Source of the DNA: Paracoccus sp. UBA889
Lineage (GTDB): Bacteria > Pseudomonadota > Alphaproteobacteria > Rhodobacterales > Rhodobacteraceae
Assembly (NCBI RefSeq): GCF_002294185.1
Contig: NZ_DBFD01000050.1
Length of the DNA stretch: 64,000 bases
Strand: one strand, 5' to 3'
In this document: in pieces, positions 1 through 64,000 of the stretch
Layout: every line of letters starts with the position of its first letter
Position numbering within the stretch: the first letter of the stretch is position 1
Translations under genes and position numbers: made by a program
The notes under the pieces: model-generated
Databases searched by the model: none
Seen by the model: only the letters and a program-made list of their open reading frames with translations
Told to the model about the DNA's origin: nothing

Positions 1-2
1 AT

Positions 3-1160
3 CTTGCCGTGTCGCCGGTGATCGGGGCGGCGCTGCTGTCGCTGTGCGACGGGCTGGTGCTTGGCCTTGCGGCCGCCGGCGGGGCTGAATTGCCGACCGG
101 TGCCGTGACCGGGCTGATCGGGGGGCCGCTGCTGATCTGGCTGCTGCCCCGCCTGCGCGGCACCACGCCGCCGGGAACCGAGACCGCCGAAGGCCCCGCC
201 CCGCGCCGCGCCCGGCCGGCGCGCCTGCTGATCACCCTGGCGATCGGGGCTCTGGCGGCGGCGCTGGCGATGCTGTGGATCGGGCGCGGCCCGCAGGGCT
301 GGCTGCTGCTGGACCCGCAAAGCCTTGCCGCCTTCCTGCCGATGCGCCTGCCGCGCCTGATCGCCGCCGCCTCGGCCGGGGCGGCGCTGGCCATGGCGGG
401 CGCGATCCTGCAACGGCTGACGGCCAATCCGCTGGCCTCGCCCGAGGTGCTGGGCGTGTCGGGCGGCGCCTCGCTGGGCTATGCTGCGGTGGTGTTCGTT
501 GCCGTCGCCCCGACAGCGGCGTTGCTGGGCGCCGGCGCGACGATCGGCGGGGCCGTGGCGCTGGCCCTGGTCGCGGCCTTCACCGCAAGCCGCGACATGC
601 CGCCCGAACGCATCCTGCTGGCGGGAATCGCGATATCGGCGCTGGCGACCGCGGTCCTGTCGGCGATCATGGCCACGGGCGACGCGCGATCCTGGGTCAT
701 CCTGGGCTGGCTGGCGGGATCATCCTCGGGCGTGGGCATGCGCGGCGCCCTGGCCCTGAGCCTGGTCGCGGCGGGGATGCTGGCGGCCTGTCTCGGCGTG
801 CGTCGATGGCTGGCGCTGATGCCACTGGGCGGCGAGACGGCGATCGGGCTGGGCCTGCCCTTGCGGCGCGCGCGGTTGTTTCTGATCCTGTTGTCGGGGA
901 TCGGCACCGGCGCCGCGACGGTGCTCGTCGGCCCGCTCAGCTTCGTCGGGCTGATGGCGCCGCATCTGGCGCGCCGGCTGGGCCTGGCGCGGCCATCGCA
1001 TCACGTCACCGGTGCCGCGCTGATCGGGGCCGGCCTGATGCTGGCCGCCGATTTCGGTTCCCGGATGGCGGGCTTTCCCTATGATCTGCCGCTGGGCCTT
1101 TTCGCGTCGCTTCTGGGGGCACCCTGGCTGATCTGGCTGATCACGAGGCGTCCGGGATGA
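3..1160 (+). CDS. fhuB: Fe(3+)-hydroxamate ABC permease FhuB, C-terminal part (5' truncated by window edge)
   Basis: Frame is open from the window edge. Contains the end of one FecCD repeat (LPTGAVTGLIGGP) and a full second one (RLPRLIAA, NPLASPEVLGV, LSFVGLMAPH), the duplicated FhuB architecture. Confidence 0.88.
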   Translation, partial: LAVSPVIGAALLSLCDGLVLGLAAAGGAELPTGAVTGLIGGPLLIWLLPRLRGTTPPGTETAEGPAPRRARPARLLITLAIGALAAALAMLWIGRGPQGWLLLDPQSLAAFLPMRLPRLIAAASAGAALAMAGAILQRLTANPLASPEVLGVSGGASLGYAAVVFVAVAPTAALLGAGATIGGAVALALVAAFTASRDMPPERILLAGIAISALATAVLSAIMATGDARSWVILGWLAGSSSGVGMRGALALSLVAAGMLAACLGVRRWLALMPLGGETAIGLGLPLRRARLFLILLSGIGTGAATVLVGPLSFVGLMAPHLARRLGLARPSHHVTGAALIGAGLMLAADFGSRMAGFPYDLPLGLFASLLGAPWLIWLITRRPG

Positions 1161-1924
1161 GCCTTTTCGCGATCCGCAGACTTGGCGTCGATGTCGCCGG
1201 GCGCCGGCTGATAAAAGGGCTGGACGCCGATCTGCCATCGGGGCGGGTGATCGCGCTGATCGGTCACAACGGCTCGGGCAAGTCCACCCTGCTGAAGGCG
1301 CTGGCCCGGCAAATGCCCTGCACGGGCCGCGTCAGCTTCGAAGGCCGCGACCTGCGCGACTGGCATCCGCGCGATTATGCCCGCAGGCTGGGCTATCTGC
1401 CGCAGACGACCCCGCCGGCCGAAGGGATGCTGGTGCGCGAACTGGTCGCGCTTGGCCGCTATCCGTGGCACGGCGCGCTTGGCCGCATCGGATCGCGCGA
1501 CCGTCAGGCCATCGCCCTTGCGCTTGCTGAATGCGGGCTGGAGCCGATGGCCGGCCGCCTTGTCGATACGCTGTCGGGGGGCGAGCGGCAGCGGGCCTGG
1601 CTTGCGATGATGATTGCGCAGCAGGCGGGCACCCTGTTGCTGGACGAGCCCATCTCGGCGCTGGACATCGCCCATCAGGTCGAGGTGCTGTCCCTGGTGC
1701 GGCGGATGTGCCACGATCAGGGCCGCAGCGCGGTGATCGTGCTGCACGACGTCAACATGGCGGCCCGGTTCTGCGATCATGTCCTGGCGCTGAAGGGCGG
1801 CCGGCTGGTGATGCAGGGCGACCCCGACGCGCTGATGCGACCGGCGATGCTGGCCCGGATCTATGGCCTGGGGATGCAGGTGCTGACCCGCGACGATGGC
1901 GCCCGCGTGGCCATTCCCGCCTGA
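1157..1924 (+). CDS. fhuC: Iron-siderophore ABC ATP-binding protein (FhuC-like)
   Basis: Walker A GHNGSGKST, LSGGERQR signature, LLLDEP; ATGA overlap with fhuB. Confidence 0.9.
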   Translation: MSLFAIRRLGVDVAGRRLIKGLDADLPSGRVIALIGHNGSGKSTLLKALARQMPCTGRVSFEGRDLRDWHPRDYARRLGYLPQTTPPAEGMLVRELVALGRYPWHGALGRIGSRDRQAIALALAECGLEPMAGRLVDTLSGGERQRAWLAMMIAQQAGTLLLDEPISALDIAHQVEVLSLVRRMCHDQGRSAVIVLHDVNMAARFCDHVLALKGGRLVMQGDPDALMRPAMLARIYGLGMQVLTRDDGARVAIPA

Positions 1925-1967
1925 TAAATCCGGATGCCGCGCGGTCCCTTGCCATTGCCGGCAAGGC

Positions 1968-2939
1968 TCAGCCCCAATAGGCCGCGGCCGTGTATCCGGT
2001 CTTGTCGAGGCCGCGATCCCGCAACATCCGTCTGGCCGACCGCGCCTCGTTGGCCGGTCCCGCGAACCAGACGTGATCGTTCTGATCCAGAGGCCCCAGA
2101 AGGGCCAATGCGCCCAGCAGATCGTCGCTGGCAATCACGCGGCGATCGTTTGCCAGCGGCCCCATATCCTCGGGCGCGCAGCGCAGGACGGCGCGCACCC
2201 TGCCGCGCGCCAGAACCAGCATCCGGGCAATGGCCGGCAGGGCCGTCTGGTCGCCGAACAGGAACAGCCGCCGCGCATCGGGACACCAGCCGCCACCGGG
2301 ACCGGTGATGCCCACCTGCTGGCCCTGGGGTCCGGCCAGCGCCCAATCGCAGGTCGGGCTGTCCGCATGCGCGAACGCGTCGAAATCCAGCCAGTCCTGA
2401 TCCTGCCCGGTCACGGTATAGACCGGCCTGTGCATCGCATCCGCCCCGTCGGGCCAGATGGTCCGTCCCGAGGCGCCGATCCGTGGCCAGACAGGCGCGC
2501 GGCCCGGCGGCGGGATCAGCAGCCGGAAATGCAGGCCGTCCTGGGCAAAGCGTGGCATGTCCGCACCGCGCAGCCGGATCCGCAGAAAGCCGGGGCTGCG
2601 CCGCATCACGGACAGCACCCGCACCAGTGAAAGCCCGGGCGCCAGCGCGCCAGTATCGACATGATCCCACGCGACCGCCAACCCGGCCTCGTCGAACAAT
2701 TCCGAGGCGCTGTCGCGCAGCGTGGCCAGCATCCGTTGATCCGGTGCGGCCAGATCGATGCGCAGGCCGGCGCCCTCGGGCGTCAGGCGCAATTCGCAGT
2801 TCCAGAGAAACAGGCACAGCCCCTCATCCGTTTCGACCAGAGGCAGATCCCAGGCGGCGGCCCGCGCCTTCAGTGCGACGGCTGCGGCGCCTGATCTGTG
2901 GGCGATCCGTCCCCTTGATCGGTGGCTGCGGTCGAACAT
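1968..2939 (-). CDS. Siderophore-interacting protein (ViuB/FAD-binding) with extra N-terminal domain
   Basis: GLHFRLLIPP, RPVYTV, GPGGG, GDQTALPAIAR and C-terminal AYWG are SIP motifs; about 75 extra N-terminal residues; RBS GAAAGGG. Confidence 0.85.
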   Translation of the reverse strand: MFDRSHRSRGRIAHRSGAAAVALKARAAAWDLPLVETDEGLCLFLWNCELRLTPEGAGLRIDLAAPDQRMLATLRDSASELFDEAGLAVAWDHVDTGALAPGLSLVRVLSVMRRSPGFLRIRLRGADMPRFAQDGLHFRLLIPPPGRAPVWPRIGASGRTIWPDGADAMHRPVYTVTGQDQDWLDFDAFAHADSPTCDWALAGPQGQQVGITGPGGGWCPDARRLFLFGDQTALPAIARMLVLARGRVRAVLRCAPEDMGPLANDRRVIASDDLLGALALLGPLDQNDHVWFAGPANEARSARRMLRDRGLDKTGYTAAAYWG

Positions 2940-2984
2940 GCCTGACCCTTTCCGATGTCGAAACTGGCCGGACGATAAAACGAA

Positions 2985-2997
2985 GTGATTTACTCAA
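2985..2997 (-). promoter_or_regulatory. Possible degenerate Iron-Rhodo (IscR-type) box upstream of SIP
   Basis: Minus strand reads TGAGTAAATCACT, a partial match to TGACTrAwTyAGTCA, about 50 bp upstream of an iron gene. Several mismatches. Confidence 0.3.
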
Positions 2998-3087
2998 CAA
3001 TACCCTTTGGCAAGGCCGCGCGGCGGGCGCAGGATCGCGCCGGCTTCGGTTCGTCGCTCAGTCGCAGGGCAGATGGACCGGCGCCGA

Positions 3088-4311
3088 TCAACCTGCCAGC
3101 CAGTCCATATAGGCCTGCGTGCCGCCGTTCCGGGCGGCGGCCGCGGCGGCCTTGGCGTCGATCGCGGCCGCCGCCGCGCCATCGCTCAGCCCCGCGACCA
3201 GGATATCGCGCACCATCCGGGCCTGACCCTGCATCAGGTTGCAGGGATCCAGCTGGAAATAGCCCTGCTCGACCTCGTGTCCGCGCACGATCAGCGGCGG
3301 ATCCTGCCGACCCAGGATCTCGGCGAATTGCGCGGCGCTGGCCCCCGCGCGTGCCGGATCGACCCAGACCTGCAACCGCTCCAGCGGGTTTCCGGTAGGG
3401 TCGGGAATGCGGACCGGGGTGATGCCCGGCAGACCTTCGATGGCGGTCTTCCACATGTCCAGCGCGCGGGTTTCCTCGGCCCGGATGGCGTCGTGATCGC
3501 GTTCCATCCACTGCGCCATCGCCTCGATGGCGCCGGCGATGCTTTCCTTGCCGATCTTCATGCCGCGGCCGATGCCGATATTCTGCAGATAGGCCGCGCG
3601 GATCAGATCCCTGCGCCCCGCCACGATCCCCGAGGTCGGCCCGCCCATGAACTTGTGGCCCGAATAGATGGCGATATCGGCACCCCCGGCCAGAAATCCC
3701 GTCAGATCATATTCCGAGGCCGCGTCCACGATCACCGGAACGCCCCTGGCATGGCAGATGGCCGCGAATGTCTCCAACGGGATCATCCCGTAATCCACCA
3801 CATGATGCGACACGACATACAGCGCCGCGGCGCAACCCTCCAGCGCGGCATCCAGCTGGTAATCCTTGGCCAGCGTCGATTGCCCGACGATCCGCGTGGC
3901 GCCCCCCGCCAGTGCGATGGCCTGGCTGACCGGCGCGCCATATTCGCACAGATGGCCCATCTGCACCGCGACGCCGTTGCCGGGCCCCGGATCGCCCGGC
4001 AGCGCCTCGGCGCGCGCGGGATCCAGCCCGGTGATGCAGCCCGCGACCGCCAGTGTGATCCCGGCGCTGGCCGAGGCGGTCAGGAACCCGGCCTCGGCGC
4101 CGGTCAATTGCGCGATCACCTCGGATGCGCGGGCCTGCATCTCGTGGATACGGACGAAGCGGGGCATCGCGGCGGCGGTCGCCTCGGCCACCCGGCGGGT
4201 GGCGATCGACCCGCCCAGTGACGTCATCGTACCCGACGTGTTGATCACCCGCGCAAAGCCCTGCGCGTCATGCCAAGACCAATCGACGGGGTATCCGGTA
4301 TTTCCAAGCAT
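3088..4311 (-). CDS. SelA-like / DgaE-family PLP-dependent ammonia-lyase
   Basis: VINTSGTMTSLGG, VIVDAASE, PLP-lysine motif YSGHKFMGGPTSG, GRGMKIGKE. Start re-picked at ATG 4311 behind AAAGG. Confidence 0.85.
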   Translation of the reverse strand: MLGNTGYPVDWSWHDAQGFARVINTSGTMTSLGGSIATRRVAEATAAAMPRFVRIHEMQARASEVIAQLTGAEAGFLTASASAGITLAVAGCITGLDPARAEALPGDPGPGNGVAVQMGHLCEYGAPVSQAIALAGGATRIVGQSTLAKDYQLDAALEGCAAALYVVSHHVVDYGMIPLETFAAICHARGVPVIVDAASEYDLTGFLAGGADIAIYSGHKFMGGPTSGIVAGRRDLIRAAYLQNIGIGRGMKIGKESIAGAIEAMAQWMERDHDAIRAEETRALDMWKTAIEGLPGITPVRIPDPTGNPLERLQVWVDPARAGASAAQFAEILGRQDPPLIVRGHEVEQGYFQLDPCNLMQGQARMVRDILVAGLSDGAAAAAIDAKAAAAAARNGGTQAYMDWLAG

Positions 4312-4336
4312 GGGAGAGCCTTTCTGCGCTTGAGAA

Positions 4337-4353
4337 GATTTCCATAATTGCGT
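4337..4353. promoter_or_regulatory. Candidate IclR operator, copy 1 (GATTTCCATAATTGCGT)
   Basis: Lies in the divergent SelA-like/IclR intergenic; near-identical 17-mer at 12157-12173. Confidence 0.5.
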
Positions 4354-4369
4354 AGGTTGCATCAAAACG

Positions 4370-5179
4370 ATGGAAACGACGATGAGCGACGATCCCGGCC
4401 CGGCCGACATCCAGACGACGCGGCGCAGCCGGACCAGCGGCATCGACCGTTCGCTTCAGATCCTCGATATCCTGACCGAGCGGCACCAGCCGATGAGCGC
4501 CTATGACCTGGCCAGGGCGACGGGCGCGCCGCCCTCGACCGTCTACAAGCTGATCGACGAGTTGACCGAACGGAACATGCTGTCGCGCAGCGCCGATGGC
4601 CGCGCCTGGCTGGGGCCGCGCCTGATGCGGTACGGCCTGGCCTACCGCGCCCGCGTCAACGCCTTCAACGAGGCCGAGCGCGCCATGTTCGCGCTGAACG
4701 AACGGGTGGCCGAAATGGTCCAGATCTGCGCCCGCGACGAGGGGATGATGCAGGTCGTGGCCATGGCCGAGGGTTCGGGGCCGTTCCGCGTCACCTCGGA
4801 TGTGGGCACGCGGGTGCCGCTGAACTGGACCGCCTCGGGGCGGCTGCTGATCGGCCATCTGCCCGATGCCGAACGGCTGGCGGTCTTTGCCGAATGTGCG
4901 CGTCCTTCCAATACCGGGCTGGCCGAGACCGATCCGGCGATCCTGGCCGACCTGTCCCGGCGCGATTTCCTGGACGGGCTGTCGGTGCAGATCGACACCT
5001 CCGAAGATCAGGTGGCCTGCATCGCCGCGCCCGTGCGCGGACAGGACGGCACCTGCCAGCTGACCCTGTCGGTGGTCATGCCCAAGCACCGCGTTCCCGA
5101 CAAGTTCGACCTTGTGGCCGAGGCCGTGCGCGAGGCGGCGCGATCGGTGGAAAAGGCGCTTGGGCTGCATCACCGCTGA
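4370..5179 (+). CDS. IclR family transcriptional regulator
   Basis: N-terminal HTH (GIDRSLQILDIL...STVYKL) and IclR effector domain (TASGRLLIG, CIAAPV). Alternative start at 4382. Confidence 0.9.
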   Translation: METTMSDDPGPADIQTTRRSRTSGIDRSLQILDILTERHQPMSAYDLARATGAPPSTVYKLIDELTERNMLSRSADGRAWLGPRLMRYGLAYRARVNAFNEAERAMFALNERVAEMVQICARDEGMMQVVAMAEGSGPFRVTSDVGTRVPLNWTASGRLLIGHLPDAERLAVFAECARPSNTGLAETDPAILADLSRRDFLDGLSVQIDTSEDQVACIAAPVRGQDGTCQLTLSVVMPKHRVPDKFDLVAEAVREAARSVEKALGLHHR

Positions 5180-5661
5180 TCCGCGACCTCGAAGATCGCC
5201 TCGATCTCGACCGGGATGCGGTTGGGCAGCGATCCCACGCCAAAGGCCGACCGGGCATGGATGCCGGTTTCGCCGAACACCTCGGCCAGCAGGTCGGAGG
5301 CGCCGTCGATGACGAAGGGATGGCGTTCGAAATCGGAATCGGCATTGACCATGCCCAACAGCTTGACCACGCCGCCCACCCGGTCCAGCGAACCAAGCGC
5401 ATCGCGCAGCGCCGACAGGATGTTGATCGCGACCAGCCGGGCATGATCACGAGCCTCCTCGGCGCTGATCTCGGCTCCGACCTTGCCGCGGATCAGGCTG
5501 CCATCGGCACGGACCGGCCCCTGGCCCGAGACATAGATCATCCCCCCCGAAACCCGGACATTGCGGAATGATCCGATGGGTTTCGGCGCGGCGTCGGGCA
5601 GGGTGATCCCGATCCGGACCAGCCGCGTCTCAGGCGTGGTTGGCAGCGACGTGATGTCCAT
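5170..5661 (-). CDS. RidA/YjgF/UK114 family (Rid) enamine/imine deaminase
   Basis: IYVSGQGP, GKVG, VKLLGMVN, HARSAFGV, PVEIEAIF; the conserved Arg is present. Confidence 0.88.
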   Translation of the reverse strand: MDITSLPTTPETRLVRIGITLPDAAPKPIGSFRNVRVSGGMIYVSGQGPVRADGSLIRGKVGAEISAEEARDHARLVAINILSALRDALGSLDRVGGVVKLLGMVNADSDFERHPFVIDGASDLLAEVFGETGIHARSAFGVGSLPNRIPVEIEAIFEVADQR

Positions 5662-6613
5662 AAAGATCCTCGGCTCTCTTGCAATGGCTCTGGTGATCGG
5701 GCGTGACCGGATGCGCCGTGGGCGCGCCCTGGGCGCAGATTTCGGCGGCATGGGGGCATCGGGTGCGGAAGACGCAGCCCGATGGCGGGTTCAGCGGGCT
5801 GGGAATATCGCCCTGAAGCGGCGTCCGGCCCCGTGCCGCGCGCGGATCGGGCAGCGGAATGGCCGAATTCAGCGCACGGGTATAGGGATGGGCCGACGCC
5901 TTGTGGATCGCGGCGGCGGGGCCGATCTCCATCAGCCGGCCCAGATACAGCACCGCGACCTGATCGCAGAGATAATTCACCACCGACAGGTCATGGGCGA
6001 TGAAAAGCATCGTAAGGTTCCGCTTCTGCCGCAGATCCAGCAACAGGTTCAGCACCTGCGCCTGGATCGACACGTCCAGCGCCGAGACGCTTTCATCGGC
6101 GACGATGAATTCCGGCTCCAGCGCCAGGGCGCGGGCGATGCCGATCCGCTGCCGCTGCCCGCCCGAGAAGGCATGAGGATAGCGGTTCATGTGATCGGCG
6201 CTCAGCCCGACCTCCTCCAGCAGCGCGGCCACGCGATCGCGGCGCTCGGCGCGGGTGCCGATGCCATGGGCGCGCAGGCCCTCGGCCACCAGATCGCCCA
6301 CCTTCAGGCGCGGGTTCAGCGATGACATCGGATCCTGAAAGATGATCTGCATCCGCCGCCGCATGTCGCGCATCTTGGCGTCGGGCAGGGTGGTGATGTC
6401 GGTGCCGTCAAAGTGGATCTGCCCGGCCGATGGTTGGACCAGCCGCAGCAGCGTGCGGCCCAGCGTGGTCTTGCCCGAGCCGCTTTCGCCCACCAGCCCG
6501 GTGATCGAGCCGCGCGGAATGTCGAAACTGACATCCTCGACCGCGTGAACGATGCCGGACGGCGTGTGGAACCGCCTGGTCAGGTTGCGGATCCGGATCA
6601 GCGCGTCGCTCAT
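5630..6613 (-). CDS. Peptide/nickel-type ABC ATP-binding protein (OppF-like)
   Basis: GESGSGKTT, FSGGQRQRIGIARAL, C-terminal oligo_HPY domain (HPYT...GCVFRTRC). Confidence 0.92.
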   Translation of the reverse strand: MSDALIRIRNLTRRFHTPSGIVHAVEDVSFDIPRGSITGLVGESGSGKTTLGRTLLRLVQPSAGQIHFDGTDITTLPDAKMRDMRRRMQIIFQDPMSSLNPRLKVGDLVAEGLRAHGIGTRAERRDRVAALLEEVGLSADHMNRYPHAFSGGQRQRIGIARALALEPEFIVADESVSALDVSIQAQVLNLLLDLRQKRNLTMLFIAHDLSVVNYLCDQVAVLYLGRLMEIGPAAAIHKASAHPYTRALNSAIPLPDPRAARGRTPLQGDIPSPLNPPSGCVFRTRCPHAAEICAQGAPTAHPVTPDHQSHCKRAEDLYGHHVAANHA

Positions 6614-7614
6614 GCCGGCACCGCCCGTTCCAGAATGCAGGCCGCCAGATGGCCCGGCGCCTTTTCCCGCAGCGCCACCGGCGCGCGGCATTCGGCCCGC
6701 GCATGGGGACAGCGCGGCGCGAAGGCGCAGCCTGGCGGCAGGTCGGTCAGCGCCGGCACCGTGCCCGCAATCGGGACCAGCCTTTCGCCAGCGGCCAGCC
6801 CCTCGCGCGGGATCGAGTTCAGCAGACCCTGCGAATAGGGATGGCGGGTGTCGTCGAACAGGTCCATCACGCCGGCCTGTTCGACCACCGCGCCCGCATA
6901 CATGACCGCCACGTCATCGGCCATTTCCGCGACCACACCCATGTCATGGGTGATGAACAGGATCGACATGCCCAGATCCTTCTGCAGCCGCCGCATCAGG
7001 TCCAGGATCTGCGCCTGGATGGTCACGTCCAGGGCCGTCGTCGGCTCGTCCGCGATCAGCAGGGCCGGGTTGCAGATCAGGCCCATGGCGATCATCACCC
7101 GCTGCCGCATCCCGCCCGACAATTCGTGCGGATAGGCATCGACGCGGGCGGCCGCGCCGGGAATTTCGACCAGTTCCAGCATCTCGATCACCCGCTTGCG
7201 GCGCTGCGCCGCCGGCAGGGTCTCGTGCAGGAACAGCATCTCGCCGATCTGGTCGCCGATGGTGAAAAGCGGGTTCAGCGAGGACATCGGCTCCTGGAAG
7301 ATCATCGAGATGCCGGGGCCGCGCAGCCGCCGGAACCCCGCCGCGTCCAGACCCGCCAGATCGGTCAGCGATCCGTCGCGGCCGCGAAATTCCAGCCGCC
7401 CCGACCGCACCCGCCCCGAAGGCGGCAGCAGTCCCATCAGCGCCAGCGAGGTGAGCGACTTGCCCGATCCGCTTTCGCCCACCAGCGCCAGCGTCCGGCC
7501 CCGTTCAAGGCTGAAGCTGACATCGCGCAGCGCGGTCACGGCGGCGCGGCCGCGCCCGAAACTGACGCCAAGGTTCTGAACCGACAGGATCGTGTCGCTG
7601 CTGGCATCGCTCAT
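6610..7614 (-). CDS. Peptide/nickel-type ABC ATP-binding protein (OppD-like)
   Basis: [36 protein letters not shown]. Confidence 0.92.
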
Positions 7615-7618
7615 GGTT

Positions 7619-8743
7619 CTAGCCCTCTGGCGGCAGGCGGCGCGCGGCGGGTTGCGCGTCGCAGCCCAGCACGGTCATGCGCGGCTCGAACATCCGTTCC
7701 ATCACCATGTGGTTGCCCTGGCTGTCCATCGCGTCGACCCGGCTGTCCTCCAGATCGAAGACGGTGAAATCGGCCCGCGTCCCCGGCGCCAGGCCGTCGC
7801 GCCCCGACAGGCCCAGGAAGCCGCGCGGGGCCTGGGTCACGGCGCGGATGCATTCGTCGAAGGGCAGGCCCACCGCCAGCAACTTGGCGATGGTCGTGGC
7901 CATGTCATGGACCGGTCTGGCCATCGAATGGGCGTGCAGATCGGTCGAGATCGAGAACGGCCGCAGCCCGTCGGCCATCGATTCCCGCGCGGTCCTGAAG
8001 TTGAATGACGCGCCGCCATGCCCGATATCCATCAGGATGCCGCGTTCGGCCAGATCCTGCGCCATCCGGAACAGCGCCTCCGTGTCGCGGATCGAGCCTG
8101 CGGGCTTGCCGTTGAAGCAATGGGTCACGATATCGCCGGGCGTCAGGATCGCGAACACCTCGTCGATCAGCGGGGGCGGCTCGCCGACATGGACCATCAG
8201 CGGCAGGTTGGTCATCTCGGCCACCCGCTTGGCGATCCTGGCGGGGGTGATGCCCCAACTTCCCACGATCACGCCCGAGGCGCGCACCTTGATGCCGCAG
8301 ATCACGTCGCGATTGGCCTCGATCACCGCCAGCGTCCGGTCGATGTCGATGGACCGCCAGTCGATCAGCTCGGGCACCCGATTGCAGGCCACCAGCCCGA
8401 TCGAGCCGATGTTCAGGAACGCCTTGATCGTCTCGCTGGCCGGCTCGATCACATATTCGCGCAACCCGTGAAAGCTGGCCTCGCCTGCCGAACCGGCATC
8501 GGCCATCGCCGTCACGCCGGTGGGCCGCCCGGCATCGGAGGCGCGGATCGAGATATCGGTGCCGCCATGCCACACATGGACATGCAGGTCGCACCAGCCG
8601 GGCGACAGCCAGGCGCCCTTCAGGTCCAGCACCTTTGCGCCGCCCACGGGGGCACTGGCGACAAGGCCGTCATCACCCACGAAGATCTCGTCCGGGGCGG
8701 CGTCGAAGCCGGTGGCGCGGAAATTGGTCAGTTTCAGGGCCAA
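7619..8743 (-). CDS. Amidohydrolase/deacetylase family metallohydrolase (COG3964, dihydroorotase-like)
   Basis: DLHVH metal motif, GVTAMADAGSAG, GIKVRAS (carbamylated Lys), MVHVGEPP, THCFNGK, DIGHGGASF, STDLH. TTG start behind AAGGAG. Confidence 0.85.
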   Translation of the reverse strand: MALKLTNFRATGFDAAPDEIFVGDDGLVASAPVGGAKVLDLKGAWLSPGWCDLHVHVWHGGTDISIRASDAGRPTGVTAMADAGSAGEASFHGLREYVIEPASETIKAFLNIGSIGLVACNRVPELIDWRSIDIDRTLAVIEANRDVICGIKVRASGVIVGSWGITPARIAKRVAEMTNLPLMVHVGEPPPLIDEVFAILTPGDIVTHCFNGKPAGSIRDTEALFRMAQDLAERGILMDIGHGGASFNFRTARESMADGLRPFSISTDLHAHSMARPVHDMATTIAKLLAVGLPFDECIRAVTQAPRGFLGLSGRDGLAPGTRADFTVFDLEDSRVDAMDSQGNHMVMERMFEPRMTVLGCDAQPAARRLPPEG

Positions 8744-8744
8744 A

Positions 8745-9605
8745 TCAGGTCTCCTTGGCAAGTCTGGGGTCCAGCGCATCGCGCAAGCCGTCGCCGACGA
8801 TCTGCAACGACAGGACCGACAGCGCGATGGCCGCACCCGGAAAGAGGATCAGGAAGAAGGCAGTGTCGATATAGCGGCGGCCCTCGTTCACCATGATGCC
8901 CCATGTGGGGATCCTGGGATCGACGCCGACGCCCAGAAAGGACAACCCGGCCTCGGCCAGCATTGCATAGGCGAAGATGAAGGTGGCCTGCACCAGGATG
9001 GGCGACATGATGTTGCGCAGCACATGCGTGACCATGATCCTGGGCGTCCGGGTGCCCAGGGCGCGGGCGGCCTCGACATAGGGCAGTTCGCGAATGACCA
9101 GCGTCGAGGCACGCACGATCCGCGCGATGCGCGGCGCATAGACGACCGACAGCGCCAGGATCACGTTGACCATCGTGCCGCCGAAGATCGCCACCAGCGA
9201 CAGCGCCAGCAGGATGTCGGGAAAGGCCATCATCGCGTCGATCAGCCGCGACAGCGGCGTGTCCAGACGCCGGAAAAAGCCCGCGGCCAGCCCGATCACG
9301 ATACCCACCGCCGACGAGATGACGGCGACGCCGAGGCCGATCCCCAGCGAGGTCTGCCCCGCGACCAGCAAGCGGCCCAGCAGGTCGCGCCCGAAGGCAT
9401 CCGCGCCCAGCCAGTATTCGGCGCCCGGCGGCGTCAGCCGCTTGCGCACCGACATGCCGCCGATCTCGGTCACGCCCAGCGTCGGCAGCAGGAAACAGGC
9501 GGCGACGATCAGCACGAAGACGACCAGCGCCACCACCACCGCCGGCCGCTGGAACAGCAGCTTGCGGAACGACGGCGCGGCGATTGCAGGGGATGCGGCG
9601 GCCAT
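8745..9605 (-). CDS. Peptide-type ABC permease (OppC-like)
   Basis: WLGADAFGRDLLGR, EAA-loop YVEAARALG, LAEAGLSFLG. Confidence 0.92.
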   Translation of the reverse strand: MAAASPAIAAPSFRKLLFQRPAVVVALVVFVLIVAACFLLPTLGVTEIGGMSVRKRLTPPGAEYWLGADAFGRDLLGRLLVAGQTSLGIGLGVAVISSAVGIVIGLAAGFFRRLDTPLSRLIDAMMAFPDILLALSLVAIFGGTMVNVILALSVVYAPRIARIVRASTLVIRELPYVEAARALGTRTPRIMVTHVLRNIMSPILVQATFIFAYAMLAEAGLSFLGVGVDPRIPTWGIMVNEGRRYIDTAFFLILFPGAAIALSVLSLQIVGDGLRDALDPRLAKET

Positions 9606-10546
9606 CAGTATTTCACCCTCTTGTCGACGACCAGATACAGAAGATCGGTCAGCAGGTTGACCAGCACATAAAGCCCCGCGACCACGATCAGCGTGCCCTG
9701 GATGACCGGGTAATCGCGCCGCAGCACCGCGTTCACGACCAGGTTGCCCATGCCGGGAAGGTTGAAGACCCGTTCGGTCACCACCGCCCCGCTGACCAGC
9801 AGCGCGAAGGTCAGGCCGATCACGGTGATGATCGGGATGCCCGCGTTCTTCAGCGCATGGCGCAGCACGACGCGGCGTTCGGTCATGCCCTTGGCGCGGG
9901 CGGTGCGCACGTAATCCTCGCCCAGGATGTCCAGCATCGAGGCGCGGGTAAAGCGCAGGATCAGCGCCGAATTGGTGATGCCCAGCGTGATCGAGGGCAG
10001 GACCAGATGCCACATCCGCGTGCCGAAGCCCGCGCCGGCGCCGCCATAGCCCGAGGCCGGGAACCAGCCCAGATCGGTCGCCAGATAGCGCTGGAAGATC
10101 AGACCGGTCAGGAAGCTGGGGACCGAGGCCGCCAGCATCGCCGTGGTGATCGAGCCCTGGTCCAGCACCGATCCGCGCCGATAGGCGGCCCAGATGCCGA
10201 TGGGCGTGGCGATGACCAGCGCCACCAGCAGCGAAAACAGTGCCAGAAAGGCCGTCGGCTCGGCCCGGCTGGCCAGAACCTGCGTCACCGGCTGGTTGAA
10301 GAACAGCGATTCACCGAGGTTGCCTTGCAGCGCGTTGCCCACGAAGGTCGCGTATTGCACCAGGATCGGCTGATCCAGACCCAGACGCCTGCGCAGCGCC
10401 ACCACCTCGTCGGGCGTGGCATCGGGGCCCAGCAGCAGCGAGGCCGGATCGCCCGGCGCAAGGCGCACCAGCACGAAGGCGATGGTCAGCACCAGGAAGA
10501 TGACGACGACCATGCCGATCAGGCGGCGAAGAAGATAGCGACTCAT
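9605..10546 (-). CDS. Peptide-type ABC permease (OppB-like)
   Basis: APGDPA, LGLDQP, DYVRTARAKG, RHALKNA, RDYPVIQG. Confidence 0.92.
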   Translation of the reverse strand: MSRYLLRRLIGMVVVIFLVLTIAFVLVRLAPGDPASLLLGPDATPDEVVALRRRLGLDQPILVQYATFVGNALQGNLGESLFFNQPVTQVLASRAEPTAFLALFSLLVALVIATPIGIWAAYRRGSVLDQGSITTAMLAASVPSFLTGLIFQRYLATDLGWFPASGYGGAGAGFGTRMWHLVLPSITLGITNSALILRFTRASMLDILGEDYVRTARAKGMTERRVVLRHALKNAGIPIITVIGLTFALLVSGAVVTERVFNLPGMGNLVVNAVLRRDYPVIQGTLIVVAGLYVLVNLLTDLLYLVVDKRVKY

Positions 10547-10635
10547 GGGGCGATCTCGCTTGCGGGCGGTGTTCGGGGGCCGGGCTTTCCGGGGCGCGCG
10601 GGCCGCGACCGCAAGGATCGCGACCCGTTTCGACC

Positions 10636-12144
10636 CTATTCGGCGGTGCTGGCGTTCCAGAAGGCCGGCCAGGGCGAGGGCCTGACACCGGACAGGTTTT
10701 TCGCCTTGCCCTGCAGCGCGTTGAAATTGCCGACCTTGATCAGACCCACGTCCTCGTAGGCGACCTTCTGCAATTCGGCATAGATTGCCTTGCGCTTTTC
10801 GGGATCGGTCTCGCGGGTGAAGCGGTCGAGGATCTCGTTCTTCTTGGGATTGTTCCAGCCCTCGCGCGCGGTGGCGAAGAAGGACGAGGTCAGCGCCGGT
10901 TCCGGCAGGAAGGGCGAATGGGTGATATACATGTCCCACAGGTCGGGGTTGTCGCGATTCTGCGCCAGCGTGGCCCAGTCAACCACGTCCATCTGCACGG
11001 TAAAGCCGGCCATCTCCAGCGCCATCCGCGCCACTTCGGCCATCTGGTAATGGAACTCGTATTGCCGCGAGGTCAGGATCCGCAGCGGCGTGCCGTCATA
11101 GCCGGCCTCTTTCAGATATGCGGCCGCCTTTTCCTGATCGTTGATGTTGTAGAGTTCGGTCCCCGCGTCGTTGCGCCATGTCCAGCCCTCGGGATAGAAG
11201 GCGCCGTCGGTCTGGAAGAATTTCTCGTCCCCGAAGGCCGCGAACAGCATGTCGTCGAAGGGCAGCGCGGCCTGCACCGCGCGACGGATGTTCAGATCGG
11301 TCATCAGCCCCTTCTTGTGATTGACCGCGAAGATCGGCCAGCCGAAGGGTTCCAGCAGCACCGGTTCGGCCACCTCGGATTTCGCGATGCGGTCATAGGC
11401 CTCGGTGGACAGGCTGTCGGCATAGTCGAACTGTCCCGACAGCAGCCCCTCGACCCGCGTGCTGGTGTCGGGCACGGGCACGAAGCGGATCTCGTCGGGG
11501 ATCTGCTGCCGCTTTCCCGCCGCTTCGCCGGGTTGGGTATAGCCGTCGAAGCGGACCAGTTGCGTGTACTGGTCGGGCTCATAGGCCTGAAGCTTGTAGG
11601 GGCCGGTGCCGATGGGCTTGTCGATCGTGTCGGCGATGATCTCCTCGGGATAGATCACGGCGGCGGAATTCGAGAAGGCCAGCAGCGACAGCAACGGCGA
11701 ATAGGGTTCGTTCAGGGTGATGGTGATCTCGTTCGGGCCGCCGGCCTTGATGCTGTCGATCTTGTCGGCGATGCCCTGACCGCGGCTGGCGACCTTTTCC
11801 CAGCGTTGCAGCGAGGCCAGCACATCGGCACTGTCCATCGCGGAACCGTCCTGGAACGACACCCCCTTGCGCAGCGGGATCGTGTAGGTCAGCCCATCTT
11901 CGCTGATCGTGGGCATGTCTGCGGCCAGCAGCGGCACCACGGCCCAGTTGTCATCGAAGGTGTACAGCGTTTCCATGAAATGCTGCGTCACGATGCTGAC
12001 GACATCCTTGGTGGACATCATCGGGTCGAACGTGTCCGGATCGCCGACGATGGCGACCTCGACGGTTCCCTGCGCGGCGACCGGCGCCGCGGCCGCGAAG
12101 GCAAGCACGGCCGAGCCGGCCAGGCAGACGGCACGAAATGTCAT
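10636..12144 (-). CDS. ABC substrate-binding protein, family 5
   Basis: Signal peptide MTFRAV...AAQ, ETLY, TYTIPLRKGVSFQDG, IGTGPYKL. Start re-picked at 12144 behind GGGAG. Confidence 0.9.
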   Translation of the reverse strand: MTFRAVCLAGSAVLAFAAAAPVAAQGTVEVAIVGDPDTFDPMMSTKDVVSIVTQHFMETLYTFDDNWAVVPLLAADMPTISEDGLTYTIPLRKGVSFQDGSAMDSADVLASLQRWEKVASRGQGIADKIDSIKAGGPNEITITLNEPYSPLLSLLAFSNSAAVIYPEEIIADTIDKPIGTGPYKLQAYEPDQYTQLVRFDGYTQPGEAAGKRQQIPDEIRFVPVPDTSTRVEGLLSGQFDYADSLSTEAYDRIAKSEVAEPVLLEPFGWPIFAVNHKKGLMTDLNIRRAVQAALPFDDMLFAAFGDEKFFQTDGAFYPEGWTWRNDAGTELYNINDQEKAAAYLKEAGYDGTPLRILTSRQYEFHYQMAEVARMALEMAGFTVQMDVVDWATLAQNRDNPDLWDMYITHSPFLPEPALTSSFFATAREGWNNPKKNEILDRFTRETDPEKRKAIYAELQKVAYEDVGLIKVGNFNALQGKAKNLSGVRPSPWPAFWNASTAE

Positions 12145-12156
12145 GTGAAGCTCCCT

Positions 12157-12241
12157 GATTTCCATTATTGTGTTATGTAATCCGCAGAAATGAGTAGAGA
12201 ATCACTCTACATAGAAGTCAACAATCATTCATTATTGTGTA
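12157..12241. promoter_or_regulatory. AT-rich promoter/operator region of the ABC operon
   Basis: GATTTCCATTATTGTGT (12157-12173), partial copy CATTCATTATTGTGTA (12226-12241), and palindrome GTAGAG-N5-CTCTAC (12194-12210). Confidence 0.5.
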
Positions 12242-12272
12242 CAGTAGGGGTCCGGGCGGCGCGACGCAGGCA

Positions 12273-13436
12273 TCAGATCGCCGCGCGGATTGCATCCAGA
12301 AGGGCCTGCTGCGCCCGTGTCGGCTGCCATCCGCTGCGCAGGGTCAGGCCGATGGGGCGCGGCACCGGCAGGCCGGGAAACGGAAGTTCCGCCACGATAC
12401 CGCGCTCGATCTCGCGCGCGGCCTGGGCTTTCGACACGCAGGCCAGATGGCGGCCGTCGCCGACCATCTCGCGCATCAGGATGACCGATCCGGTCTCGAT
12501 GATGCTGGCCGGCGGATCGAGATTCGAGTCGCGAAACAGCGCCTCGAACAGATCGCGGGTCGGCGTGCCGCGCCGTGCGACAAGCCAGGGCCGACATCGC
12601 AGGGCCGACAGCGGCGCGGGATTGTGGATCAGCGGATCATCCGGCCCGGCAAGGATAGCCAGCACGTCATCGAACAAGCGTTCCTGCACCACATCCCCGA
12701 CCGGAAGCGGCTGACGCAGCGCGCCGATGATCAGGTCGATCTCGCCCCGGCGAAGCCCCGCCAGAAGATCGCCATAGATCCCGTCCATGATGCGGATCGG
12801 CTGCCGGGGGCGGTCCTGGCGAAACCGGGCCAGCGCGCGCGGCAGGACATGGGCGCGCGACAGGGGCAGCGCGCCGATGACGATCCGACCCACCTCGCGG
12901 CCTTCCAGTTCCGCAAGCTCGGCCACGGCCTGATCCAGCTCCGCAAAGGCCAGTCGCGCCGCCAGCGCCAGCGCCGATGCCGGCCGCGAGGGCGCCACGC
13001 CGACCGCGCTGCGCTGGAACAGCGCCCGCCCCGCAGCAGCCTCGATCGCGGTGATCGCCCGGTGCAGGGTGGGCTGCGCGATCCCCAGCCGGTAGGCCGC
13101 CAGCGTGAAATTCTGCGTCTCGACGGCGGCGATCAGCGCGGTCAGCTGCGCCCGCGTCGCGGTCGTCCGAAGCCGCGGCGCGATGTCGGACATCGCCATG
13201 TCCAGACGTGCCAGCGCGCGGGCCGCGCGATGCTGGAAAAGGCGCCCCGCCTCGGTCGGGAACAGGCCCTGCCGGGTGCGCCGGAACAGGGCCGTGCCGG
13301 CCTGCGATTCAAGCTTGGCGATGGCCTGCGTCACGGCCGGTTGCGACACCAGCCCCGCCGCTGCGGCCCGCGTGACCGAGCCGCCCTCTGCGACCGCCAG
13401 GAAGACCCTCAGGTGGCGGAGGTTGCCGACAGGCAT
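12273..13436 (-). CDS. LysR family regulator with tandem N-terminal HTH domains (GalR/LigR-like)
   Basis: HTH1 (LRHLRVFLAVAEGGSVTRAA...SQPAVTQAI) and HTH2 (FTLAAYRLGIAQPTLHRAI), then a PBP2 domain (IVIGALP). Confidence 0.88.
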   Translation of the reverse strand: MPVGNLRHLRVFLAVAEGGSVTRAAAAGLVSQPAVTQAIAKLESQAGTALFRRTRQGLFPTEAGRLFQHRAARALARLDMAMSDIAPRLRTTATRAQLTALIAAVETQNFTLAAYRLGIAQPTLHRAITAIEAAAGRALFQRSAVGVAPSRPASALALAARLAFAELDQAVAELAELEGREVGRIVIGALPLSRAHVLPRALARFRQDRPRQPIRIMDGIYGDLLAGLRRGEIDLIIGALRQPLPVGDVVQERLFDDVLAILAGPDDPLIHNPAPLSALRCRPWLVARRGTPTRDLFEALFRDSNLDPPASIIETGSVILMREMVGDGRHLACVSKAQAAREIERGIVAELPFPGLPVPRPIGLTLRSGWQPTRAQQALLDAIRAAI

Positions 13437-14293
13437 AGCGCCTCTTCGATCATCGCCAGGCGCTGCATCAGGTCGCCCTCGCGCTCGTGCAGGCCCAGAT
13501 CGCCGATCCTTTGCTGCCATGCGACCGTGGCGCGGGCGAGATCCGCGGGCAATCCCAGCCCTTCGACGGTCTTGGCGACCTCGCGCATCTCGGCGGCGCG
13601 GCGCAGCCCGTGCTGCATCATCCGTTCGGTATTGTAGGCGGCCTTCGCCGCCCAGTCCGTGGCCGGATCGGAGGCTTGCAGCGAATCCAGCACATCCTGC
13701 AGAACGCCCGCCCGTCGTGCCGACAGAAGGCATTCCGCGGCCAGCGCCTCCATCCCCTTGATCATCACCGAGCGGATCATCTTGATCGCCGAGGCCGAAC
13801 CGATGCGGGGGCCGCGCCAGCGATACTGCATGTTCATGCGATCCAGGAAGTCCAGCGCCGTTTCGGGGCCCGCGATCAACAGCGGCGTGCGGTGCAACCG
13901 GGGTCGGATCGGCGCCATGATCGCCATATCGACATAGGTTGCGCCGGCATCGCCGATCATCGTCGCCGCCTCGCGCTTGCTGTCGGGGGCGCAGGAATTT
14001 CCGTCATACCAGACGCTTGCCGCCGCCAGATGCGGTGCCGCCTGCCGGGCGGCCTCGACCGCCTGATCGGCGGTGACGAGGCACAGGACATGCCGCGCGC
14101 CCGCCAGCACGACAGGGGCCGGCCCGCAGGCGACATCCAGATCCGTCGCGGCATCGCGAAGGGGCTGCGCCTGGGCGCCATCCAGCTTGGTGTCCCAGGC
14201 CGCGATGGCACCGGCAAAGCCCTCGTCACGCCAGCCCTTCGCGACCGCGCGGCCGGCCTCTCCGAAGCCGATGAAGGCGATTTCTGCGCTCAT
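13409..14293 (-). CDS. NAD(P)-dependent oxidoreductase, 6PGDH/3-hydroxyisobutyrate-DH-like, with DUF1932-type C-terminus
   Basis: Rossmann motif IAFIGFGEAG, DGNSCAP, ASAIKMIRSVMIKG, HGLRRAAEMREV. Confidence 0.8.
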   Translation of the reverse strand: MSAEIAFIGFGEAGRAVAKGWRDEGFAGAIAAWDTKLDGAQAQPLRDAATDLDVACGPAPVVLAGARHVLCLVTADQAVEAARQAAPHLAAASVWYDGNSCAPDSKREAATMIGDAGATYVDMAIMAPIRPRLHRTPLLIAGPETALDFLDRMNMQYRWRGPRIGSASAIKMIRSVMIKGMEALAAECLLSARRAGVLQDVLDSLQASDPATDWAAKAAYNTERMMQHGLRRAAEMREVAKTVEGLGLPADLARATVAWQQRIGDLGLHEREGDLMQRLAMIEEALCLSATSAT

Positions 14294-14354
14294 GTCGATT
14301 TCCTTTCGAAACCTGGCGGAATATTGCCCCGCCGGGCCGCGCCCGCCAACCCGT

Positions 14355-14371
14355 CATAGCCGGAACTTATG
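14355..14371. promoter_or_regulatory. LysR-type T-N11-A dyad (CATA-N9-TATG)
   Basis: CATAGCCGGAACTTATG in the divergent oxidoreductase/galB intergenic. Confidence 0.55.
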
Positions 14372-14449
14372 CATTGGCGTGGATTTCTGAATTGCCTGCG
14401 GTGGGGCCGGGATGCGATCTGGTCGGCAGCACAACTCAGGGAGAATGGA

Positions 14450-15181
14450 ATGCCGGAGCCCGGAACCGCGCTGGTCTTCAGCGCCCATGCCGCGGATTTC
14501 GTCTGGCGCTGCGGCGGCGCCATCGCGCTGCATTCCCGGATGGGGTATCAGGTGACGGTGGCCTGCCTGTCCTTTGGCGAACGCGGCGAAAGCGCGCGGC
14601 TGTGGAAGGACGGCAAGGCGCTGGACCAGATCAAGGCAATCCGCCGGGCCGAGGCCGAGGCGGCGGCCGAGGTGCTGGGCGTGCACCGGCTGGAATGTTT
14701 CGATCTGGGCGATTACCCGCTGCATCTGGACCGCGAGGACAAGTTCCGGCTGGTCGACCTGATTCGCGAGGTGCAGCCGCGCTTCATGCTGAGCCACAGC
14801 CAGCATGATCCCTACAACACCGACCACATGCAGACGACCCAGGTGGTGCTGGAATGTCGCATGGTCGCGCAGGCCTGGGGTCACGATCCCGGCCAGAAGG
14901 TGCTGGGCGCACCGCAGCTTTACCTGTTCGAGCCGCACCAGACCGAACAGATGGGCTGGAAACCCGACACCTTCCTCGACATCACCCCGGTCTGGGACCA
15001 GAAGCGGGCCGCGATGGAACAGATGAACGGACAGGCCCATCTGTGGGAATATTACACCCGCGTGGCGCAGCAGCGCGCCAACCATTTCAAGCGCAATTCC
15101 GGCGGTCAGTCGGGCGGGCGCGATTGCCGATATGCCGAAGGATTCCAGTCGATCTTTCCCCGAACCGTGGACGAATTGTGA
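14450..15181 (+). CDS. galB: 4-oxalomesaconate hydratase (PIG-L family)
   Basis: SAHAADFVWRCGGAIALH, SFGERGESA, DPYNTDH, FEPHQTEQ, HLWEYYTRVA match P. putida GalB as I recall it. Confidence 0.92.
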   Translation: MPEPGTALVFSAHAADFVWRCGGAIALHSRMGYQVTVACLSFGERGESARLWKDGKALDQIKAIRRAEAEAAAEVLGVHRLECFDLGDYPLHLDREDKFRLVDLIREVQPRFMLSHSQHDPYNTDHMQTTQVVLECRMVAQAWGHDPGQKVLGAPQLYLFEPHQTEQMGWKPDTFLDITPVWDQKRAAMEQMNGQAHLWEYYTRVAQQRANHFKRNSGGQSGGRDCRYAEGFQSIFPRTVDEL

Positions 15182-15252
15182 TGCCTGAGGCCCCGATCAT
15201 CGGCAGGGTGGCGATCGAAGCCATGCTGCGGAAACCCTGGAAAGGCTGATTC

Positions 15253-15924
15253 ATGGCTGTTGTCGTCCAGAACATCGTCCGCGCCGACGCGGAAGTCATC
15301 GCCGGTCTGTCCGAGGTCGGCGTCGCGACCGTTCACGAGGCCCAGGGCCGTCGTGGCTGTCTGTCCAGCCGGATGCGGCCGATCTATCCCGGCGCCCGCA
15401 TCGCCGGCAGTGCCGTCACCATCAGCGCGCCGCCCGGCGACAACTGGATGGTCCATGTCGCCATCGAGCAGTTGCGCGACGGCGACATCCTGGTTCTTGC
15501 CCCCACCTCGCCCTGCGAGGACGGCTATTTCGGCGATCTGCTGGCGACCAGCGCGATGGCGCGGGGCTGCCGGGGGCTGGTGATCGACGCCGGCGTCCGC
15601 GATGTCCGCGACCTGACGGAGATGCGATTCCCGGTCTGGTCGCGGGCCATCAGCGCGCAGGGCACCGTGAAGGCAACGCCGGGATCGGTGAACGTGCCCA
15701 TCACCTGCGGCAATCAGGCGATCGAGGCGGGCGATGTGATCGTGGCCGATGACGACGGCGTCTGCGTCATCCGCCGCGCCGAAGCCCTGACCGTGCTGGC
15801 CGCTGCCCGCAAGCGGATCGAGGCCGAGGAGGCCAAGCGGCAGCGACTTGCCGCCGGCGAGCTTGGCCTCGACATCGATGACATGCGCGGCAGGCTGGAG
15901 GCGAAGGGGCTGCGCTACATCTGA
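15253..15924 (+). CDS. galC: 4-carboxy-4-hydroxy-2-oxoadipate (CHA/HMG) aldolase
   Basis: [50 protein letters not shown] (LigK/GalC family). Confidence 0.93.
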
Positions 15925-16010
15925 GGGGCGGGGGCGGTCCGGCCGCGGCGGGCCGAGCGCGGCCGCTTGGCCAAGAAAGGGTATTTGGGCAACGAAGAAG
16001 GGCTGAAAGG

Positions 16011-17069
16011 ATGCGCGACGAGGACGGGATTGCCTGCCTGTGGATGCGCGGCGGCACATCGAAGGGGGCGTATTTCCTGAAGGACGACCTGCCCGCCGAT
16101 CCGGCCGGCCGCGACGCCTTGCTGCTGTCGATCATGGGCAGCCCCGATCCGCGACAGATCGACGGGATCGGGGGCGCGGACCCGCTGACCTCGAAGGTCG
16201 CGGTCCTGTCGCGGCCCAGCCGTGCGGATGCGGATGTGGATTACCTGTTCCTTCAGGTCTTCGTCGACCGGGCCCTGGTCAGCGCCGCGCAGGGTTGCGG
16301 CAATATCCTGGCCGGGGTCGGCCCGGCCGCGATCGAACGAGGCCTGGTCCGCGTCGCAGGCGCGCAGACACCGGTTCGCATCCACATGGTCAATACCGGC
16401 GAGATTGCGACGGCCATCGTTCAGACCCCCGATGGCAGGGTCAGCTATGCGGGCGATTGCAGCATCGACGGTGTGCCGGGGCAGCACGCCCCGATCCTGC
16501 TGATGTTCGACGACGTGTCGGGGTCCATGTGCGGTGCCCTGCTGCCCAGCGGCCAGGCGGTCGATGTGATCGACGGGATCGAATGCACGCTGATCGACAA
16601 CGGCATGCCCTGCGTGATCCTGCGCGCCGATGCGGTCGGCCGGACCGGATGCGAGGATCGCGAGGCGCTGGATGCCGATGCCGAATTGAAGACGCGGCTG
16701 GAGGCGATCCGGCTGCAGGCGGGGCCGATGATGAACCTGGGCGATGTGCGCGAGAAATCGGTGCCCAAGATGACGCTGGTTTCGGCCCCGCAGGCAGGCG
16801 GCGCCATCTCGACCCGCAGTTTCATTCCGCATCGCTGCCATGCCTCGATCGGGGTGTTCGCGGCCGTCAGCGTGGCGACGGCCTGCACCTTGCCCGGATC
16901 GCCCGCCGCATCCGTCGCGCGGATGCCGCAGGGCGATGGAGTCGCCGTCGAACATCCGGGTGGCGCGGCCCAGCTGCGGCTGGAGCGCGACGATCAGGGC
17001 CGCGTAACCCGCGCCGGCGCGATGCGCACCGCGCGCAAGCTGTTCGACGGGCATGTCTTTCCCGCCTGA
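16011..17069 (+). CDS. galD: 4-oxalomesaconate tautomerase (PrpF family)
   Basis: MRGGTSKG, GSPDPRQIDGIGG, CGNILAGVGP, IDNGMP, SFIPHRCHASIGV, VEHP. Confidence 0.92.
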   Translation: MRDEDGIACLWMRGGTSKGAYFLKDDLPADPAGRDALLLSIMGSPDPRQIDGIGGADPLTSKVAVLSRPSRADADVDYLFLQVFVDRALVSAAQGCGNILAGVGPAAIERGLVRVAGAQTPVRIHMVNTGEIATAIVQTPDGRVSYAGDCSIDGVPGQHAPILLMFDDVSGSMCGALLPSGQAVDVIDGIECTLIDNGMPCVILRADAVGRTGCEDREALDADAELKTRLEAIRLQAGPMMNLGDVREKSVPKMTLVSAPQAGGAISTRSFIPHRCHASIGVFAAVSVATACTLPGSPAASVARMPQGDGVAVEHPGGAAQLRLERDDQGRVTRAGAMRTARKLFDGHVFPA

Positions 17070-17081
17070 GCGAGCCCGGTC

Positions 17082-18185
17082 TCAGCGAAGTCTGCGGAGC
17101 TGCGCCTCGCGCACCAGCGCCGCCATCCGGTAGAAGCCATGCGCCATCTTGGAATAGGGCGTGACCAGGAAGAAGGCCAGCACCAGCCCCAGATGCAGCG
17201 CCAGCAACGGGCCGGTCAGCGCCGTGCCCCGCAGCGCGTAGAGGACAAGTCCGGTCAACCCCGCCAGACCCAGCGTCCAGATGAAGGCATTCTCGCCCCC
17301 CGACCGGCCCGGCGCACCCAGTCCGGGATCGGCCTTGCCGCGCAGGACGATCATGCCGAAGCAGCCCGCCACCAGCAGCAGGCCGCCGGGAATGCCCAGC
17401 AGCTTGGGCAGTGAGAACAGGCCGTAGGGCGCCGGCATGTCCAGCAGGTAGTGCATCACCGTGGCCACGCTGGTCGCGGCGAAGCACAGCAGGAACCCGT
17501 ACATGATCGCCTGGTGCACATGACGCCGGGCATTGCTGTAGCGTTCGCCCTTTTCGAAGTTGCATCCCTGACCCTGCCCGCCCGACAGGTTCCGCATCGT
17601 CCCGGCCGAGATCGCGGCCTCGCGCAGATCATGCAGCGTGACGGCCTGCCCGCCGACCTCGTGCCAATAGGACCGCAATCCCATCGCGATGGCCGCCAGC
17701 GGCAACAGGAAGGCCGGCAGGAAGATCGCCACCATCGCGCCGTGGCCCAGCCAGGCATAGAAGCCCGGGCCTTCGCCCGGCAGGGCGGCGATGGCAAGGA
17801 TCATCGCAGCGATGCCCAGCACGATGGCCACGACCAGCCCGGCCGCGTGGCTTTGCAGCAGGCGGGCCAGCCCCGAGGGCCAGGCAAAACGTTCCCAGCT
17901 GTCGACCCGCGCGGCGCCGAGAGCCTTTGGCAGGTTCAGGTCGAATTCGTGCGGCGCGGTATATTGGCAGGCATGGTAGCATCCCCTGCAATTGTGGCAC
18001 AGATTGGCCAGTTGGGTGATGTCGCCGCTGGCAAAGACCTTGTTGCGGGTGATTGCCGGAAAGACCGAACAATAGCCCTCGCAATAGCGGCAGGCATTGC
18101 AGATCTCGATCTGGCGCCGGGCTTCCTGCACCGGATCGTCCGAAATGGCGCCGGGATCGGTCTGCAGGGTGACGTCAAGCGACAT
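17082..18185 (-). CDS. tcuB: Tricarballylate utilization 4Fe-4S membrane protein
   Basis: ICNACRYCEGYC and LCHNCRGCYHACQY clusters, HQAIMYGFLLCFAAT, PYSKMAH. Confidence 0.9.
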   Translation of the reverse strand: MSLDVTLQTDPGAISDDPVQEARRQIEICNACRYCEGYCSVFPAITRNKVFASGDITQLANLCHNCRGCYHACQYTAPHEFDLNLPKALGAARVDSWERFAWPSGLARLLQSHAAGLVVAIVLGIAAMILAIAALPGEGPGFYAWLGHGAMVAIFLPAFLLPLAAIAMGLRSYWHEVGGQAVTLHDLREAAISAGTMRNLSGGQGQGCNFEKGERYSNARRHVHQAIMYGFLLCFAATSVATVMHYLLDMPAPYGLFSLPKLLGIPGGLLLVAGCFGMIVLRGKADPGLGAPGRSGGENAFIWTLGLAGLTGLVLYALRGTALTGPLLALHLGLVLAFFLVTPYSKMAHGFYRMAALVREAQLRRLR

Positions 18186-19584
18186 GGGCGGCGGCCTCCT
18201 GTCCGGCGATGCGTCCGAAGACGGTGCCGATGGTCATGCCGAACCCGGCCAGATAGCCCTGACCCAGAATCGAGCCGGCCATCATCTCTCCGGCACTCCA
18301 GATGTTTTCGTAAGGCCCTTCGGGACCGGTCGCGCGGGCATGGCGGTCCACCTTCAGGCCCAGATAGGTGAAGGTCACGCCGGGGCGCAGGGAATAGGCA
18401 TAGAACGGCGGCTGCTCGATGGCGCGCGCCCAGTTCGTCTTGGCGGGCGTCAGGCCGCTGGTCGCCAGGCCGTCCAGTTCCTGCGGGCGGAACTGGCCCT
18501 CGCGGCAGGCGGCGTTGAAACCGGCGATCGTGTCGGCGACCGCATCGACCGGCAGGCCCAGCTTGCCGGCCAGATCCGGGATCGTGTCGGCGGTGATCGG
18601 CGGATAGACCGACGGCATGAACAGGTCGATCGAGCGGCTGTCGATGATCGAATAGGCGACCTGATCGGGCTGCTCGGCGACCAGCCGGCCCCAGATCGCA
18701 TAGCGTTTCGGCCAGACATCCTCGCCCTCGTCATGGAATCGCTGGCCATCCCTGTTGACGACGATCGAGAAGGGCACGCAATCCAGCCGCGTCACGATGC
18801 CGCCGTCGAATTTCGGCGCGCGCCCGTCGATGGCGACGGCGTGACATTGTGTCGGATCGCCCACGGTCAGCGCACCCTGATCGACCATGTCCCGCAGCAG
18901 GACACCGCGATTATAGGGTGTGCCGCGGATCAGGAAATTGCGCGCGGACGGGCCCCAGGCGCGGGCCAGCCAGTCGATATCGGCCTGGAACCCGCCCGAG
19001 GCCAGCACGAAGGCGCGGCCGGCGATGCTGATGATCTGGCCGCCGATGCTGGCGATGACATGGGTGGCCCGGCCTCCCTCGATGCCGACATGGCTGACTT
19101 GCGCGTCATAGGCGACGGTGACGCCCAGGTCCTGCGCGGTCAGGTAATAGGCATTGACCAGCGCCTTGCCGCCGCCAAGGAAGAAGGCATTGGTGCGGTC
19201 CAGCGACAGCGTGCCCGCCAGCGAGGGCTGGAACCGCACGCCATGGGCCTGCATCCAGGGCAGACATTCGGCCGAGTTGCGGATCGCGTGCCGGGCCAGT
19301 TCCTCGTCGGTTTCGCCCCTGGTGACGCGCAGCAGGTCCTGCCAGAATTCCTCCTCGTCATAGGTCTCGACCAGCGGACCCAGATCGCCGTGATGCATGC
19401 AGCGGAAATTGCGGGTATGGCGCGAATTTCCGCCGCGATAGGCATGGGGCGCACCTTCCAGGATCAGGACCCGGGCCCCCGCCTCGGCCGCCTCGATCGC
19501 CGCGCAGAGCGCCGCGTTGCCGCCGCCGGCGATCACCACGTCCCATGTTTGGCCTGCCAGCGATCGCGAAAGACCGTCAGTCAC
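18175..19584 (-). CDS. tcuA: FAD-dependent tricarballylate dehydrogenase
   Basis: GGGNAALCAA, RGGNSRHTRN, TNAFFLGGGKAL, DEGEDVWPKRYAIWGRL, RPGVTFTYLGLKV match Salmonella TcuA as I recall it. Confidence 0.93.
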   Translation of the reverse strand: MTDGLSRSLAGQTWDVVIAGGGNAALCAAIEAAEAGARVLILEGAPHAYRGGNSRHTRNFRCMHHGDLGPLVETYDEEEFWQDLLRVTRGETDEELARHAIRNSAECLPWMQAHGVRFQPSLAGTLSLDRTNAFFLGGGKALVNAYYLTAQDLGVTVAYDAQVSHVGIEGGRATHVIASIGGQIISIAGRAFVLASGGFQADIDWLARAWGPSARNFLIRGTPYNRGVLLRDMVDQGALTVGDPTQCHAVAIDGRAPKFDGGIVTRLDCVPFSIVVNRDGQRFHDEGEDVWPKRYAIWGRLVAEQPDQVAYSIIDSRSIDLFMPSVYPPITADTIPDLAGKLGLPVDAVADTIAGFNAACREGQFRPQELDGLATSGLTPAKTNWARAIEQPPFYAYSLRPGVTFTYLGLKVDRHARATGPEGPYENIWSAGEMMAGSILGQGYLAGFGMTIGTVFGRIAGQEAAAHVA

Positions 19585-20233
19585 GTTCCGCCTCGTCTTT
19601 CTGTCTCAGGATGCGCAGCCGGGTCAGTTGGGCGCGTTCCATGTGTTCGCGCATCGCGGCCTCGGCGCGCTGTCCGTCGCGGGCGGCAAGAGCGTCGAGG
19701 ACCGCCTCGTGTTCTTCGACCGCCTGCCGGGCGCGTTCCGGCGCAGCCATCGCCGAGGGGCCCAGGATCAGCAGCGTGTTCTCGACGCTGGCCGCCGCGC
19801 GCAGCAGGAACCGGTTGCGCGCCGCGTCCAGCAACCGGGCGTGGAATTGCCGGTTCAGGCGAACCAGGCGGGCGGCATCCTCGACCGCGCGGGCCATCTC
19901 GGCGTTGATCGAACGCAGCGCCTCCAGCTCCATCGGCGAGGCGGCGCGGGCCGAAAGCCGCGCGGCGGTGCCTTCCAGCACCGTCCGCATCTCGTAAAGC
20001 TCCATGATTTCGGGATAGGCCAGCTGTCGGACGACGGCGCCGCTGCGGGGCTGGTGATCGACCAGGCCGTCGGCCTCCAGCCGTCGGATCGCCTCGCGCA
20101 CCGGGGTCCGGCTGACGCCGAGGCGGGCGGCAAGCTCGGTCTCGGTCAGTCGTGCGCCGGGGCGGATCGTGCCCGACCGGATCTGTTCGCAAAGCCTGTC
20201 ATAGACGCCCTCACCCTGCAGGGTGCGCCGCAT
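19577..20233 (-). CDS. GntR family regulator (FCD domain)
   Basis: ETELAARLGVSRTPVREAIRRL; FCD with FH...N...EH. Start uncertain (20233 or 20269). Confidence 0.88.
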   Translation of the reverse strand: MRRTLQGEGVYDRLCEQIRSGTIRPGARLTETELAARLGVSRTPVREAIRRLEADGLVDHQPRSGAVVRQLAYPEIMELYEMRTVLEGTAARLSARAASPMELEALRSINAEMARAVEDAARLVRLNRQFHARLLDAARNRFLLRAAASVENTLLILGPSAMAAPERARQAVEEHEAVLDALAARDGQRAEAAMREHMERAQLTRLRILRQKDEAERD

Positions 20234-20268
20234 GCCGTCGCCTGATCCGGATTTCGGACTTTCGGTCA

Positions 20269-20296
20269 TGCATCCAGTCGTATACATCAGGATGCA
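20269..20296. promoter_or_regulatory. Candidate GntR operator
   Basis: Inverted repeat TGCATCC-N14-GGATGCA with central GTATAC between divergent GntR and AbrB genes. Confidence 0.55.
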
Positions 20297-20399
20297 AAAG
20301 GGTCAAGTCCGGATGGGCCGGATCTGTTCCAAAGGCATCGAAGGGGCCGGTGCGCCGGCTTGCCGCCCCGGGCGCATTCTGGCAAAGGCTTTGCACATC

Positions 20400-21449
20400 A
20401 TGCAGAAACCTGCGCGCATAGGCCGGCCTGGCCGGATGATCGTGACCTTCGCGCTGGCTCTGGCCGGGGCGGGGCTGTTTCTGGTCCTGAACCTGCCCCT
20501 GCCCTGGTTGCTGGGGCCGATGCTGGCATGCCTGATCGCGGCGTTGCTGGGCGCCCCCCTGCGCGGCGCCGGCGGCTTCAGCACCTTCATGCGGACCTTC
20601 CTGGGGGTGGCGGTCGGCGCATCCATCACCCCTGAAGTGCTGGCCGGCCTGCCCGAAATCGCGGCCTCGCTGGCGCTGGTGCCGATCTTCATCGCGATCA
20701 TCGCGATGGTCGGCTATCCGCTGTTCCGGCGTGTCTTCGGCTTCGATCATGCCACCGCCTGGTATGCGGCGATGCCGGGCGGCCTTCAGGACATGCTGGT
20801 CTTCGGCGAAGAGGCGGGCGGCGACGTGCGGGCGCTGTCGCTGATTCATGCGACGCGGGTGCTGGTGATCGTGACCGTGGCGCCGCTGATCATGCGCATC
20901 TACTGGGGCGTCGATCTGGCGCGGCCGCCGGGCGCCTCGATCGCGGGCTATTCGGCGTCCCAGATCGCGCTCATGGTCGCGGCGGGTTTCCTGGGCTGGA
21001 AGCTGGCGGAACGGGCCGGATTGTTCGGCGCCTCGATCCTGGGGCCGCTGATCCTGACCATGATCCTGTCGCTGAGCGGCATCGTCCAGAACCGCCCCCC
21101 GGCCGAGATCATCCAGGCGGCGCAGTTCTTCATCGGCATCGCGGTGGGGGTGAAATATGTCGGCATCTCGGCGCGCGAATTGCGCATCGACGTGACGGCG
21201 GGGCTGGTTTATGCCGTCGTGCTGGCGCTGATCAGCCTGGTTTTCATCGAGGGGATCGTGACGCTGGGCCTGGCGCCGGGGCTGGAGGCGTTTCTGGCCT
21301 TCCTGCCGGGCGGGCAGGCCGAGATGACCGTGATCGCGATCATCGCCGGCGCCGATCTGGCCTATGTCGTCAGCCACCACCTGCTGCGGATCATGATCGT
21401 GATCCTGTTGGCGCCGATCGTCGCGCGGCTATTCCGGCGGCGCGAATAG
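20400..21449 (+). CDS. AbrB-family integral membrane protein (PF05145-like)
   Basis: LPLPWLLGPM, AMPGGLQDM, LIHATRV, duplicated halves, LPGGQAEM, HHLLR. Confidence 0.85.
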   Translation: MQKPARIGRPGRMIVTFALALAGAGLFLVLNLPLPWLLGPMLACLIAALLGAPLRGAGGFSTFMRTFLGVAVGASITPEVLAGLPEIAASLALVPIFIAIIAMVGYPLFRRVFGFDHATAWYAAMPGGLQDMLVFGEEAGGDVRALSLIHATRVLVIVTVAPLIMRIYWGVDLARPPGASIAGYSASQIALMVAAGFLGWKLAERAGLFGASILGPLILTMILSLSGIVQNRPPAEIIQAAQFFIGIAVGVKYVGISARELRIDVTAGLVYAVVLALISLVFIEGIVTLGLAPGLEAFLAFLPGGQAEMTVIAIIAGADLAYVVSHHLLRIMIVILLAPIVARLFRRRE

Positions 21450-21466
21450 GCGCGTATCCTGCCCCG

Positions 21467-22456
21467 ATGAGCTGGGATTTCGAGGAAGAGGATCGGGACT
21501 GGCCACTGCCCATGGCGGATCGGCGCAGCCTGTTCGATCCGCAGCCGTGGCGCGAGGCGCAGGCCGATTGCGCCTTTGCACTGGCGCAGGCCGGGCTGGC
21601 CGCCGGGCGGCTGGAATCGCGGCTGACGCCGATGACGGGACCGGCGCGGGCCGGCGCGCTGAGGCGGCTGGCGCTGCTGGAGGCCGAGGCGATGCTGTGG
21701 GCGCAGGGCTCGCCGCTGGCCCGGCACGAGATCGGCCTGGACCTGATGGCCGCCCGCGCCGGCACCGATCTGGATGCGATGGCGCAGGCGCGGTGGGCCG
21801 TCCGGCGGCTGGAAGGACAGGGCGATCCGGCCGATCTGCGCGGCTTTCTGGGCCTGCACCGGGCCGAAGGCGTCGATGCGCCCGAGGCGCCGCTGGGGCG
21901 GCTGTCGGGGCGGGCCTTCGACCACGCGGCTGAGGGATTTCTGGCCGCCGTCCGGGGCTTGGAGCCGCTGCATCCGCTGGCCCGCGCGCCCGCGCTGCGG
22001 CTGCTGTGGCGGCTTTACGATCTGTCGCCCGAGAACGCGCCGATCGAGGCGGCGGTCTGGATCGCGCGGCGCATGGCCGCGGATTGTCCGGGCCTGCCGT
22101 TCCTGCCGATGGGACGCGCCGGGCAGCCCGCTGACGAGGGGCCGCCGAAACACCGCCTGCGACGGCATCTGGCGGCGCTGGCCGATGGCGCCTCGGCGGC
22201 GCTCGCGCATCTGGATCGGGTCGCGGCATGGTCCGCGCGCGCCGGCGTCGAGACAGAGGCAATCAAGGGGTCCAACGCGGCCCGGATCGTGGCGGCGCTG
22301 GCCGCCCATCCGCTGATGAGCACGGCCATGGTCGAGGAAAGCTGCGCCATCAGCCGCGACACGGCCGAGCGGCTGCTGGCGCGATTGGAGAGGATGGGCC
22401 TCGTGCGCGAGGCGACCGGCACGCGCCGGTTCCGCCTGTGGGCCGCCGCGATCTGA
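21467..22456 (+). CDS. HTH_13/DUF1612-like protein with Fic-like helical N-terminus
   Basis: LAQAGLAAGRLESRL (Fic_N-like), LHPLARA, C-terminal HPLMSTAM...LVREATGTRRFRLWA (HTH_13-like). Confidence 0.6.
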   Translation: MSWDFEEEDRDWPLPMADRRSLFDPQPWREAQADCAFALAQAGLAAGRLESRLTPMTGPARAGALRRLALLEAEAMLWAQGSPLARHEIGLDLMAARAGTDLDAMAQARWAVRRLEGQGDPADLRGFLGLHRAEGVDAPEAPLGRLSGRAFDHAAEGFLAAVRGLEPLHPLARAPALRLLWRLYDLSPENAPIEAAVWIARRMAADCPGLPFLPMGRAGQPADEGPPKHRLRRHLAALADGASAALAHLDRVAAWSARAGVETEAIKGSNAARIVAALAAHPLMSTAMVEESCAISRDTAERLLARLERMGLVREATGTRRFRLWAAAI

Positions 22457-22524
22457 GCCGACGACATTCCCCGGCGCAAACAGCCGTTTTTCGGGAACGG
22501 CATGCGCCGACCGGCACCGCCCGT

Positions 22525-23034
22525 CTAACCCGCGCGCAGGCCGCGGCGGGGAATGTCCTTGATCGCATGGATGATCCCGTCCGAGCGGCCCGAGACCGCG
22601 CCCACGTCGCGGGCCAGCGCCCGCATGGCGCGGTTGTCGCCGATGAAATCCATGTGGATTCGGCCAAGGCCCGCGCGGCGCGCGGCCAGCACCGTCGCCA
22701 GCACCAGCCGCTTGCCCAGGCCGATCTGCTGGAAGGGCTGCTCGATGGAAAAGGACGCCTCGCCCTGGTCCCGAGCCGGCCATGGGATCAGCTCGCCCAG
22801 ACCGCGCAGCACGCCGCCCACGAAAGCGCCGAAGATCAGCGCGTGGTCCCAGTCAACGCCGTCGGAATAGGCGCGGATCGCGTCATCCGTCAGCGCCGCG
22901 TGAAAGCGGGCACGGCGGTCTTCGGGCGACAGCCGCAGCAGGTGTGCTGCATGGTCATGGCGGTCGCGGCCTTCCAGCCCGCGCAGGCGGATGCGGGGCG
23001 GACCGAAATCCGGGGGATGGGGTATCTGCGACAT
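22525..23034 (-). CDS. Stand-alone GNAT N-acetyltransferase (Pat-GNAT-like)
   Basis: RLSPEDRRARF, GEASFSI, acetyl-CoA motif FQQIGLGKRL, DNRAMRAL. True start lies inside an over-extended ORF. Confidence 0.8.
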   Translation of the reverse strand: MSQIPHPPDFGPPRIRLRGLEGRDRHDHAAHLLRLSPEDRRARFHAALTDDAIRAYSDGVDWDHALIFGAFVGGVLRGLGELIPWPARDQGEASFSIEQPFQQIGLGKRLVLATVLAARRAGLGRIHMDFIGDNRAMRALARDVGAVSGRSDGIIHAIKDIPRRGLRAG

Positions 23035-23139
23035 GGCGCGGACCTCATGCTGCGCTGCGGCACATATGGGTCGCGGGCGCTGGCGGGTCAATCGCGGGCG
23101 GGCTTGACTTGGCGTCGCCCACGGCCGCATGTCGCGGAA

Positions 23140-24021
23140 ATGTTCGGCTTCCGCGACCTTGCCATCATCCGCGCCATTGCCCGCCATGGCGGATTTCGCG
23201 CCGCCTCGGATTCGCTGGGGCTGGCGCAATCGGCGATCTCGCGACGGGTGCGGCATCTGGAGGACCGGATGGGCATGACCATCTTCCAACGCGACGGCCG
23301 GGGCGTGCGTCTGACCGCCGCCGGCCGCCGCCTGGTCGAGGAATCCGAGATCCTGATCGCTCAGCGCGACCGGATTCTGGGCGAACTGACGCAGGGCCTG
23401 ATGGCGGGCGTCGTGCGGCTGGGCGTGGCCGAGACGATGACGCATACGGTCCTGCCCCGCATGCTGACGGATCTGCGCGCGCGCCATCCGCAACTGCGGT
23501 TCGAAATTTCGGTCGATACTTCGGAACAGATGGCGCAGATGCTGGTCGCGGACGGGCTGGACGTGGCGATCATGATGCGCGATCAGGCGCCGCGCGGGAT
23601 CAACCTGACGCCGCTGCCGCCGGTGACGCTGGGCTGGTTCGTGGCGCCCGCGCATTTCGACCTGCCGCGCCCGGCCGGGATCGACGACCTGGCGGCGCTG
23701 CCGATCGTGTCCTTTCCCAAGACGACACTGCCGCACCGGCGGGTAGCCGATTTGTTGTCGCCGGGGCGCCGGCAGGCAGCGGCGATCCACGGATCGGCCT
23801 CGTTGGCGACGGTGCTGCACCTGGTCGGGCAGGGATTCGGCATCGGCACGATTCCCCATGACATCGTAGACGCTTGGCCCCATGCGGGCCTGGAGGAAAT
23901 CGCGGTGCGGCCCGAGGCGCGGCTGCCCGATCTGGATTTTGCCATCTGCTACATGCCGGAACGCAATGAGGAAATCGGACGCGCGGTGACGCGCGCGGCA
24001 CTGGACGCGGCGAGGAAGTGA
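23140..24021 (+). CDS. LysR family regulator
   Basis: [33 protein letters not shown]; directly upstream of the DUF1445 operon. Confidence 0.9.
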
Positions 24022-24033
24022 TCACCGGGCGCG

Positions 24034-24048
24034 ATCAATATTGCGGAT
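24034..24048. promoter_or_regulatory. LysR-type dyad ATC-N9-GAT (T-N11-A)
   Basis: ATCAATATTGCGGAT, about 60 bp upstream of the DUF1445 start. Confidence 0.55.
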
Positions 24049-24106
24049 AAGTGAGCGCTTGATTCAATCGGTTTCGTCAGGAATCCTTGTCGGAGAGGAG
24101 AACCGG

Positions 24107-24970
24107 ATGATCCAGCCCCAGCCGCAACCCCAGCCCCGTCTTGCCGATCCGCGCATTCTGCGCGCCCGGATCCGCGACGGGCTGTTCGATGGCCCTACGG
24201 CGGGCCTTTGCGGTGATGCGTTGCAGGCCAATCTTGTGATCCTGCCGGGCGAGGAGGCGTCCGATTTCCTGCGCTTCTGCCAGGCCAATCCGCGCCCATG
24301 CCCGCTGCTGGCCGTGGGCGAGCCTGGCGATCCATCGCTGCCGGCGCTGGGCGACGGCATCGACCTGCGCCATGATCTGCCGCGCTATCGCGTCTGGCGC
24401 CGGGGCGCGCTGGCCGACGAGCCGGCCGACATCGCCGATCTGTGGCGGAATGACATGGTGTCCTTCGCGCTGGGCTGTTCCTTCAGCTTCGAGGATGCGC
24501 TGCTGCGCGCCGGGATCGCGGTGCGGCATCAGGAAACCGGCCGGAACGTGCCGATGTATCGCACCAGCCTGCCGACCAGGCCCGCCGGGCGCTTTTGGGG
24601 GCCGCTGGTCGTATCGATGCGGCCGATGCGGGCGGCCGAGGCGATCGAGGCCGTGCAGATCTGCGCGGGCTTTCCGCTGGCCCATGGCGCGCCGGTCCAT
24701 CTGGGCGATCCGGCGCTGATCGGTATCGCGGATGTGATGGCACCCGATTACGGCGACCCGCCCGAGTTCCGCCAGGGCGAGATTCCGGTCTTCTGGGCCT
24801 GCGGGGTGACGCCACAGGCCGCAATCGCCGCCGCCCGGCCCGATCTGGCGATCACCCATGCGCCCGGCCACATGCTGGTCACCGACATTCCCGCCGGTCG
24901 CGCGACGGCGCGGCTGACCGGGGTCCATGCCGATCTGCCCATAAAAACCCAACAGGAGAGACTGACATGA
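24107..24970 (+). CDS. Putative hydro-lyase (DUF1445/YcsI, D-glutamate cyclase-like)
   Basis: [67 protein letters not shown]. Confidence 0.9.
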
Positions 24971-25998
24971 AACTTGCAAAAGCCCTGCTGACCGGAACCG
25001 CGCTGCTGGCCTCGCCGGCCATGGCCGAGGAACTGGCCGTCGTCGGAAGCTGGTCGAACCTGCCGCTGTATCAGGATTTCGAGTCGCCCTTCTGGACCGA
25101 GAAGCTGCCGCAGATGACGGATGGCGAATTCACCGCGCAACTGACCAGTTTCGACCAGATGGGCATCGCCGGCGCCGATGTCTACCGGATGCTGGGCGAC
25201 GGGGTCTTCGATGTCGGCTCGACCGTGGCCGATTACACGGTCGGCGATGCGCCCGAACTGGAAGGTCTGGACGTGCCGCTGATCGCCAACACGCCCGCCG
25301 AGGCCCGAAGCATGGTCAAGGCCGCCCGCCCGATGGTCGAGGAGATCATGCGCAATCGCTTCAATGCCGAGGTTCTGGGCATCGCGCCCTATCCGCCGCA
25401 GGTCGTGTTCTGCAAGGGCGAGGTCGGTTCGCTGGCCGATCTGGAGGGCAAGAAGATCCGCGGCTCGGGCCGGATGACGACCAAGCTGCTGGAGGCTCTG
25501 GGCGCGGAAGGCGTCAACATCGCCTTTTCCGAAGTGCCCGGCTCGCTGGAGCGGGCCGTGATCGACTGTGCCGTGACCGGCGCCGGGTCTGGCTATTCCG
25601 CCGGCTGGTGGGAGGTGACGGACACGCTGATGGTGCTGCCGCTGGGCGGCTGGGATCCGGTGGTGATCGCGATGAATGGCGACCGTTACGACGGGCTTTC
25701 CGGGGATCAGCAGTCGATGCTGAAATCGGCCGTGGCCGAGGGGCTGGAAGCGCCCGCCTGGGACGCCGCGCAAGGCGGGCTGGAAGGCGACATCGCCTGC
25801 CTGACGGGCCAGGGCGAATGTGCGGCCGGCGATGCGGCCTCGATGACGCTGGTGCAGCCGTCCGAGGCCGATCTCGCGGCGGCGCGGAAAGTGCTGGAAG
25901 ACGAGGTTCTGCCCGACTGGGCCAGCCGCGCCGGCGCGGAATGGGTCGCGCGCTGGAATGATTCGGTCGGCAAGGCCGTCGGCGTGACCGTCCAGTAG
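24967..25998 (+). CDS. dctP: TRAP substrate-binding protein (DctP6/7-like subfamily)
   Basis: Signal peptide, [27 protein letters not shown]. Confidence 0.88.
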
Positions 25999-26011
25999 CG
26001 CCCGCGCCGCC

Positions 26012-26557
26012 ATGATCGACGCAACCCTTGGCGCGCTGCGGCGCGCGAACCGGGCCATAGCCCTGATCCTGGGCGCGGGCCTGATCCTGACCGTGCTTTT
26101 CATCCTGACGGATGTGATCCTGCGCAAGCTGGGCAGCGCCAGCCTGGGCGGGTCGGACGAGATCTCGGGTTATGTCATGGCGGCGGTCGCAAGCTGGGGG
26201 CTGGCCTGCGCCCTGCTTGAACGGGCCCATGTCCGCATCGACGTGATCCGGCTGAAGCTGGCCCGGCCCGCGCAGATGGCGATGGACCTGTTCGCGATGC
26301 TCGTGACCAATGGCGTCGTGCTGCTGATCGCCTGGCAAAGCTGGCCGGTGCTGGGCAAGACGCTGGAACGCGGCTCGCGCGCGAACACGCCGCTGGAGAC
26401 GCCCTTGTGGATTCCGCAAGGCATCTGGTTCGCCGGCTGGCTGTGGTTCGCGATCAGCGCCACCGCGCTGTCGCTGATCGGAATCGCATTTTTGCAGGCC
26501 GCGCGGCGGGACGATTTCGACACCGTGCTGGGCATTGGATCCGAGGTGCCGGAATGA
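26012..26557 (+). CDS. dctQ: TRAP small permease
   Basis: Four hydrophobic segments, DEISGY, HVRIDV, PLWIPQ. Confidence 0.88.
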   Translation: MIDATLGALRRANRAIALILGAGLILTVLFILTDVILRKLGSASLGGSDEISGYVMAAVASWGLACALLERAHVRIDVIRLKLARPAQMAMDLFAMLVTNGVVLLIAWQSWPVLGKTLERGSRANTPLETPLWIPQGIWFAGWLWFAISATALSLIGIAFLQAARRDDFDTVLGIGSEVPE

Positions 26558-27837
26558 TCTGGACCACTGCCATCGCGCTGCTGGGCCTGATGGCCCTGTC
26601 GATCCCGGTGGGCATCGTGCTGTTCCTGCTGGGTATTGGCGTGGGCCAGTTCTATTCGGCCTTTCCGCTGCTGCGCGGGATGGGGCAGGTGATCTGGTCG
26701 TCGTCCAATTCCTCGACCCTGATCGCCATTCCGCTGTTCGTCCTGCTGGGCGAAATCCTGGTGCGCGGCGGCGTGGCCGAACGCACCTATGCGGCGCTGG
26801 ACAAGTGGCTGTCATGGCTGCCGGGCGGTCTGGTCCATGCCAATATCGCGACGGCGACCATGTTTTCGGCCACGTCCGGATCGTCGGTGGCCACCGCCGC
26901 GACCGTGGCCACCGTGGCCATGCCGCAGGCCGAGCGGCTGAACTATGATCCGCGGCTGTTTTCCGGCGCCATCGCGGCCGGCGGCACGCTGGGAATCCTG
27001 ATCCCGCCCTCGATCAACCTGATCGTCTATGGCTTCCTGACCGAAACCTCGATCCCGCGCCTGTTTTCGGCCGGGCTGGTCCCCGGCCTGCTGATGGCCC
27101 TGGCCTTCATCGCGGTCACGGCGGCGATCTGCTGGGTGCGGCCGGGGCTGGGCGGGCCTTCGCGCGGCTTTTCCTGGGCCGAACGGGCGCGGTCGCTGAC
27201 CCAGCTTGTGCCGATCGTGGTGCTGTTCGTGGTCGTGATCGGGTCGATCTATGCGGGTTGGGCGACGCCCACGGAAAGCGCGGCCATCGGCGTGGCCATC
27301 GCGGCGCTGATCGCGATCCTGCTGGGTGACGGTCTGGGTCCACGCGCCCTGTCCGAGGCGCTGCACGGCACCATCCGCATCTCGGCGATGATCATGCTGG
27401 TGGTGACGGGGGCGACGTTTCTGAACTTTGCCATGACCTCGGCCGGGCTGGGGCGGCAACTGACCGATCTGATCGGGGGATCGGGGCTGTCGCCCTTTGG
27501 CACGCTGCTGCTGGTCATCGCGCTGTATCTGGTGCTGGGCTTTTTCATCGAGACCTTGTCGCTGATGGTCGCGACCATCCCCATCGTGGTGCCGATCATT
27601 GCCGGGCTGGGCTATGACAAGGTGTGGTTCGGGGTGCTGTTGATCGTGCTGATCGAGATGGCGCTGATCACGCCGCCGGTGGGCCTGAACCTGTTCGTGG
27701 TTCAGGGGGCGCGGAAATCCGGCCCCATGAGCGACGTGATCATGGGCGTGATTCCCTATGTTCTGGTAATGCTGACGATGATCGCGGCACTGGTCGCGTT
27801 GCCGGGGCTGGCCTTGTGGTTGCCCTCGGTGCTGTGA
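26554..27837 (+). CDS. dctM: TRAP large permease
   Basis: IAIPLFVLLG, SGSSVATAA, GGTLGILIPPS, ITPPVGLNLFV. Confidence 0.92.
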   Translation: MIWTTAIALLGLMALSIPVGIVLFLLGIGVGQFYSAFPLLRGMGQVIWSSSNSSTLIAIPLFVLLGEILVRGGVAERTYAALDKWLSWLPGGLVHANIATATMFSATSGSSVATAATVATVAMPQAERLNYDPRLFSGAIAAGGTLGILIPPSINLIVYGFLTETSIPRLFSAGLVPGLLMALAFIAVTAAICWVRPGLGGPSRGFSWAERARSLTQLVPIVVLFVVVIGSIYAGWATPTESAAIGVAIAALIAILLGDGLGPRALSEALHGTIRISAMIMLVVTGATFLNFAMTSAGLGRQLTDLIGGSGLSPFGTLLLVIALYLVLGFFIETLSLMVATIPIVVPIIAGLGYDKVWFGVLLIVLIEMALITPPVGLNLFVVQGARKSGPMSDVIMGVIPYVLVMLTMIAALVALPGLALWLPSVL

Positions 27838-27850
27838 AAGGAAATGGAAG

Positions 27851-28516
27851 ATGCGATTTTCGGCCGGGGGCGAGGCCCTCGATCTGGACCTGAAACACCT
27901 GGTCGTGGCGGGCTGGACCGGCCGCGACCCCTCCGCGATCCGGCACCATATCGAGGAACTGGCCGCGATCGGGGTCAGCCCGCCTTCTGCGACACCGCTG
28001 TATTACCGGGTCTCGGCGGCGCTGCTGACGCAGGCAGGCCGGATCCAGGTGGTGGGCTATGGCTCATCCGGCGAGGTCGAGCCGCTGCTGCTGCAATCGG
28101 GCGGGCGACGCTGGCTTGGCCTTGCCTCGGACCATACCGACCGGGCGCTTGAGGCGCATTCGGTCGCCTTGTCGAAACAGGTCTGCGCCAAGCCCTGCGC
28201 GGCCGAGGTCTGGCCGTGGGAGGATGTCGCCGACCGGCTGGAGGCGATCGTTCTGGAAAGCTGGATCGACGACAGCGGGGAATGGGTGCTGTATCAGCAG
28301 GGCACGCTGGCCTCGATCCGGCCGCTGACGGAACTGGCCGCGGGGGCCGGTCTGGACGATCTGGCCGCCGAGGGTGTGGCGATGCTGTGCGGGACGTTCG
28401 GCGCCAGGGGTGGCGTGCGCCCGGCGGCACGGTTTCGCATGATGATGCGCGATCCTGCGACAGGACGCGAGATCCGCCACGATTATGCTGTTCAGACCCT
28501 GCCCGAGATCGCATGA
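27851..28516 (+). CDS. DUF2848 domain protein (FAH-like fold)
   Basis: VVAGWTGRD, HHIEELAAIGV, SSGEVEP, SDHTDRALE, SKQVCAKP, MLCGT. Confidence 0.85.
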   Translation: MRFSAGGEALDLDLKHLVVAGWTGRDPSAIRHHIEELAAIGVSPPSATPLYYRVSAALLTQAGRIQVVGYGSSGEVEPLLLQSGGRRWLGLASDHTDRALEAHSVALSKQVCAKPCAAEVWPWEDVADRLEAIVLESWIDDSGEWVLYQQGTLASIRPLTELAAGAGLDDLAAEGVAMLCGTFGARGGVRPAARFRMMMRDPATGREIRHDYAVQTLPEIA

Positions 28517-28574
28517 CGGCCGCCCTTCCAGATGACCGCGAGGGCACCCGCCCGATGGCAAGGATCGCGCCGCG

Positions 28575-29312
28575 ATGAGCGACGCGCGCTCGCCCGAGGT
28601 GCTGCCCGCGGGGCCGGACGGGGTTCTGGTCCGCTTCGGCCTGACGCCCGATCCCGACGCGATGGCGGCGGCGCAGGTTCTGGCTGCGGAATTGCAAGAC
28701 GACGCACCGGCCGCCGCGGTCGAGATCGCCCCGGCGCTGGTTTCGGTCCTGGTGCGGTTCGATCCGGGCCGGACCGATCGGGGCGCGGTGGCGCGCGATC
28801 TGGCGGCGCGGGCCGAACGGATCGCGGCCGCGCGTCCGGTGCTGCCCGATCCGCCCCGGCGCTGGACCATCCCGGCGGCTTTCGGCGGCGATCACGGCCC
28901 GCAACTGGCCGAGGTGGCCGAAAAGCTGGGCATGTCCGAAGATCGTGCGGTGCAGCAGATCTGCGAGGCCGATCTGCGGGTCCTGGCCATCGGCTTCGCC
29001 CCCGGCCAGCCCTATATCGGGCTGTTGCCCCGTGCCTGGAACCTGCCGCGGCTGGCCGAGATGACGCCGAACGTGCCGGTCGGCGCCGTCGTCGTCGCCG
29101 TGCGCCAGATCGTGATCTTCGGCGCGGCCTCGACCACGGGCTGGCGTCAGGTGGCGCGGACCGGGTTCCGCACCTTCGTTCCGGATCGCGAGACGCCGAT
29201 GCTGCTGAAGGCGGGAGATGCGATCCGCTATGCCCCGATCGGCGCGGCCGAGATCGAGGGGCTGATGACGCCCGATGGCATGGGCGGCGCGCGGCTGGAG
29301 ATCCTGCGATGA
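28575..29312 (+). CDS. pxpB: 5-oxoprolinase subunit B (KipI/AHS1 family)
   Basis: GPDGVLVRF, TIPAAFGG, IGFAPGQPYIG, TTGWRQV, GDAIRY. Confidence 0.85.
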   Translation: MSDARSPEVLPAGPDGVLVRFGLTPDPDAMAAAQVLAAELQDDAPAAAVEIAPALVSVLVRFDPGRTDRGAVARDLAARAERIAAARPVLPDPPRRWTIPAAFGGDHGPQLAEVAEKLGMSEDRAVQQICEADLRVLAIGFAPGQPYIGLLPRAWNLPRLAEMTPNVPVGAVVVAVRQIVIFGAASTTGWRQVARTGFRTFVPDRETPMLLKAGDAIRYAPIGAAEIEGLMTPDGMGGARLEILR

Positions 29313-30328
29313 GCCGGTTGACCATCAGCCGCGCCGACGGGCTGCTGTCGGTGCAGGACATGGGGCGGCCCGGCCATCTGGGGCAGGGCCTGTCATGCGG
29401 CGGTGCGATGGACCGGATGGCCCTGATCGAGGCCGCCGCGCTTCTGGGCGCGGACACGCCGCTGGCGGCGATCGAGATGGCCGGCGCGGGCGGCGTCTTC
29501 GGCGTCGATGCGCCGATGCGGGTGGCGCTGACCGGTGCGCCGATGGCCGCCTTTCTGGACGATGCGCCGTTGCGCTGGCATGGCTGTCACCTGATCCTGC
29601 CCGGTCAAGCTCTGCGCATTGGTGGCGTGGACAGCGGCGTCTACGGCTATCTGACACCGGCGGGCGGGATCGCCACGCCGGAATGGCTGGGCAGCCGCGC
29701 CGCGCATCTGAGCATCGGCATTGGCGCGTTGCTGGACAGCGGCGACGACCTGCCCTGCGGCGAGGATCCCGACCCCGACCGCCCCGCAAGGGTGATCGAA
29801 CCCGCCGTGCGCTTTGGCGGCGGCACGCTGCGGGTGATGGATGGGCCGCAGACCGGCCTGTTCGCCGATGACGTGCTGGAGGCCTTCTATGCCGCCGGTT
29901 TCAGGCGCGGGCAGCGGGCGAACCGGCAGGGGATTCTGGTTCAGACGGGGAAGGGATGCTTTACCTCGGACCATGCGGCGGGACTGGCTTCGGACGTGAT
30001 CGGACCGGGCGATGTGCAACTGACCGGCGAGGGCGTGCCCTTCGTGCTGATGGCGGAATGTCAGACCATGGGCGGCTATCCCCGCATCGGTCGGGTGATC
30101 CCCGCAGACCTGCCCCGGATCGCGCAGGCCGCCGAAGGGGCGGCATTGCGGTTTCAGCGCCTCGACGCGTCCCAGGCCGATGCGCTGTGGCGCGATGATG
30201 CGGCGCTCTTGCGCGAGGCGGCGGGGCGCTGCCGCAACCTGATCCGCGAGCCCTCGACGATTGCCGACCTTCTGTCCTATCAACTGGTTGGCGGCGTCAC
30301 GGCGGGGCGGGAACTGGAGGACGAATGA
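29309..30328 (+). CDS. pxpC: 5-oxoprolinase subunit C (KipA/AHS2 family)
   Basis: SVQDMGRPG, GGAMD, AIEM, NRQG, GDVQL, ECQTMGGYPRIG. Confidence 0.87.
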   Translation: MSRLTISRADGLLSVQDMGRPGHLGQGLSCGGAMDRMALIEAAALLGADTPLAAIEMAGAGGVFGVDAPMRVALTGAPMAAFLDDAPLRWHGCHLILPGQALRIGGVDSGVYGYLTPAGGIATPEWLGSRAAHLSIGIGALLDSGDDLPCGEDPDPDRPARVIEPAVRFGGGTLRVMDGPQTGLFADDVLEAFYAAGFRRGQRANRQGILVQTGKGCFTSDHAAGLASDVIGPGDVQLTGEGVPFVLMAECQTMGGYPRIGRVIPADLPRIAQAAEGAALRFQRLDASQADALWRDDAALLREAAGRCRNLIREPSTIADLLSYQLVGGVTAGRELEDE

Positions 30329-31077
30329 AGGTCGATCTGAATTCCGACATGGGCGAGGGCTTCGGCCCCTGGACGATGGGCGATGATGCCGGGCTGCTGG
30401 ATGTGATCACATCGGCCAATATCGCCTGCGGCTTTCATGCCGGCGATCCCGATGTGATGGCGCGCGTGATGCGGCAGGCGCAGGGCAAGGGCGTCGGCAT
30501 CGGGGCGCATCCGGGCTTTCACGATCTGCAGGGCTTCGGGCGGCGGCGGCTGCGCCTGTCGGCCGAGGAACTTGGCAACATGGTTGCCTATCAGCTGGGC
30601 GCGGCGCAGGGCGTGGCGCGGTCGCAGGGCGCGCAGGTGCGACACCTGAAGCTGCACGGCGCCCTGGCCAACATGGCCAGCGAAGACCCCGAGATCGCGC
30701 GCGCCTGCTATCGTGCGGCGCTGGCGGTCGATCCGGAAATCGTGCTGGTGGTGCTGGCCGGGACGCCAATGCAGCAGGTGGCCCGGGATCTGGGCGCGGC
30801 CTGGGCCGGAGAGATCTTTGCCGACCGTGCCTATAACGAGGATGCGACGCTGGTCGATCGCAGCCAGCCCGGCGCGGTCCTGCATGATGCGGCGCAGGTC
30901 GGCGCGCGGATCGAGACGATGCTGCGGGCGGGCGCGATCATCACCGCATCGGGCAAGCAGATCCCGTGCCGGATCGACACGATCTGCGTGCATGGCGACA
31001 GCCCCGGCGCGGTGGCGATGGCACGGGCGCTGCGCGATCATCTGGGCGCGGCCGGGATCGAGGTCGCGCGGTTCTGA
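30325..31077 (+). CDS. pxpA: 5-oxoprolinase subunit A (LamB/YcsF)
   Basis: DLNSDMGEGFG, SANIACGFHAGDP, GAHPG, KLHGAL, EIFADRAY, DTICVHGD. Confidence 0.93.
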   Translation: MKVDLNSDMGEGFGPWTMGDDAGLLDVITSANIACGFHAGDPDVMARVMRQAQGKGVGIGAHPGFHDLQGFGRRRLRLSAEELGNMVAYQLGAAQGVARSQGAQVRHLKLHGALANMASEDPEIARACYRAALAVDPEIVLVVLAGTPMQQVARDLGAAWAGEIFADRAYNEDATLVDRSQPGAVLHDAAQVGARIETMLRAGAIITASGKQIPCRIDTICVHGDSPGAVAMARALRDHLGAAGIEVARF

Positions 31078-31120
31078 CCGGGGCCGGGGCGCCGCCGGAA
31101 ATGCGCCGCTGCGCAAGACA

Positions 31121-31170
31121 TGCAGTTTTTTGCCTGCACGTCTTGACGAGCAGGTTTTTACCTGCATATT
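31121..31170 (+). promoter_or_regulatory. ArsR-SRPBCC promoter with two 18-bp dyad operators
   Basis: TGCAG-N8-CTGCA (31121-31138) and GCAGGT-TTTT-ACCTGC (31150-31165) flank and overlap TTGACG (31143-31148) and CATATT (31165-31170). Confidence 0.65.
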
Positions 31171-31197
31171 AGTTCCTGTCCCGAGGCGGAATCGAGA

Positions 31198-31512
31198 ATG
31201 GATGACGACAAGGTCTTCAAGGCGCTGGCCGATCCCGGCCGCAGGCGCCTGCTGGATCGGCTGTGCGAGCAGAACGGCCAGACGCTGGGCCAGCTTTGCG
31301 ACCGGATGGAGATGACGCGCCAGTCGGTGACCCAGCATCTGGGGATTCTGGAAGACGCGAACCTCATCAGCACCGTCAGGCGGGGGCGCGAGAAACTGCA
31401 CTTCATCAATCCGGTCCCGCTCTACGAGGTCTATGGGCGCTGGATCCGAAAGTTCGAGGAGGGCCGTCTGGGCCTTCTGTCCGACCTCAGACAGCAATTG
31501 GAACGGGAGTGA
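31198..31512 (+). CDS. ArsR/SmtB family regulator
   Basis: VFKALADPGRRRLLDRL, SVTQHLGILEDANL, RRGREKLH. Confidence 0.9.
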   Translation: MDDDKVFKALADPGRRRLLDRLCEQNGQTLGQLCDRMEMTRQSVTQHLGILEDANLISTVRRGREKLHFINPVPLYEVYGRWIRKFEEGRLGLLSDLRQQLERE

Positions 31513-31515
31513 GCG

Positions 31516-31962
31516 ATGACCGACATGTCAGCCAGCTTCGTCTATGTCACCTATATCCGCACTACGCCCGATAAGGTCTTCGAGGCCATTACCCGACCCG
31601 AGATCGCCTGCCGCTACTGGGGGCATGAAAACATCTCGGACGACTGGCAGCCCGGATCGGAATGGCGCCATGTCCGCACGAATCCGGCGCGCAGTGTCGA
31701 TCTGGTGGGCAAGGTGCTGGAAAGCGACCCGCCCCGGCGCCTGGTGCTGAGTTGGGCGAATGAAAGCCAGCAGGACGACCCCGCCCAGTTCAGCCGCGTG
31801 ATCTTTGACATCGATCAGCAGGACCGGATGGTCAGGCTGACCGTCACCCACGAGGATTTGCAGCCCGGCAGCGGGATGCTGAAGGGGATCACCGAGGGCT
31901 GGCCGCTGGTCCTGTCCAGCATGAAATCGCTGCTGGAAACCGGGCAGGGGATGGATCTGTAG
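31516..31962 (+). CDS. SRPBCC/AHSA1 family protein
   Basis: YVTYIRTTPDKVFEAIT, DPPRRLVLSW, VRLTVTH, GWPLVLSSMKSLLETG. Confidence 0.9.
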   Translation: MTDMSASFVYVTYIRTTPDKVFEAITRPEIACRYWGHENISDDWQPGSEWRHVRTNPARSVDLVGKVLESDPPRRLVLSWANESQQDDPAQFSRVIFDIDQQDRMVRLTVTHEDLQPGSGMLKGITEGWPLVLSSMKSLLETGQGMDL

Positions 31963-31976
31963 GCAGAAGCCGCGTC

Positions 31977-32016
31977 AGTGGCAGCGCCCGCCCGGCATCG
32001 GGCGCTGCCACTTTTT
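31977..32016 (+). terminator. Intrinsic terminator
   Basis: 14-bp perfect stem AGTGGCAGCGCCCG / CGGGCGCTGCCACT, 8-nt loop, followed by a T-run, between convergent genes. Confidence 0.8.
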
Positions 32017-32031
32017 CCACAAGGCCCGCTT

Positions 32032-32997
32032 TCAGAACGGGCTGTCGGGAAAGTAGAATTGTTCCGCGTTTTCCGGCGTGATCAGCTGGCTGCCGATGAT
32101 GAAGCGGCCGACCATCGGCGCGCCGGACACGAAGTTCAGCGCCGTCATCTCGATCGCCGAGGAAATCAGCGCCGGCGGATAGGTCACATCGACCGGCAGT
32201 TGCGGGTCACCCTCCATGATGCGCTTGACGATTTCCTTCATCCCGGCCCCGCCGATCACCCACATCTCGTCAGTCCGGTCGGCGGCGGCGATCGCCTCCA
32301 TCACGCCGATGGCCATGTCGTCATCGGCTGCCCAGACGGCGTCGATCTGGGGATATTTCGACAGGTAATCCTGCATCACGGTAAAGGCGTCGTCGCGGTT
32401 CCAGTTGCCGTGCTGCATGTCGAGGATCTCGATATCCGAGCCCTCCAGCGCCGTCTGGAACGCCTCCACGCGCTCGTTGTCCAGCGTGGTCGGGATGCCG
32501 CGCAGCACGACGATCTTGGCGCCCGGCTGAAGGTTTTCCTTGAAATATTCGCCCGCGACACGGCCGAAGGCGGTATTGTCGCCGGCGACATACAGATCCT
32601 CGATCCCCTCTTGCGACAGGCCGCGATCGACGACGGTGACGAACTTGCCGGCCTTTTTCACCGCGGCGACCGGGGCGGTCAGCGGTTCGGATTCGAAGGG
32701 CAGCACGATCAGCGCGTCGATGTTGCGCGTGGCCATCATGTCCTCGATATCGCTGACCTGCTTGGCCGCGTCGCCCGCCGTGGACAGCACGAATTCAAGA
32801 TTCGGATAGACCTTGCCCAGTCGGTCGATCGTGTCCTGGGCGTGCCAGTTCAGCCCGCCCATGAAGCCGTGGGTGGCCGACGGGATCGACACGCCGATGA
32901 TGGTCTTTTCGCCGTCCTGCTGCGCGACGGCGGCGCCGCCGGCAAGGCCCAGCACCGCGACGATGGCCGCGGATTTCATCAGGCTTCTGCGTTTCAT
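32032..32997 (-). CDS. Sugar ABC substrate-binding protein (RbsB-like)
   Basis: Signal peptide, IGVSIP, VTVVDR, VAGDN, NWNRD, VWAADDDMAIG. Confidence 0.9.
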   Translation of the reverse strand: MKRRSLMKSAAIVAVLGLAGGAAVAQQDGEKTIIGVSIPSATHGFMGGLNWHAQDTIDRLGKVYPNLEFVLSTAGDAAKQVSDIEDMMATRNIDALIVLPFESEPLTAPVAAVKKAGKFVTVVDRGLSQEGIEDLYVAGDNTAFGRVAGEYFKENLQPGAKIVVLRGIPTTLDNERVEAFQTALEGSDIEILDMQHGNWNRDDAFTVMQDYLSKYPQIDAVWAADDDMAIGVMEAIAAADRTDEMWVIGGAGMKEIVKRIMEGDPQLPVDVTYPPALISSAIEMTALNFVSGAPMVGRFIIGSQLITPENAEQFYFPDSPF

Positions 32998-33015
32998 TCC
33001 TTTCCCTCCCTTGGA

Positions 33016-33984
33016 TCACCGCTCGTCGGCGGTGCGTTTTTCCCGCTGCAAGACGACAGCGAGGACAATGATGATTCCCTGGATGGCGCCGTTCAGATAG
33101 GGGCTGACCAGATCGGCGAGGTTCAGGATGTTGTCGATCAGCGACAGGATCAGCACGCCCACGACCGTGCCCCAGACGCGGCCCCGCCCGCCCTTCAGCG
33201 CGGTGCCGCCGATGATGACGGCGGCGATCGCCTCCAGTTCCCACAACACGCCGGTCCCGCCCGAGGCCGAGCCGAGGCGCGGCACGTACAGAACCGTGGC
33301 CAGCCCGACCAGAAGGCCCAGAAGCATGTAGGTCAGCAGCCGCGCGCGATTCACGTCGATGGCGGAATAGCGCGCCACCCGGTCGTTCGAGCCGATCGCC
33401 TCGACATGGCGACCGAAGCGGGAATGGCGCATCATCCATTCGCCCGCCATGGCGGTCAGCGCGAAGACGATGATCGGCCAGGTGATCCAGCCGATGCCGC
33501 CGTAATAGACCGGGCGATAGAGGGTGCGCAGCCCGTAATCCAGGCTGAGCGTGCCGCCGTCGGCCAGCCATGTCACCAGCGACCGGAAGATGCCCATCGT
33601 GCCCAGGGTGACGATGAAGGGTTCGATCCTTGCCTTGGTGATCAGCGCGCCGTTCAGGTATCCCGCGGCGATCCCGCCAAGGATGGCAACGCCCATGCCG
33701 ATGATGATCGTGCCCCAATTCTCGCCCAGGCCGGGCAGGGCGGCGTTCATCGCGATGATGGCGATGCCGGCCAGAAACGCGGCCATCGAGCCGACCGACA
33801 GATCCAGCCCGCCCGCGGTGATGACGAAGGTCATGCCGACCGCGATCATGCCGATAAAGGCGGAACGGGCCAGCACGTTGGTGATGTTGGCCGGCGCCAG
33901 GAAGGCCGGGTTCAGCAAAGCGCCCAGAATGACCAGCGCAATCAGCGCGATCAGCGGGCCGAGGGTATGCAGATCGGGTTTCAT
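33016..33984 (-). CDS. Sugar ABC permease (RbsC-like)
   Basis: GMTFVITAGGLDLSVGS, FIVTLG, AIGSN, ELEAIAAVIIGGT. Confidence 0.92.
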   Translation of the reverse strand: MKPDLHTLGPLIALIALVILGALLNPAFLAPANITNVLARSAFIGMIAVGMTFVITAGGLDLSVGSMAAFLAGIAIIAMNAALPGLGENWGTIIIGMGVAILGGIAAGYLNGALITKARIEPFIVTLGTMGIFRSLVTWLADGGTLSLDYGLRTLYRPVYYGGIGWITWPIIVFALTAMAGEWMMRHSRFGRHVEAIGSNDRVARYSAIDVNRARLLTYMLLGLLVGLATVLYVPRLGSASGGTGVLWELEAIAAVIIGGTALKGGRGRVWGTVVGVLILSLIDNILNLADLVSPYLNGAIQGIIIVLAVVLQREKRTADER

Positions 33985-35465
33985 GCGGCCTCGCCCCTGA
34001 CGCCCATGGCAAGGCGCACGATCCTGTCTTCCGTCATGTCGTTTCCCGTGACCTCGCCGGCGATGCGGCCCTCGCGCATGACCAGGACGCGGTCGGCCAG
34101 GCCGATCACCTCGGTCATTTCGCTGCTGATGACGATCAGGCTGCGACCCTGCGTCGCCAGATCGCGGATGAAGGCATAGATCTGCGCCTTGGTGCCCACG
34201 TCGATGCCGCGCGTCGGTTCGTCGATGATGATGATGCGGGGATCGGGCAGCATCGTCTTGGCCAGCAGCAGCTTCTGCTGGTTGCCGCCCGACAGCTTGC
34301 CCGCGATCATCGTGCGGCTGGGCGCGCGGATGTCGAATTCCCGTGTGGCCCGGTCCAGCGCCACATCCTCGGCCTGCGTATCCAGCCGCAGATGGCCAAA
34401 GCGGGACAGGCTGGCCAGGGTCAGGTTCTCGCGCAGGCCCTTGTCCAGCAGCAGACCGGCCTCTTTCCGATCCTCGGTCAGATAGGCCAGCCCCGATGCG
34501 AAGGCGTCCCGAAGGCTGCGGATCGCGACCGGCTGGCCGTTGACGCGGATCTCGCCCGTGGATGCGCGCAGACCGACCAGCCCCTCGGCCAGCTCGGTCC
34601 GACCCGAGCCGACAAGGCCGGCAAGGCCCAGCACCTCGCCTTCGTGCAGGGTGAAACTGACGTCGTGGACCTTGCCCGGCACGGTCAGGCCCGTGACCTG
34701 CAAGGCGGGCCTGTCGGAATGGCTGCCCTTGGGCGGATAGAAATCCTGCAATTCGCGGCCGACCATGGCGGTGGCCATGCCGTCTTCGGTCAATTCGCCG
34801 CGCATCGCCTGCCGCACGACGCGGCCGTCGCGCAGCACGGTGATGCGGTCGGCCAGATGCGCGACCTCGTCCAGCCGGTGCGAGCAATAGAGGATCGCGA
34901 CGCCTTCGCGGCGAAGCCGGTCGATCTGTTCGTAAAGCGTGCCGACCTCGCGGTGGGTCAGGACCGCGCTCGGCTCGTCCATGATCAGCACGCGGGCCTT
35001 GCGCGACAGGGCCTTGGCGATCTCGACCATCTGGCGGTTGGGCACGGACAGGTCGCGGATCGGCGTGTCGGGGCTGATCGGGGAATGGAGCCGGTCCAGC
35101 AGGGCGGCGGTGTCTCGGCGCATCGCCTGGTGGTCCAGCCGCCAGCCGCCTGTTTCTCGCCCCAGAAAGATGTTGGCCGCGACCGACAGGTCGGCGGCAA
35201 GGTTGAATTCCTGGTGAATCACGACGATGCCCTGCGCCTCGGCCCGCGGGCCGCTGGCGAAGCGGACGGCCTGGCCGTCCAGCAGGATCTGGCCCTCGGT
35301 CGGATCCAGAAAGCCGCCGAGGATCTTCATGATGGTGGACTTGCCGGCGCCATTCTCGCCGATCAGGGCATGGACCTGACCCGGTTCAAGCGCCAGATCG
35401 ACGTGGTGCAGCACCTCGATCGGGCCGAAACGTCTGGAGACATCCTGAAGGGCCAGCACCGTCAT
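33981..35465 (-). CDS. Sugar ABC ATP-binding protein (RbsA-like, two NBDs)
   Basis: GENGAGKST, MDEPSA, LSGGNQQK, DEPTRGIDVG. Confidence 0.92.
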   Translation of the reverse strand: MTVLALQDVSRRFGPIEVLHHVDLALEPGQVHALIGENGAGKSTIMKILGGFLDPTEGQILLDGQAVRFASGPRAEAQGIVVIHQEFNLAADLSVAANIFLGRETGGWRLDHQAMRRDTAALLDRLHSPISPDTPIRDLSVPNRQMVEIAKALSRKARVLIMDEPSAVLTHREVGTLYEQIDRLRREGVAILYCSHRLDEVAHLADRITVLRDGRVVRQAMRGELTEDGMATAMVGRELQDFYPPKGSHSDRPALQVTGLTVPGKVHDVSFTLHEGEVLGLAGLVGSGRTELAEGLVGLRASTGEIRVNGQPVAIRSLRDAFASGLAYLTEDRKEAGLLLDKGLRENLTLASLSRFGHLRLDTQAEDVALDRATREFDIRAPSRTMIAGKLSGGNQQKLLLAKTMLPDPRIIIIDEPTRGIDVGTKAQIYAFIRDLATQGRSLIVISSEMTEVIGLADRVLVMREGRIAGEVTGNDMTEDRIVRLAMGVRGEAA

Positions 35466-36556
35466 TCCGCCACCCTGATCCAAGCCCCGTCGCGGGCCGA
35501 GGATTCCTGCGCCGCCGCGATGAAGGCCATTCCCGACAGGCCGGCTTCAAGGCCCGGCACGCGGTCCAGATGCGTCGTGTCTCCCCGGATGATCGCCGCG
35601 ATATCGCTGTAAAGATTGGCGAATCCTTCCAGGTATCCTTCGGGATGGCCGGGTGGCGTGCGGAAGGATGCGCTGCGATCCTGCGCGCGGGTCAGGATGC
35701 GGGGGGCATCGTCCCTGGGCGTGAAGATCAGCCGCTCGGGATCGGGCAGGCGCCATGCCAGCGCGCCTTCGGTGCCGAAAAGACGCAGCGACAGCCCGTT
35801 CTCCTGCCCGATCGCGACCTGGCTGGCCCAGATTCCGCCCTTGGCCCCCGAGCCATAGCGCAGGGCGATCCGGGCATCGTCGTCGATGGGCCGGCCCGGC
35901 ACGATGCTGGACAGATCGGCCGACAGGCGGTCGGGCGTCTGGCCGGTCACGAACGCGGCCAGTTGCCAGGCATGGGTGCCGATATCGCCAAGCGCGCCGG
36001 CGCCCGCGCGAACCGGATCGGTGCGCCATTCGGCCTGTTTGCCCCGCGCCGGTCCAGACAGCCAGCCTTGCAGATATTCCGCCTGCACCAGCCGCAGATC
36101 GCCAATGGCGCCCTCGGCCACCATCGCGCGGGCCTCGCGGATCATTGGCAGGGCGCTGTAATTGTGGGTCAGGAAGAAGCGGGCGGTGCCTGACTTGGCG
36201 GCGGCTTCGATCTCGGCGGCCTGACCCCGAGTGGCGGCCAGCGGCTTGTCGCAGATGACGTGGATGCCCGCGTTCAGGAAGGCTGCGGCGGGGGCTGCGT
36301 GCATGTGGTTCGGGGTGACGATCGCCACGGCCTCGATCCCGTCTTCGCGCGCGGCCTCGTCGCGGGCCATCGCGCCGAAGTCGTCATAGCCCCGCACGCC
36401 CAGTTCCGCCGCGCTGGCCTGCGCCCGGCCGGGTTCCGAGGACAGCGCCCCGGCCACGAGCGTGAAATGCCCGTCCATCCGCGCCGCGATGCGGTGGATC
36501 GCGCCGATGAAGGCGCCGCTGCCGCCACCGACCATGCCCAGCCGGATCGGCCTCAT
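35462..36556 (-). CDS. Gfo/Idh/MocA family oxidoreductase
   Basis: LGMVGGGSGAFIG, IVTPNHMH, ICDKPL, GALGDIGTH. Confidence 0.9.
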   Translation of the reverse strand: MRPIRLGMVGGGSGAFIGAIHRIAARMDGHFTLVAGALSSEPGRAQASAAELGVRGYDDFGAMARDEAAREDGIEAVAIVTPNHMHAAPAAAFLNAGIHVICDKPLAATRGQAAEIEAAAKSGTARFFLTHNYSALPMIREARAMVAEGAIGDLRLVQAEYLQGWLSGPARGKQAEWRTDPVRAGAGALGDIGTHAWQLAAFVTGQTPDRLSADLSSIVPGRPIDDDARIALRYGSGAKGGIWASQVAIGQENGLSLRLFGTEGALAWRLPDPERLIFTPRDDAPRILTRAQDRSASFRTPPGHPEGYLEGFANLYSDIAAIIRGDTTHLDRVPGLEAGLSGMAFIAAAQESSARDGAWIRVAE

Positions 36557-37605
36557 AATCCAAGCGCCTTGTCGATGGCGGCGCGGTCCACGCCGGATGC
36601 CGCGAAATCGTCGAAGGCATGGGGCGTCACCCGGATGATGTGGTCGCGCACGAAGGCTGCGCCTTCGCGGGCCCCGTCCTCGGGGTGCTTCAGTGCACAT
36701 TCCCATTCGACCACGGCCCATCCGTCAAAGCCGTATTGCGTCAGCTTCGAGAAGATCGCCCCGAAATCGACCTGCCCGTCGCCGAGGCTGCGGAACCGGC
36801 CCGCCCGATCGGCCCAGGTCTGGAAACCGCCGTAAACGCCCTGCCGCCCGGTCGGGCGAAATTCGGCATCCTTGACGTGGAACATCCGGATCCGGTCGCG
36901 ATAGATGTCGATGTTCTGAAGGTAATCGAGCTGTTGCAGAAGGTAGTGGGACGGATCGAACAGCATGTTGGCGCGACCGTGATCCTTCACGCGGTCGAGA
37001 AACATCTCGAAGGTGATGCCGTCATGCAGATCTTCGCCGGGATGGATCTCGTAGCAGATGTCGACGCCGTGATCCTCGGCCAGATCCAGCAGGGGCTGCC
37101 AGCGGGCCGCCAGCGTGTCGAAGGCGGCCTCGACCAGTCCGGGGGCACGCTGCGGCCAGGGGTAGAGATAGGGCCAGGCCAGGGCACCGGAAAAGGTGGC
37201 CATCCGGTCCAGGCCCAGAAGCCGGCTGACCCGGATCGCGCGGCCTATCTGATCGACCGCCCATTCCTGCCGCGCGGCGGGATCGCCGCGCAGGCCAAGG
37301 GGCGCGAAGGCGTCGAAACCGGCGTCATAGGCGGGGTGGACCGCCACCAGCTGACCTTGCAGATGGGTCGAAAGCTCTGTCACCTCGACCCCGTTTTCGC
37401 GCGCGGTGCCCAGGAATTCGTCGCGGTAATCCTGCGAGGATTCGGCCCGGTCCAGATCCAGAATGCGCGGATCGCTGGTTGGCACCTGCACGCCCAGATA
37501 GCCGCAACCGGCGGCCCAGCGGGTGATCCCGTCCCAGGTGTCGAACGGCGCGGCTTCGCCGATGAACTGCGCCAGAAACAGCGCCGGTCCCTTGATCGTC
37601 TGCAT
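36553..37605 (-). CDS. Sugar phosphate isomerase/epimerase (xylose-isomerase-like TIM barrel)
   Basis: TIKGPALFLAQF, CYEIHPGEDLHDG, FDPSH, FHVKDAEF, VVEWEC metal ligands. Confidence 0.88.
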   Translation of the reverse strand: MQTIKGPALFLAQFIGEAAPFDTWDGITRWAAGCGYLGVQVPTSDPRILDLDRAESSQDYRDEFLGTARENGVEVTELSTHLQGQLVAVHPAYDAGFDAFAPLGLRGDPAARQEWAVDQIGRAIRVSRLLGLDRMATFSGALAWPYLYPWPQRAPGLVEAAFDTLAARWQPLLDLAEDHGVDICYEIHPGEDLHDGITFEMFLDRVKDHGRANMLFDPSHYLLQQLDYLQNIDIYRDRIRMFHVKDAEFRPTGRQGVYGGFQTWADRAGRFRSLGDGQVDFGAIFSKLTQYGFDGWAVVEWECALKHPEDGAREGAAFVRDHIIRVTPHAFDDFAASGVDRAAIDKALGL

Positions 37606-37640
37606 GGCTCCCCCTTCCACATGGTCAGCCTGCACGGCCC

Positions 37641-37654
37641 TGCAATCGATTGCA
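37641..37654. promoter_or_regulatory. LacI-family operator
   Basis: Perfect palindrome TGCAATCGATTGCA (central CG) between LacI and the divergent sugar operon. Confidence 0.8.
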
Positions 37655-37698
37655 AACATTTTCTTGCGGCGCCGCGCGGTGGCGCATACCCTTTCGCG

Positions 37699-38748
37699 AT
37701 GGATCACGAGGCCAATCCGCCGGGGCGGGCAAAATTGTCGGATGTGGCGCGGCTTGCGGGGGTGTCGGCCTCGACCGTCAGTCGGGTTCTCTCGCGGCCC
37801 GATCTGGTGGCCGAGCCGACGCGGACCCGCGTGGCCGAGGCTGTGGCCGCGACCGGATACCGGCTGAACCATGCCGCCCGCAACCTGCGCAAGCAGCGCA
37901 CGGGCAGCGTCGTGGCGCTGGTGCCCAACCTCGGCAACCCTTTCTTCGCCAAGATCCTCGACGGGATGGGGCGCGAACTGGCGGCGGCGGGCTATGATCT
38001 GCTGGTCGCCGACACGCTGGACGAAAGCGGCCGTCACCGCGATCTGCGCGCCTTTCTGGATCCGTCCCGCGCCGATGGCATCATTCTGCTGGACGGGCTG
38101 GTGCCCCATGCCGATCTGACCGGCGGGGCGGGGCTGCCGCCCGTGGTCACGGCCTGCGAATGGATCGAGGGCGCGGATCTGCCACGGGTGGTGCTGGACA
38201 ATCGACAGGGCGCGCGGCTGGCTGTCGCGCATCTGCGCGAGCTGGGTCACGACCGCATCGGCCTGATCGGCGGGCCGCCCGACAATGTGCTGCACAAGGC
38301 CCGGCTGGACGGCGCCATGCAAGAGGCGCGGAATGCCGGGATCACGCTGTTTCCGGGCGATTTCAGCCTGCAGGCGGGCCGGGGCGCGGCGCGCGACTGG
38401 ATCGCGATGCCGGCGCATAGCCGCCCGACCGCCGTCTTCGCCTTTTCGGACGAGATGGCCTGCGCCTTTCAGTCAGGTCTGATCCGGGCCGGTTACCGGG
38501 TGCCCGCCGACCTGTCGCTGATCGGCTTCGACGATATCGACCTGGCCTCGCATCTGACGCCGGCGCTGACCACCATCCGCCAGCCGAAACGCGCCCTGGG
38601 CCGGGAGGCCGCACGAATCGTCCTGGCCCGGATCGCCGGGCACGCGGCGCCTGCCATCACGCGGTTGCAGCCCAGGCTGATGGTGCGGGAAACGACGGCC
38701 GCTCCGCCGGAATCGGCGAATCGGACGGCCTCTCCGACCGGCGCGTGA
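37699..38748 (+). CDS. LacI family regulator
   Basis: LSDVARLAGVSASTVSRVL, NHAARNLR, IGFDDI, PALTTIRQP. Confidence 0.93.
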   Translation: MDHEANPPGRAKLSDVARLAGVSASTVSRVLSRPDLVAEPTRTRVAEAVAATGYRLNHAARNLRKQRTGSVVALVPNLGNPFFAKILDGMGRELAAAGYDLLVADTLDESGRHRDLRAFLDPSRADGIILLDGLVPHADLTGGAGLPPVVTACEWIEGADLPRVVLDNRQGARLAVAHLRELGHDRIGLIGGPPDNVLHKARLDGAMQEARNAGITLFPGDFSLQAGRGAARDWIAMPAHSRPTAVFAFSDEMACAFQSGLIRAGYRVPADLSLIGFDDIDLASHLTPALTTIRQPKRALGREAARIVLARIAGHAAPAITRLQPRLMVRETTAAPPESANRTASPTGA

Positions 38749-38910
38749 TCGAACGCCGGAGCCAAGGGGCGGACAGGAATTTCAACCGGAATTCCCGCGG
38801 GTTGTCGTTAACTTCTCGGTAATGTGTTGCATTCTCTGCAATTCGGGCGAGCATCGCACGAAATGCGCGCTAAGGTTGTGCCAGCACAAAAACCTGAACG
38901 GACCTGAACG

Positions 38911-40175
38911 ATGTCGATCGCCTCCGCCGCCGAACGCTATTTCGTCAGCCTCGTGAATGCGAGCCGCGCAAGTTACGGGCTGGACCCCCTGCGCATCGAA
39001 ACCGCGCTGAACCAATCGGCGGACGCGCATTCGGCCTGGATGCTGTCGGCGGATGTCTTTTCGCATACCGGCCGCGGCGGCAGCAGCCCGACAGACCGGA
39101 TGCGGGCGGCGGGGCTGGATCTGGATGGGCGCTGGATGACGTCGGAAAACATCGCCTATCGCAGCGTGACGACGGGCGACGGGCTGAACGACGATGTGCG
39201 CGCCCTGCACCGGATGTTCATGGACAGCCCCTCGCATCGCGCCAATATCCTCAACCCCGATGCCGAGGTGATCGGGATCGGTCTCAAGGTCGGCGACTTC
39301 ACCCGCGACAATCAGGACTACAAGGTTCTGATGGTCACGCAGAACTTTGCGGCAACCGATGGCGATGTCGATATCGACTACAGCAACGGCCTGCCGCGAC
39401 TGCCGCTGCCGGATCTGGCGGTGACGCAGCCGGGCCGAGCCGCATGGCTGCCCCATTTCGACGGCCAGACCTATCTCAGCGCGCCATCGGGATCGGTCCG
39501 GGGGACGAGTCGCGGCGACGACATCCGGCTGGGCGGCTTCGACACCTTCGTTCGGGCGGGCAGCGGACATGACTGGATCGCGGGCGGCAATGGCGACGAT
39601 ACGCTGGAGGGTCAGGGCGGAAATGACCGGGTGCTGGGACAGGGCGGCAACGACCGCCTGGTCGGCGGGCTGGGCAACGACCTGATGCATGGCGGCAATG
39701 GCGACGACCTGATTCTCGGCAAGGACGGCAACGACCGGCTGACGGGCGGCGCCGGTGCCGACCTGGTCTATGGCGGCGCGGGCAATGACCGGATCGCCGG
39801 AGGCTCGGGCGATGACCGGCTGGTCGGCGTCGGCGGCGACGATTATCTGGCCGGAAATGATGGCGATGACCGGCTTGAAGGGCGCGGCGGCGACGATACG
39901 CTGCGTGGCGCGGCGGGCAATGACACGCTGATCGGCGGCGCGGGCGCGGACAGTTTCATCTTCGGCCCGGGCGGCGGCGTCGATCGGGTGGCGGATTTCG
40001 ATCCGATCGAGGACCGGGTGATGATCGCGCGAAGCGCCATCGGAACCAGCGACGCGAATTTCATCAGCGACGCGATCCGCGAGACGGCAGGTGGCGTCAT
40101 TGTCGAGCTTCTGGACGCGGACAGGATCGTCTTCGTGGGCGAGAGCCTCAGCGCCCAGGACGTGACGAACGCGAT

Positions 40176-40188
<13 letters not shown>
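38911..40188 (+). CDS. CAP (SCP) domain protein with RTX Ca-binding repeats, probable type I secreted
   Basis: CAP motifs FSHTG, SENIA, SPSHRANIL; GGxGxDxLx nonapeptides; no N-terminal signal peptide. Confidence 0.85.
39560..39965 (+). repeat. RTX nonapeptide tandem repeats (27-nt period, GGxGxDxLx), approximate bounds
   Basis: Repeated GGC GGC AAT GGC GAC GAC / GGC AAC GAC CGC CTG units inside the CAP-RTX gene. Confidence 0.85.
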
Positions 40189-41695
<1,507 letters not shown>

Positions 41696-41699
<4 letters not shown>

Positions 41700-43018
41700 G
41701 TCTTGCTGTCCGTTTTGGTCCGTCTGCCGGCCGGGGCGGCCTCGATCTCGGCCTTGCGCGCGATGTCCTGCAACCGCTTCGGCGCGGCGATGATACCGCG
41801 TTCGGTGAAATCGTCGTGCTGGGCCTCGATCCGGCGCCGGTCATAGAGGTAGTTGACCATCATCCCGAGGCTTTGCCTCGTTCCCCGGTCCGAAATGTCG
41901 GCGCCGGCGATCAGGCGGTGCGCCTCGGCGCCGTTGCCCAGGTGAAAGCGGGCCACCGGATCGCGGGGCCGGCCTTTGGCATCCTTGGCCAGCAGAAGGT
42001 AGCGCGCGGTCTGTGCGGTCAGCGGGCCGGGCTGCGGATCGCGCAGCAGGGCGGTGGCCTCGGCCTCGCCCGCGGCGGCCCGTTCCTCCAGCCAGGCGCG
42101 CAGGCCGGGAATCGGCGACAGCGTAACGAAGGTCGCCAGTTCGGGCAATTCGCGGGACAGTTCGGCGACCACGTTCTTGATCAGCAGATTGCCGAAACTG
42201 ATGCCCGCCAGCCCCGACTGGCAGTTCGATATGGAATAGAAGACGGCCGTATCGGCGTCTTCGGGGTCCAGCGGTGCACGGCTTTCGTCGATCAGCGCCT
42301 GCACGGAATCGGGCAGCCCGCGGGTCAGCGCGACCTCGACGAAGATCAGCGGCTCGTCGGGCATGGCGGGATGCATATAGGCATAGCAGCGCCGATCCAC
42401 CGGCAGGACCCGGCGCTGAAGATCGCGGAAATCGCGGATCTCGTGGACCGCCTCGTATTCGATCAGCTTTTCCAGCAGCAAGGCCGGGCTGTGCCAGTCG
42501 ATGCGCAGCAATTGCAGAAATCCGCGATTGAACCAGGATCGCAGCAGGTGACGGAAATCGGCATCGACGCGGGCAAAGGTCCGGTCGCGGCCCGTCAGCC
42601 GCAGCAGGTCGGCGCGCATCCCCACCAGCCGGACGGTCCCGCCCTGCGCCATGTTCAGCCGCCGCAGCAATTCCTGGCGCGGAGGCTCGGCCAAGCGCGA
42701 CAGGGCTTCCAGATCGGCGGGCGATCCCTTGTCCAGCCAGACCTTTGCAGCCCGGGCCAGCGCCGCGTGGTCGGGGTCGAAACCGTCGCGCAGGCCCTCG
42801 AAGAAGATGCGCTTTTCGGGATCGTCCAGCGCGGCATAGCCCGCCAGGATATCCGCCGCGACCGCCATGCCGCGGGTTTCCGATTGCAGTTCCGTCAGCG
42901 CGCGCGCGGCCCCGATCAGCGCATCCGGCGCCGGCGGCGGCGTGCCCTTGCCGCGCCGCCAGCCGGAACTGACGACAAGGCTGCTGAGGCGGTCATAGAG
43001 CTGCGCCGTCAGCGTCAT
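41696..43018 (-). CDS. matA: Malonyl-CoA decarboxylase
   Basis: LRSWFNRGFL, YEAVHEI, DRRCY, PLIFVEVAL, YSISNCQSGLAGISFGN, TLSPIPG, DPVARFHLGNGA. Confidence 0.93.
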
Positions 43019-44331
43019 AGCGCGGGCCCCATGATCAGATCCGGCAGGAACAGGGCGATCTGCGGAAAGATCGACAGCAGCACCATGCCGAGCACCATCA
43101 TCCCGACGAAGGGCAGCGAGCCGTAGAGAATGTCGCGCAGCGAAATCTGCGGCGCGATCCCGTTGATGACATAGAGGTTCAGCCCCACCGGCGGCGTGAT
43201 CAGCCCGATCTCCATGTTGATCGTCAGGATGACCGCGAACCAGTAGGGATCGAAGCCCGCCGAATCGAGGATCGGCATCAGGATCGGCGCCGACATCAGG
43301 ATGATGGCGACCGGCGGCAGGAAGAAGCCCGCGACCAGCAGAAAAAGCTGGATCACGATCAGCAGGATCCAGCGATTGACCTCCAGATCGGCGATGGCAC
43401 CGGCGACGGTCTGGGTGATGAACAGCGAGGACAGGGCAAAGGCGAACAATTCGGCCGCACCGATGATCAGCATGATCATCACCGCCTCGCGGATGGTGTC
43501 GCGGAAGATCGCGATCATCGGGCCCGCCCGCCACATCCGGTAGATGATCGCGACCAGCAGGATGCAGATCAGCGCGCCGGTGCCGGCCGCCTCCGAGGGC
43601 GTGGCGACACCGCCATAAAGCACGAAAAGGATGGCGGCCACGATCAGCAGGAAGGGCAGCACGCGGGGCAGGTTCTCAAGCCGTTCGGCCAGCGAATAGC
43701 GCCGCGTCACATCGCCAAGCGCGATCCCCTTGCGCCAGCAATCGATAAGCGCCCAGGCCATGAACAGCACCGTCAGCATCAGCCCCGGCAGCAGCCCGGC
43801 CAGAAACAGCCGCCCGATAGAGGTCTCGGTCGATATGCCGTAGACGATCATCGTGACCGAGGGCGGGATCAGGATGCCCAGCGTGCCGCCCGCCGCGATG
43901 GATCCGGCGGCCAGGCTGTCGGGATAGCCGCGCTTGGTCATTTCCGGGATGCCCATCTTGCCGATGGCGGCACAGGTTGCGGGGCTGCTGCCCGACAGCG
44001 CGGCAAACAGCGCGCAGGCGCCGATATTGGACATGACCATGCCGCCCGGCACCCGGTAAAGCCAGCGGTCCAGCGCTTCGTACAGATCCCTGCCCGCGGG
44101 CGAACTGGCGACGGCGGCGCCCATCAGGATGAACATCGGCACCGAGACCATGCCGAAATTGGCCAGCCCGGCGAAGAAGGTTTCGGACAGACCACCGATG
44201 GCGCTGAACCCCTCGGACAGGACCAGCGCCGCGACCGCGACGAAGCCAAGCGCGAAGGCGATGGGTGTGCCCGCGCCCAGCAGGCCCAGCATCGTGACCA
44301 GAACGGCGATACCCGCCATGGACGGAGACAT
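43015..44331 (-). CDS. dctM: TRAP large permease (malonate, by context)
   Basis: SGSSPATCAAIG, GGTLGILIPPS, ITPPVGLNLYV. Confidence 0.92.
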   Translation of the reverse strand: MSPSMAGIAVLVTMLGLLGAGTPIAFALGFVAVAALVLSEGFSAIGGLSETFFAGLANFGMVSVPMFILMGAAVASSPAGRDLYEALDRWLYRVPGGMVMSNIGACALFAALSGSSPATCAAIGKMGIPEMTKRGYPDSLAAGSIAAGGTLGILIPPSVTMIVYGISTETSIGRLFLAGLLPGLMLTVLFMAWALIDCWRKGIALGDVTRRYSLAERLENLPRVLPFLLIVAAILFVLYGGVATPSEAAGTGALICILLVAIIYRMWRAGPMIAIFRDTIREAVMIMLIIGAAELFAFALSSLFITQTVAGAIADLEVNRWILLIVIQLFLLVAGFFLPPVAIILMSAPILMPILDSAGFDPYWFAVILTINMEIGLITPPVGLNLYVINGIAPQISLRDILYGSLPFVGMMVLGMVLLSIFPQIALFLPDLIMGPAL

Positions 44332-44831
44332 CAGACCTCCTTGCCGGGCGTCTCGCCCGTGATCGCCATCAGCATCTGCACGATCAGTTGCAGCATCATC
44401 AGCCCCATCGCGAAAGGCACCGGCCAGAACGGGATCCACAGAGGCAGCGCCCAGATCGTGTCGGTCGTCCAGCCGCGCGAGGCGGCCTCGTAGAGAAAGA
44501 CGAAACCGGACCAGGCCAGCGCGCCGACAAAGCCCAACGAGGCCAGCCCCGAGATCAGCGCGAAGACCCGCCGCAGCCCCGGACCGGCCGCCTCGACCAG
44601 CAGATCGACCCCGACATGGCCGCGCAGCGCCAGCACGTAGGGGCTGCCCAGCATCATCGCCGCCGTGGTGGCGTAGATGACGAATTCGGTCTGCCACACG
44701 GTCGAGGCGCCCAGAACATAGCGGGAAAACACCATCTGCGTCACCACGACCGTCGCCGCGGCCAGCAGCATCATCGCAAGCAGGCCGCTGAGCCGGGCAA
44801 GACCGTTCAGAAGCCGCAGAAGGCCGCTCAT
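44331..44831 (-). CDS. dctQ: TRAP small permease
   Basis: Four TM segments, WQTEF, HVGVDL, PLWIP. GGAGG RBS favours the 44831 start. Confidence 0.88.
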   Translation of the reverse strand: MSGLLRLLNGLARLSGLLAMMLLAAATVVVTQMVFSRYVLGASTVWQTEFVIYATTAAMMLGSPYVLALRGHVGVDLLVEAAGPGLRRVFALISGLASLGFVGALAWSGFVFLYEAASRGWTTDTIWALPLWIPFWPVPFAMGLMMLQLIVQMLMAITGETPGKEV

Positions 44832-44874
44832 CGCCACCCTCCGCGGCTTCCCGTTCCGCGGGTCATCGCCAGGA

Positions 44875-45864
44875 TCATTCGACCGCCATCGCCTGGTCGA
44901 TCAGATCCTTGCCGCCCTCGACCTCGTTCGAGAAATTCTTGTACGAGGTATCCTGAGCGATCTTCAGCCAGGCATCGAAATTCTCGGGCGACATGGTGAC
45001 GACCTCGACCCCGGCCTTCTCGAAGGTGTCCACCATCTTGCTGTCCAGCCCGGCGGCCTGTTCGGCGAACCATTCCTCGGCCCGCTGGCCGGCATCCTTC
45101 AGCGCCTGCTGCTGTTCCGGGGTCAGCCGATCGAACGTCTTCTTCGAGATCAGGACCGGTTCATACATGAACCACAAGGCGTTTTCACCCGGTGCGGTCA
45201 GGCATTTGGCCTGTTCATACAGCCGGTAGCTGACCATCGACCCCGACGAGGTATTGGCCGCGTCCAGAACGCCGGTCTGCATCCCGGTATAGATCTCGGA
45301 CGAGGGCATCGAGGAAATCGAGGCGCCCGCGCCGACCAGCATCTGCTCGAAGGCCGGTCCCGCCGCCCGCGTCACCTGGCCCGAAATCGTGTCCGGCGCG
45401 GTGATGCAGTTCTTCTTGCTGACGAAACCTCCGGCAAGCCAGGCATCCGACAGGACCATGGCCCCGTTATCCTCGATCAGCTTGTGGATCGTGTCCATGA
45501 AGGGCGAATCGTTCAGCCGCGCGGCGCGTTCGTGGTTGCGCACCAGTCCCGGCATCAGCGTCACGCTGAATTGCGGCACCCGTCCCGCCGCGTAGTCCAG
45601 CGGGAACGAGGTCATGTCCAGTTGCCCGCTGGTCAGCGCGCTCCATTGTTCCTTGGCCTTGTAAAGCGATTCACCCGGATAGACGCGGATTTCCAGATCG
45701 ACGCCGGCATCGGCCACGTCCTTGGCGATCATCTGCATCATCTCGTCGCGGGCATCGCCCTTGCCGCCCGGAAACTGGTGGCTGGCTTTCAGAACCTCGG
45801 CCCCGGCGGCCAGCGGCATCGCGACACTCAGCGCCAGAACGGCGCAGGTTGACTTGAACTTCAT
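44875..45864 (-). CDS. dctP: TRAP substrate-binding protein (malonate, by context)
   Basis: Signal peptide, SHQFPG, RAAG, SSEIYTGMQTGVLD. Confidence 0.9.
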   Translation of the reverse strand: MKFKSTCAVLALSVAMPLAAGAEVLKASHQFPGGKGDARDEMMQMIAKDVADAGVDLEIRVYPGESLYKAKEQWSALTSGQLDMTSFPLDYAAGRVPQFSVTLMPGLVRNHERAARLNDSPFMDTIHKLIEDNGAMVLSDAWLAGGFVSKKNCITAPDTISGQVTRAAGPAFEQMLVGAGASISSMPSSEIYTGMQTGVLDAANTSSGSMVSYRLYEQAKCLTAPGENALWFMYEPVLISKKTFDRLTPEQQQALKDAGQRAEEWFAEQAAGLDSKMVDTFEKAGVEVVTMSPENFDAWLKIAQDTSYKNFSNEVEGGKDLIDQAMAVE

Positions 45865-45949
45865 CTTTCCTCCCTCGGGCGGAGCCCGCCCCGTTTCGCC
45901 GCATCGGACGCGGCTGTTCATTCTCCCGGTGCTCATTCTGTCTCGACTT

Positions 45950-45982
45950 TTGTGTATACACAAGCAATAATTATGCACACAA
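45950..45982. promoter_or_regulatory. MatR/GntR operator
   Basis: Perfect 14-bp palindrome TTGTGTATACACAA (45950-45963) plus degenerate TTATGCACACAA (45971-45982) between divergent dctP and GntR. Confidence 0.8.
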
Positions 45983-45994
45983 ACAGAAAGGATC

Positions 45995-46651
45995 GTGATG
46001 GCCAGCGCCGCCGACGACATCAGCGAGAGGCTGGAGGCCGAGATCGTCGAAGGCGTCCTGCCCCCCGGCACGCGACTGGAAGAGCCCGCCCTGGCCGAGC
46101 GTTTCGGCGTCTCGCGCACGCCGGTGCGCGAGGCATTGCAGCGCCTGTCGGCATCGGGGCTGGTCGAACTGAAGCCGCGCCGGGGAACGCAGGTGCTGAA
46201 CCCCTCGATCGGACGCATCGTCGAGATGTTCGAGGTGATGGCGGAACTGGAGGCCGTCTGCGCCCGGCTTTGTGCGCGACGCGGCGACCCCGACCTGTTT
46301 GCGGATCTGCGCGGCTGGCTGGCCCGCTGCGCGGCGGCGGCCGATACCGGCGACGCCTCGGCCTATTATACCGCGAACAAGGGCTTTCACAGCGCCATCT
46401 ATCGCGGATCGGGCAACCTGTTCCTGTCCCAGCAGGCCGAATTGCTGCATCTGCGGCTGACGCCCTTTCGCCGTCAGCAACTGCGTCTGCCCCGCCGCCT
46501 GCGTCAGTCGCTGGCCGAACACGGACGGATCGTCGCCGCCATCGAGGCGGGCGACGCCGCGGCGGCCGAGGCCGCGCAGCGCGCCCATATCCTGATCCAG
46601 GGCGAACGCTTTGCCGATCTTCTGGCCCAGCATGGCAGCGGCCGGGAATGA
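45995..46651 (+). CDS. GntR family regulator of malonate genes (MatR-like)
   Basis: LAERFGVSRTPVREAL; FCD domain; divergent from TRAP-matAB. Confidence 0.88.
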   Translation: MMASAADDISERLEAEIVEGVLPPGTRLEEPALAERFGVSRTPVREALQRLSASGLVELKPRRGTQVLNPSIGRIVEMFEVMAELEAVCARLCARRGDPDLFADLRGWLARCAAAADTGDASAYYTANKGFHSAIYRGSGNLFLSQQAELLHLRLTPFRRQQLRLPRRLRQSLAEHGRIVAAIEAGDAAAAEAAQRAHILIQGERFADLLAQHGSGRE

Positions 46652-46750
46652 GGCATCGGTCAGCGCGGGCTCGGGTGGCGGCGACAGCAATGTCGCGGCC
46701 GCGCGCCAGGCCGCAGGGCGGGGCTGAATGACGATGGCGGGCTGAGCAGA

Positions 46751-46765
46751 GTCCATATCGTGGAC
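46751..46765. promoter_or_regulatory. Candidate IclR operator 1 (GTCCA-N5-TGGAC)
   Basis: GTCCATATCGTGGAC; 14 of 15 bases repeated at 46847. Confidence 0.7.
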
Positions 46766-46846
46766 GCATGTCATTCGACTCTTTGCCGGGATTTTCTTCT
46801 TGCCCGGCAGGCTTTCCCTGCCTAACGTCCGGCCCCGGGAACGGCC

Positions 46847-46861
46847 GTCCATATCGTGGAT
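46847..46861. promoter_or_regulatory. Candidate IclR operator 2
   Basis: GTCCATATCGTGGAT, 96 bp downstream of copy 1 and 35 bp before the operon start. Confidence 0.7.
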
Positions 46862-46896
46862 GGCGGCGCCGGGGGGCGCCAGGGAGAGGATCGCGG

Positions 46897-48771
46897 ATGC
46901 AGCTGGCTGATGAGCCGGATGCCGAGCTGGCGCTTGGCGGGGTCGAATCACTGTCACAGCCCAGGCGGGCGGAATCCTGGATGCGGCCGGTCGAGCTGGC
47001 CTCGGCGGCGCTGCTGGTGGTGATGATCGTCACGGTCCTGGCCAATGTCACCTCGCGCTATCTGTTGAACAAGCCGCTGATCTGGGGCGACGAGGTTGCC
47101 TCGATCGCATTCATCTGGATGGCGATGTTCGGCGCGGCGCTGGCGGTGGATCGCCACGAACACATGCGGCTGACGGTGTTCCTGCCGATGCTGCCCGCGC
47201 CCCTGACCCGCTGGGTCGAGGTGGCGGGGCAGGCGCTGGTGGCGGTGCTGCTGCTGCGGCTGCTGCCGGTCGCCGCCAGCTATGCCTACGAGGAAAGCTA
47301 CGTCACCTCGCCCGCCTTGGGAATTCCGATGTCGTGGCGGGCCTCGGCGCTGCCGGCAGGGATCGGGCTGATGGCGGTGCTGACGGTCCTGTCGGTGATC
47401 CGCACCCGCGAATGGCGCCGGATCGCGGTCAGCCTTGCGGTTTTCGCGGCGATCGCCGGACTGCTGTGGTTGGCGAAGCCCGCCCTGATGGGGATCGGCA
47501 ACTGGAACCTGCCGATCTTTCTGGGCCTTGTGGTCGGGCTGCTGCTGGTCGCGGGCGTGCCCATCGCCTTCTGCTTCGCTCTGGGCACGCTGGCCTATCT
47601 GACCTTCGCCACCCGCTCGCCGGTCTTCGTGATGATCGGACGGATCGACGAGGGGATGTCGTCGATCATCCTGCTGTCGGTGCCGGTCTTCGTGCTGCTG
47701 GGCTGCATTCTGGACGCGACCGGCATGGGCCGCGCCATCGTCAGTTTCCTGGCGTCGTTCCTGGGGCACGTGAAGGCCGGGATGAGCTATGTCCTGCTGG
47801 GATCGCTGTTTCTGGTTTCCGGGATTTCGGGGTCGAAGGTGTCGGACATGGCCACCGTCGCCCCGGCGCTGTTTCCCGAAATGAAGCGGCGCGGCCATTC
47901 GGTGCCAGAGATGACGGCCCAGATGGCGGCGGGCGCGGCGATGGCCGATACGGTGCCGCCCTCGATCGTGCTGATCGTGCTGGGCTCGGTCGCGGGCGTA
48001 TCGATTGCGGGGCTGTTCACGGCCGGGCTGTTCATCGCGATGGTGCTGCTGGTCGCGCTGGCGGTGCTTGCCCGCTGGAAGGCGCGGGCCGAGGACATGT
48101 CGGCGGTCCGCCGCGCCACCTGGGGCGATGCCGGCCGGGCGGCGGTGATCGCCGTGCCGGCGCTGGTCCTGCCCTTCATGATCCGCGGCCTGGTCGGCGG
48201 CGGCGTGGCCACCGCGACCGAGGTTTCGACCGTCGCCGTGCTCTATGCCTGGGTCGCCGGGATCGTGCTTTACGGCGGCATCCCGATGCGCCGGATCACG
48301 CCGATGCTGGTGGAAACCGTCGCCATGTCGGGTGCGATCCTGCTGATTTTGGGCGCGGCCTCGGCGATGGCCTGGGGGCTGACGCAATCGGGCTTCGCGC
48401 GCGATCTGCTGACCTTCGTCACCGGTCTGCCGGGCGGTGCGGCGACCTTCATTCTGGCCAGCATCGTGATCTTTCTGGTGCTGGGCTGCGTGCTGGAGGG
48501 TCTGCCCGCCATCGTGCTGCTGGCGCCGATCATGTTTCCCATCGCGCGCGGCCTCGGCATCCACGACATCCACTACGCGATGATCGTCGTGACCGCGATG
48601 AATATCGGTCTGATGGCGCCGCCCATCGGCATCGGTTTCTACATCGCCTGCAAGATCGGCGGGGCCGAGGCCGATCAGGTCATGGCCCGCGTCTGGCCCT
48701 ATCTGGCCGCGCTGATGGTCGGTCTGGCCGTGATCGCCGCGATTCCGCAATTCTCGACCGCGTTTCTATGA
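46897..48771 (+). CDS. Fused TRAP permease (DctQM)
   Basis: N-terminal DctQ (WGDEVAS, EHMRL) fused to DctM (SGISGSKVSD, PPSIVLI, MAPPIGIG). Confidence 0.9.
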   Translation: MQLADEPDAELALGGVESLSQPRRAESWMRPVELASAALLVVMIVTVLANVTSRYLLNKPLIWGDEVASIAFIWMAMFGAALAVDRHEHMRLTVFLPMLPAPLTRWVEVAGQALVAVLLLRLLPVAASYAYEESYVTSPALGIPMSWRASALPAGIGLMAVLTVLSVIRTREWRRIAVSLAVFAAIAGLLWLAKPALMGIGNWNLPIFLGLVVGLLLVAGVPIAFCFALGTLAYLTFATRSPVFVMIGRIDEGMSSIILLSVPVFVLLGCILDATGMGRAIVSFLASFLGHVKAGMSYVLLGSLFLVSGISGSKVSDMATVAPALFPEMKRRGHSVPEMTAQMAAGAAMADTVPPSIVLIVLGSVAGVSIAGLFTAGLFIAMVLLVALAVLARWKARAEDMSAVRRATWGDAGRAAVIAVPALVLPFMIRGLVGGGVATATEVSTVAVLYAWVAGIVLYGGIPMRRITPMLVETVAMSGAILLILGAASAMAWGLTQSGFARDLLTFVTGLPGGAATFILASIVIFLVLGCVLEGLPAIVLLAPIMFPIARGLGIHDIHYAMIVVTAMNIGLMAPPIGIGFYIACKIGGAEADQVMARVWPYLAALMVGLAVIAAIPQFSTAFL

Positions 48772-48784
48772 TCCAAGGGAGGAC

Positions 48785-49804
48785 ATGATCATGAAATTCA
48801 ACCGCCGTTCGCTGGTTCTGGGGGCCTCGGCCGGGGTGCTGGCCTCGCCGTTCATCCGGCTGCGCCCTGCCAATGCCGCCGAATTCACCATGAAGCTGGC
48901 CAACAACCAGCCGCTGGAACACCCGACCAATATCCGCGCCGCCGAGGCGGTCAAGGCCATTGCCGAACAATCCGACGGCCGCGTCGATGTGCAGGTCTTT
49001 CCATCGAACCAGCTGGGCGCGGATACCGACGTGCTGAGCCAGTTGCGCGCCGGCGGGGTCGAATTCTTCCTGCTGTCGCCGGTGATCCTGTCGACGCTGG
49101 TGCCCAATGCCTCGATCAACGGTATCGGCTTCGCCTTCCCGGATTACGATGCCGTCTGGAAGGCGATGGATGGCGAACTGGGCGCTTATGAGCGCGGCCA
49201 GATCGAGGATGCGGGCCTGGTCGTGATGGAGAAGATCTGGGATAACGGCTTTCGCCAGACGACCACGTCGACCAAGCCGATCGAGGGGCCGGCCGATCTG
49301 GAAGGCTTCAAGATCCGGGTTCCCGTCTCGCCGCTCTGGACCTCGATGTTCACCGCTTTCGGATCGGCGCCGACCTCGATCAACTTCGCCGAGGTCTATA
49401 CCGCATTGCAGACCGGCGTCGTCGACGGGCAGGAAAACCCGCTGGCCATCATCAAGGTCGCCAAGATGTGGGAGGTGCAGAAATATGTCAGCATGACCAA
49501 CCACATGTGGGACGGGTTCTGGATGCTGGCCAACCGCCGCGCCTGGGGCGCCCTGCCCGAGGATCTGCAACAGATCGTGGCCGAGAACTTCAACAAGGCA
49601 GGCATGGACCAGCGCCAGGACGTGATGCAGTTGAACGCCGATCTGCGGGGCGAACTGGAGGGGCAGGGTCTGGTCTTCAACGATGTCGATCCCAAGCCGT
49701 TCGAGGACAAGCTGCGCGAGGCGGGCTTTTACGCCGAGTGGAAGAAGACCTATGGCGACGAGGCCTGGGCGATCCTGGAATCGGCGGTCGGCCGCACGCT
49801 GTAA
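48785..49804 (+). CDS. dctP: TRAP substrate-binding protein (sugar-acid-type DctP)
   Basis: Tat-like RRSLVL leader, VFPSNQLG, WDNGFRQ, GFKIRVP, EVYTALQTGVVDGQENP, TNHMW. Confidence 0.9.
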   Translation: MIMKFNRRSLVLGASAGVLASPFIRLRPANAAEFTMKLANNQPLEHPTNIRAAEAVKAIAEQSDGRVDVQVFPSNQLGADTDVLSQLRAGGVEFFLLSPVILSTLVPNASINGIGFAFPDYDAVWKAMDGELGAYERGQIEDAGLVVMEKIWDNGFRQTTTSTKPIEGPADLEGFKIRVPVSPLWTSMFTAFGSAPTSINFAEVYTALQTGVVDGQENPLAIIKVAKMWEVQKYVSMTNHMWDGFWMLANRRAWGALPEDLQQIVAENFNKAGMDQRQDVMQLNADLRGELEGQGLVFNDVDPKPFEDKLREAGFYAEWKKTYGDEAWAILESAVGRTL

Positions 49805-49810
49805 TCCGCG

Positions 49811-50632
49811 ATGCAGACCGGCGCCCGGCATCGACACGACCCCGAGCCCGCTCCGGCGGGGTCGGGCGCGCAATCCGTCGAACGGGCGCTGGCGCTGCTG
49901 TCGCTGGTCGGGCGTGGCGGCGATGCGGGCCGCGGGCTGGCCGGGCTGGTCAGCGAAACCGGCCTGTCGCGCCCGACGGCGCGGCGGCTGCTGATGGCGC
50001 TGGCCGGTGCGGGACTGATCGAACAGGACGGCGCGACGCGGCGCTATCATCTGGGCCCCGAGGCGTTTCTGCTGGGATCATTGGCGGCGTCGCGGCACGG
50101 CATGCTGAACCACGCGGCCGACAATCTGCGCCGTCTGGCGCGGGCGACCGGCGACACTGCCTTCATCTCGGTTCCGCAAGGCGATCATATCCTGTGCCTG
50201 CACCGCGAGGACGGCGATTTTCCGATCCGCACCCATGCGTTGCAGAAGGGCGACCGCAATCCGCTGGGGGTGGGCGCCGGCGGTCTGGCGGTGCTGGCCG
50301 CCATGCCCAAGGCGCGTGCCGATGCGGTTCTGGCGCGGTTGCAGGACGCGCTGCGGCAAAGGATGGGCGCAGCCTCGGATCGTCTGGGCGCCGATGTGGA
50401 TCTGGCGCGGGAACGCGGCTATGCCGTCAATCCGGGACGGGTCGTGGCCGGTTCATGGGGCATCGGCGTGGCGATCCTGTGGCCCGACGGCACCCCCGCC
50501 GCCGCGCTGTCGCTGGCCGCGATCGAGGCCCGGATGGGTTCCGATCGCCAGCCGCGGCTGGCGGCCCTGCTGCACGACGAGGCGCGGCTGATCGAGGCGG
50601 CACTGGCCGCCGGCAGAAAGGAACGGCAATGA
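49811..50632 (+). CDS. IclR family regulator
   Basis: GAQSVERALALL, LSRPTARRLL, GAGGLAVLA, WGIGVAI. Confidence 0.9.
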   Translation: MQTGARHRHDPEPAPAGSGAQSVERALALLSLVGRGGDAGRGLAGLVSETGLSRPTARRLLMALAGAGLIEQDGATRRYHLGPEAFLLGSLAASRHGMLNHAADNLRRLARATGDTAFISVPQGDHILCLHREDGDFPIRTHALQKGDRNPLGVGAGGLAVLAAMPKARADAVLARLQDALRQRMGAASDRLGADVDLARERGYAVNPGRVVAGSWGIGVAILWPDGTPAAALSLAAIEARMGSDRQPRLAALLHDEARLIEAALAAGRKERQ

Positions 50633-51804
50633 TGCAGAATGATCCGCTGATCGTCGGCTGGGCACATACGAAATTCGGCAAGTCCGAGGCCCCCGACACG
50701 ATGGCCCTGATGGCCGAGGTGGCGCGGCCGGCGCTGGACCATGCCGGGATCCCGCCCGACGCGGTGGACGGCATCTTCGCGGGGGTCTGGAACAACGGTT
50801 TCAGCCGGCAGGATTTTCAGGGTGCGCTGGTTGCGATGGGCACACCGGAACTGGCGGGCGTGCCCTTCATGCGGACGGAGAACGCCTGCGCCACCGGCTC
50901 GGCCGCGCTGTATGCGGCGGCGGATTTCATCGCTTCGGGGCGGGGCCGCACGGCGCTGGTGATCGGGGCCGAGAAGATGACCGCGACCCCCGTGGCCGAG
51001 GTCGGCGACATTCTTCTGGCGGCCAGCTACGTCGCCGAGGAGGCCGATGTCGAGGGCGGCTTCGCAGGCGTCTTCGGCCAGATCGCCGGCAGCTATTTCC
51101 AGCGCCACGGCGACCGGTCCCACGAGATGGCGATGATCGCCGCCAAGAATCACGAAAACGGGATGCGCAATCCCCATGCCCACATGCAGAAGGATTTCGG
51201 CATCGCCTTCTGCAACACGATTTCCGACAAGAACCCGCGCGTGGCCGGGCCGCTGCGGCGCACGGATTGCTCGCTGATCTCGGACGGGGCGGCGGCGATC
51301 GTGCTGGCCGATGTGGAAACCGCCGCCGGGCTGGCGCGGGGGATCGGGTTCCGGGCGCGGGCTCAGGCGGGCGATCTGCTGGCCCTGTCGCGGCGCGACC
51401 CGATCGCTTTCGAGGGCGCGCACCGGGCATGGGCCGCGGCACTGGCTCGGGCCGGGCTGGCGATCCATGATCTGGATCTGGTCGAGACGCATGATTGTTT
51501 CACCATCGCCGAGATGATCGAATACGAGGCGATGGGGCTGGCCCCCGCCGGGCAGGGCTGGCGGGCGATCCGCGACGGCGTGACCCGGTTCGACGGGGCG
51601 CTGCCGGTCAACCCCTCGGGCGGGCTGAAATCGCGCGGCCATCCGATCGGCGCGACCGGCGTCAGCCAGCACGTCATGGCCGCGATGCAGTTGATGGCCG
51701 AAGGCGGCGCCATGCAGGTGCCGGATGCGGCGCTTGCGGGCGTGTTCAACATGGGCGGGGCGGCGGTCGCGAATTACTGTTCCATCCTGGAGCGGGTGAG
51801 ATGA
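50629..51804 (+). CDS. SCP2-type thiolase (acetyl-CoA acetyltransferase family)
   Basis: ENACATG (Cys), RRTDCSLISDGAAA, ETHDCFT, VNPSGGLKSRGHPIGATG, FNMGG. Confidence 0.88.
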   Translation: MMQNDPLIVGWAHTKFGKSEAPDTMALMAEVARPALDHAGIPPDAVDGIFAGVWNNGFSRQDFQGALVAMGTPELAGVPFMRTENACATGSAALYAAADFIASGRGRTALVIGAEKMTATPVAEVGDILLAASYVAEEADVEGGFAGVFGQIAGSYFQRHGDRSHEMAMIAAKNHENGMRNPHAHMQKDFGIAFCNTISDKNPRVAGPLRRTDCSLISDGAAAIVLADVETAAGLARGIGFRARAQAGDLLALSRRDPIAFEGAHRAWAAALARAGLAIHDLDLVETHDCFTIAEMIEYEAMGLAPAGQGWRAIRDGVTRFDGALPVNPSGGLKSRGHPIGATGVSQHVMAAMQLMAEGGAMQVPDAALAGVFNMGGAAVANYCSILERVR

Positions 51805-53387
51805 GCCCGTTGCAGCCGCCGGTTTCGACACGGGTGATGAACCTGGCCACCTTCCTGACGCAAGCGGCGCGGCGGGTGCCGCAGGACGTGGCGCTGGTCA
51901 TGGGCGATGCGCAATGGACCTGGGCCCATTTCGAGGCGCGGACCGATGCGCTGGCCCTGGCCTTGCAGGACATGGGCCTGGACAAGGGCGACCGGGTGCT
52001 GTGCCAGTCGCAGAACTGCATGGAGATGATGCAGGCCATGTTCGCCGTCTGGCGCGCGGGCGGCGTCTGGGTGCCCGCGAATTACCGCCAGACGCCCGAG
52101 GAACTGGTCTATCTGACCGAAAGCTCGGGCGCGCGGTTCATGATCTGCAATGCGCGTTTCCCCGATCACGCGGCGGCCTGCGCCGGGGCCGCGCCGGACC
52201 TGCGCCTGCTGGCTTTCGGGGATGCCGATTTCGGCCCCTCCGTAAGCGCGCTGACCGAGGCGCATCTGGGCCGGCATCCGCAGGTGGCGGCGGTGGATCG
52301 CGACGATCCCTGCTGGTTCTTCTTCACCTCCGGCACGACCGGGCGGCCCAAGGCATCGGTGCTGACCCATGGGCAGATGGCCTTTGTCGTCACCAGCCAT
52401 CTGGCCGACCTGATGCCGGGGCTGACGCCCGAGGATGCCTCGCTGGTCGTGGCGCCGCTGTCGCACGGCGCCGGGGTGCATCAACTGACCCAGGTGGCCC
52501 GCGCGGTGAAGACGGTGCTGATGCCCTCGGACAAGTTCGACGTGGCGACGGCCTGGAAACTGGTCGAGGTCTGGCGCGTCTCGACCATCTTCACGGTGCC
52601 GACGATCCTGAAGATGCTGGTCGAGGATGAAAGCCTGGACCATTTCGATCATACCTCGCTGCGCTACGTCATCTATGCCGGCGCACCGATGTATCGCGAG
52701 GATCAGAAACGCGCCTTGGCCGCGCTTGGGCCGGTCCTGGTGCAGTATTTCGGGCTGGGCGAGGTGACGGGCAACATCACCGTCCTGCCCACATGGCTGC
52801 ACAGCGCGGATGACGATGCCCGCGAAGGCACCTGCGGCTTTCCCCGGACCGGCATCGAGGTGCAGGTGCAGGACGATCAGGGCCGCGCGCTGCCGCCCTT
52901 CGAGACGGGCGAGTTGTGCGTGATCGGCCCGGCGGTCTTCGCGGGCTATTTCGACAACGCAGATGCGAATGCCAAATCCTTTCGCGACGGCTGGTTCCGC
53001 ACCGGCGATCTGGGCCACATGGATGCGCAGGGCTTCGTCTATATCACCGGGCGGGCGTCGGACATGTATATCTCGGGTGGCTCGAACGTCTATCCGCGCG
53101 AGATCGAGGAAAAGATCCTGACCCATCCGGCGATCTCCGAGGTCGCGGTGCTGGGCGTGCCCGACCGCAAATGGGGCGAGGTCGGCTGGGCGATCTGCGT
53201 CTGCCGCCCCGGCGAAAGCGCGACCGAGGACGGGGTGAAGGATTTCCTGGCGGACAGGATATCGGGATACAAGCGGCCCCACCGGGTGCTGTTCTGGCCG
53301 GAACTGCCGAAATCGGCCTATGGCAAGATCACCAAGAAGCTGATCCGCGAGGCGCTGGAGGCGCAATCCCTGCTGGACCGCGCATGA
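51801..53387 (+). CDS. AMP-forming acyl-CoA synthetase
   Basis: FFTSGTTGRPK, APLSHGAG, QYFGLGE, WFRTGD, LPKSAYGKITK. Confidence 0.92.
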   Translation: MSPLQPPVSTRVMNLATFLTQAARRVPQDVALVMGDAQWTWAHFEARTDALALALQDMGLDKGDRVLCQSQNCMEMMQAMFAVWRAGGVWVPANYRQTPEELVYLTESSGARFMICNARFPDHAAACAGAAPDLRLLAFGDADFGPSVSALTEAHLGRHPQVAAVDRDDPCWFFFTSGTTGRPKASVLTHGQMAFVVTSHLADLMPGLTPEDASLVVAPLSHGAGVHQLTQVARAVKTVLMPSDKFDVATAWKLVEVWRVSTIFTVPTILKMLVEDESLDHFDHTSLRYVIYAGAPMYREDQKRALAALGPVLVQYFGLGEVTGNITVLPTWLHSADDDAREGTCGFPRTGIEVQVQDDQGRALPPFETGELCVIGPAVFAGYFDNADANAKSFRDGWFRTGDLGHMDAQGFVYITGRASDMYISGGSNVYPREIEEKILTHPAISEVAVLGVPDRKWGEVGWAICVCRPGESATEDGVKDFLADRISGYKRPHRVLFWPELPKSAYGKITKKLIREALEAQSLLDRA

Positions 53388-54202
53388 AGGGCCGCATGAT
53401 CCATCCCGGCCCGCGCGCCACGGCGCGGGTGCAGGCCGTCCGTGCGAGGCTGCGGCGGGTTTCGGGCCGGGTTCGCGCCGGTCAGGGCGTGATGGACGCG
53501 GTGGCCGCGATCTTCGAGGCTGCGGGCTGCCGGGGCGGGATGCTGCGGCTGGACGGCGCTGTCTGCGATCCGCTGCATTACGTTCTGCCGGCATTCTCGC
53601 GCGACGGGCTTCACGCGGCCTGGTATTCGGACCGGATCGCGCTGGAGGGGCCGACCCTTGTCGGACCGGCCACGGCCATCATCGGGCAAAAGGATGGCGC
53701 CACGTTCCTGCATTGCCACGGCATCTGGCAGGATCGCATGGGCCATCTGCTGCCGCTGGATTCGGTGCTGGCCAGGGATGCCGTCCTGCACGGGATCGGC
53801 AGCGACGATGCCTGGTTCGAGGCCCTGCCCGATGCCGAAACCGCCTTTACCCTGTTCCAGCCGCAGGGCGGTGGCACCGGCGGCGGGCTTCTGGCGCGGC
53901 TGCGGCCGGGCGAGGACGTGGCGACGGCCATTGCCTCGCTCTGCGCCGAGCACGCGATCACCGATGCCCGCATCCACGGCGTCGGCAGCATCGACCATAT
54001 CCGCTTTCAGGATGGCGCTTGCGTCGATTGCATGGCGACCGAACTGCATTTCGCGGGTGCGGTGCTGCGCGATGGCCGCCCGCATCTGCCCATCGAGGTC
54101 GTCGATACCGATGGCCTTGTCCATTCGGGCGTTCTGGCCGAGGGTGCAAACCCGGTCGGCGTCACCGTCGAAATCGTCATCGAACCGGAGGAGATGTCAT
54201 GA
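53384..54202 (+). CDS. Tandem PPC (DUF296) domain protein
   Basis: N-domain FLHCHG...MGHL; C-domain ARLRPGEDV...GVGS...SGVL. Confidence 0.75.
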   Translation: MKGRMIHPGPRATARVQAVRARLRRVSGRVRAGQGVMDAVAAIFEAAGCRGGMLRLDGAVCDPLHYVLPAFSRDGLHAAWYSDRIALEGPTLVGPATAIIGQKDGATFLHCHGIWQDRMGHLLPLDSVLARDAVLHGIGSDDAWFEALPDAETAFTLFQPQGGGTGGGLLARLRPGEDVATAIASLCAEHAITDARIHGVGSIDHIRFQDGACVDCMATELHFAGAVLRDGRPHLPIEVVDTDGLVHSGVLAEGANPVGVTVEIVIEPEEMS

Positions 54203-54966
54203 GCCATGAGGCAAAGGTCGCATTGGTCACGGGGGCCGCGCGCGGCATCGGGCTGGCCAGCACGGAGCTGTTTCTGGAACAGGGCTGGCGCGTCGTCATG
54301 GTCGATCGGGACGCCGAGGAACTGACCAGCGCCGCCGCCGCCCTGAAGGGCGTGCATGTCATTGCCGCCGACATTTCGGACCGCGAACAGGTTCAGGCGA
54401 TGGCGGCCGAGGCGTTGCAGGTCTTTGGCAGGGTGGACGCGCTGGTCAACAATGCCGGCGTGGCCCTGTTCGGCCGTGTCGAGAACACCGGTTACGAGGC
54501 CTGGCGCGAGGTCATGCAGACCAATCTGGACGGGGTTTTCCTGTGCTCGCAGGCGCTGGTTCCGGCGCTGACCGACAGCAAGGGCGCAATCGTGAACATC
54601 GCCTCGATTTCGGGGCTGCGCGCCTCGACCCTGCGGGTGGCCTATGGCACCTCGAAGGCGGCGGTGATCCACATGACCAAGCAATTCGCCGTCGAACTGG
54701 GCGAAAAGGGCATCCGTGTGAATTGCATCGCCCCCGGTCCGGTGCGCACCAAGCTGGCGATGGCGGTTCACGCGCCGGAAATCATCGCGGCCTATTACGA
54801 CGCCATTCCGCTGAACCGCTACGGCGAGGCACGCGAGATCGCCGAGGGGATCGTGTTTCTGGCCTCTGGCAAGGCCAGCTTCATCACCGGGCAGGTTCTG
54901 GCCGTCGATGGCGGTTTCGATGCGGCGGGGGTCGGCCTGCCCGCTCTGCGGCGTGGCGAGGGCTAG
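54199..54966 (+). CDS. Classical SDR oxidoreductase
   Basis: VTGAARGIG, NNAG, catalytic YGTSK, VNCIAPG. Confidence 0.93.
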   Translation: MSHEAKVALVTGAARGIGLASTELFLEQGWRVVMVDRDAEELTSAAAALKGVHVIAADISDREQVQAMAAEALQVFGRVDALVNNAGVALFGRVENTGYEAWREVMQTNLDGVFLCSQALVPALTDSKGAIVNIASISGLRASTLRVAYGTSKAAVIHMTKQFAVELGEKGIRVNCIAPGPVRTKLAMAVHAPEIIAAYYDAIPLNRYGEAREIAEGIVFLASGKASFITGQVLAVDGGFDAAGVGLPALRRGEG

Positions 54967-55021
54967 AAACCGGGGCGGCAGGGACCGCGTTGGACAGCGG
55001 ACATCGCGACAGGAGGATGCC

Positions 55022-55198
55022 ATGACCACCAACCATGTGCCTTTCGACATTCCCGAGGATCTGCGCCGCGGGCTGGCGGTCGAGGCCGCGCGTTCGGGCA
55101 AGAGCCAGTCACGGATCGTGGCCGAAGCGCTGGAAAAGGCCGGGATCGACCGGGTCAGCGCCGATGATATGGACAAGCTGATGCACGGATCGCAATAG
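55022..55198 (+). CDS. Small ribbon-helix-helix (CopG/Arc-like) protein, 58 aa
   Basis: RBS CAGGAGG; FDIPEDLRRGLAVEAARSGKSQSRIVAEALE fits a beta-strand plus two helices. Confidence 0.7.
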   Translation: MTTNHVPFDIPEDLRRGLAVEAARSGKSQSRIVAEALEKAGIDRVSADDMDKLMHGSQ

Positions 55199-55277
55199 GC
55201 CGCCCGGCTCTGGCCCCGGTTCGCGTAATCTGCAAGTTTGTCCGGCGACATCTGAATGTGCCGAAGGAGGGCGGACA

Positions 55278-56114
55278 GTGAAATTCTTGCGTTATGGCGA
55301 AGCCGGGGCCGAACGGCCCGGGCTTCTGGACCGCGATGGCCGCATCCGCGACCTGTCGGACCATATCGACGATCTGCGCGGCGCGGTGCTGGGCGATCTG
55401 GCTGCGCTTTCCGGGCTGGATCCGGCCTCGCTGCCGCTGGTCGAGGGCGCGCCCCGCCTGGGGCCGCCGGTCGCCGGCACCGGCAAGATGATCTGCATCG
55501 GGCTGAACTATGCCGATCACGCCGCCGAATCCGGCATGGCCGTGCCGCCCGAGCCGGTGATCTTCATGAAGGCCACCAGCGCCATCTGCGGCCCCGACGA
55601 TCCCATCGTGATCCCGCGCGGCAGCGAAAAGACCGATTGGGAGGTCGAACTGGCCGTCATCATCGGCAAGACCGCGAAATATGTCGGCGAGGCCGAGGCG
55701 ATGGATCACGTCGCAGGCTTCGCAATCGCCAACGACGTGTCCGAACGCGCGTTTCAGGCGGAACGCCAGGGTCAGTGGACCAAGGGCAAGAGCTGCGACA
55801 ATTTCGGACAGATCGGCCCCTGGCTGGTCACTCCGGACGAGGTCGCCGACCCGCAGGCGCTGGCCATGTGGCTGAAGGTCAATGGCGAGACGCGCCAGGA
55901 CGGATCGACCGCGACCATGGTCTACAAGGTTCCGTTCCTGATCCATTACCTCAGCCAGTTCATGTCGCTGCATCCGGGCGACGTGATTTCGACCGGGACT
56001 CCGCCCGGCGTCGGGATGGGGATGAAGCCGCCGCGCTATCTGAAGGCGGGCGATGTGATTGAACTGGGCATCGAGGGGCTGGGATCGCAGCGCCAGGATG
56101 TGGTGGCGGATTGA
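55278..56114 (+). CDS. Fumarylacetoacetate hydrolase family protein
   Basis: GTG start behind AAGGAGG; ICIGLNY, DWEVEL, NDVSER, KGKSCD, GDVISTGTPPGVG. Confidence 0.92.
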   Translation: MKFLRYGEAGAERPGLLDRDGRIRDLSDHIDDLRGAVLGDLAALSGLDPASLPLVEGAPRLGPPVAGTGKMICIGLNYADHAAESGMAVPPEPVIFMKATSAICGPDDPIVIPRGSEKTDWEVELAVIIGKTAKYVGEAEAMDHVAGFAIANDVSERAFQAERQGQWTKGKSCDNFGQIGPWLVTPDEVADPQALAMWLKVNGETRQDGSTATMVYKVPFLIHYLSQFMSLHPGDVISTGTPPGVGMGMKPPRYLKAGDVIELGIEGLGSQRQDVVAD

Positions 56115-56127
56115 AAAGGATCGCGAC

Positions 56128-57087
56128 ATGACGCCAGAACTTGTGCAAATCTCGCCCCTGCGGGCCATCGTTTCCGAGCGGCTTTCCGAAAAATTCGTGA
56201 TCCACCGGTTGTGGGAGGCGGAAGACCCCGATGCGCTGCTGGCCCAGATCGGGCCGCGCGTGCGCGGCCTTCTGGCGGGCGGCACGCGGATCGACGGGTC
56301 TTTCATGGACCGTCTGCCGGCGCTGGAAATCATCGCCGCGTTCGGTGTCGGCTACGACCAGATCGACGCCGAGGCGGCGGCCGGGCGCGGCGTGGTGGTG
56401 ACGCATACACCCGACGTTCTCAGCGACGAGGTGGCCGATATCACCATTGCTCTGCTGATCGGCACGATCCGGCGCCTGCCGCAGGCGCAGGATTACCTGC
56501 GCGCCGGGAAATGGGCGGAGCAGGGGGCCTTTCCGCTGACCGCCAGCCTGCGCGGACGCAAGGTCGGCATTTTCGGGCTGGGCCGGATCGGCAAGGCGAT
56601 CTGGAAGCGGCTGGATGCGATGGGGCTGGAAGTCGCCTATTGCGGACGAAACCGCCAGGACCTGCCGCTGAATTATTTCGACGACATCACCGAACTGGCC
56701 CGTGCCTGCGATGTCCTGATCCTGGCCGCGCCGGGAACCGAGGAGACGCAGGGAATCGTCGATGAGGATGTTCTGGACGCCTTGGGCCGCGACGGGTTTC
56801 TGATCAATATCGGCCGGGGCGCCCTGGTGAACGAGGCCGATCTGGCGGCGGCGCTGGCCCAGGGCCGGATCGCCGGGGCCGGGCTGGACGTCTTCGCCGA
56901 CGAACCGCACCCGCTGCCGGCACTGCTGGAGGCGCCCAACACCATGTTGCTGCCGCATGTCGCCTCGGCCTCGGACCATACGCGCGACGCGATGGGGCAA
57001 TTGGTCGTGGACAACGTGACAAGCTGGTTCGAACGCGGCCGTCCGGTCACGCCGGTCCCGGAATCCCGATCGCTGTTGACGGAATAG
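56128..57087 (+). CDS. D-2-hydroxyacid dehydrogenase
   Basis: FGVGYD, HTPDVL, GIFGLGRIG, INIGRG, LDVFADEP, LPHVAS. Confidence 0.92.
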   Translation: MTPELVQISPLRAIVSERLSEKFVIHRLWEAEDPDALLAQIGPRVRGLLAGGTRIDGSFMDRLPALEIIAAFGVGYDQIDAEAAAGRGVVVTHTPDVLSDEVADITIALLIGTIRRLPQAQDYLRAGKWAEQGAFPLTASLRGRKVGIFGLGRIGKAIWKRLDAMGLEVAYCGRNRQDLPLNYFDDITELARACDVLILAAPGTEETQGIVDEDVLDALGRDGFLINIGRGALVNEADLAAALAQGRIAGAGLDVFADEPHPLPALLEAPNTMLLPHVASASDHTRDAMGQLVVDNVTSWFERGRPVTPVPESRSLLTE

Positions 57088-57114
57088 GCCGGGCCGTCAC
57101 TGTCCGGCCCGGCC
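57087..57114. terminator. Hairpin between convergent genes
   Basis: 10-bp perfect stem GGCCGGGCCG / CGGCCCGGCC, 8-nt loop, no U-tract. Confidence 0.45.
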
Positions 57115-57168
57115 CGCGGCTGGCCGCGATCGCGGCCCGACAGGATCAGCGGCCTATCGGCTGGCGGG

Positions 57169-59298
57169 TCACTGTTCGGCGATCTGCGAGGCGCCGGCAT
57201 CGGACAGCGCGCGAAGGACAGCCTCGGTCGACAGGATCTCGGGCAGGACGATGCCTTCCGGCGCATTCGGGCCGTAGGCGACGTTGAACGGAATTCCGAA
57301 CCGCCCGAAGCTTTCCAGATAGCGGGATATGGCTTCGTCGGGCCGCGTCCAGTCGGCCTGCATGGCGATGATGCCAGGTTCGCGCAGGCGCGAGACGACC
57401 GGCTCTCGGTCGAGGACAAGTGCCTTGTTCGCCTTGCAGGTCAGGCACCAGTCGGCGGTCACGTCCACGAAGACGACCTGCCCGGTCGAGACATGGCGGG
57501 GGATCGCGGCGCGGTCGAAAGCGGCCCAGTCGGTCGCCACGCCGGGAACGGACCTGCTGTCCGTATCGGACAGGAAACCCGCCACCGCGATCGCCAACAC
57601 GACCAGCGCGGCGGAACCCGGAATCCTGATCACCGCCGGCACCCGGCCCAGCGACAAAAGCCCCGCCACCCCGATGCTGGCCAGCCCGACCCAGAGGGCG
57701 GTCCGCCGGCCCGCCACGCCGCCGAGAACCCAGAACAGCCACAGAGCCGTCGCTGCAAGCGCAAGGCCCAGGACCACCTTCAGCACGATCATCCAGCGCC
57801 CGGGCCTGGGCAGTCTTTGAACAAGTCGCGGAAAGGCGGCGACGACCAGGTAAGGAACGGCCAGGCCGGCCCCCAGGGCCGTGAAGACCACCACGATGTC
57901 GACAGCCCGCCCGGCCAGGGCAAAGGCGATCGCCGTGCCCAGCAGGGGGGCCGAACAGGGCGTGGCGAGAATGGCCGCAAAGGCGCCTGTCGCGAAATCG
58001 CCGCCATAGCCTTTTCCGCCGCCGGCACGGGCCAGCCGCGTCTGCCACGATGACGGCAGCGCAATCTCGAAAAAGCCGAACAGGTTCGCCGAAAAGACCA
58101 CCAGCACGACCAGCATCACCGCCAGAAAGACCGGGTTCTGGAATTGCAGACCCCATCCCACGGTCAGACCGAAAGCCCTGATGGCAATCGTCGCTGCGGC
58201 GAGAATCCAGATGAACGCCATCACGCCAAGGGCCGAGACGGCAAATCCGCGGCGGATGCGCGGCAGCGACTGGCCGCCGGATTTGACCGCCGAGGACAGC
58301 TTGATCGACAGCACCGGCAGCACGCAGGGCATCACGTTCAGGATCAGGCCGCCGAGAAAGGCGACGACGGCGATCCAGGCCAGTTCATCCAGGCCGGGCA
58401 CCAGTTCGGCGACGCTGAAGGGCGGCGGCGGGGCCGCGTCGGTCAATCCCGCCTGAATTGTGGCGGCACGCTCGCCGTCGGTGATCGTCACCTGCAACGC
58501 GGGAGGGTCATCCTGTGCCGCCAGGATCGGAAGCCGGGCCCAAAGCAGCCGCCCCCCGTCGCCCAGCCGTATATCGGGTTTGCCGAAGGCGGTGAATTCG
58601 CCCATTTCCGGAAAGACATCCGGCGTCCTGAACGGATCCTCGCTTCTTGCGGTCAGTGTCAGATTCGTCATCTCCGCATCCACGGATGCGGCGTCGATCG
58701 TGATTCCGCTTTCCGTGCCATCGTCCGGCACCCGCGCCGCATAGGACGAAATCAGGCTTGCGGAGGCCTGGTCGATTCCGCTGCCGCGCGGCAGGTCCAG
58801 CGAAAGGTCGAAATCCTGTGGAACGCAGACGGTCGAACAGGTCAGCAGGCTGACCCGGGCCCGCAATTCGACAGGGGCATCCGGATTCTTCAGCGTGATG
58901 CTGATCGGAAAGACGACCTCTTCATGATAGCCGAAATTCTCGATCCCGAAGGCGGTGAATCGCTGGGGCGCGGGCCACAGAAATTCGGTCTCTGCCACGT
59001 TGCTGGACCCCGACCAGTCGATCGAGGGCGGGATCCCGACCTCTCCGGGCGAGCGCCAGTAGGTCTTCCAGTCCTTGCCCAGTCGAAGATAAAGCCCCGC
59101 CGAGATCGTCCCTGCGCCCGGAGCGACGCCGTTTTCGGCCGTCAACAGGCGGGCTTCGATGGCCGGGTTGCTGAAACTGTCCGATTCCGCGGCCCAAGTG
59201 GCGGTTGCAGCGACGAAAGCCGCCATCAGGGCGACGATCAGGCAGCGGATGACCCGATCGACCCGGCCCGGGATGTTGTTTTTCACGTCTGTCGGCAT
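57169..59298 (-). CDS. Protein-disulfide reductase, DsbD family (ScsB-like)
   Basis: WKTYWRSPG and CSTVC (alpha domain), MPCVLP and TPCSAP (TM cysteines), ADWCLTC (thioredoxin domain). Confidence 0.9.
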   Translation of the reverse strand: MPTDVKNNIPGRVDRVIRCLIVALMAAFVAATATWAAESDSFSNPAIEARLLTAENGVAPGAGTISAGLYLRLGKDWKTYWRSPGEVGIPPSIDWSGSSNVAETEFLWPAPQRFTAFGIENFGYHEEVVFPISITLKNPDAPVELRARVSLLTCSTVCVPQDFDLSLDLPRGSGIDQASASLISSYAARVPDDGTESGITIDAASVDAEMTNLTLTARSEDPFRTPDVFPEMGEFTAFGKPDIRLGDGGRLLWARLPILAAQDDPPALQVTITDGERAATIQAGLTDAAPPPPFSVAELVPGLDELAWIAVVAFLGGLILNVMPCVLPVLSIKLSSAVKSGGQSLPRIRRGFAVSALGVMAFIWILAAATIAIRAFGLTVGWGLQFQNPVFLAVMLVVLVVFSANLFGFFEIALPSSWQTRLARAGGGKGYGGDFATGAFAAILATPCSAPLLGTAIAFALAGRAVDIVVVFTALGAGLAVPYLVVAAFPRLVQRLPRPGRWMIVLKVVLGLALAATALWLFWVLGGVAGRRTALWVGLASIGVAGLLSLGRVPAVIRIPGSAALVVLAIAVAGFLSDTDSRSVPGVATDWAAFDRAAIPRHVSTGQVVFVDVTADWCLTCKANKALVLDREPVVSRLREPGIIAMQADWTRPDEAISRYLESFGRFGIPFNVAYGPNAPEGIVLPEILSTEAVLRALSDAGASQIAEQ

Positions 59299-60053
59299 AC
59301 CGAAGTCCAGCCTTCCTCTTGTTCCTGGGCGGCGACATCCAGAAGGGTGCCTTCGCTGACCTCGCCCTGGATCGCCGTTCGGCCGATCACCGTCCCGGGC
59401 GTGCCGATGAAGGCCAGTATCCGGGCCAGTGCCGCGCTGTTTTCAAGGTCACGGATAACGCTGTCGCTGTCCATGTCCGCGAACATTTTCGCCTGGTCTA
59501 TACCGATATCCTGCGCAAGAACGCGAAGATATTCGGGCGTGACCTGAAACGGCGTCTTCATGAGACGTTCATGGAACGCCGCATAGGCCCCCTGGATTCT
59601 TGCCGCCAGTGCCGCTTTCGCGGCCAGCGTCGAGGCCTGACCCAGAAGCGGCCATTCATGCACGATCACCCGGATGCCGGCGTCGGGACGCGCCTCGATG
59701 GCCGAAAGCCGCTTGGTCAGCACACGGCAATAGGGGCAGTAATAATCCGAAAAGAACGCCACCGGAACAGGCTGGCCGTCCCTCGGGGTTTCGCCATAGA
59801 GAGAGGCGCAGATATTCTGCCGGACCCTGGATTCGACATCCGCCAGGTTGCTTCGCGATTGCGGCTTCAACCCGAAGAACGGGTCAAAACCGGTCGAACT
59901 TTCGCCGCCCGCCAGCCGCCGGAAACCGGACGGGTCGTTCATCTTCTCGAAGACAAGCTTGTCCCCGCCCCAGCCCGGAACGATCCGAAAGCCGGCATAC
60001 AATGCCGCGAGCCCGGAAAAAATCAGCAGCGTTCGTCGTTTCTCGGAGGTCAT
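59283..60053 (-). CDS. DsbA-family thioredoxin protein (ScsC-like), possible Tat signal
   Basis: KRRTLL leader, SDYYCPYC, HEWPLLG, cis-Pro GTP. Confidence 0.85.
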   Translation of the reverse strand: MTSEKRRTLLIFSGLAALYAGFRIVPGWGGDKLVFEKMNDPSGFRRLAGGESSTGFDPFFGLKPQSRSNLADVESRVRQNICASLYGETPRDGQPVPVAFFSDYYCPYCRVLTKRLSAIEARPDAGIRVIVHEWPLLGQASTLAAKAALAARIQGAYAAFHERLMKTPFQVTPEYLRVLAQDIGIDQAKMFADMDSDSVIRDLENSAALARILAFIGTPGTVIGRTAIQGEVSEGTLLDVAAQEQEEGWTSVCRQT

Positions 60054-60353
60054 TTCGGCGGGTTCGCTTTCATTGCGATCGGTTCACAATCCCATTCGGC
60101 TTGCGGAGGCCAGGGCACCCGCGCGGCCATCGTCACGATTCCGCCCGAACCCGGGACGATCCCGGGAAGGCGGACAATATCAACCTGCGGCCCTGATGCC
60201 CAGCCGACGCGCAGTGGCCGGGGTTGGCTGCGCCGGGGCGCGCGGCCGCGTCCTCAGTGTCGCCATCTCGGCCGACGGAGGCCGGGTTTTTCCGTGACAT
60301 CGCTGCATGTCCGGCCTTCTGCCTGTCCGGTGGATGGTCCGATCTCGTTGGCG

Positions 60354-60375
60354 ACCTCCTGCGCGGGAAGGTCAA
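60354..60375 (-). promoter_or_regulatory. CueR-like box fused to -35 (TTGA-CCTTCC-N6-GGAGGT)
   Basis: Points toward the dsbA-dsbD operon. Confidence 0.65.
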
Positions 60376-60422
60376 TGCGACGAACCGATCCGGAATTCAC
60401 TTTTATGTCAGGCTGATTGGGC

Positions 60423-60444
60423 TTGACCCTCCTGCGCTGGAAGG
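60423..60444 (+). promoter_or_regulatory. CueR-like box fused to -35 (TTGA-CCCTCC-N6-GGAAGG)
   Basis: Points toward the MCO remnant, cytochrome c and dsbA. Confidence 0.6.
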
Positions 60445-60494
60445 CGGTCACGGCTGATCGGAAGGGAACGGAAACGGCAGCGTCCGGAAGATAG

Positions 60495-60686
60495 CCGGTC
60501 GATGGATTCGACCGTGGACGTTTCCTTGTGGCCGGGATAGCCAGAACGCCGATGCCTGATCGCCCGATGACCGGCGCTGGAGAGGCGCGCAATTTCGTTT
60601 CGGTCGCGGGCAATTCCGGCGATTGGCAATTTCACCGACAGATGTCCGGTCGCGTCCCGGCGGGCATGATGACCTGGGAAGGGTGA
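60495..60686 (+). pseudogene. Decayed C-terminal remnant of a multicopper oxidase
   Basis: Translation ...PMPDRPMTGAGEARNFVSVAGNSGDWQFHRQMSGRVPAGMMTWEG* aligns with the MCO tail (GETR.IAFVADNPGDWLFHCHM..H..SGMMTW), with Cu ligands mutated. Not in the ORF track. Confidence 0.7.
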
Positions 60687-60691
60687 GACGG

Positions 60692-61159
60692 ATGCGAACA
60701 TATTCAATCGTCGCCGCGCTGGTCCTGATCGCCGCCGGCATCGGTTTCGGGTTCTGGCGCCAGAGCGGAACGGATGCCGCCACGGGCGCGATGCCGGAAA
60801 CCGTCGACATTGCGAAAGGTCAGCAGCTCTATGCCGAATCCTGCGCCGCCTGCCACGGCGCCAATCTCGAAGGGCAGCCCGATTGGCGCCAGGCCGGTCC
60901 CGACGGCGTTCTGCCCGCGCCGCCGCATGACGAGACGGGGCATACATGGCATCATGCCGACCGGATGCTTTTCGACTATACGAAACTGGGCGGCAAGGCG
61001 GCTCTTGCGCGTCAGGGCATGGATTTCGCCAGCGGAATGCCCGGTTTCGGCGACCAGTTGTCTGATGCCGAGATCTGGAACATCATCGCCTATATCAAAT
61101 CGACTTGGCCCGAACGCGAGCGTGCGATCCAGGCCGAACGGAATGCTGACCCCGGTTAG
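60692..61159 (+). CDS. Monoheme c-type cytochrome
   Basis: Membrane anchor/signal, CAACH, PAPPHDETGHTWHH, axial Met in GMPGF. Confidence 0.92.
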   Translation: MRTYSIVAALVLIAAGIGFGFWRQSGTDAATGAMPETVDIAKGQQLYAESCAACHGANLEGQPDWRQAGPDGVLPAPPHDETGHTWHHADRMLFDYTKLGGKAALARQGMDFASGMPGFGDQLSDAEIWNIIAYIKSTWPERERAIQAERNADPG

Positions 61160-61175
61160 CGGAAAGGACATAGAA

Positions 61176-61907
61176 ATGCGATTCATTCGACATGCGGTCA
61201 TGGCCACCAGCCTTGCGATCCTGCCGCTTGCCTCGGCGGCACAGGAGCCCAGCGACGAGCGGATCAAGGAACTGGCGTTGCAGGCCATCCGCGAAAATCC
61301 GCAGATCATCATCGAGGCGATCCAATCCCTGGAAGCCGATCAGGCCGCCGCGCAGTCGCAGGCGCAGTCGGATGTCCTGACGAACCAGCGCGATCTGCTT
61401 GAACGCGACCCGAATGCGCCGGTTCTCGGAAATCCGGACGGGGATGTGACCGTCGTCGAGTTCTTCGACTACAATTGCCCCTATTGCAGACGGGCCATGG
61501 CCGAGGTCGAGGGTCTTGTAGAAGACGATGAAAACGTCAGGCTTGTCTATCGCGAATGGCCGATCCTCGGGGAGGGATCGGTGTTTGCCGCGCGTGCCGC
61601 CCTGGCCTCGCGCGAACAGGGCAAATACGAGGAATTCCATCTGGCTCTGATGGGGATGCAGGGGCGGGCGGAAGAAGCCTCGGTGATGCGGATCGCGGAA
61701 GAGATCGGGCTGGATGTCGAGAAATTGCGCGCCGACATGGCCGCGCCGGAAGTCGACGAACATATCGCGACCTCCCGGCGGCTGACGCAGGCGCTTGGCT
61801 TCAACGGCACGCCGTCCTTCGTGATCGGCGACAACCTGGTTCCGGGCTTTGTCGAACAGGAACAGCTCGGCGCCCTGGTCGAGCAGGTGCGCAGCGCGGC
61901 GCAATAG
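61176..61907 (+). CDS. DsbA-family protein (ScsC/Com1-like)
   Basis: Signal peptide, IRENPQIIIEAI, VEFFDYNCPYC, REWPILG, NGTPSF. Confidence 0.92.
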   Translation: MRFIRHAVMATSLAILPLASAAQEPSDERIKELALQAIRENPQIIIEAIQSLEADQAAAQSQAQSDVLTNQRDLLERDPNAPVLGNPDGDVTVVEFFDYNCPYCRRAMAEVEGLVEDDENVRLVYREWPILGEGSVFAARAALASREQGKYEEFHLALMGMQGRAEEASVMRIAEEIGLDVEKLRADMAAPEVDEHIATSRRLTQALGFNGTPSFVIGDNLVPGFVEQEQLGALVEQVRSAAQ

Positions 61908-61921
61908 GATCGACGGGCCGC

Positions 61922-61948
61922 TTCGGCGCCGGGCTGCCCGGCGCCGAA
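61922..61948. terminator. Bidirectional hairpin between convergent dsbA and copZ
   Basis: 12-bp perfect stem TTCGGCGCCGGG / CCCGGCGCCGAA, 3-nt loop. Confidence 0.6.
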
Positions 61949-61954
61949 CAGGAC

Positions 61955-62161
61955 TCAGGTTGCGGCCGGATCCGCCACCTCGTAGCCCGCATCGCGGATC
62001 GCTTCGGATACGGCGCGGTCGCTGAGAAAGCTTTCGACCGAAACGGTGTGGCTGCCAAGATCGCAATTGACCTTCGCCGTCGGGTCAAGCGCCTTGACGG
62101 ACTTTTCGATCGCCGCCGTGCAGTGACCGCAACTCATGCCGGGAACGCTGAAGTTGCTCAT
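61955..62161 (-). CDS. copZ: Copper chaperone (HMA domain)
   Basis: GMSCGHC motif. AAGGAG spacing favours ATG 62161. Confidence 0.92.
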   Translation of the reverse strand: MSNFSVPGMSCGHCTAAIEKSVKALDPTAKVNCDLGSHTVSVESFLSDRAVSEAIRDAGYEVADPAAT

Positions 62162-62194
62162 GTTCATCTCCTTTGTCTGCGCCGACAGGTGGGT

Positions 62195-62216
62195 GCTTCC
62201 AGCACGGGAAGGTCAA
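62195..62216 (-). promoter_or_regulatory. CueR-like box for copZ (TTGA-CCTTCC-N6-GGAAGC)
   Basis: Directly upstream of the copZ RBS. Confidence 0.7.
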
Positions 62217-62243
62217 GGGGGAAACAAATTCGCCTCGAAACAC

Positions 62244-62272
62244 TTGACCTTCCAGTAGGTGGAAGCCTTATG
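62244..62272 (+). promoter_or_regulatory. Canonical CueR promoter of copA
   Basis: TTGA-CCTTCC-N7-GGAAGC; TTGACC is 19 bp from TATGTG, a MerR-type long spacer. Confidence 0.85.
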
Positions 62273-62300
62273 TGACGATCCAGCAGTGTAGGAGACAACC

Positions 62301-64000
62301 ATGCCAGCTTCACAAAATCTGCGGATCCCGGTCCAGAACATGTCCTGCGCGTCCTGTGTCGGTCGGGTCGATCGCGCGATTTCGGGGCTGCCCGGCGTCG
62401 ATGAGGTCAATGTGAACCTTGCGGCGGAGACGGCGCAGTTCCGGATCGATTCCGCCGATCGCCTTCCGCAGGTGGTCCAGGCGCTGGACAGCGCCGGCTA
62501 TCCCGCCCGCACCCGGAAGGTGCGTCTTGCCATTTCGTCCATGTCCTGTGCGTCCTGCGTCGGCCGCGTCGACAAGGCGCTGGCGGCCGTTCCCGGCGTG
62601 ACCGAGGTCAATGTCAATCTTGCGTCCGAAACCGCGACCGTGACCTTCGTGGAAGGGGCGGTTGAACTGGACGCGCTGATCCGGGCCGCAGATGCGGCCG
62701 GCTATCCCGCGAAGGCCGCCGATGAGACCCCGGTGGAAGAGCGGGGCGAGCGCAAGCAGGCGGAAGTCCGCGCGCTGGCCCGCAAGACCGCCTTCGCGGC
62801 GGCGCTGGCCTTGCCCGTCTTCATGCTGGAAATGGGCACGATCCTGATTCCGGGAATGCATGATCTGGTCGCGCGGACAATCGGCCAGCAGACAAGCTGG
62901 GCGATCCAGTTCGTGATGGTGACCATCGCGATGTTCGGCCCCGGTCGGGATTTCTATACCAAGGGTATTCCCGCGCTGGTGAAAGGCGCGCCGGACATGA
63001 ACAGTCTGGTCGCGGTGGGCACCGGGGCTGCCTACCTTTATTCCGTCACGGCGCTATTCGCGCCCGCACTGCTGCCCGAGGCGTCCCGCGCCGTCTATTT
63101 CGAGGCAGCGGCGGTCATCCTGGCGCTGATCCTTCTGGGTCGGTTCCTGGAAGCCCGCGCCAAGGGCCGTGCGGGGGCGGCGATCCAGAAGCTGCTGGGC
63201 CTTCAGGCCCGGACCGCCCGCGTCCTGGTGGATGGCGAGCCGCAGGAAATCGCGATCGAGCGCATTCGCGCCGGCGACGTTCTTGTCGTGCGGCCGGGCG
63301 AACGCATCGCCGTGGACGGCGAGGTGACCGAGGGCAGCGCCCATGTCGATGAAAGCATGATCACGGGCGAGCCGATTCCGGTGGCCAAGTCCGCGGGCGA
63401 TCCGGTCACCGGCGGCACCGTCAACGGGGCCGGCAGCTTCCAGTTTCGTGCCACGCGCGTCGGTGCGGACACGACGCTGGCGCAGATCATCCGCATGGTG
63501 GAAGACGCGCAGGGCGCCAAGCTGCCGATTCAGGGCCTGGTCGACAGGATCACGCTGTGGTTCGTGCCCGCGGTGATGGCCCTTGCGGCGGTGACCGTGC
63601 TGGTCTGGCTTCTGGTCGGGCCATCGCCTGCCCTGTCCTATGCCGTGGTGGCGGGCGTATCGGTGCTGATCATCGCCTGCCCTTGCGCAATGGGGCTTGC
63701 GACGCCCACCTCGATCATGGTCGGGACCGGCCGCGCCGCGGAAATGGGGGTGCTGTTTCGCAAGGGCGATGCCTTGCAGCAATTGACCTCGGTCGATGTC
63801 GTGGCGCTGGACAAGACCGGCACCGTCACCGAGGGCCGACCCGAACTGACCGATCTGGAACTGGCCGAAGGGTTCGACCGCGCCGAGGTGCTGGGGCTGG
63901 TCGCCGCTGTCGAGGAACGGTCCGAACATCCCATCGCCGAAGCGATCGTCCGCGCCGCCCAGTCCGAGGGCGCTGCCCGACAGGAAACCGGGAATTTCGA
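62301..64000 (+). CDS. copA: Cu(+)-translocating P1B-type ATPase (3' truncated by window edge)
   Basis: Absent from the ORF track because there is no stop in the window. RBS GGAG; two MSCASC HMA domains, [28 protein letters not shown]. Confidence 0.95.

Follow-up and report, generated by a model that had tools for sequence, protein, structure and literature searches.

Which compound is a bacterium equipped to degrade when it keeps a peptide-type ABC importer, an amidohydrolase, a pyridoxal phosphate (PLP) lyase and a Rid protein together with an IclR regulator? The question is raised by positions 3088–12241 of the window, the 64,000-nucleotide stretch of Paracoccus DNA analysed here, where current annotations say only "aminotransferase class V-fold", "dihydroorotase-like" and "peptide ABC transporter". 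Nine genes had been claimed for this region by a sequence-only reading. Gene families were assigned with Pfam and NCBIfam models and start codons were then refined; all nine genes were found and the earlier observation was confirmed, this marine Paracoccus carrying a nine-gene cluster that is widely shared.

Gene Organisation and Candidate Operators

Seven of the nine genes form a single run on the minus strand. It starts with an SBP_bac_5 periplasmic binding protein of the Dpp/Opp/opine type (10636–12144, 502 amino acids; PF00496, E 7e-65), followed by ABC permease 1 (DppB/OppB-like; 9605–10546, 313 amino acids; PF00528 and PF19300, and NCBIfam Opp/Gsi/Nik permease models) and ABC permease 2 (DppC/OppC-like; 8745–9605, 286 amino acids; PF00528), the start of which overlaps the permease 1 stop. 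Next come a COG3964 binuclear-metal amidohydrolase (7619–8743; NF006689, 374.4 bits and above the cut-off of 371) with a TTG start preceded by an AAGGAG site, then ABC ATPase 1 (DppD/OppD-like; 6610–7614, 334 amino acids) and ABC ATPase 2 (DppF/OppF-like; 5630–6613, 327 amino acids), both with PF00005 and PF08352 and joined by an ATGA overlap, and finally a Rid1-like imine/enamine deaminase (5170–5661, 163 amino acids; PF14588, E 2e-20). The gaps along the run amount to +89, −1, +1, +4, −4 and −32 nt, and the description of the five ABC genes, the amidohydrolase and Rid as tightly coupled therefore holds. The gene of the IclR-family transcription regulator (4370–5179, plus strand, 269 amino acids; PF09339 and PF01614) converges on the Rid gene with a 10 nt overlap. 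On its other side, as had also been noticed from the letters, it is divergent from the gene of a SelA-fold, DgaE-related PLP lyase (3088–4311, minus strand; matches to TIGR01437, NF047797 and 7LC0), the two lying 58 bp apart. Bases 12145–12241 are promoter and hold no coding sequence.

Both promoters share one box, CAAT[T/A]ATGGAAATC, which has only two matches in the 64-kb window even with two mismatches allowed. These are CAATTATGGAAATC (4337–4350, minus strand), about 26 nt upstream of the lyase start codon, and CAATAATGGAAATC (12157–12170, minus strand), 13 nt upstream of the binding-protein start codon. In many other genomes a TATGGAAW box is situated 28–33 nt upstream of the lyase gene, and WTTCCAYWATAA boxes are found upstream of the binding-protein gene. 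Situated at both promoters and recurring across other genomes, the box is a candidate for the palindromic, AT-rich operator expected of an IclR regulator. The regulator combines HTH_IclR with an IclR_C effector domain, its likeness to BhcR, PcaR and KdgR being at family level only.

Conservation across Genomes

A synteny check across Rhizobiales and Rhodobacterales, which the sequence-only reading had suggested, was run and found the genes to be co-conserved. Of 80 related loci, drawn from Rhodobacterales, Hyphomicrobiales, Pseudohongiella and Ca. Thioglobus, about 60 retain the full set of nine, and no further gene family conserved with the nine was found across the 80. At least 577 species-level genomes carry the cluster. 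Among 301 Rhodobacterales genomes the lyase occurs in eight and the amidohydrolase in seven, all of them among those eight, a co-occurrence of seven out of seven in which the amidohydrolase always lies within about 5 kb of the lyase. In Rhizobium genomes whose cluster has no amidohydrolase, that gene is found together with an IclR gene elsewhere on the same contig, at a distance of 45 kb. The grouping of these genes is far beyond chance.

Predicted Functions of the Encoded Proteins

The binding protein has a signal peptide of the Sec type (MTFRAVCLAGSAVLAFAAAAPVAA|QG) and only distant relatives in the PDB (best E 3e-33), the matches including GsiB, AgaA and NikA. A family-5 binding protein, two BPD_transp_1 permeases and two oligo_HPY-tailed ATPases together make up the set expected of a Dpp/Opp (PepT) importer. 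Transporters of this kind mostly carry peptides, opines and oligosaccharides. This suggests a bigger ligand than an N-acetyl sugar acid monomer and counts against the reading preferred below.

The amidohydrolase had been likened to COG3964 and Atu3266, and rightly so. With 2OGJ (Atu3266) it shares 55% identity (E 1e-133) and identical HxH, Lys, His, His and Asp motifs (DLHVHVW, KVRAS, MVHVGE, VTHCFNG and STDLH). Atu3266 is in turn 89% identical to the cluster amidohydrolase of Neorhizobium (L080) and 74–77% identical to those of loci L059, L072, L071, L055 and L066; judged by these comparisons, the Paracoccus protein is its syntenic orthologue. COG3964, with Atu3266, Oant2987 and EF0837, has been a target of structural genomics and enzyme-function work, which found only non-physiological ester substrates. 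In the 2013 work of Ornelas and colleagues Atu3266 is reported to act far better on acetyl-(R)-glycerate and acetyl-(R)-mandelate than on N-acetyl-D-serine, which it hydrolyses weakly; the bulky mandelate is preferred over glycerate, and all three compounds have the 2R configuration, as does D-glucosaminate. Screens of standard N-acyl-amino-acid and dipeptide libraries reportedly gave no strong match. To our knowledge only in-vitro esters (acetyl-(R)-mandelate and similar) are known as substrates, and we know of no report of a physiological one, a gap since 2013. We propose from the sequence that the cluster enzyme is an N-acyl-hexosaminate deacylase. The best known substrates of Atu3266 are esters and not amides, an observation that counts against our preferred reading.

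The lyase is DgaE-related, as had been recognised, though it scores under the family cut-offs (TIGR01437, 274.9 bits against 385.3 for the DgaE subfamily; NF047797, 268.9 bits against 600 for the equivalog); it matches 7LC0 at E 2e-66. Its motifs SGHK and SHH align with K213 and H162/H163 of DGL and are invariant in 82 members of the clade, whose members also share a conserved extension of about 35 amino acids at the C-terminus. Residue roles have been assigned in DgaE, including those of His-162 and His-163 as proton donors and of R301, R332 and R346 as phosphate cluster, and these are uncertain because the substrate model was obtained by manual docking (PMC9529869). R301 and R332 are invariant in the lyase clade and in every other group compared, and therefore cannot tell a phosphorylated from an unphosphorylated route; the retention of these two of the three phosphate-site arginines nevertheless counts against the best reading. 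Arg-346 is kept in 31 of 31 other family members, seven of them fused to the PTS protein HPr, but all 89 clade members (82 locus sequences and 7 database homologues) have Cys at this position. Having lost R346, the lyase lacks the complete three-arginine cluster proposed to bind the 6-phosphate. The operon context typical of DgaE, a PTS together with the DgaF aldolase, is likewise absent; an ABC importer is found instead, and an aldolase is adjacent only in L078 among the 80 loci. The lyase is proposed to be a D-glucosaminate (unphosphorylated) ammonia-lyase yielding 2-keto-3-deoxygluconate (KDG).

The Rid protein (PF14588, 73.8 bits against a cut-off of 35) has its best PDB matches in 3D01 and the Rid1 proteins PA0814 and ACIAD3089, and its motif HARSAFG aligns with HARAAVG of 3D01. 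By the known RidA motif, this arginine would correspond to RidA Arg-105. The arginine is needed for deaminase activity (PMC5619798). With it and a YjgF-type domain the protein has the two features of a catalytically competent Rid protein (RidA, Rid1-3), and is predicted to be one.

Variant Neighbourhoods and the Probable End Point of the Pathway

The sequence-only reading had argued that a cluster with neither kinase nor KDPG aldolase probably does not act on the Salmonella substrate. This argument finds no support. A KdgK-like kinase adjoins the lyase in eight of the 80 loci (L009, L013, L027, L033, L041, L043, L078 and, as a partial copy, L019), in arrangements which differ from locus to locus; it is the sole KdgK-like gene in seven of seven genomes checked and fits the KdgK model best (257–292 bits versus at most 90 bits for other kinase models). 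One locus of the 80, L078, has a KDPG/KHG aldolase gene (PF01081, 233 bits) that overlaps the gene of the lyase, and L043 also has a 7-bladed lactonase. The Paracoccus genome contains one KdgK-like gene and one Eda gene, both outside the cluster. With kinase and aldolase beside the lyase in orthologous clusters, and with genes for both enzymes at other places in the Paracoccus genome, the carbon skeleton probably does not differ from that in Salmonella, leading from glucosaminate to KDG or KDPG. The contrast with Salmonella would on the best reading consist in an N-acyl precursor, uptake by an ABC transporter and phosphorylation after deamination, not before.

KdgK-like genes are frequent in Rhodobacterales (195 of 301 genomes), and only five of the eight lyase carriers there have a match at E<=1e-50; the carriers are thus not phyletically enriched in such genes. 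This, like a kinase in only eight loci and an aldolase in only one, counts against the best reading. The lyase is also paired with sugar-type ABC importers (L052 and L047) and with polar-amino-acid ABC importers (L034, L061, L074 and L075). Since lyases from the variant loci are interspersed among the Dpp-linked ones on the tree, the substrate of the lyase should resemble both a sugar and an amino acid.

Proposed Pathway

Somewhat more probably than otherwise, the nine genes constitute an accessory cluster for the breakdown of an N-acylated 2-amino-2-deoxy-aldonic acid, most likely N-acetyl-D-glucosaminate (GlcNAc1A, oxidised N-acetylglucosamine) or a close analogue. We infer every chemical step of the following scheme, as well as which acyl group is removed and which of kinase and lyase acts first. 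The family-5 binding protein and the Dpp-type ABC transporter would import the substrate unphosphorylated, and the Atu3266-type amidohydrolase would strip the N-acyl group and free the (2R)-amine. The DgaE-related PLP lyase could then eliminate the C3 hydroxyl, releasing an enamine or imine which the Rid1-type protein would hydrolyse to KDG and ammonia. From KDG, KdgK and the KDPG aldolase Eda, whose genes lie outside the cluster, would make pyruvate and glyceraldehyde-3-phosphate, and IclR would repress both promoters via the shared ATGGAAA-type box until an inducer is present. The core of this scheme, unphosphorylated import, deacylation freeing the alpha-amine, beta-elimination by a PLP enzyme and imine hydrolysis by Rid to a 2-keto acid, had been put forward from the letters alone. 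It fits the co-conservation, the shared candidate operator, the Lys and His-His of the lyase, the Rid arginine and the loss of Arg-346; the closing step away from the Salmonella substrate is the part left without support.

Alternative Readings

An unlikely alternative is a dipeptide or N-acyl form of a small beta-substituted D-amino acid (D-serine, D-threonine or beta-hydroxy-aspartate), with pyruvate, 2-oxobutyrate or oxaloacetate as products and no need of more dedicated enzymes. It would suit the peptide type of the transporter, the polar-amino-acid ABC importers adjoining related lyases, the lack of a conserved downstream enzyme in most clusters and the reported weak activity of Atu3266 on N-acetyl-D-serine; the reported library screens with no strong match argue against it. 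Left unexplained are the repeated, independently arranged adjacency of a genome's sole KdgK-like kinase, the overlapping KDPG aldolase gene, the lactonase and the sugar-type ABC importers. The classical quenching of 2-aminoacrylate by Rid proteins is in its favour (PMC5619798).

Next in rank, and with a small chance only, a larger hexosaminate conjugate might be imported, such as chitobionic acid (GlcNAc-GlcNAc1A), an opine-like sugar-amino-acid adduct or a longer N-acyl chain, and the amidohydrolase would cut that specific linkage and not an acetyl group. Family-5 binding proteins typically take dipeptide- or disaccharide-sized ligands, the solved structures closest to the binding protein include AgaA (agropinic acid), and the reported taste of Atu3266 for bulky mandelate over glycerate points the same way. 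Against this, neither a glycosidase nor a second hydrolase conserved with the cluster was found in the 80 loci, and the same lyase pairs with importers of monosaccharide and amino-acid type.

Ranked behind these and improbable is a phosphorylated route on the same skeleton, in which the KdgK-like kinase would phosphorylate D-glucosaminate at C6 after import and deacylation. A lyase-adjacent kinase could act ahead of the lyase, the lyase-aldolase pair of L078 mirrors dgaE-dgaF, and R301 and R332 are retained. These arginines do not discriminate, however; Cys-346 throughout the clade and Arg-346 in PTS-linked and other relatives oppose the route, the kinases beside the lyase fit the KdgK model better than any other kinase model, and a kinase dedicated to the substrate should be present in most clusters but is seen in 10%. 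That the nine genes are mere neighbours with no common pathway is hardly credible, as no support for it was found and translational coupling, conserved synteny, phyletic co-occurrence and the shared candidate operator all speak against it.

Meaning and Comparison with Known Systems

A broader claim, on which we lean slightly towards doubt, is that the Cys-346 clade of SelA-fold enzymes represents the missing widespread gene for an unphosphorylated D-glucosaminate ammonia-lyase. Together with the Atu3266-type deacylase it would give Alphaproteobacteria and some marine Gammaproteobacteria a second route for GlcNAc1A and related oxidised amino sugars, built from non-homologous parts. If true, this route could allow non-chitinolytic bacteria to scavenge products of oxidative chitin or amino-sugar breakdown, and the physiological substrate of COG3964 would be settled. 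Should the preferred reading of the cluster be confirmed, it would supply a candidate natural substrate for the Atu3266 family and a second, independently evolved route for oxidised amino sugars, annotations would be corrected in hundreds of genomes, and Cys or Arg at DgaE position 346 would be a simple marker for unphosphorylated versus phosphorylated substrates in the lyase family. The comparative evidence reduces an open annotation problem to a handful of direct assays.

Atu3266 and Oant2987 resemble the Paracoccus amidohydrolase in sequence and metal-ligand motifs and share the nine-gene cluster in Rhizobiales; the N-acyl-hexosaminate type of substrate proposed here is a new assignment and a candidate only. 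DgaE of Salmonella (7LC0) is a homologous lyase with the PLP lysine, His-162/His-163, R301 and R332 in common, and its coupling to a KDPG aldolase gene recurs in one orthologous cluster (L078). It differs from the present lyase in position 346, in the model scores and in the C-terminal extension. The present cluster adds a deacylase and a Rid protein, and uptake is by an ABC transporter rather than a PTS, so the substrate should enter unphosphorylated.

For oxidised chitin, the Ong pathway of Pseudoalteromonas prydzensis takes GlcNAc1A via the deacetylase OngB, the PLP deaminase OngC, the RidA protein OngD and KdgK (PMC9537276, PMC12017989), OngB being D-aminoacylase-like and OngC a D-amino-acid deaminase (PMC9537276). 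The logic proposed here is shared with it, unphosphorylated GlcNAc1A being deacetylated, deaminated by a PLP enzyme and Rid to KDG and then passed to KdgK, and repressor control is part of both schemes. The parts are different: a COG3964 binuclear amidohydrolase instead of OngB, a SelA-fold DgaE-type lyase instead of OngC, a Rid1-like protein instead of RidA, a Dpp-type ABC importer instead of an SSS transporter, an IclR regulator, no kinase in the cluster of the Paracoccus window, and a substrate that is deduced. Set apart by the published family descriptions, the cluster is best read as a non-homologous analogue of the Ong pathway, with a likeness in function only.

Gene Layout and Regulation

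Every gene named in the sequence-only reading was confirmed by Pfam and NCBIfam scans of the window, which comes from contig C41 of a 3.25-Mb Paracoccus assembly. For the minus-strand run the coordinates given are those with refined start codons. This run begins with a family-5 binding protein carrying a Sec signal peptide (12144–10636) and continues with two permeases (10546–9605 and 9605–8745), the COG3964 amidohydrolase (8743–7619), two ATPases (7614–6610 and 6613–5630), and a Rid protein (5661–5170), with intergenic gaps of +89, -1, +1, +4, -4, and -32 nt in this order. The IclR gene on the plus strand (4370–5179) is convergent with the Rid gene and divergent from the minus-strand gene of the SelA/DgaE-like lyase (4311–3088), from which it is separated by 58 bp.

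The flanking genes were rejected as cluster members, none of them being kept beside the cluster in other loci. The genes for a FecCD permease, an ABC ATPase, and a siderophore-interacting FAD protein (3–2939), which lie directly beside the lyase gene, are therefore regarded as an unrelated iron-uptake unit. On the other side LysR, dehydrogenase, PIG-L, RraA-like, and PrpF genes (12273–17069) make up a LysR regulator plus a gallate-type lower pathway. The LysR gene next to the upstream end of the cluster (12273–13436, minus strand, with a product of about 387 amino acids if translation starts at the ATG 13436) has an unusual duplicated-HTH architecture, with two tandem HTH_1 domains (around residues 105–164 and 195–255 of the long reading frame, self-alignment score 105) followed by one LysR substrate domain.

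A 14-nt box, CAAT[T/A]ATGGAAATC, is common to both promoter regions of the cluster (4337–4350 and 12157–12170), in each case in the orientation of the genes and just upstream of the ribosome-binding site, and the two CAATWATGGAAATC boxes are candidate IclR operators. No third copy was found in the 64-kb window with two mismatches allowed, a count which is weak alone because the pattern was derived from those same two sites. Independent support for the shared box comes from other genomes, where a TATGGAAW box, often an inverted repeat TCCAY-N4-ATGGA, is located 28–33 nt upstream of the lyase gene and the reverse form WTTCCAYWATAA upstream of the binding-protein gene. This fits a single IclR repressor that would govern both transcription units.

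Conservation and Spread

A scan of species-representative genomes with an alignment of lyase homologues yielded at least 577 matching stretches, and 80 loci were retrieved with this alignment. In the synteny comparison, which had been proposed along with the sequence-only reading, all nine genes proved to be kept in about 60 of the 80 loci, found in Rhodobacterales, Hyphomicrobiales (Microvirga, Brucella/Ochrobactrum, Ensifer, Neorhizobium, and Martelella), Pseudohongiella, and Ca. Thioglobus. In most of them the order is binding protein, two permeases, amidohydrolase, two ATPases, Rid, [IclR], and lyase. All-against-all clustering of every open reading frame in the 80 loci gave no further conserved gene family.

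The lyase occurs in eight of 301 evenly sampled Rhodobacterales genomes and in two of 19 sampled genomes of the genus Paracoccus. An orthologue of the amidohydrolase is present in seven of the 301, all of them among the eight lyase carriers and less than about 5 kb from the lyase. In two Rhizobium genomes the amidohydrolase is missing from the cluster and is found 45 kb off on the same contig together with an IclR gene. Given this patchy distribution and a lyase tree which cuts across taxonomy, the genes look like a horizontally mobile accessory cluster. One locus, L069, is a 4-kb contig in a Dehalococcoidia metagenome-assembled genome (MAG), yet its lyase groups closely with that of the alphaproteobacterial locus L075 in the tree; the contig is probably misbinned. 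No published work on the cluster was found in the literature on Atu3266/COG3964, on the PDB entries 8T7J, 8JE0, 8WZY, and 2OGJ, and on glucosaminate fitness.

Variant Neighbourhoods and the Substrate

Most clusters come without a downstream enzyme, as the sequence-only reading had it for this one. In seven loci (L009, L013, L027, L033, L041, L043, and L078), however, the gene of a PfkB kinase directly adjoins the lyase gene in varying orientations, and L019 has a truncated copy at a contig end. These kinases score 257–292 bits with the KdgK model versus at most 90 bits with any other kinase model, also match KdgK crystal structures, and are the sole KdgK-like gene in seven of seven genomes checked. 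L078, a locus of Ca. Thioglobus, has a 10-nt overlap between the lyase gene and one for a KDPG/KHG aldolase (PF01081, 233 bits), and the kinase and IclR genes are found a short way upstream of this pair. In L043 an M81 peptidase, the kinase, and a 7-bladed lactonase are all divergent from Rid and lyase. The mechanism put forward in the sequence-only reading, import of an acylated amino(sugar) acid followed by deacylation, beta-elimination, and Rid hydrolysis, is largely supported, but its argument that the missing kinase and aldolase speak against a glucosaminate-type substrate is not supported in view of these loci.

The uptake systems vary as well. A sugar-type ABC importer accompanies the lyase in L052 (CUT2) and L047 (CUT1), and a polar-amino-acid ABC importer does so without a deacylase in L034, L061, L074, and L075. 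On the tree such lyases are scattered through the Dpp-linked ones and nine context changes are needed; on repeated occasions the same lyase was joined by recombination to another uptake system. L047, from a Rhodobacterales MAG, is a rearranged pathway variant with a DruA-like gene and an IS66 transposase between lyase and COG3964 amidohydrolase (11381–14169 of that locus); its CUT1 importer lies upstream with another Amidohydro_1 enzyme and a PALP enzyme.

The compound would have to be one that is treated both like a sugar and like an amino acid, with a deamination product that depends on KdgK and KDPG aldolase; a 2-amino-2-deoxy-hexonate such as D-glucosaminate has these properties. Outside the cluster the genome of the window encodes one KdgK-like gene (C17:1597–2475, near a contig end) and one Eda gene (contig C75), so that the route is completable. 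KdgK-like genes are found in 195 of the 301 Rhodobacterales genomes and in five of the eight lyase carriers, so that a comparison of their distribution with that of the cluster shows no enrichment and is uninformative.

The Deacylase and the Imported Precursor

The window amidohydrolase passed the NF006689 cut-off (374 bits, cut-off 371) and aligns with Atu3266 (PDB 2OGJ) with 55% identity (E 1e-133); the HxH, Lys, His, His, and Asp motifs of the metal ligands are the same in both. Atu3266 in turn shares 89% identity with the cluster amidohydrolase of the Neorhizobium locus and 74–77% with those of Ensifer, Phyllobacterium, Martelella, Ochrobactrum, and Brucella. Atu3266 and Oant2987 are accordingly the syntenic orthologues of the window amidohydrolase. 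To our knowledge the physiological substrate of these two enzymes was not identified by Ornelas et al. in 2013. In that work they reportedly acted weakly on N-acetyl-D-serine, with activities said to rise progressively above this from acetyl-(R)-glycerate to acetyl-glycolate and acetyl-(R)-mandelate. As the substrate, a derivative of some small beta-substituted D-amino acid is rather improbable beside the sugar-type importers and KdgK-like kinases of other loci. N-acetyl-D-glucosaminate is N-acetyl-D-serine plus a polyol chain, and as far as we know the 2R configuration is common to it and to all known Atu3266 substrates. Its natural sources are oxidative chitin cleavage and sugar oxidases.

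The deacylase is coupled to the Dpp-type importer as strictly as to the lyase and is absent where amino-acid or sugar importers serve the lyase, which makes it most likely that a masked, N-acylated precursor comes in by the Dpp route. The acyl group could be other than acetyl. A larger hexosaminate conjugate would suit family-5 binding proteins, whose usual ligands are about as large as a dipeptide or disaccharide, and AgaA, a binder of agropinic acid, is among the nearest solved relatives of the binding protein; we consider such a conjugate unlikely.

The Proposed Phosphate Site of the Lyase

The lyase aligns with Salmonella DgaE (7LC0) at E 2e-66 and scores under both DgaE model cut-offs. 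In DgaE the PLP lysine is chain position 213, and from a manually docked substrate arginine 226 was proposed to bind the carboxylate and arginines 301, 332, and 346 the 6-phosphate (PMC9529869). The lysine, histidines 162 and 163, and arginines 301 and 332 are essentially invariant in the 82 lyases from the loci, and the position of arginine 346 is cysteine in all 82 (motif LDPCNL). Arginine 346 is kept in all 31 relatives outside this clade, namely Salmonella DgaE, seven Streptomyces/Amycolatopsis HPr fusions, 15 further members of the DgaE family (Actinobacteria and Firmicutes), and eight actinomycete proteins resembling 8T7J. Arginines 301 and 332, invariant in every group compared, are therefore non-discriminating, and arginine 226 was discarded as a criterion because its position is variable in every group. 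The exchange of arginine 346 for cysteine is the only clade-defining change, and thus one cationic residue is lost from the proposed phosphate site. This is in keeping with a substrate that would enter by the ABC route without a phosphate, KdgK following the lyase; a kinase-first, phosphorylated route, for all that two of the three arginines are retained, is quite unlikely.

The cysteine 346 clade differs from DgaE also by a C-terminal extension of about 35 amino acids (window 3088–3200) with invariant R394, N395, G396, Y401, and W404 in the 407-amino-acid lyase, which might close the active site and replace the lost arginine. The structure 8T7J, which has the three arginines but not histidine 162, was rejected as a model for this clade. 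It belongs to a separate actinomycete clade of secondary-metabolism type, in which histidine 162 is often absent and which counts an Amycolatopsis sp. SANK 60206 protein among its members. The HPr (PF00381) fusions of Streptomyces/Amycolatopsis are P0167, P0168, P0175, P0180, P0183, P0201, and P0213.

Proposed Route and Comparison with a Known Pathway

The route we favour, with somewhat better than even confidence for the whole of it, starts from an N-acyl-D-glucosaminate-type compound, which would be taken up by the ABC importer and relieved of its acyl group by the amidohydrolase. The lyase, helped by Rid, would then deaminate the product to 2-keto-3-deoxygluconate (KDG), to be processed by KdgK and then Eda. 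The nearest relatives of the Rid protein, which keeps the key arginine, are the Rid1 proteins PA0814 and ACIAD3089; proteins of the Rid1 type show imine/enamine deaminase activity in vitro and complemented a ridA mutant (PMC5619798). The practical value of the finding is that the Atu3266/COG3964 family gains a concrete, testable candidate for its physiological substrate.

The same logic is found in the Ong pathway of Pseudoalteromonas, where N-acetyl-D-glucosaminate is catabolized by the deacetylase OngB, the PLP deaminase OngC, the RidA protein OngD, and KdgK, and where the genes for deacetylase, deaminase, RidA, and kinase are each essential for growth on this compound (PMC9537276; PMC12017989). 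By this analogy the cluster would be a non-homologous counterpart of the Ong pathway.

Follow-up and report, generated by a model that had tools for sequence, protein, structure and literature searches.

A dioxygenase-deletion scar in a Paracoccus gal operon abutting a tricarballylate module

Results

Gene content of the locus

We analyzed a window of 64,000 nucleotides from the genome of a marine Paracoccus, in which genes were called from GC3-supported open reading frames together with Pfam and NCBIfam matches (Table 1).

Table 1. Features of the gal-tcu locus, with positions in the window and the evidence for each call
Feature	Position	Strand	Evidence
LysR-family regulator	12273-13436	-	Pfam HTH_1 (two) and LysR_substrate; 385-387 aa
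DUF1932/NAD_binding_2 oxidoreductase	13409-14293	-	Pfam PF09130 and PF03446
GalB, PIG-L-fold 4-oxalomesaconate (CHM) hydratase	14369-15181	+	PDB 5CGZ match
VOC dioxygenase deletion scar	15182-15252	+	71-nt galB/galC spacer, co-linear with VOC gene
GalC, RraA-fold CHA aldolase	15253-15924	+	NF006731, 372.8 bits (cut-off 179)
GalD, PrpF-fold 4-oxalomesaconate tautomerase	16011-17069	+	NF033377, 517.6 bits (cut-off 440)
TcuB, membrane Fe-S partner of tricarballylate dehydrogenase	17082-18185	-	TIGR02484, 348.4 bits (cut-off 246.6)
TcuA, FAD-dependent tricarballylate dehydrogenase	18175-19584	-	NF006130, 665 bits (cut-off 369)
GntR/FCD regulator, head of tcuAB operon	19577-20287	-	Pfam GntR and FCD domains
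AbrB-duplication membrane protein	20223-21449	+	PF05145, 266 bits; TIGR03082 matched

The Pfam, NCBIfam, and PDB matches bear out the identities and positions that a first-pass annotation had given to galB, galC, galD, the LysR and DUF1932 genes, and tcuAB, and GalC also exceeds the cut-off of a second NCBIfam model (TIGR02798, 363.4 bits versus 304.5). The genes galD and tcuB are convergent with 12 nt between their stop codons, as had been stated. The stretch from galB through the spacer, galC, and galD to the tcuB junction is spanned by contigs of independent metagenome runs with zero indels reported, so this layout is not an assembly artefact. RNA data over the window come from a single run, with a depth that is flat and DNA-like.

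GalB matches Pseudomonas putida GalB (PDB 5CGZ) with an E value of 1.4e-90 over residues 33-269 and is 70-89% identical to the GalB of relatives; since conservation begins near residue 27-33 of the open reading frame, the true start may be downstream. GalD shares 73-76% identity with the GalD of relatives and 45-51% with tcu-associated PrpF paralogues. A chimeric GalD was ruled out by the same comparison, in which it is gal-type along its whole length. The start of the LysR gene is overlapped by 28 nt by the DUF1932 gene, and the two are probably co-transcribed. The LysR protein carries two tandem HTH_1 domains that are 35% identical to each other, is alignable over its full length in relatives, and is PcaQ-like, scoring 206.6 bits against the NCBIfam PcaQ model (TIGR02424), under the cut-off of 303.8. 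The DUF1932 protein is an NAD(P)-dependent oxidoreductase with the beta-hydroxyacid/semialdehyde dehydrogenase fold; its closest PDB sequences (4EZB and 3QSG) are both uncharacterised proteins, its AlphaFold model (pLDDT 95.6) is matched by Foldseek to the family of HIBADH, gamma-hydroxybutyrate dehydrogenase, and tartronate semialdehyde reductase, and G9, G11, D34, and K171 are invariant across 31 homologues.

On the tcu side, TcuA is 74-84% identical to other Rhodobacterales TcuA proteins, including those of genomes without gal genes (for example 74% in genome G001, from which galB is absent), and it is an ordinary member of that group. The order gntR-tcuAB recurs at loci L101, L102, and L106-L111. 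The AbrB-duplication gene is divergent from gntR-tcuAB and adjoins tcuAB in most examined genomes, in all those with gntR on the side of that gene; its product, which probably begins downstream of the start of the open reading frame, is a candidate tricarballylate carrier replacing TcuC. In Paracoccus relatives a PrpF-family gene is convergent with tcuB, at the position of galD in the window, while the tcu-associated PrpF paralogue of the genome itself lies on another contig (C16) and is approximately 50% identical to the window's GalD.

Absence of ring-cleavage genes and evidence for a deletion

No ring-cleavage gene lies within the locus. Across the genome (3.25 Mb, 97% complete, 79 contigs) there were zero matches to the LigB family (PF02900), and tblastn searches for LigA, LigB, LigI/J-like amidohydrolase, VOC dioxygenase, and MBL hydrolase gave no homologue, with nothing more than weak generic matches for LigC. 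The absence of upper-pathway genes (galA, ligAB, ligC, and ligI), which had been read from the locus, thus extends to the genome.

In four same-genus relatives (L014-L017) a gene of approximately 960 bp for a type I (VOC) extradiol dioxygenase lies between galB and galC, accompanied there in two of them by an MBL hydrolase gene, and among the 80 closest GalB loci approximately 55 have a VOC gene. We found that the 71-nt spacer of the window matches three parts of the VOC gene in their order: its 5' end, a block within it, and its 3' end. The 5' match is in register in one relative (L016), the internal match (VOC nt ~290-325) reaches at best 27/32, with a gap of 4 nt (L017), and the 3' match, GAAAGGCTGA..CATGGC, is found in L014-L016. 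The spacer itself reads as a mini-ORF of 22 codons, MPEAPIIGRVAIEAMLRKPWKG and a stop. Its local score against the VOC gene is 32 while the highest of 300 shuffles is 29, and spliced alignment gives z values of 3.8-4.9 for the four relatives of the same genus and of 2.5 for L018. In the GalBCD tree, the window is nested among Paracoccus loci that carry VOC. Our comparisons show that the spacer is the deletion scar of a VOC dioxygenase gene and that the ancestry of the operon is aromatic. The first-pass annotation, which stands on gene identities and on the missing upper pathway, had overlooked this origin by deletion. Since the dioxygenase gene was deleted and has no replacement in the genome, gallate and protocatechuate rings cannot be opened by the cell via the gal route.

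A pathway that is still aromatic would need a ring-cleavage enzyme that escaped detection, because it is encoded in the 3% of the genome left unassembled or belongs to an unrecognised family. The number of contigs and the incompleteness of the assembly speak for this, as does the finding that, of 14 genomes whose gal cluster is without VOC, 7 have a VOC orthologue elsewhere. We give it very little credence, given that the in-operon copy is demonstrably deleted, that 3.25 Mb contain zero VOC, LigA, LigB, or LigI-like sequences, and that neither dioxygenase type occurs in nine other sampled genomes, eight of which are 99-100% complete and one 94%.

Orphan gal genes across Rhodobacterales

In an even sampling of Rhodobacterales, galB was present in 63 genomes, 10 of which are orphans (galB genomes without a usable dioxygenase), with the orphan classes and thresholds chosen after the data were seen. 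Orphans thus defined recur in genera other than Paracoccus. Such gal genes could be decaying relics that lost their role with the dioxygenase and are heading for loss, the adjacency to tcuAB being an accident of island rearrangement. The scar shows that the feeder enzyme was lost, and tcuA and galB are each sporadic in Paracoccus; since full-length galB matches occur in just 5 of 37 genomes of the genus, the present one included, the distribution fits an accessory island that is possibly just decaying. It also agrees with decay that same-genus galBCD relatives have no tcuAB within 10 kb, that, of the 80 closest GalB loci, only 1 has tcuAB nearby, and that the gal half is without a transporter. 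Against decay, all five genes are intact. In two other genomes the VOC gene is visibly decayed, being a pseudogene spread across three frames with two stops in G389 and truncated after residue 203 in G461, yet galB, galC, and galD on its flanks remain alignable over nearly their full length, with 64-83% identity. A comparison of two orphans from a single genus gives dN/dS values of 0.06 for GalB, 0.11 for GalC, 0.17 for GalD, and 0.19 for DUF1932 (dS ~0.5-0.65), and since the values for galB, galC, and galD are this low, purifying selection acts on the orphaned genes, and it is strong for all four genes in these lineages. The dN/dS of the window against relatives is 0.11-0.38, a range that is not datable relative to the deletion. 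Together with the linkage of orphans to tricarboxylate genes described below, which is much more frequent than in genomes that have a dioxygenase, these data make decay rather unlikely.

Association with tcuAB and tricarboxylate modules

With the classes drawn post hoc, gal and tcuA are at most 25 kb apart in 5 of 10 orphans versus 1 of 53 other genomes (Fisher p = 2e-4 by genome, 0.003 by genus), and a TTT-PrpF-TPP-2HADH module (module B), marked by its TPP enzyme at >=64% identity, is found in 7 of 10 versus 2 of 53 (p = 7e-6 by genome, 1.6e-4 by genus), counts that are not fully independent events since transfer could have spread related islands. The tcu-linked gal loci occupy at least 5 separate positions in the GalBCD tree. 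TcuA and the module-B marker are each absent from 3 of 10 orphan genomes.

The first-pass annotation had proposed that the DUF1932 enzyme oxidises 2-hydroxy-4-carboxyadipate to the 2-oxo acid, which TcuAB would desaturate to 4-oxalomesaconate (OMA) for GalD, GalB, and GalC. The chemical analogy, in which tricarballylate relates to aconitate as 2-oxo-4-carboxyadipate does to OMA, combines established chemistry with inference. Gene order at other loci and the enrichment of tcuAB linkage in orphans agree with it: L089 reads tcuA-tcuB-DUF1932-galB-galC-galD-tctC-tctA-prpF, all co-directional, and L119 reads tcuA-tcuB-DUF1932, followed by an aconitase-like and an RraA-like gene. L106, likewise co-directional, reads galB-VOC-galC-galD-gntR-tcuA-tcuB. 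Metagenome relatives of the L089 DUF1932 protein, which form a distant clade, lie beside RraA-like aldolases, TTT transporters, tcuAB, and aconitase-family genes, with no match to VOC or LigAB queries in the part of each flank scanned.

We consider this route distinctly improbable. TcuA and TcuB score as tricarballylate-dehydrogenase equivalogs, both are 74-84% identical to their Rhodobacterales orthologues, one of which (the G001 TcuA) occurs without galB, and some orphans are without TcuA. The DUF1932 gene is present in approximately 40 of 80 gal loci and accompanies galBCD whether the cluster is of the VOC type, of the LigAB type, or dioxygenase-less, in most cases with no tcuAB. The window's convergent halves and separate regulators also speak against the route, as does the substrate proposed for it, which to our knowledge has not been described as a natural product. 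TcuAB is excluded as a universal feeder of the gal pathway. Direct enzymatic coupling of the gal enzymes to TcuAB is a possible but less likely form of the link, and the broader idea of a non-aromatic feed of the gal lower pathway is supported circumstantially by the selection on orphan genes, their enrichment for tcuAB linkage and module B, the L089 gene order, and the surroundings of the distant DUF1932 clade.

Discussion

Our data suggest, with modest confidence, that the locus combines two abutting catabolic modules, a gal lower pathway that lost its dioxygenase but is still used on a C7 tricarboxylate and a tcu module. The first, gallate-type module would convert 4-oxalomesaconate to pyruvate and oxaloacetate by the GalD tautomerase, GalB hydratase, and GalC aldolase, divergent from the DUF1932 dehydrogenase and the double-HTH LysR regulator. 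Its ancestor was galB-VOC dioxygenase-galC-galD, with the dioxygenase deleted in the lineage of this genome to leave the 71-nt scar. The second is an ordinary Rhodobacterales tricarballylate module (gntR-tcuA-tcuB and the AbrB-type membrane protein) that oxidises tricarballylate to cis-aconitate. We infer that GalB, GalC, GalD, and the DUF1932 enzyme are still used and that the module is not simply decaying; the substrate may be a C7 tricarboxylate of the oxalomesaconate/CHA type, ring-opened or non-aromatic, that either is imported or arises from the action of neighbouring tricarboxylate enzymes. The first-pass annotation had also raised scavenging of OMA released by other microbes, which may occur; the gal half has no dedicated transporter.

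Counting against the two-module reading are this missing transporter, the convergence of the halves, their separate regulators, and the position of module B, which in this genome is on a separate contig (C16).

The gal half shares with the P. putida KT2440 gal cluster (GalA, GalD, GalB, GalC, GalR, GalT, GalP) its PIG-L GalB, RraA-fold GalC, PrpF-fold GalD, and divergent LysR regulator, but the genome is without GalA or any LigB-family gene, the window is without the uptake genes GalT and GalP, and it adds the DUF1932 dehydrogenase and a regulator with two HTH domains; moreover, the ancestral ring-cleavage enzyme was VOC-fold rather than LigB-fold. VOC-type gal operons of Paracoccus, many other Rhodobacterales, and Rhizobiales, for which we found no describing paper in the literature, have the same LysR-DUF1932 pair divergent from galB...galC-galD, with 73-89% protein identity between the window and same-genus loci; the window differs in its VOC gene, cut to a 71-nt scar, and in the absence of the MBL hydrolase of two relatives. 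Protocatechuate breakdown by 4,5-cleavage in Sphingobium sp. SYK-6 (LigAB, LigC, LigI, LigU, LigJ, LigK) passes through the same end intermediates (OMA and CHA) to the same products, with GalD equivalent to LigU and GalC to LigK, whereas the window is without LigAB, LigC, and LigI and its hydratase is of the PIG-L type (GalB) instead of the amidohydrolase type (LigJ).

As in Salmonella enterica tcuRABC, the TcuA flavoprotein and its Fe-S membrane partner TcuB are encoded by overlapping genes, but a GntR/FCD protein stands in place of the LysR-type TcuR, the AbrB-duplication protein in place of the MFS carrier TcuC, and in relatives of the window the locus is joined to TctC, fused TctBA, PrpF, TPP, and 2-hydroxyacid dehydrogenase genes. 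PrpF-family aconitate isomerases (TarA/TbrA) serve trans-aconitate assimilation (PMC11495376); galD of the window is gal-type throughout, although it occupies the position of a PrpF gene beside tcuB. The co-occurrence of orphan gal sets with genes for uptake and oxidation of tricarboxylic acids hints at a putative non-aromatic use of the gal lower pathway.

The gal and tcu genes of the window

Gene calls were made from GC3-supported open reading frames, which were scanned with Pfam and NCBIfam (see table). The genome is 3.25 Mb and 97% complete, and the window corresponds to contig C41:75327-139326. The first-pass annotation had named galB, galC, galD, a LysR regulator, a DUF1932 oxidoreductase, and tcuAB, with a 12-bp gap between galD and tcuB; our domain scans and a structural match for GalB agree on all of these genes, and the two stop codons are 12 nt apart. 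GalB matches the P. putida GalB structure 5CGZ (E 1.4e-90, residues 33-269 against chain 3-238), and GalC exceeds both NF006731 (372.8 bits, cut-off 179) and TIGR02798 (363.4 bits, cut-off 304.5). GalD scores 517.6 bits with NF033377 (cut-off 440), and its orthology is accepted because it is 73-76% identical to the operon GalD proteins of relatives, not because of that score alone. The window thus holds the P. putida gal pathway enzymes that convert 4-oxalomesaconate (OMA) to pyruvate and oxaloacetate, namely the PIG-L-fold OMA/CHM hydratase GalB, the RraA-fold CHA/HMG aldolase GalC, and the PrpF-fold OMA tautomerase GalD. No transporter is present across window 12273-17069, neither a P. putida-type GalT permease nor a GalP porin.

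Coordinates and orientation of the genes and gene clusters discussed here
Feature	Location	Strand	Remarks
LysR regulator	window 12273-13436	-	Pfam, NCBIfam
DUF1932/NAD_binding_2 oxidoreductase	window 13409-14293	-	stop end overlaps LysR start by 28 nt
galB	window 14369-15181	+	divergent from DUF1932-LysR pair
galC	window 15253-15924	+	curated equivalog cut-off exceeded
galD	window 16011-17069	+	curated equivalog cut-off exceeded; convergent with tcuB
tcuB	window 17082-18185	-	curated equivalog cut-off exceeded
tcuA	window 18175-19584	-	curated equivalog cut-off exceeded
GntR/FCD regulator	window 19577-20287	-	convergent with galD, same run as tcuAB
AbrB-duplication membrane protein (PF05145)	window 20223-21449	+	divergent from gntR-tcuAB
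PrpF passing NF033377	L101:12190-13338; L102:4470-5570; L103:5652-6767; own C16:5418-6512		
Module B	own C16:~2000-9200; L107:5590-15390; L109:5696-16170		conserved gene set
DUF1932 + RraA-like metagenome clusters	L119:4685-14539; L123:4100-14704		tcuAB or TTT, aconitase-family subunits, PrpD, Ldh_2
MBL-fold hydrolase	L015:8627-9676; L016:8617-9483		between galB and VOC
VOC pseudogene (G389)	L110:~3017-3880		between galB and galC
Truncated VOC (G461)	L112:9228-9839		
VOC fragments (G070)	C1:566937-567222		with a stop

The LysR protein (385 aa) has two tandem HTH_1 domains (35% mutual identity) followed by one substrate-binding domain. It aligns end to end in relatives of several genera, and we therefore regard the tandem arrangement as conserved, not as the product of a local duplication. 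Promoter and terminator scans gave no signal over the shuffled background. The gal region is flanked by a Dpp-type ABC system on one side and the tcu module on the other. The Dpp-type system belongs to an unrelated ABC and amidohydrolase cluster upstream of the gal and tcu genes, while a RHE_PE00001-like gene, a D-glutamate cyclase, a TRAP system, and a carboxyltransferase C/D-domain gene lie downstream. Window 24041-29312 (+), with the D-glutamate cyclase, TRAP genes (DctP, DctQ, DctM), DUF2848, and a carboxyltransferase C/D protein as in 5-oxoprolinase subunits, resembles a cluster for the use of pyroglutamate or D-glutamate.

The FAD dehydrogenase TcuA scores 665 bits with NF006130 (cut-off 369) and the Fe-S membrane protein TcuB 348 bits with TIGR02484 (cut-off 246.6); the same test returned NF011607 at 365 bits, under its cut-off of 524. 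Compared to Salmonella tcuRABC, the TcuA and TcuB pair is present, whereas the TcuC MFS carrier and the LysR regulator TcuR are replaced by the AbrB protein and GntR/FCD. The AbrB protein adjoins tcuAB in most genomes examined (the window and loci L101, L102, L103, L107-L109, and L111 from relatives), on the gntR side wherever gntR occurs, and a TcuC-type MFS carrier is absent beside these tcuAB loci. The AbrB-duplication protein is a candidate tricarballylate carrier.

In Paracoccus relatives, AbrB is followed by gntR-tcuA-tcuB, convergent with genes of a tripartite tricarboxylate transporter (TTT; TctC and a fused, 666-aa TctBA) and a PrpF paralogue. This paralogue is approximately 50% identical to GalD and still passes the NCBIfam OMA-tautomerase cut-off. 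Where PrpF genes occur with TTT and tcuAB but without neighbouring galB or galC, they reach 465-498 bits with NF033377 (cut-off 440), and therefore the model alone is not specific for GalD. Its name, 4-oxalomesaconate tautomerase, is probably over-applied to these paralogues, which may be aconitate-type isomerases. We also asked whether the window GalD combines gal-type and tcu-associated PrpF sequence, since recombination of this sort would account for the tcuB junction; this was rejected as its identity profile is gal-type throughout.

Of the 31-mers sampled from window 13409-19584, 94-98% recur in 19 public runs from 2014-2025. Fourteen of these runs carry a marine or seawater metagenome DNA label; the others are one metatranscriptome, two organism-labelled runs, and one unlabelled run. 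Paracoccus carrying the locus either has a wide distribution or contaminates samples repeatedly. Contig depth in the single metatranscriptome is flat and DNA-like, and the run is therefore uninformative on expression.

A very probable deletion scar between galB and galC

Full-length galB is sporadic in the genus, occurring in 5 of 37 genomes with the window genome counted. From seven relatives we compared the 20 kb surrounding galB. Four of them, from the same genus as the window (L014-L017), have a gene for a two-domain VOC protein of 317-338 aa between galB and galC, and VOC also occupies this position in L018, a locus from the same order in which LysR, DUF1932, and galD had no match. The best PDB match of VOC, a type I extradiol dioxygenase, is 9wgj (E 8e-107), and catechol and homoprotocatechuate 2,3-dioxygenases rank next. 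Approximately 55 of the 80 closest GalB loci in a species-genome collection have the VOC gene. Two Paracoccus genomes additionally carry an MBL-fold hydrolase gene between galB and VOC, which could encode a lactone (PDC-type) hydrolase. As a conserved pathway member this hydrolase was rejected, since it is confined to these two loci and found in 0 of 80 surveyed loci.

The window has a 71-nt spacer in place of the intact VOC gene, readable as a 22-codon mini-ORF, which resembles three parts of VOC in the same order. The spacer starts MPE.P, like VOC. Its middle resembles VOC nt ~290-325, best in L017 (27/32 with a 4-nt gap), where the local score is 32 versus a maximum of 29 among 300 shuffles. 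The spacer ends with GAAAGGCTGA, two or three further bases, and CATGGC, which matches the point in L014-L016 where VOC stops and galC starts. Spliced alignments of spacer and VOC gave z = 3.8-4.9 for the four same-genus relatives and 2.5 for L018. A combined GalB, GalC, and GalD tree places the window in a group with L014 and L015, two Paracoccus loci that have VOC, and contigs from independent metagenome runs span the spacer and its flanks with zero inserted or missing letters. Our data indicate that the spacer is very probably the deletion scar of a VOC gene. The window locus derives from a VOC-type gallate operon, has no dioxygenase, and is joined to a tricarballylate module.

The LigB family includes GalA, LigB, DesB, and DesZ, and PF02900, the model for this superfamily, has no match anywhere in the genome, nor do LigB-type queries in tblastn. 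Searches with LigA, LigB, and the LigI/J-like amidohydrolase_2 of L019 were likewise empty, LigC gave weak generic GFO/IDH/MocA matches only, and homologues of VOC and the MBL hydrolase were not found in this genome. Thus LigAB, LigC, and LigI of the 4,5-cleavage route for protocatechuate were not found. The first-pass annotation had reported no upper-pathway genes at the locus; because these searches were empty, the missing dioxygenase holds for both locus and genome. A ring-cleavage dioxygenase hidden in this genome would return the gal genes to aromatic catabolism, and in view of the same searches we consider it highly improbable.

Orphan lower pathways recur in Rhodobacterales

We sampled 401 Rhodobacterales genomes evenly, of which 63 contain GalB, the window genome counted. 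We termed a genome an orphan if it had no intact VOC orthologue and no strong LigB-type match (E 1e-45 or better), and 10 of the 63 fall in this class: G000 (the window genome), G078, G091, G132, G141, G231, G422, G389, G461, and G038. In G389, VOC is a pseudogene (three frames, two stops), and in G461 it is C-terminally truncated after residue 203, while galB, galC, and galD of both genomes align near-full length at 64-83% identity. G070 contains VOC fragments. The VOC decay in G389, G461, and G070 represents independent events. The visibly decayed VOC genes of the window, G389, and G461 are all in genomes with tcu or module-B genes.

Between G422 and G231, two orphans of one genus, dN/dS is 0.06 for GalB, 0.11 for GalC, 0.17 for GalD, and 0.19 for DUF1932, at a dS of about 0.5-0.65. 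The lower pathway is therefore selectively maintained in at least one lineage without a recognisable feeder. Loss of the dioxygenase might have left the gal genes as a relic without remaining function, but with such maintenance we regard this as unlikely. Our data show that dioxygenase-less gal sets recur and are conserved.

Orphan gal sets are linked to tricarboxylate modules

Among the seven relatives, none has tcuAB within 10 kb of gal, and tcuAB is nearby in 1 of the 80 closest GalB loci. Incidental adjacency as the sole explanation was nevertheless withdrawn after the 63-genome table showed enrichment in orphans. Of the 10 orphans, 5 have galB and tcuA no more than 25 kb apart, versus 1 of 53 dioxygenase-bearing genomes (Fisher p 2e-4 by genome, 0.003 by genus), with thresholds picked after the data were seen and island transfer lowering the independence of the counts. 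The genes are adjacent in the window genome, 13 kb apart in G231 and G422, 16 kb in G141, and 22 kb in G389. The sole linked genome with a dioxygenase, G458, has a co-directional galB-VOC-galC-galD-gntR-tcuA-tcuB. Linked loci occupy at least five separate positions in the GalBCD tree. G001 has a TcuA orthologue and no galB.

A further gene set, module B, usually sits between gal and tcu in tcu-linked gal genomes. It comprises TctE/D, a long TctC, a fused TctBA (~666 aa), PrpF, a TPP enzyme (~556 aa), and a D-2-hydroxyacid dehydrogenase, sometimes with an isocitrate-dehydrogenase-family enzyme or a second RraA-like protein (L107). Module B is usually within about 10 kb of tcuAB; the window genome has it on contig C16. 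Using the TPP enzyme at ≥64% identity as a marker, we found it in 7 of 10 orphans versus 2 of 53 others (Fisher p 7e-6 by genome, 1.6e-4 by genus), with the same limits on thresholds and independence. Orphan gal sets are thus associated with tricarboxylate modules.

The DUF1932 oxidoreductase

DUF1932 is present in about half of gal loci, whether these carry VOC, LigAB, or neither. Its AlphaFold model (pLDDT 95.6) finds HIBADH, GHB dehydrogenase, and tartronate semialdehyde reductase with Foldseek (probability 1.0, TM 0.69-0.75), and the closest structures, 4EZB, 3QSG, and 1I36, are all uncharacterised proteins. The modelled fold, with a Rossmann site and an all-helical C-terminal domain, matches the beta-hydroxyacid/semialdehyde dehydrogenase (HIBADH) superfamily. 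All 31 homologues compared share the Rossmann glycines G9 and G11, D34, and K171, and K171 is presumably the catalytic lysine. Plain replacement of LigC was rejected as a general role because L019 has both LigC and DUF1932; LigC-like matches and DUF1932 also occur together in L091-L093.

A 33%-identical DUF1932 is encoded in L089, a MAG locus of 55% GC, within a co-directional tcuA-tcuB-DUF1932-galB-galC-galD-tctC-tctA-prpF. Metagenome relatives of this protein show two arrangements: tcuA-tcuB-DUF1932 followed by aconitase-family, RraA-like, and amidohydrolase_2 genes, or TctC-TctA-DUF1932-RraA-like with aconitase-family, PrpD, and Ldh_2 genes nearby. VOC and LigAB queries had no match at these loci, where the Pfam scan covered part of each flank. 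The pairing of DUF1932 with an RraA-fold aldolase is therefore also found in clusters resembling non-aromatic tricarboxylate catabolism, and those of L119 and L123 look like uncharacterised tricarboxylate pathways. We found no description of the DUF1932 protein family in the literature.

What the orphan pathway may be used for

The first-pass annotation proposed that DUF1932 oxidises 2-hydroxy-4-carboxyadipate to a product that TcuAB then desaturates for GalD, GalB, and GalC. Linkage to tcuAB is enriched in orphans, but 3 of 10 orphans have no TcuA, and we consider this exact route improbable. The underlying observation is confirmed and its interpretation is partly supported.

We somewhat favor the reading that galD, galB, galC, and DUF1932 remain in use, with a ring-opened or non-aromatic C7 tricarboxylate as substrate, either imported or supplied by neighbouring enzymes; tcuAB would then perform its ordinary tricarballylate reaction alongside the gal enzymes. 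More tentatively, GalD, GalB, GalC, and DUF1932 might form the end of a CoA-independent, beta-oxidation-like route for a non-aromatic C7 tricarboxylate. Such a route would proceed from uptake of the TTT or AbrB type through TcuAB-type desaturation, isomerisation, hydration, and oxidation by DUF1932 to aldol cleavage. VOC, LigAB, and GalA would be optional feeders, repeatedly lost in marine Rhodobacterales with module B and tcuAB.

The OMA lower pathway is regarded as a funnel for aromatic compounds only (lignin, tannin), and its genes serve as markers in genomes and metagenomes. Neither a VOC-type gallate dioxygenase nor orphan galBCD in Rhodobacterales turned up in our literature searches. 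Approximately one in six galB-bearing Rhodobacterales genomes is without a usable ring-cleavage enzyme, and the NCBIfam OMA-tautomerase model labels PrpF paralogues without gal partners. The main value of our data is the comparative pattern, through which an unrecognised use of the oxalomesaconate pathway becomes testable. If the link between gal and tricarboxylate genes is functional, it would reveal an unrecognised marine tricarboxylate substrate and pathway and give the first functional handle on DUF1932, and counts of galBCD or ligK would overestimate aromatic-degradation potential.

Follow-up and report, generated by a model that had tools for sequence, protein, structure and literature searches.

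A conserved seven-gene operon of Alphaproteobacteria, probably for import of a small organic acid and its degradation as a CoA ester

Introduction

In the window, i.e., the whole stretch of 64,000 nucleotides analysed here, nine genes lying between positions 46751 and 57087 encode a TRAP transporter, a regulator and several candidate catabolic enzymes. This locus raises two questions: which of these genes belong together, and which acid do they handle? Judged from sequence, 46751-54966 is a real unit, made of a fused DctQM, DctP, IclR, an SCP2-type thiolase, an acyl-CoA synthetase, a tandem PCC/DUF296 protein and an SDR. This seven-gene operon probably imports a small organic acid that is then degraded as its CoA ester.

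Gene content and putative operators

Domain calls on the nine products, made with Pfam and NCBIfam profiles, recovered all the domains claimed in the initial annotation. The unit, located like the genes behind it on the plus strand, opens with a fused TRAP permease DctQ-DctM (46897..48771; PF04290 plus PF06808), followed by the TRAP solute-binding protein DctP (48785..49804; PF03480, 247 bits) and by an IclR-family regulator encoded within the operon (49811..50632; HTH_IclR plus IclR_C), for which every named NCBIfam equivalog stays far under its cut-off. Then come an SCP2-type thiolase (50629..51804; NF005704, 629 bits for a cut-off of 412), an acyl-CoA synthetase (AMP-ligase) of family NF005676/PRK07470 (51801..53387; 895 bits for a cut-off of 774), a tandem PCC/DUF296 protein (53384..54202; PF03479 on residues 170-267) and a classical SDR as the final gene of the conserved unit (54199..54966; PF13561/PF00106). 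The 4-nt overlaps first described are exact, with ATGA at the IclR/thiolase, thiolase/ligase, ligase/PCC and PCC/SDR junctions. Outside the conserved unit, 311 nt behind the SDR gene, are an FAH-family hydrolase (55278..56114; PF01557) and a D-2-hydroxyacid dehydrogenase resembling glyoxylate/hydroxypyruvate reductases (56128..57087; PF02826/PF00389). Pfam detects no ACAD, crotonase or DUF35 domain among the nine products, again as first described, and there is no space for an additional gene.

The DctQM reading frame is open over 46768-48771, and the ATG at 46768 abuts the first of two palindromes. The true start is likely the ATG at 46897, which agrees with the annotated start in Paracoccus denitrificans and is preceded by GGGAGAGGA. 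The palindrome GTCCATATCGTGGA is found in two identical copies on the plus strand, at 46751..46764 and 46847..46860. The second copy follows the first at a distance of 96 bp and stands 37 nt ahead of the ATG at 46897. The palindrome occurs just twice in the 64-kb window, for a chance expectation of 0.37. The motif TCCAyATnnTGGA is kept upstream of DctQM across seven genera, and the columns of the second copy are invariant in the seven-genus alignment. Both copies are probably operators of the IclR protein (putative operators 1 and 2).

Conservation across genomes

The predicted seven-gene operon is conserved in many Alphaproteobacteria. The block is present in about 70 of the 80 loci fetched, from Rhodobacterales and Hyphomicrobiales, and only its seven families are common across these loci, each being found in 56-71 of them, the next family in 17. 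A coherent, translationally coupled and strongly conserved unit is thereby supported, and the initial proposal that TRAP uptake, CoA activation, SDR oxidation and cleavage by the SCP2-type thiolase form a single unit holds, both the overlaps and the cross-genome conservation speaking for it.

The gene order DctQM, DctP, IclR, thiolase, ligase, PCC, SDR is identical on plasmid 1 of P. denitrificans PD1222 (PDEN_RS23975-24005) and is also found in Paracoccus, Cereibacter, Rhodobacter, Pseudotabrizicola, Neomegalonema and a Brucella. The gene set is rearranged in Aureimonas, Neorhizobium, Microvirga and Mesorhizobium. The flanks of the unit are wholly different already at 72% identity of the PCC protein (two loci). 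Many clusters carry in addition a second SDR, an alpha/beta-hydrolase or an amidohydrolase_2 protein, which the simple scheme set out below leaves unexplained.

The TRAP transporter

DctP had been annotated as being of the sugar-acid type. Its closest solved relative by far is PDB 4OAN (72% identity, E 6e-145, gapless), the mannonate and sialic-acid binders being distant (about 155 bits). With this identity to 4OAN, DctP is therefore no demonstrated sugar-acid binder, and the earlier label is not backed. The 4OAN ligand, which we take to be a modelled (S)-2-acetolactate, is presumably a metabolite co-purified from E. coli, and the natural ligand may differ. 2-Acetolactate is among the new TRAP ligands of the structural-genomics study behind 4OAN (PMC5812351). 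A gene in a 5.33-Mb single-contig genome encodes a protein 100% identical to the 4OAN chain; there, DctP and the fused QM adjoin a non-orthologous acyl-CoA ligase, NF006020, and such a ligase also lies beside the TRAP genes in two genomes sampled from that family. In two genomes, the 4OAN-type TRAP is 160-215 kb away from the ligase-PCC pair, so that transporter and enzymes are not linked everywhere.

The catabolic enzymes

Adjacency, fusions and split variants show the tightest genomic link within the unit to be that between the ligase and the PCC protein. Members of the NF005676 ligase family were found by HMM search in 15 of 401 Pseudomonadota genomes, 13 of which have the PCC gene next to the ligase. 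Only the ligase-PCC pair is found in two genomes of another family, of 7-8 Mb. Ligase (1-520) and PCC (530-805) are fused as one ORF in three genomes, and PCC is split into PCC-N and PCC-C genes at four loci. The fusions argue that PCC acts beside the ligase and not at the pathway end.

The description of this protein as a tandem is borne out by its AlphaFold model (pLDDT 96.6), in which one strand/helix pattern occurs twice, giving two PCC folds; the N- and C-halves align with each other at E 1e-4 (hhalign). Foldseek matches the model to single-domain structures (2H6L, 2P6Y, 3HTN, 2DT4, 2NMU, 2HX0, and 3HWU), including the metal-containing AF0104 (2H6L). The metal motif H110-x-H112...G-H121 of the N-domain is invariant and is lost from the C-domain; H110, H112, H121, S82, T153 and E263 are invariant in 33 sequences that are 28-62% identical. 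These residues, the match to AF0104 and the presence of the motif among the Zn ligands of acetolactate decarboxylase speak for PCC being an enzyme. Bacterial DUF296 proteins stand in the literature without an assigned function.

The thiolase is of the SCP2 type as proposed, its best PDB relatives being SCP2-thiolases, an archaeal thiolase and BbsB. Its motifs NAC87ATGS, H288DC290F and GH338P are intact and hold the catalytic Cys87, His288-Asp-Cys290-Phe and His338. SCP2-type thiolases are the class accepting 2-methyl-branched 3-oxoacyl-CoAs. Many clusters of Microvirga and Mesorhizobium lack the gene, as do the genomes with the ligase-PCC pair only, so that the unit does not strictly require thiolysis. 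The closest relatives of the SDR are acetoacetyl-CoA/FabG-type reductases (4NBU) and BbsD, with 251 bits for BudC, below the cut-off of 270, and the protein is a probable 3-hydroxyacyl-CoA dehydrogenase.

Proposed pathway

The explanation that appears reasonably probable as a whole is a self-contained, IclR-controlled catabolic operon of seven genes, with the FAH and 2-hydroxyacid dehydrogenase genes standing apart. DctP and the fused DctQM would import a small monocarboxylate, probably with a 2-methylbutanoate skeleton bearing oxygen or unsaturation at C2/C3; the best guess for the substrate is a 2-methyl-branched C5 oxy-acid. Family membership suggests that its CoA thioester is formed by the NF005676 ligase. 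The tandem PCC protein would be a metal-dependent enzyme, probably using Zn and acting directly with the ligase. It would most likely convert the acyl-CoA into a 3-hydroxyacyl-CoA for the SDR, by hydration, isomerisation or an alpha-ketol-type rearrangement, although it may also have one of the activities offered for it in the initial annotation (thioesterase, lactonase or hydratase). The 3-hydroxyl group would then be oxidised by the SDR, and the thiolase would yield acetyl-CoA and a shorter acyl-CoA. IclR, presumably made from the same transcript, would bind the two palindromes around the promoter and respond to the substrate or a CoA ester.

Alternative explanations

A rather unlikely variant keeps the same operon and places PCC last, as a metal-dependent acyl-CoA thioesterase resembling PTD012. 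It would cleave CoA from the non-acetyl product, for instance lactyl-, glycolyl- or glyceryl-CoA, and would replace the CoA-transferase of the Klebsiella michiganensis route described below. PCC proteins, alpha-acetolactate decarboxylase (ALDC) and PTD012 share a superfamily in SCOP, and the esterase activity of PTD012 speaks for such a role, as do the presence of alpha/beta-hydrolases in some variants and the lack, in the operon, of any other enzyme that could remove an unusual acyl-CoA product. However, a ligase fused to a thioesterase, or paired alone with one as in the two genomes with that pair only, would risk a futile cycle, and PCC is kept where the thiolase is missing.

The initial annotation made all nine genes one pathway, in which CoA activation, oxidation and thiolysis of a deoxy-sugar or polyhydroxy acid leave a hydroxy- or keto-acid fragment for FAH and the dehydrogenase to process. 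The nine genes do share one strand, no other SDR precedes FAH in the window's own genome, the SDR that usually accompanies FAH has no close copy there (best match 39-43% identical), and the K. michiganensis route offers a precedent. This pathway is nevertheless improbable, as FAH and the dehydrogenase stand behind the operon in this genome only. They are absent from that place in the two loci with 72% PCC identity, in P. denitrificans and in 79 of the 80 other loci; the one exception has only a 35%-identical FAH paralogue, and the dehydrogenase occurs in none of the 80. FAH (415 bits against NF053535, under the cut-off of 500) is found in 73 of 81 family genomes and, in relatives, directly behind its own, different SDR. 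The dehydrogenase follows FAH only in the window's genome and, among 24 relatives, in one case at 33% identity. Since almost every genome of the family has FAH, whose usual partner is a different SDR, both genes are read as a separate two-gene unit. Moreover, the phyletic patterns of FAH and of the ligase (15/401 across the phylum) differ, and SDR and FAH are separated by the intergenic gap. A deoxy-sugar or polyhydroxy-acid substrate is further disfavoured by the missing glycerate kinase and CoA-transferase, and by the orthology of DctP to 4OAN, no sugar-acid binder.

It is also improbable that PCC is an ALDC-like beta-keto-acid decarboxylase or racemase whose substrate is the imported acid in free form, its reaction preceding CoA activation or taking the place of it. 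The protein shares the HxH..GGH motif and the two-domain build with ALDC, BudC, the best named family of the SDR, is an acetoin/butanediol dehydrogenase, acetolactate is presumably the ligand modelled in the DctP orthologue, and a canonical ALDC was not found in this genome. Nevertheless, the ligase depends on a carboxylate, which decarboxylation would eliminate. Homology to ALDC does not go beyond the motif level: the Zn-ligand motif is the sole stretch aligned by hhalign (probability 0.5%, not significant), Foldseek TM values are 0.25-0.29, the Pfam ALDC model finds no match in the PCC protein, and the His motif belongs to the N-domain in the present protein but to the C-terminal half in ALDC.

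Finally, a non-catalytic PCC, either DNA-binding as source annotations have it ('PD1-like DNA-binding motif') or a structural substitute for the DUF35 partner that SCP2-type thiolases often require and that is missing here, is very improbable, as Pfam finds no AT-hook or HTH in it, the operon already encodes an IclR regulator, the metal ligands are invariant, the fusion partner is the ligase and not the thiolase, and PCC is retained in clusters lacking the latter.

Comparison with known systems

The 2-deoxyribonate route of K. michiganensis M5al includes a CoA synthetase, a 3-hydroxyacyl-CoA dehydrogenase and a thiolase (Price et al. 2019, PMC6365646), and its use as a precedent in the initial annotation was a fair analogy for the pathway logic. 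The enzyme roles are alike, and with a ready 3-hydroxyl on the acid, acyl-CoA dehydrogenase and hydratase are unnecessary. Unlike the present operon, the K. michiganensis cluster includes a CoA-transferase and a glycerate kinase and lacks a PCC protein. RPB_2686 of Rhodopseudomonas palustris HaA2 (4OAN), 72% identical over the whole mature DctP without gaps, likewise has genes for a fused DctQM and an acyl-CoA ligase behind it, but this ligase (NF006020) is 28% identical and of another family, and the neighbourhood contains no thiolase, PCC or SDR.

BbsB (128 bits) and BbsD (144 bits) of the benzylsuccinate system are among the nearest solved relatives of the thiolase and SDR, and in the Ipf (ibuprofen) system a CoA ligase also stands ahead of an SCP2-type thiolase. 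In contrast to the present operon, these systems have a DUF35 partner and aromatic substrates; here, the partner of the PCC protein is the ligase, not the thiolase. The lower isoleucine route, or 2-methyl-branched beta-oxidation, similarly combines an SDR-type 3-hydroxyacyl-CoA dehydrogenase (2-methyl-3-hydroxybutyryl-CoA dehydrogenase) with a 2-methyl-tolerant thiolase (2-methylacetoacetyl-CoA thiolase), and its carbon skeleton is presumably that of the ligand modelled in 4OAN. The present system differs in being a dedicated operon with uptake, ligase and PCC genes, in enzyme families other than the housekeeping ones, and in a substrate that we infer.

ALDC and PTD012 are two-repeat relatives of the PCC fold, and the Zn ligands of ALDC match the HxH...GH motif of the PCC N-domain. 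Each half has the same fold as the single-domain proteins AF0104 (2H6L), VCA0587 (2P6Y), PH0802 (2DT4) and BT_1116 (3HTN), whereas in the present protein two such domains are fused, only one metal site is kept and the family is firmly tied to a CoA ligase.

A conserved catabolic operon

Positions 46751-54966 of the window hold a real, widely conserved and so far uncharacterised catabolic operon, which encodes a fused DctQM, a DctP, an IclR regulator, an SCP2-type thiolase, an acyl-CoA ligase, a tandem PCC/DUF296 protein and a short-chain dehydrogenase (SDR). Two further genes, for an FAH-type hydrolase and a D-2-hydroxyacid dehydrogenase (2-HADH), lie 3' of the SDR gene. In this DNA of about 67% G+C, spurious long ORFs are common, and genes were chosen via domain content and codon-position G+C. 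Nine + strand genes thus defined span 46768-57087, and searches with Pfam and NCBIfam recovered every one of the domains named in the initial annotation. The four ATGA overlaps (IclR/thiolase, thiolase/ligase, ligase/PCC and PCC/SDR) were verified, the remaining spacers being 13 nt between DctQM and DctP, 6 nt between DctP and IclR, 311 nt between SDR and FAH and 13 nt between FAH and 2-HADH. Likewise, none of the nine products has an acyl-CoA dehydrogenase, crotonase or DUF35 domain in Pfam, as had been noted from the sequence; for a DUF35 partner of the thiolase, there is no free coding space left either.

The transporter belongs to the TRAP family, with PF03480 matched at 247 bits and both PF04290 and PF06808 found within one 624-aa protein. 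The regulator carries PF09339 and PF01614. Candidate identities as the named equivalogs BhcR, PcaR, KdgR or AllR were rejected, every score being far below the cut-off.

The same seven genes, in the order DctQM, DctP, IclR, thiolase, ligase, PCC and SDR, are found on plasmid 1 of Paracoccus denitrificans PD1222 (PDEN_RS23975-24005), where an opposite-strand MgtC gene comes directly after the block. To scan for further loci, the PCC alignment was used as the query (narrower than the set of 33 sequences aligned for this protein) on one genome per species; 80 loci were kept, against which the nine window proteins were run by tblastn. The identical seven-gene order occurs in Paracoccus, Cereibacter, Rhodobacter, Pseudotabrizicola and Neomegalonema, and a Brucella locus has the order of the window but lacks the IclR gene. 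The gene set is rearranged in Aureimonas, Neorhizobium, Pseudorhizobium, Microvirga and Mesorhizobium, the thiolase being absent from many Microvirga and Mesorhizobium clusters. In many clusters, the set is extended by a second SDR, an alpha/beta-hydrolase or an amidohydrolase_2 protein. When the proteins of the 80 loci were clustered, the seven families of the operon appeared in 56-71 loci each, compared with 17 for the next family. Where the PCC protein is 72% identical to that of the window, the block lies between Rnf/Nqr genes and cobalamin genes. As for transcription, the marine metatranscriptome X15 covers the window at a flat, DNA-like depth, with one contig crossing opposite-strand genes, and four P. 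denitrificans RNA runs are nearly empty at the locus, or unstranded and flat.

Putative operators upstream of the operon

The palindrome TCCAyATnnTGGA, located near the DctQM start codon, is conserved in an alignment of the upstream DNA of seven genera; in most of these it recurs about 100 bp farther upstream. In the window, GTCCATATCGTGGA has exactly two matches in 64 kb, at 46751-46764 and 46847-46860, for 0.37 expected by chance. Between them, the two copies enclose a conserved stretch, AATTTC..CTTGC / CCTnATATCC. These palindromes are natural candidates for operators bound by the operon's own IclR protein. They also bear on the start of DctQM, which is best placed at ATG 46897 because this codon corresponds to the annotated P. 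denitrificans start and is preceded by a ribosome-binding site, while ATG 46768 abuts the first palindrome.

Thiolase, ligase and dehydrogenase

The assignment of an SCP2-type thiolase stands on three lines of evidence. The protein scores 629 bits with NF005704/PRK07516 of NCBIfam, for a cut-off of 412; among solved structures, it is closest to SCP2-thiolases, an archaeal thiolase and BbsB; and the catalytic motifs are intact, with Cys87, the His288-Asp-Cys290-Phe loop and His338 (GHP) all kept. It is thiolases of this type that accept 2-methyl-branched 3-oxoacyl-CoAs. The ligase matches NF005676 (PRK07470) at 895 bits, above the NCBIfam cut-off of 774. The SDR was also compared with BudC, the meso-2,3-butanediol dehydrogenase (NF052558), and at 251 bits falls below the cut-off of 270, so that it is designated as a classical SDR only.

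Coupling of the ligase with the PCC protein

The tightest link within the operon is that of the ligase with the PCC protein. Indeed, starting from the ligase HMM, a PCC gene stands beside the ligase gene in 13 of the 15 positive genomes. Two loci of another family (L102 and L103, genomes of 7-8 Mb) carry the ligase-PCC pair without the other members of the set and among unrelated neighbours. In three genomes, among them those of Neorhizobium sp. DT-125 and Pseudorhizobium endolithicum, the ligase (residues 1-520) and the tandem PCC protein (530-805) form a single ORF of 788-809 residues (L047:7411-9840, L049:7414-9843 and L107:8296-10662). Conversely, the PCC protein is divided into an N-domain gene (177-184 aa) and a C-domain gene (130-146 aa) in four loci, L070 (5858-7207), L104, L105 and L106, one of which belongs to a different class; the N-domain gene of L070 has the HxH..GH motif. 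Taken together, adjacency, fusion, stand-alone pairs and splitting fit a PCC protein that is an enzyme using the product of the ligase or supplying its substrate. A role as a thiolase helper or as a DNA-binding protein does not fit this ligase-PCC pattern.

Several accessory genes were recorded in single loci or lineages. In L104, an AcuI acrylyl-CoA reductase gene (11508-12506; 440.5 bits for a cut-off of 440) lies behind the ligase-PCC genes, and in Aureimonas sp. Leaf454 a gene of the 3-hydroxyisobutyryl-CoA hydrolase family (L050:2-997) is found 5' of the cluster. Both are single occurrences that point to short enoyl-/3-hydroxyacyl-CoA chemistry. Microvirga lupini has, in addition to its tandem copy, a split PCC pair beside a hexapeptide-repeat (PaaY-like) protein. 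In four Microvirga loci (L052, L055, L061 and L064), opposite-strand genes adjoin the PCC gene; judged by eye, the neighbours encode a DUF1537-type acid-sugar kinase, a hydroxypyruvate-isomerase-like protein, a PdxA-like dehydrogenase and a TctC receptor. Such genes are typical of erythronate/threonate catabolism. As clues to the substrate, the L102/L103 neighbours, AcuI, the 3-hydroxyisobutyryl-CoA hydrolase and the DUF1537 genes were all set aside, being restricted to one locus or lineage each and too weak.

The tandem PCC/DUF296 protein

PCC/DUF296 proteins form a large family distributed from archaea to plants, in which the AHL chromatin proteins use the PCC fold. In the window protein (53384-54202), the C-terminal half matches PF03479 of Pfam at 49 bits, for a cut-off of 25, and each half matches PCC structures in Foldseek; the N-terminal half of a split homologue reaches 22 bits, slightly under the cut-off. 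The AlphaFold model (pLDDT 96.6, pTM 0.93) displays one strand/helix pattern twice. Among 1.84 billion representative proteins, 393 relatives were found at E <=0.001, and the matches listed (150 of the 393) mostly have 260-300 residues and align near end to end, which indicates that the tandem build defines the family. Across 33 sequences that are 28-62% identical, G9, A79, S82, G101, H110, H112, G120, T153 and E263 are invariant and H121 is nearly so. The metal motif H110-x-H112...G-H121 lies in the N-domain and is lost in the C-domain. Neither an AT-hook nor an HTH was detected in the protein.

Foldseek retrieves single-domain PCC proteins, the top one being 'metal-containing protein AF0104', and, at low scores, two-domain alpha-acetolactate decarboxylases (ALDCs). 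Identity as an ALDC (PF03306) was rejected: there is no Pfam hit, comparison of the PCC profile with an ALDC profile built from sequences of six genomes gives an hhalign probability of 0.5%, and Foldseek gives a probability of 0.4-0.6 with a TM of 0.25-0.29. The sole stretch aligned by hhalign, at that non-significant probability of 0.5%, sets PFlHcHg..mGHlL of the PCC protein against PGyHfHF..GGHvL of ALDC. In the Brevibacillus structure, the three His of HxH..GGH are the zinc ligands of ALDC.

In the literature searched, no enzymatic function was found for prokaryotic PCC/DUF296 members, and searches for DUF296 (also with thiolase) and for 'PD1-like' proteins gave no functional data. The tandem PCC/DUF296 protein is a possible, if rather unlikely, new kind of zinc-dependent enzyme acting on acyl-CoA thioesters and defining, with its dedicated ligase, an undescribed route for a C5 acid. 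If so, it might hydrate a 2-methyl-2/3-oxy-butanoyl-CoA, subject it to an alpha-ketol rearrangement or cleave one of its C-C bonds, and the PCC fold of plant AHL chromatin proteins would thereby gain its first enzymatic function. In the operon, the tandem PCC protein has a clearly metabolic context and is tied to one acyl-CoA ligase family. The main interest of the operon is a testable enzymatic role for the bacterial PCC/DUF296 fold, and its occurrence in P. denitrificans places it in a genetically tractable model organism.

Transporter and substrate

The initial annotation had described the DctP as being of the sugar-acid type and had proposed a deoxy-sugar acid as the substrate. This classification does not hold, as 4PC9/4PCD and SiaP, presumably binding proteins for sugar acids and sialic acid, score about 155 bits with the window DctP, whereas the PDB entry 4OAN scores 486 bits, with 72% identity and no gaps. 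With the DctP far closer to 4OAN than to sugar-acid binders, a deoxy-sugar acid finds no support.

4OAN, which we take to be RPB_2686 of Rhodopseudomonas palustris HaA2, is 100% identical in sequence to a gene of genome G702, where the 4OAN DctP, a fused DctQM and an NF006020-type acyl-CoA ligase form a three-gene unit amid housekeeping genes (L159:6330-10945). Two further genomes sampled from its family (L160 and L161) likewise have an NF006020 ligase after DctP and fused DctQM, and DctP orthologues of the 4OAN type are present in 163 of the 401 sampled genomes of that family. With an NF006020 ligase behind such a transporter, CoA activation after import is a recurring theme of this TRAP type.

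The ligand density of 4OAN was reportedly modelled as (S)-2-acetolactate. Acetolactate has the carbon skeleton of 2-methylbutanoate, with oxygen at C2 and C3. According to a review, 2-acetolactate is among the new TRAP ligands of the study that produced 4OAN (PMC5812351). Functional data on 4OAN, RPB_2686 or EFI-510221 were not found in the literature searched. A substrate with the 2-methylbutanoate skeleton is suggested by acetolactate in 4OAN and is compatible with the SCP2-type thiolase, with an SDR whose best named relative is the acetoin/butanediol dehydrogenase BudC at a score under its cut-off and with the metal motif common to PCC and ALDC. The favoured substrate is accordingly a 2-methyl-branched C5 acid, oxygenated or unsaturated at C2/C3, a guess that would more probably fail than hold. 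If the PCC protein and its ligase do define the undescribed route considered above, acids with the acetolactate skeleton (tiglate/angelate, 2-methyl-3-hydroxybutyrate, 2,3-dihydroxy-2-methylbutyrate or acetolactate) would be converted to acetyl-CoA and propionyl- or lactyl-CoA; for an unsaturated acid such as tiglate or angelate, the hydratase that is otherwise missing could be the PCC protein. Once known, the substrate of the operon would reveal what 4OAN-type TRAP systems import.

The downstream FAH and 2-HADH genes

The FAH (55278-56114) and 2-HADH (56128-57087) genes had been considered as members of the pathway, which the comparison of loci does not support. Behind the block, both genes occur only in the window's own genome, represented by L086, a contig with 99% identity to the window. 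Of the 81 genomes of the window's family, 73 have the FAH, whereas the ligase family was found in 15 of 401 across the phylum. Moreover, in 17 of 24 relatives (L120-L143), the FAH orthologue lies about 50 nt behind an SDR of its own, merely 31-36% identical to that of the operon. This corresponds to the usual pairing, in which a diketo-acid hydrolase accompanies a 2-keto-3-deoxy-acid dehydrogenase. From this own-genome-only adjacency, the differing phyletic spread and the distinct SDR partner, it is concluded that FAH and 2-HADH constitute a separate two-gene unit that stands next to the operon by chance in the window genome. They may also have a local, lineage-specific tie to it.

No remnant of the usual SDR partner was found in the 311-nt gap between SDR and FAH, and elsewhere in the window genome there is no close copy, the best match being 39-43% identical; this partner was either lost from the genome or never there. 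A scan for promoters and terminators between SDR and FAH gave nothing useful. Assignment of FAH as a 2,4-didehydro-3-deoxy-L-rhamnonate hydrolase (NF053535) was rejected, with 415 bits below the cut-off of 500 and the partner SDR expected beside it, a 2-keto-3-deoxy-acid 4-dehydrogenase, missing.

Genomic surroundings and distribution

Just upstream of the operon lies a malonate-utilisation cluster (40176-46651) whose enzymes and TRAP transporter are on the - strand: a MatB-like AMP-ligase (40176-41699), a malonyl-CoA decarboxylase (41696-43018) and DctM, DctQ and DctP (43015-45864), with a divergent GntR/FCD regulator on the + strand (45995-46651). Downstream are found a DsbD-type thiol:disulfide interchange protein (57169-59298, - strand) and DsbA/ScsC-like thioredoxin-fold proteins (59283-60053, - strand, and 60774-61907, + strand). 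The window genome comprises 3.25 Mb in 79 contigs. Of the words sampled from 50629-57087, a share of 0.95-1.00 is present in metagenome runs on marine and seawater samples, which come from several studies dated between 2014 and 2024; this near-verbatim presence indicates that the organism is a widespread marine bacterium.

Comparison with known CoA-dependent routes

The deoxyribonate cluster of K. michiganensis encodes a CoA synthetase, a 3-hydroxyacyl-CoA dehydrogenase, a thiolase, a CoA-transferase and a glycerate kinase (PMC6365646). The analogy drawn with this route in the initial annotation is valid for the overall logic and for the first three enzyme classes, which the operon shares, but does not extend to membership, as the operon has neither the CoA-transferase nor the glycerate kinase. 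Similarly, the lower part of 2-methyl-branched beta-oxidation resembles the operon in its logic, and the operon is not a member of that pathway. BbsAB, IpfDE and the archaeal thiolase/HMGCS complex have a DUF35 partner, whereas the operon thiolase is without one. The operon also differs from these known CoA routes in that it holds a protein family without known activity, PCC/DUF296.
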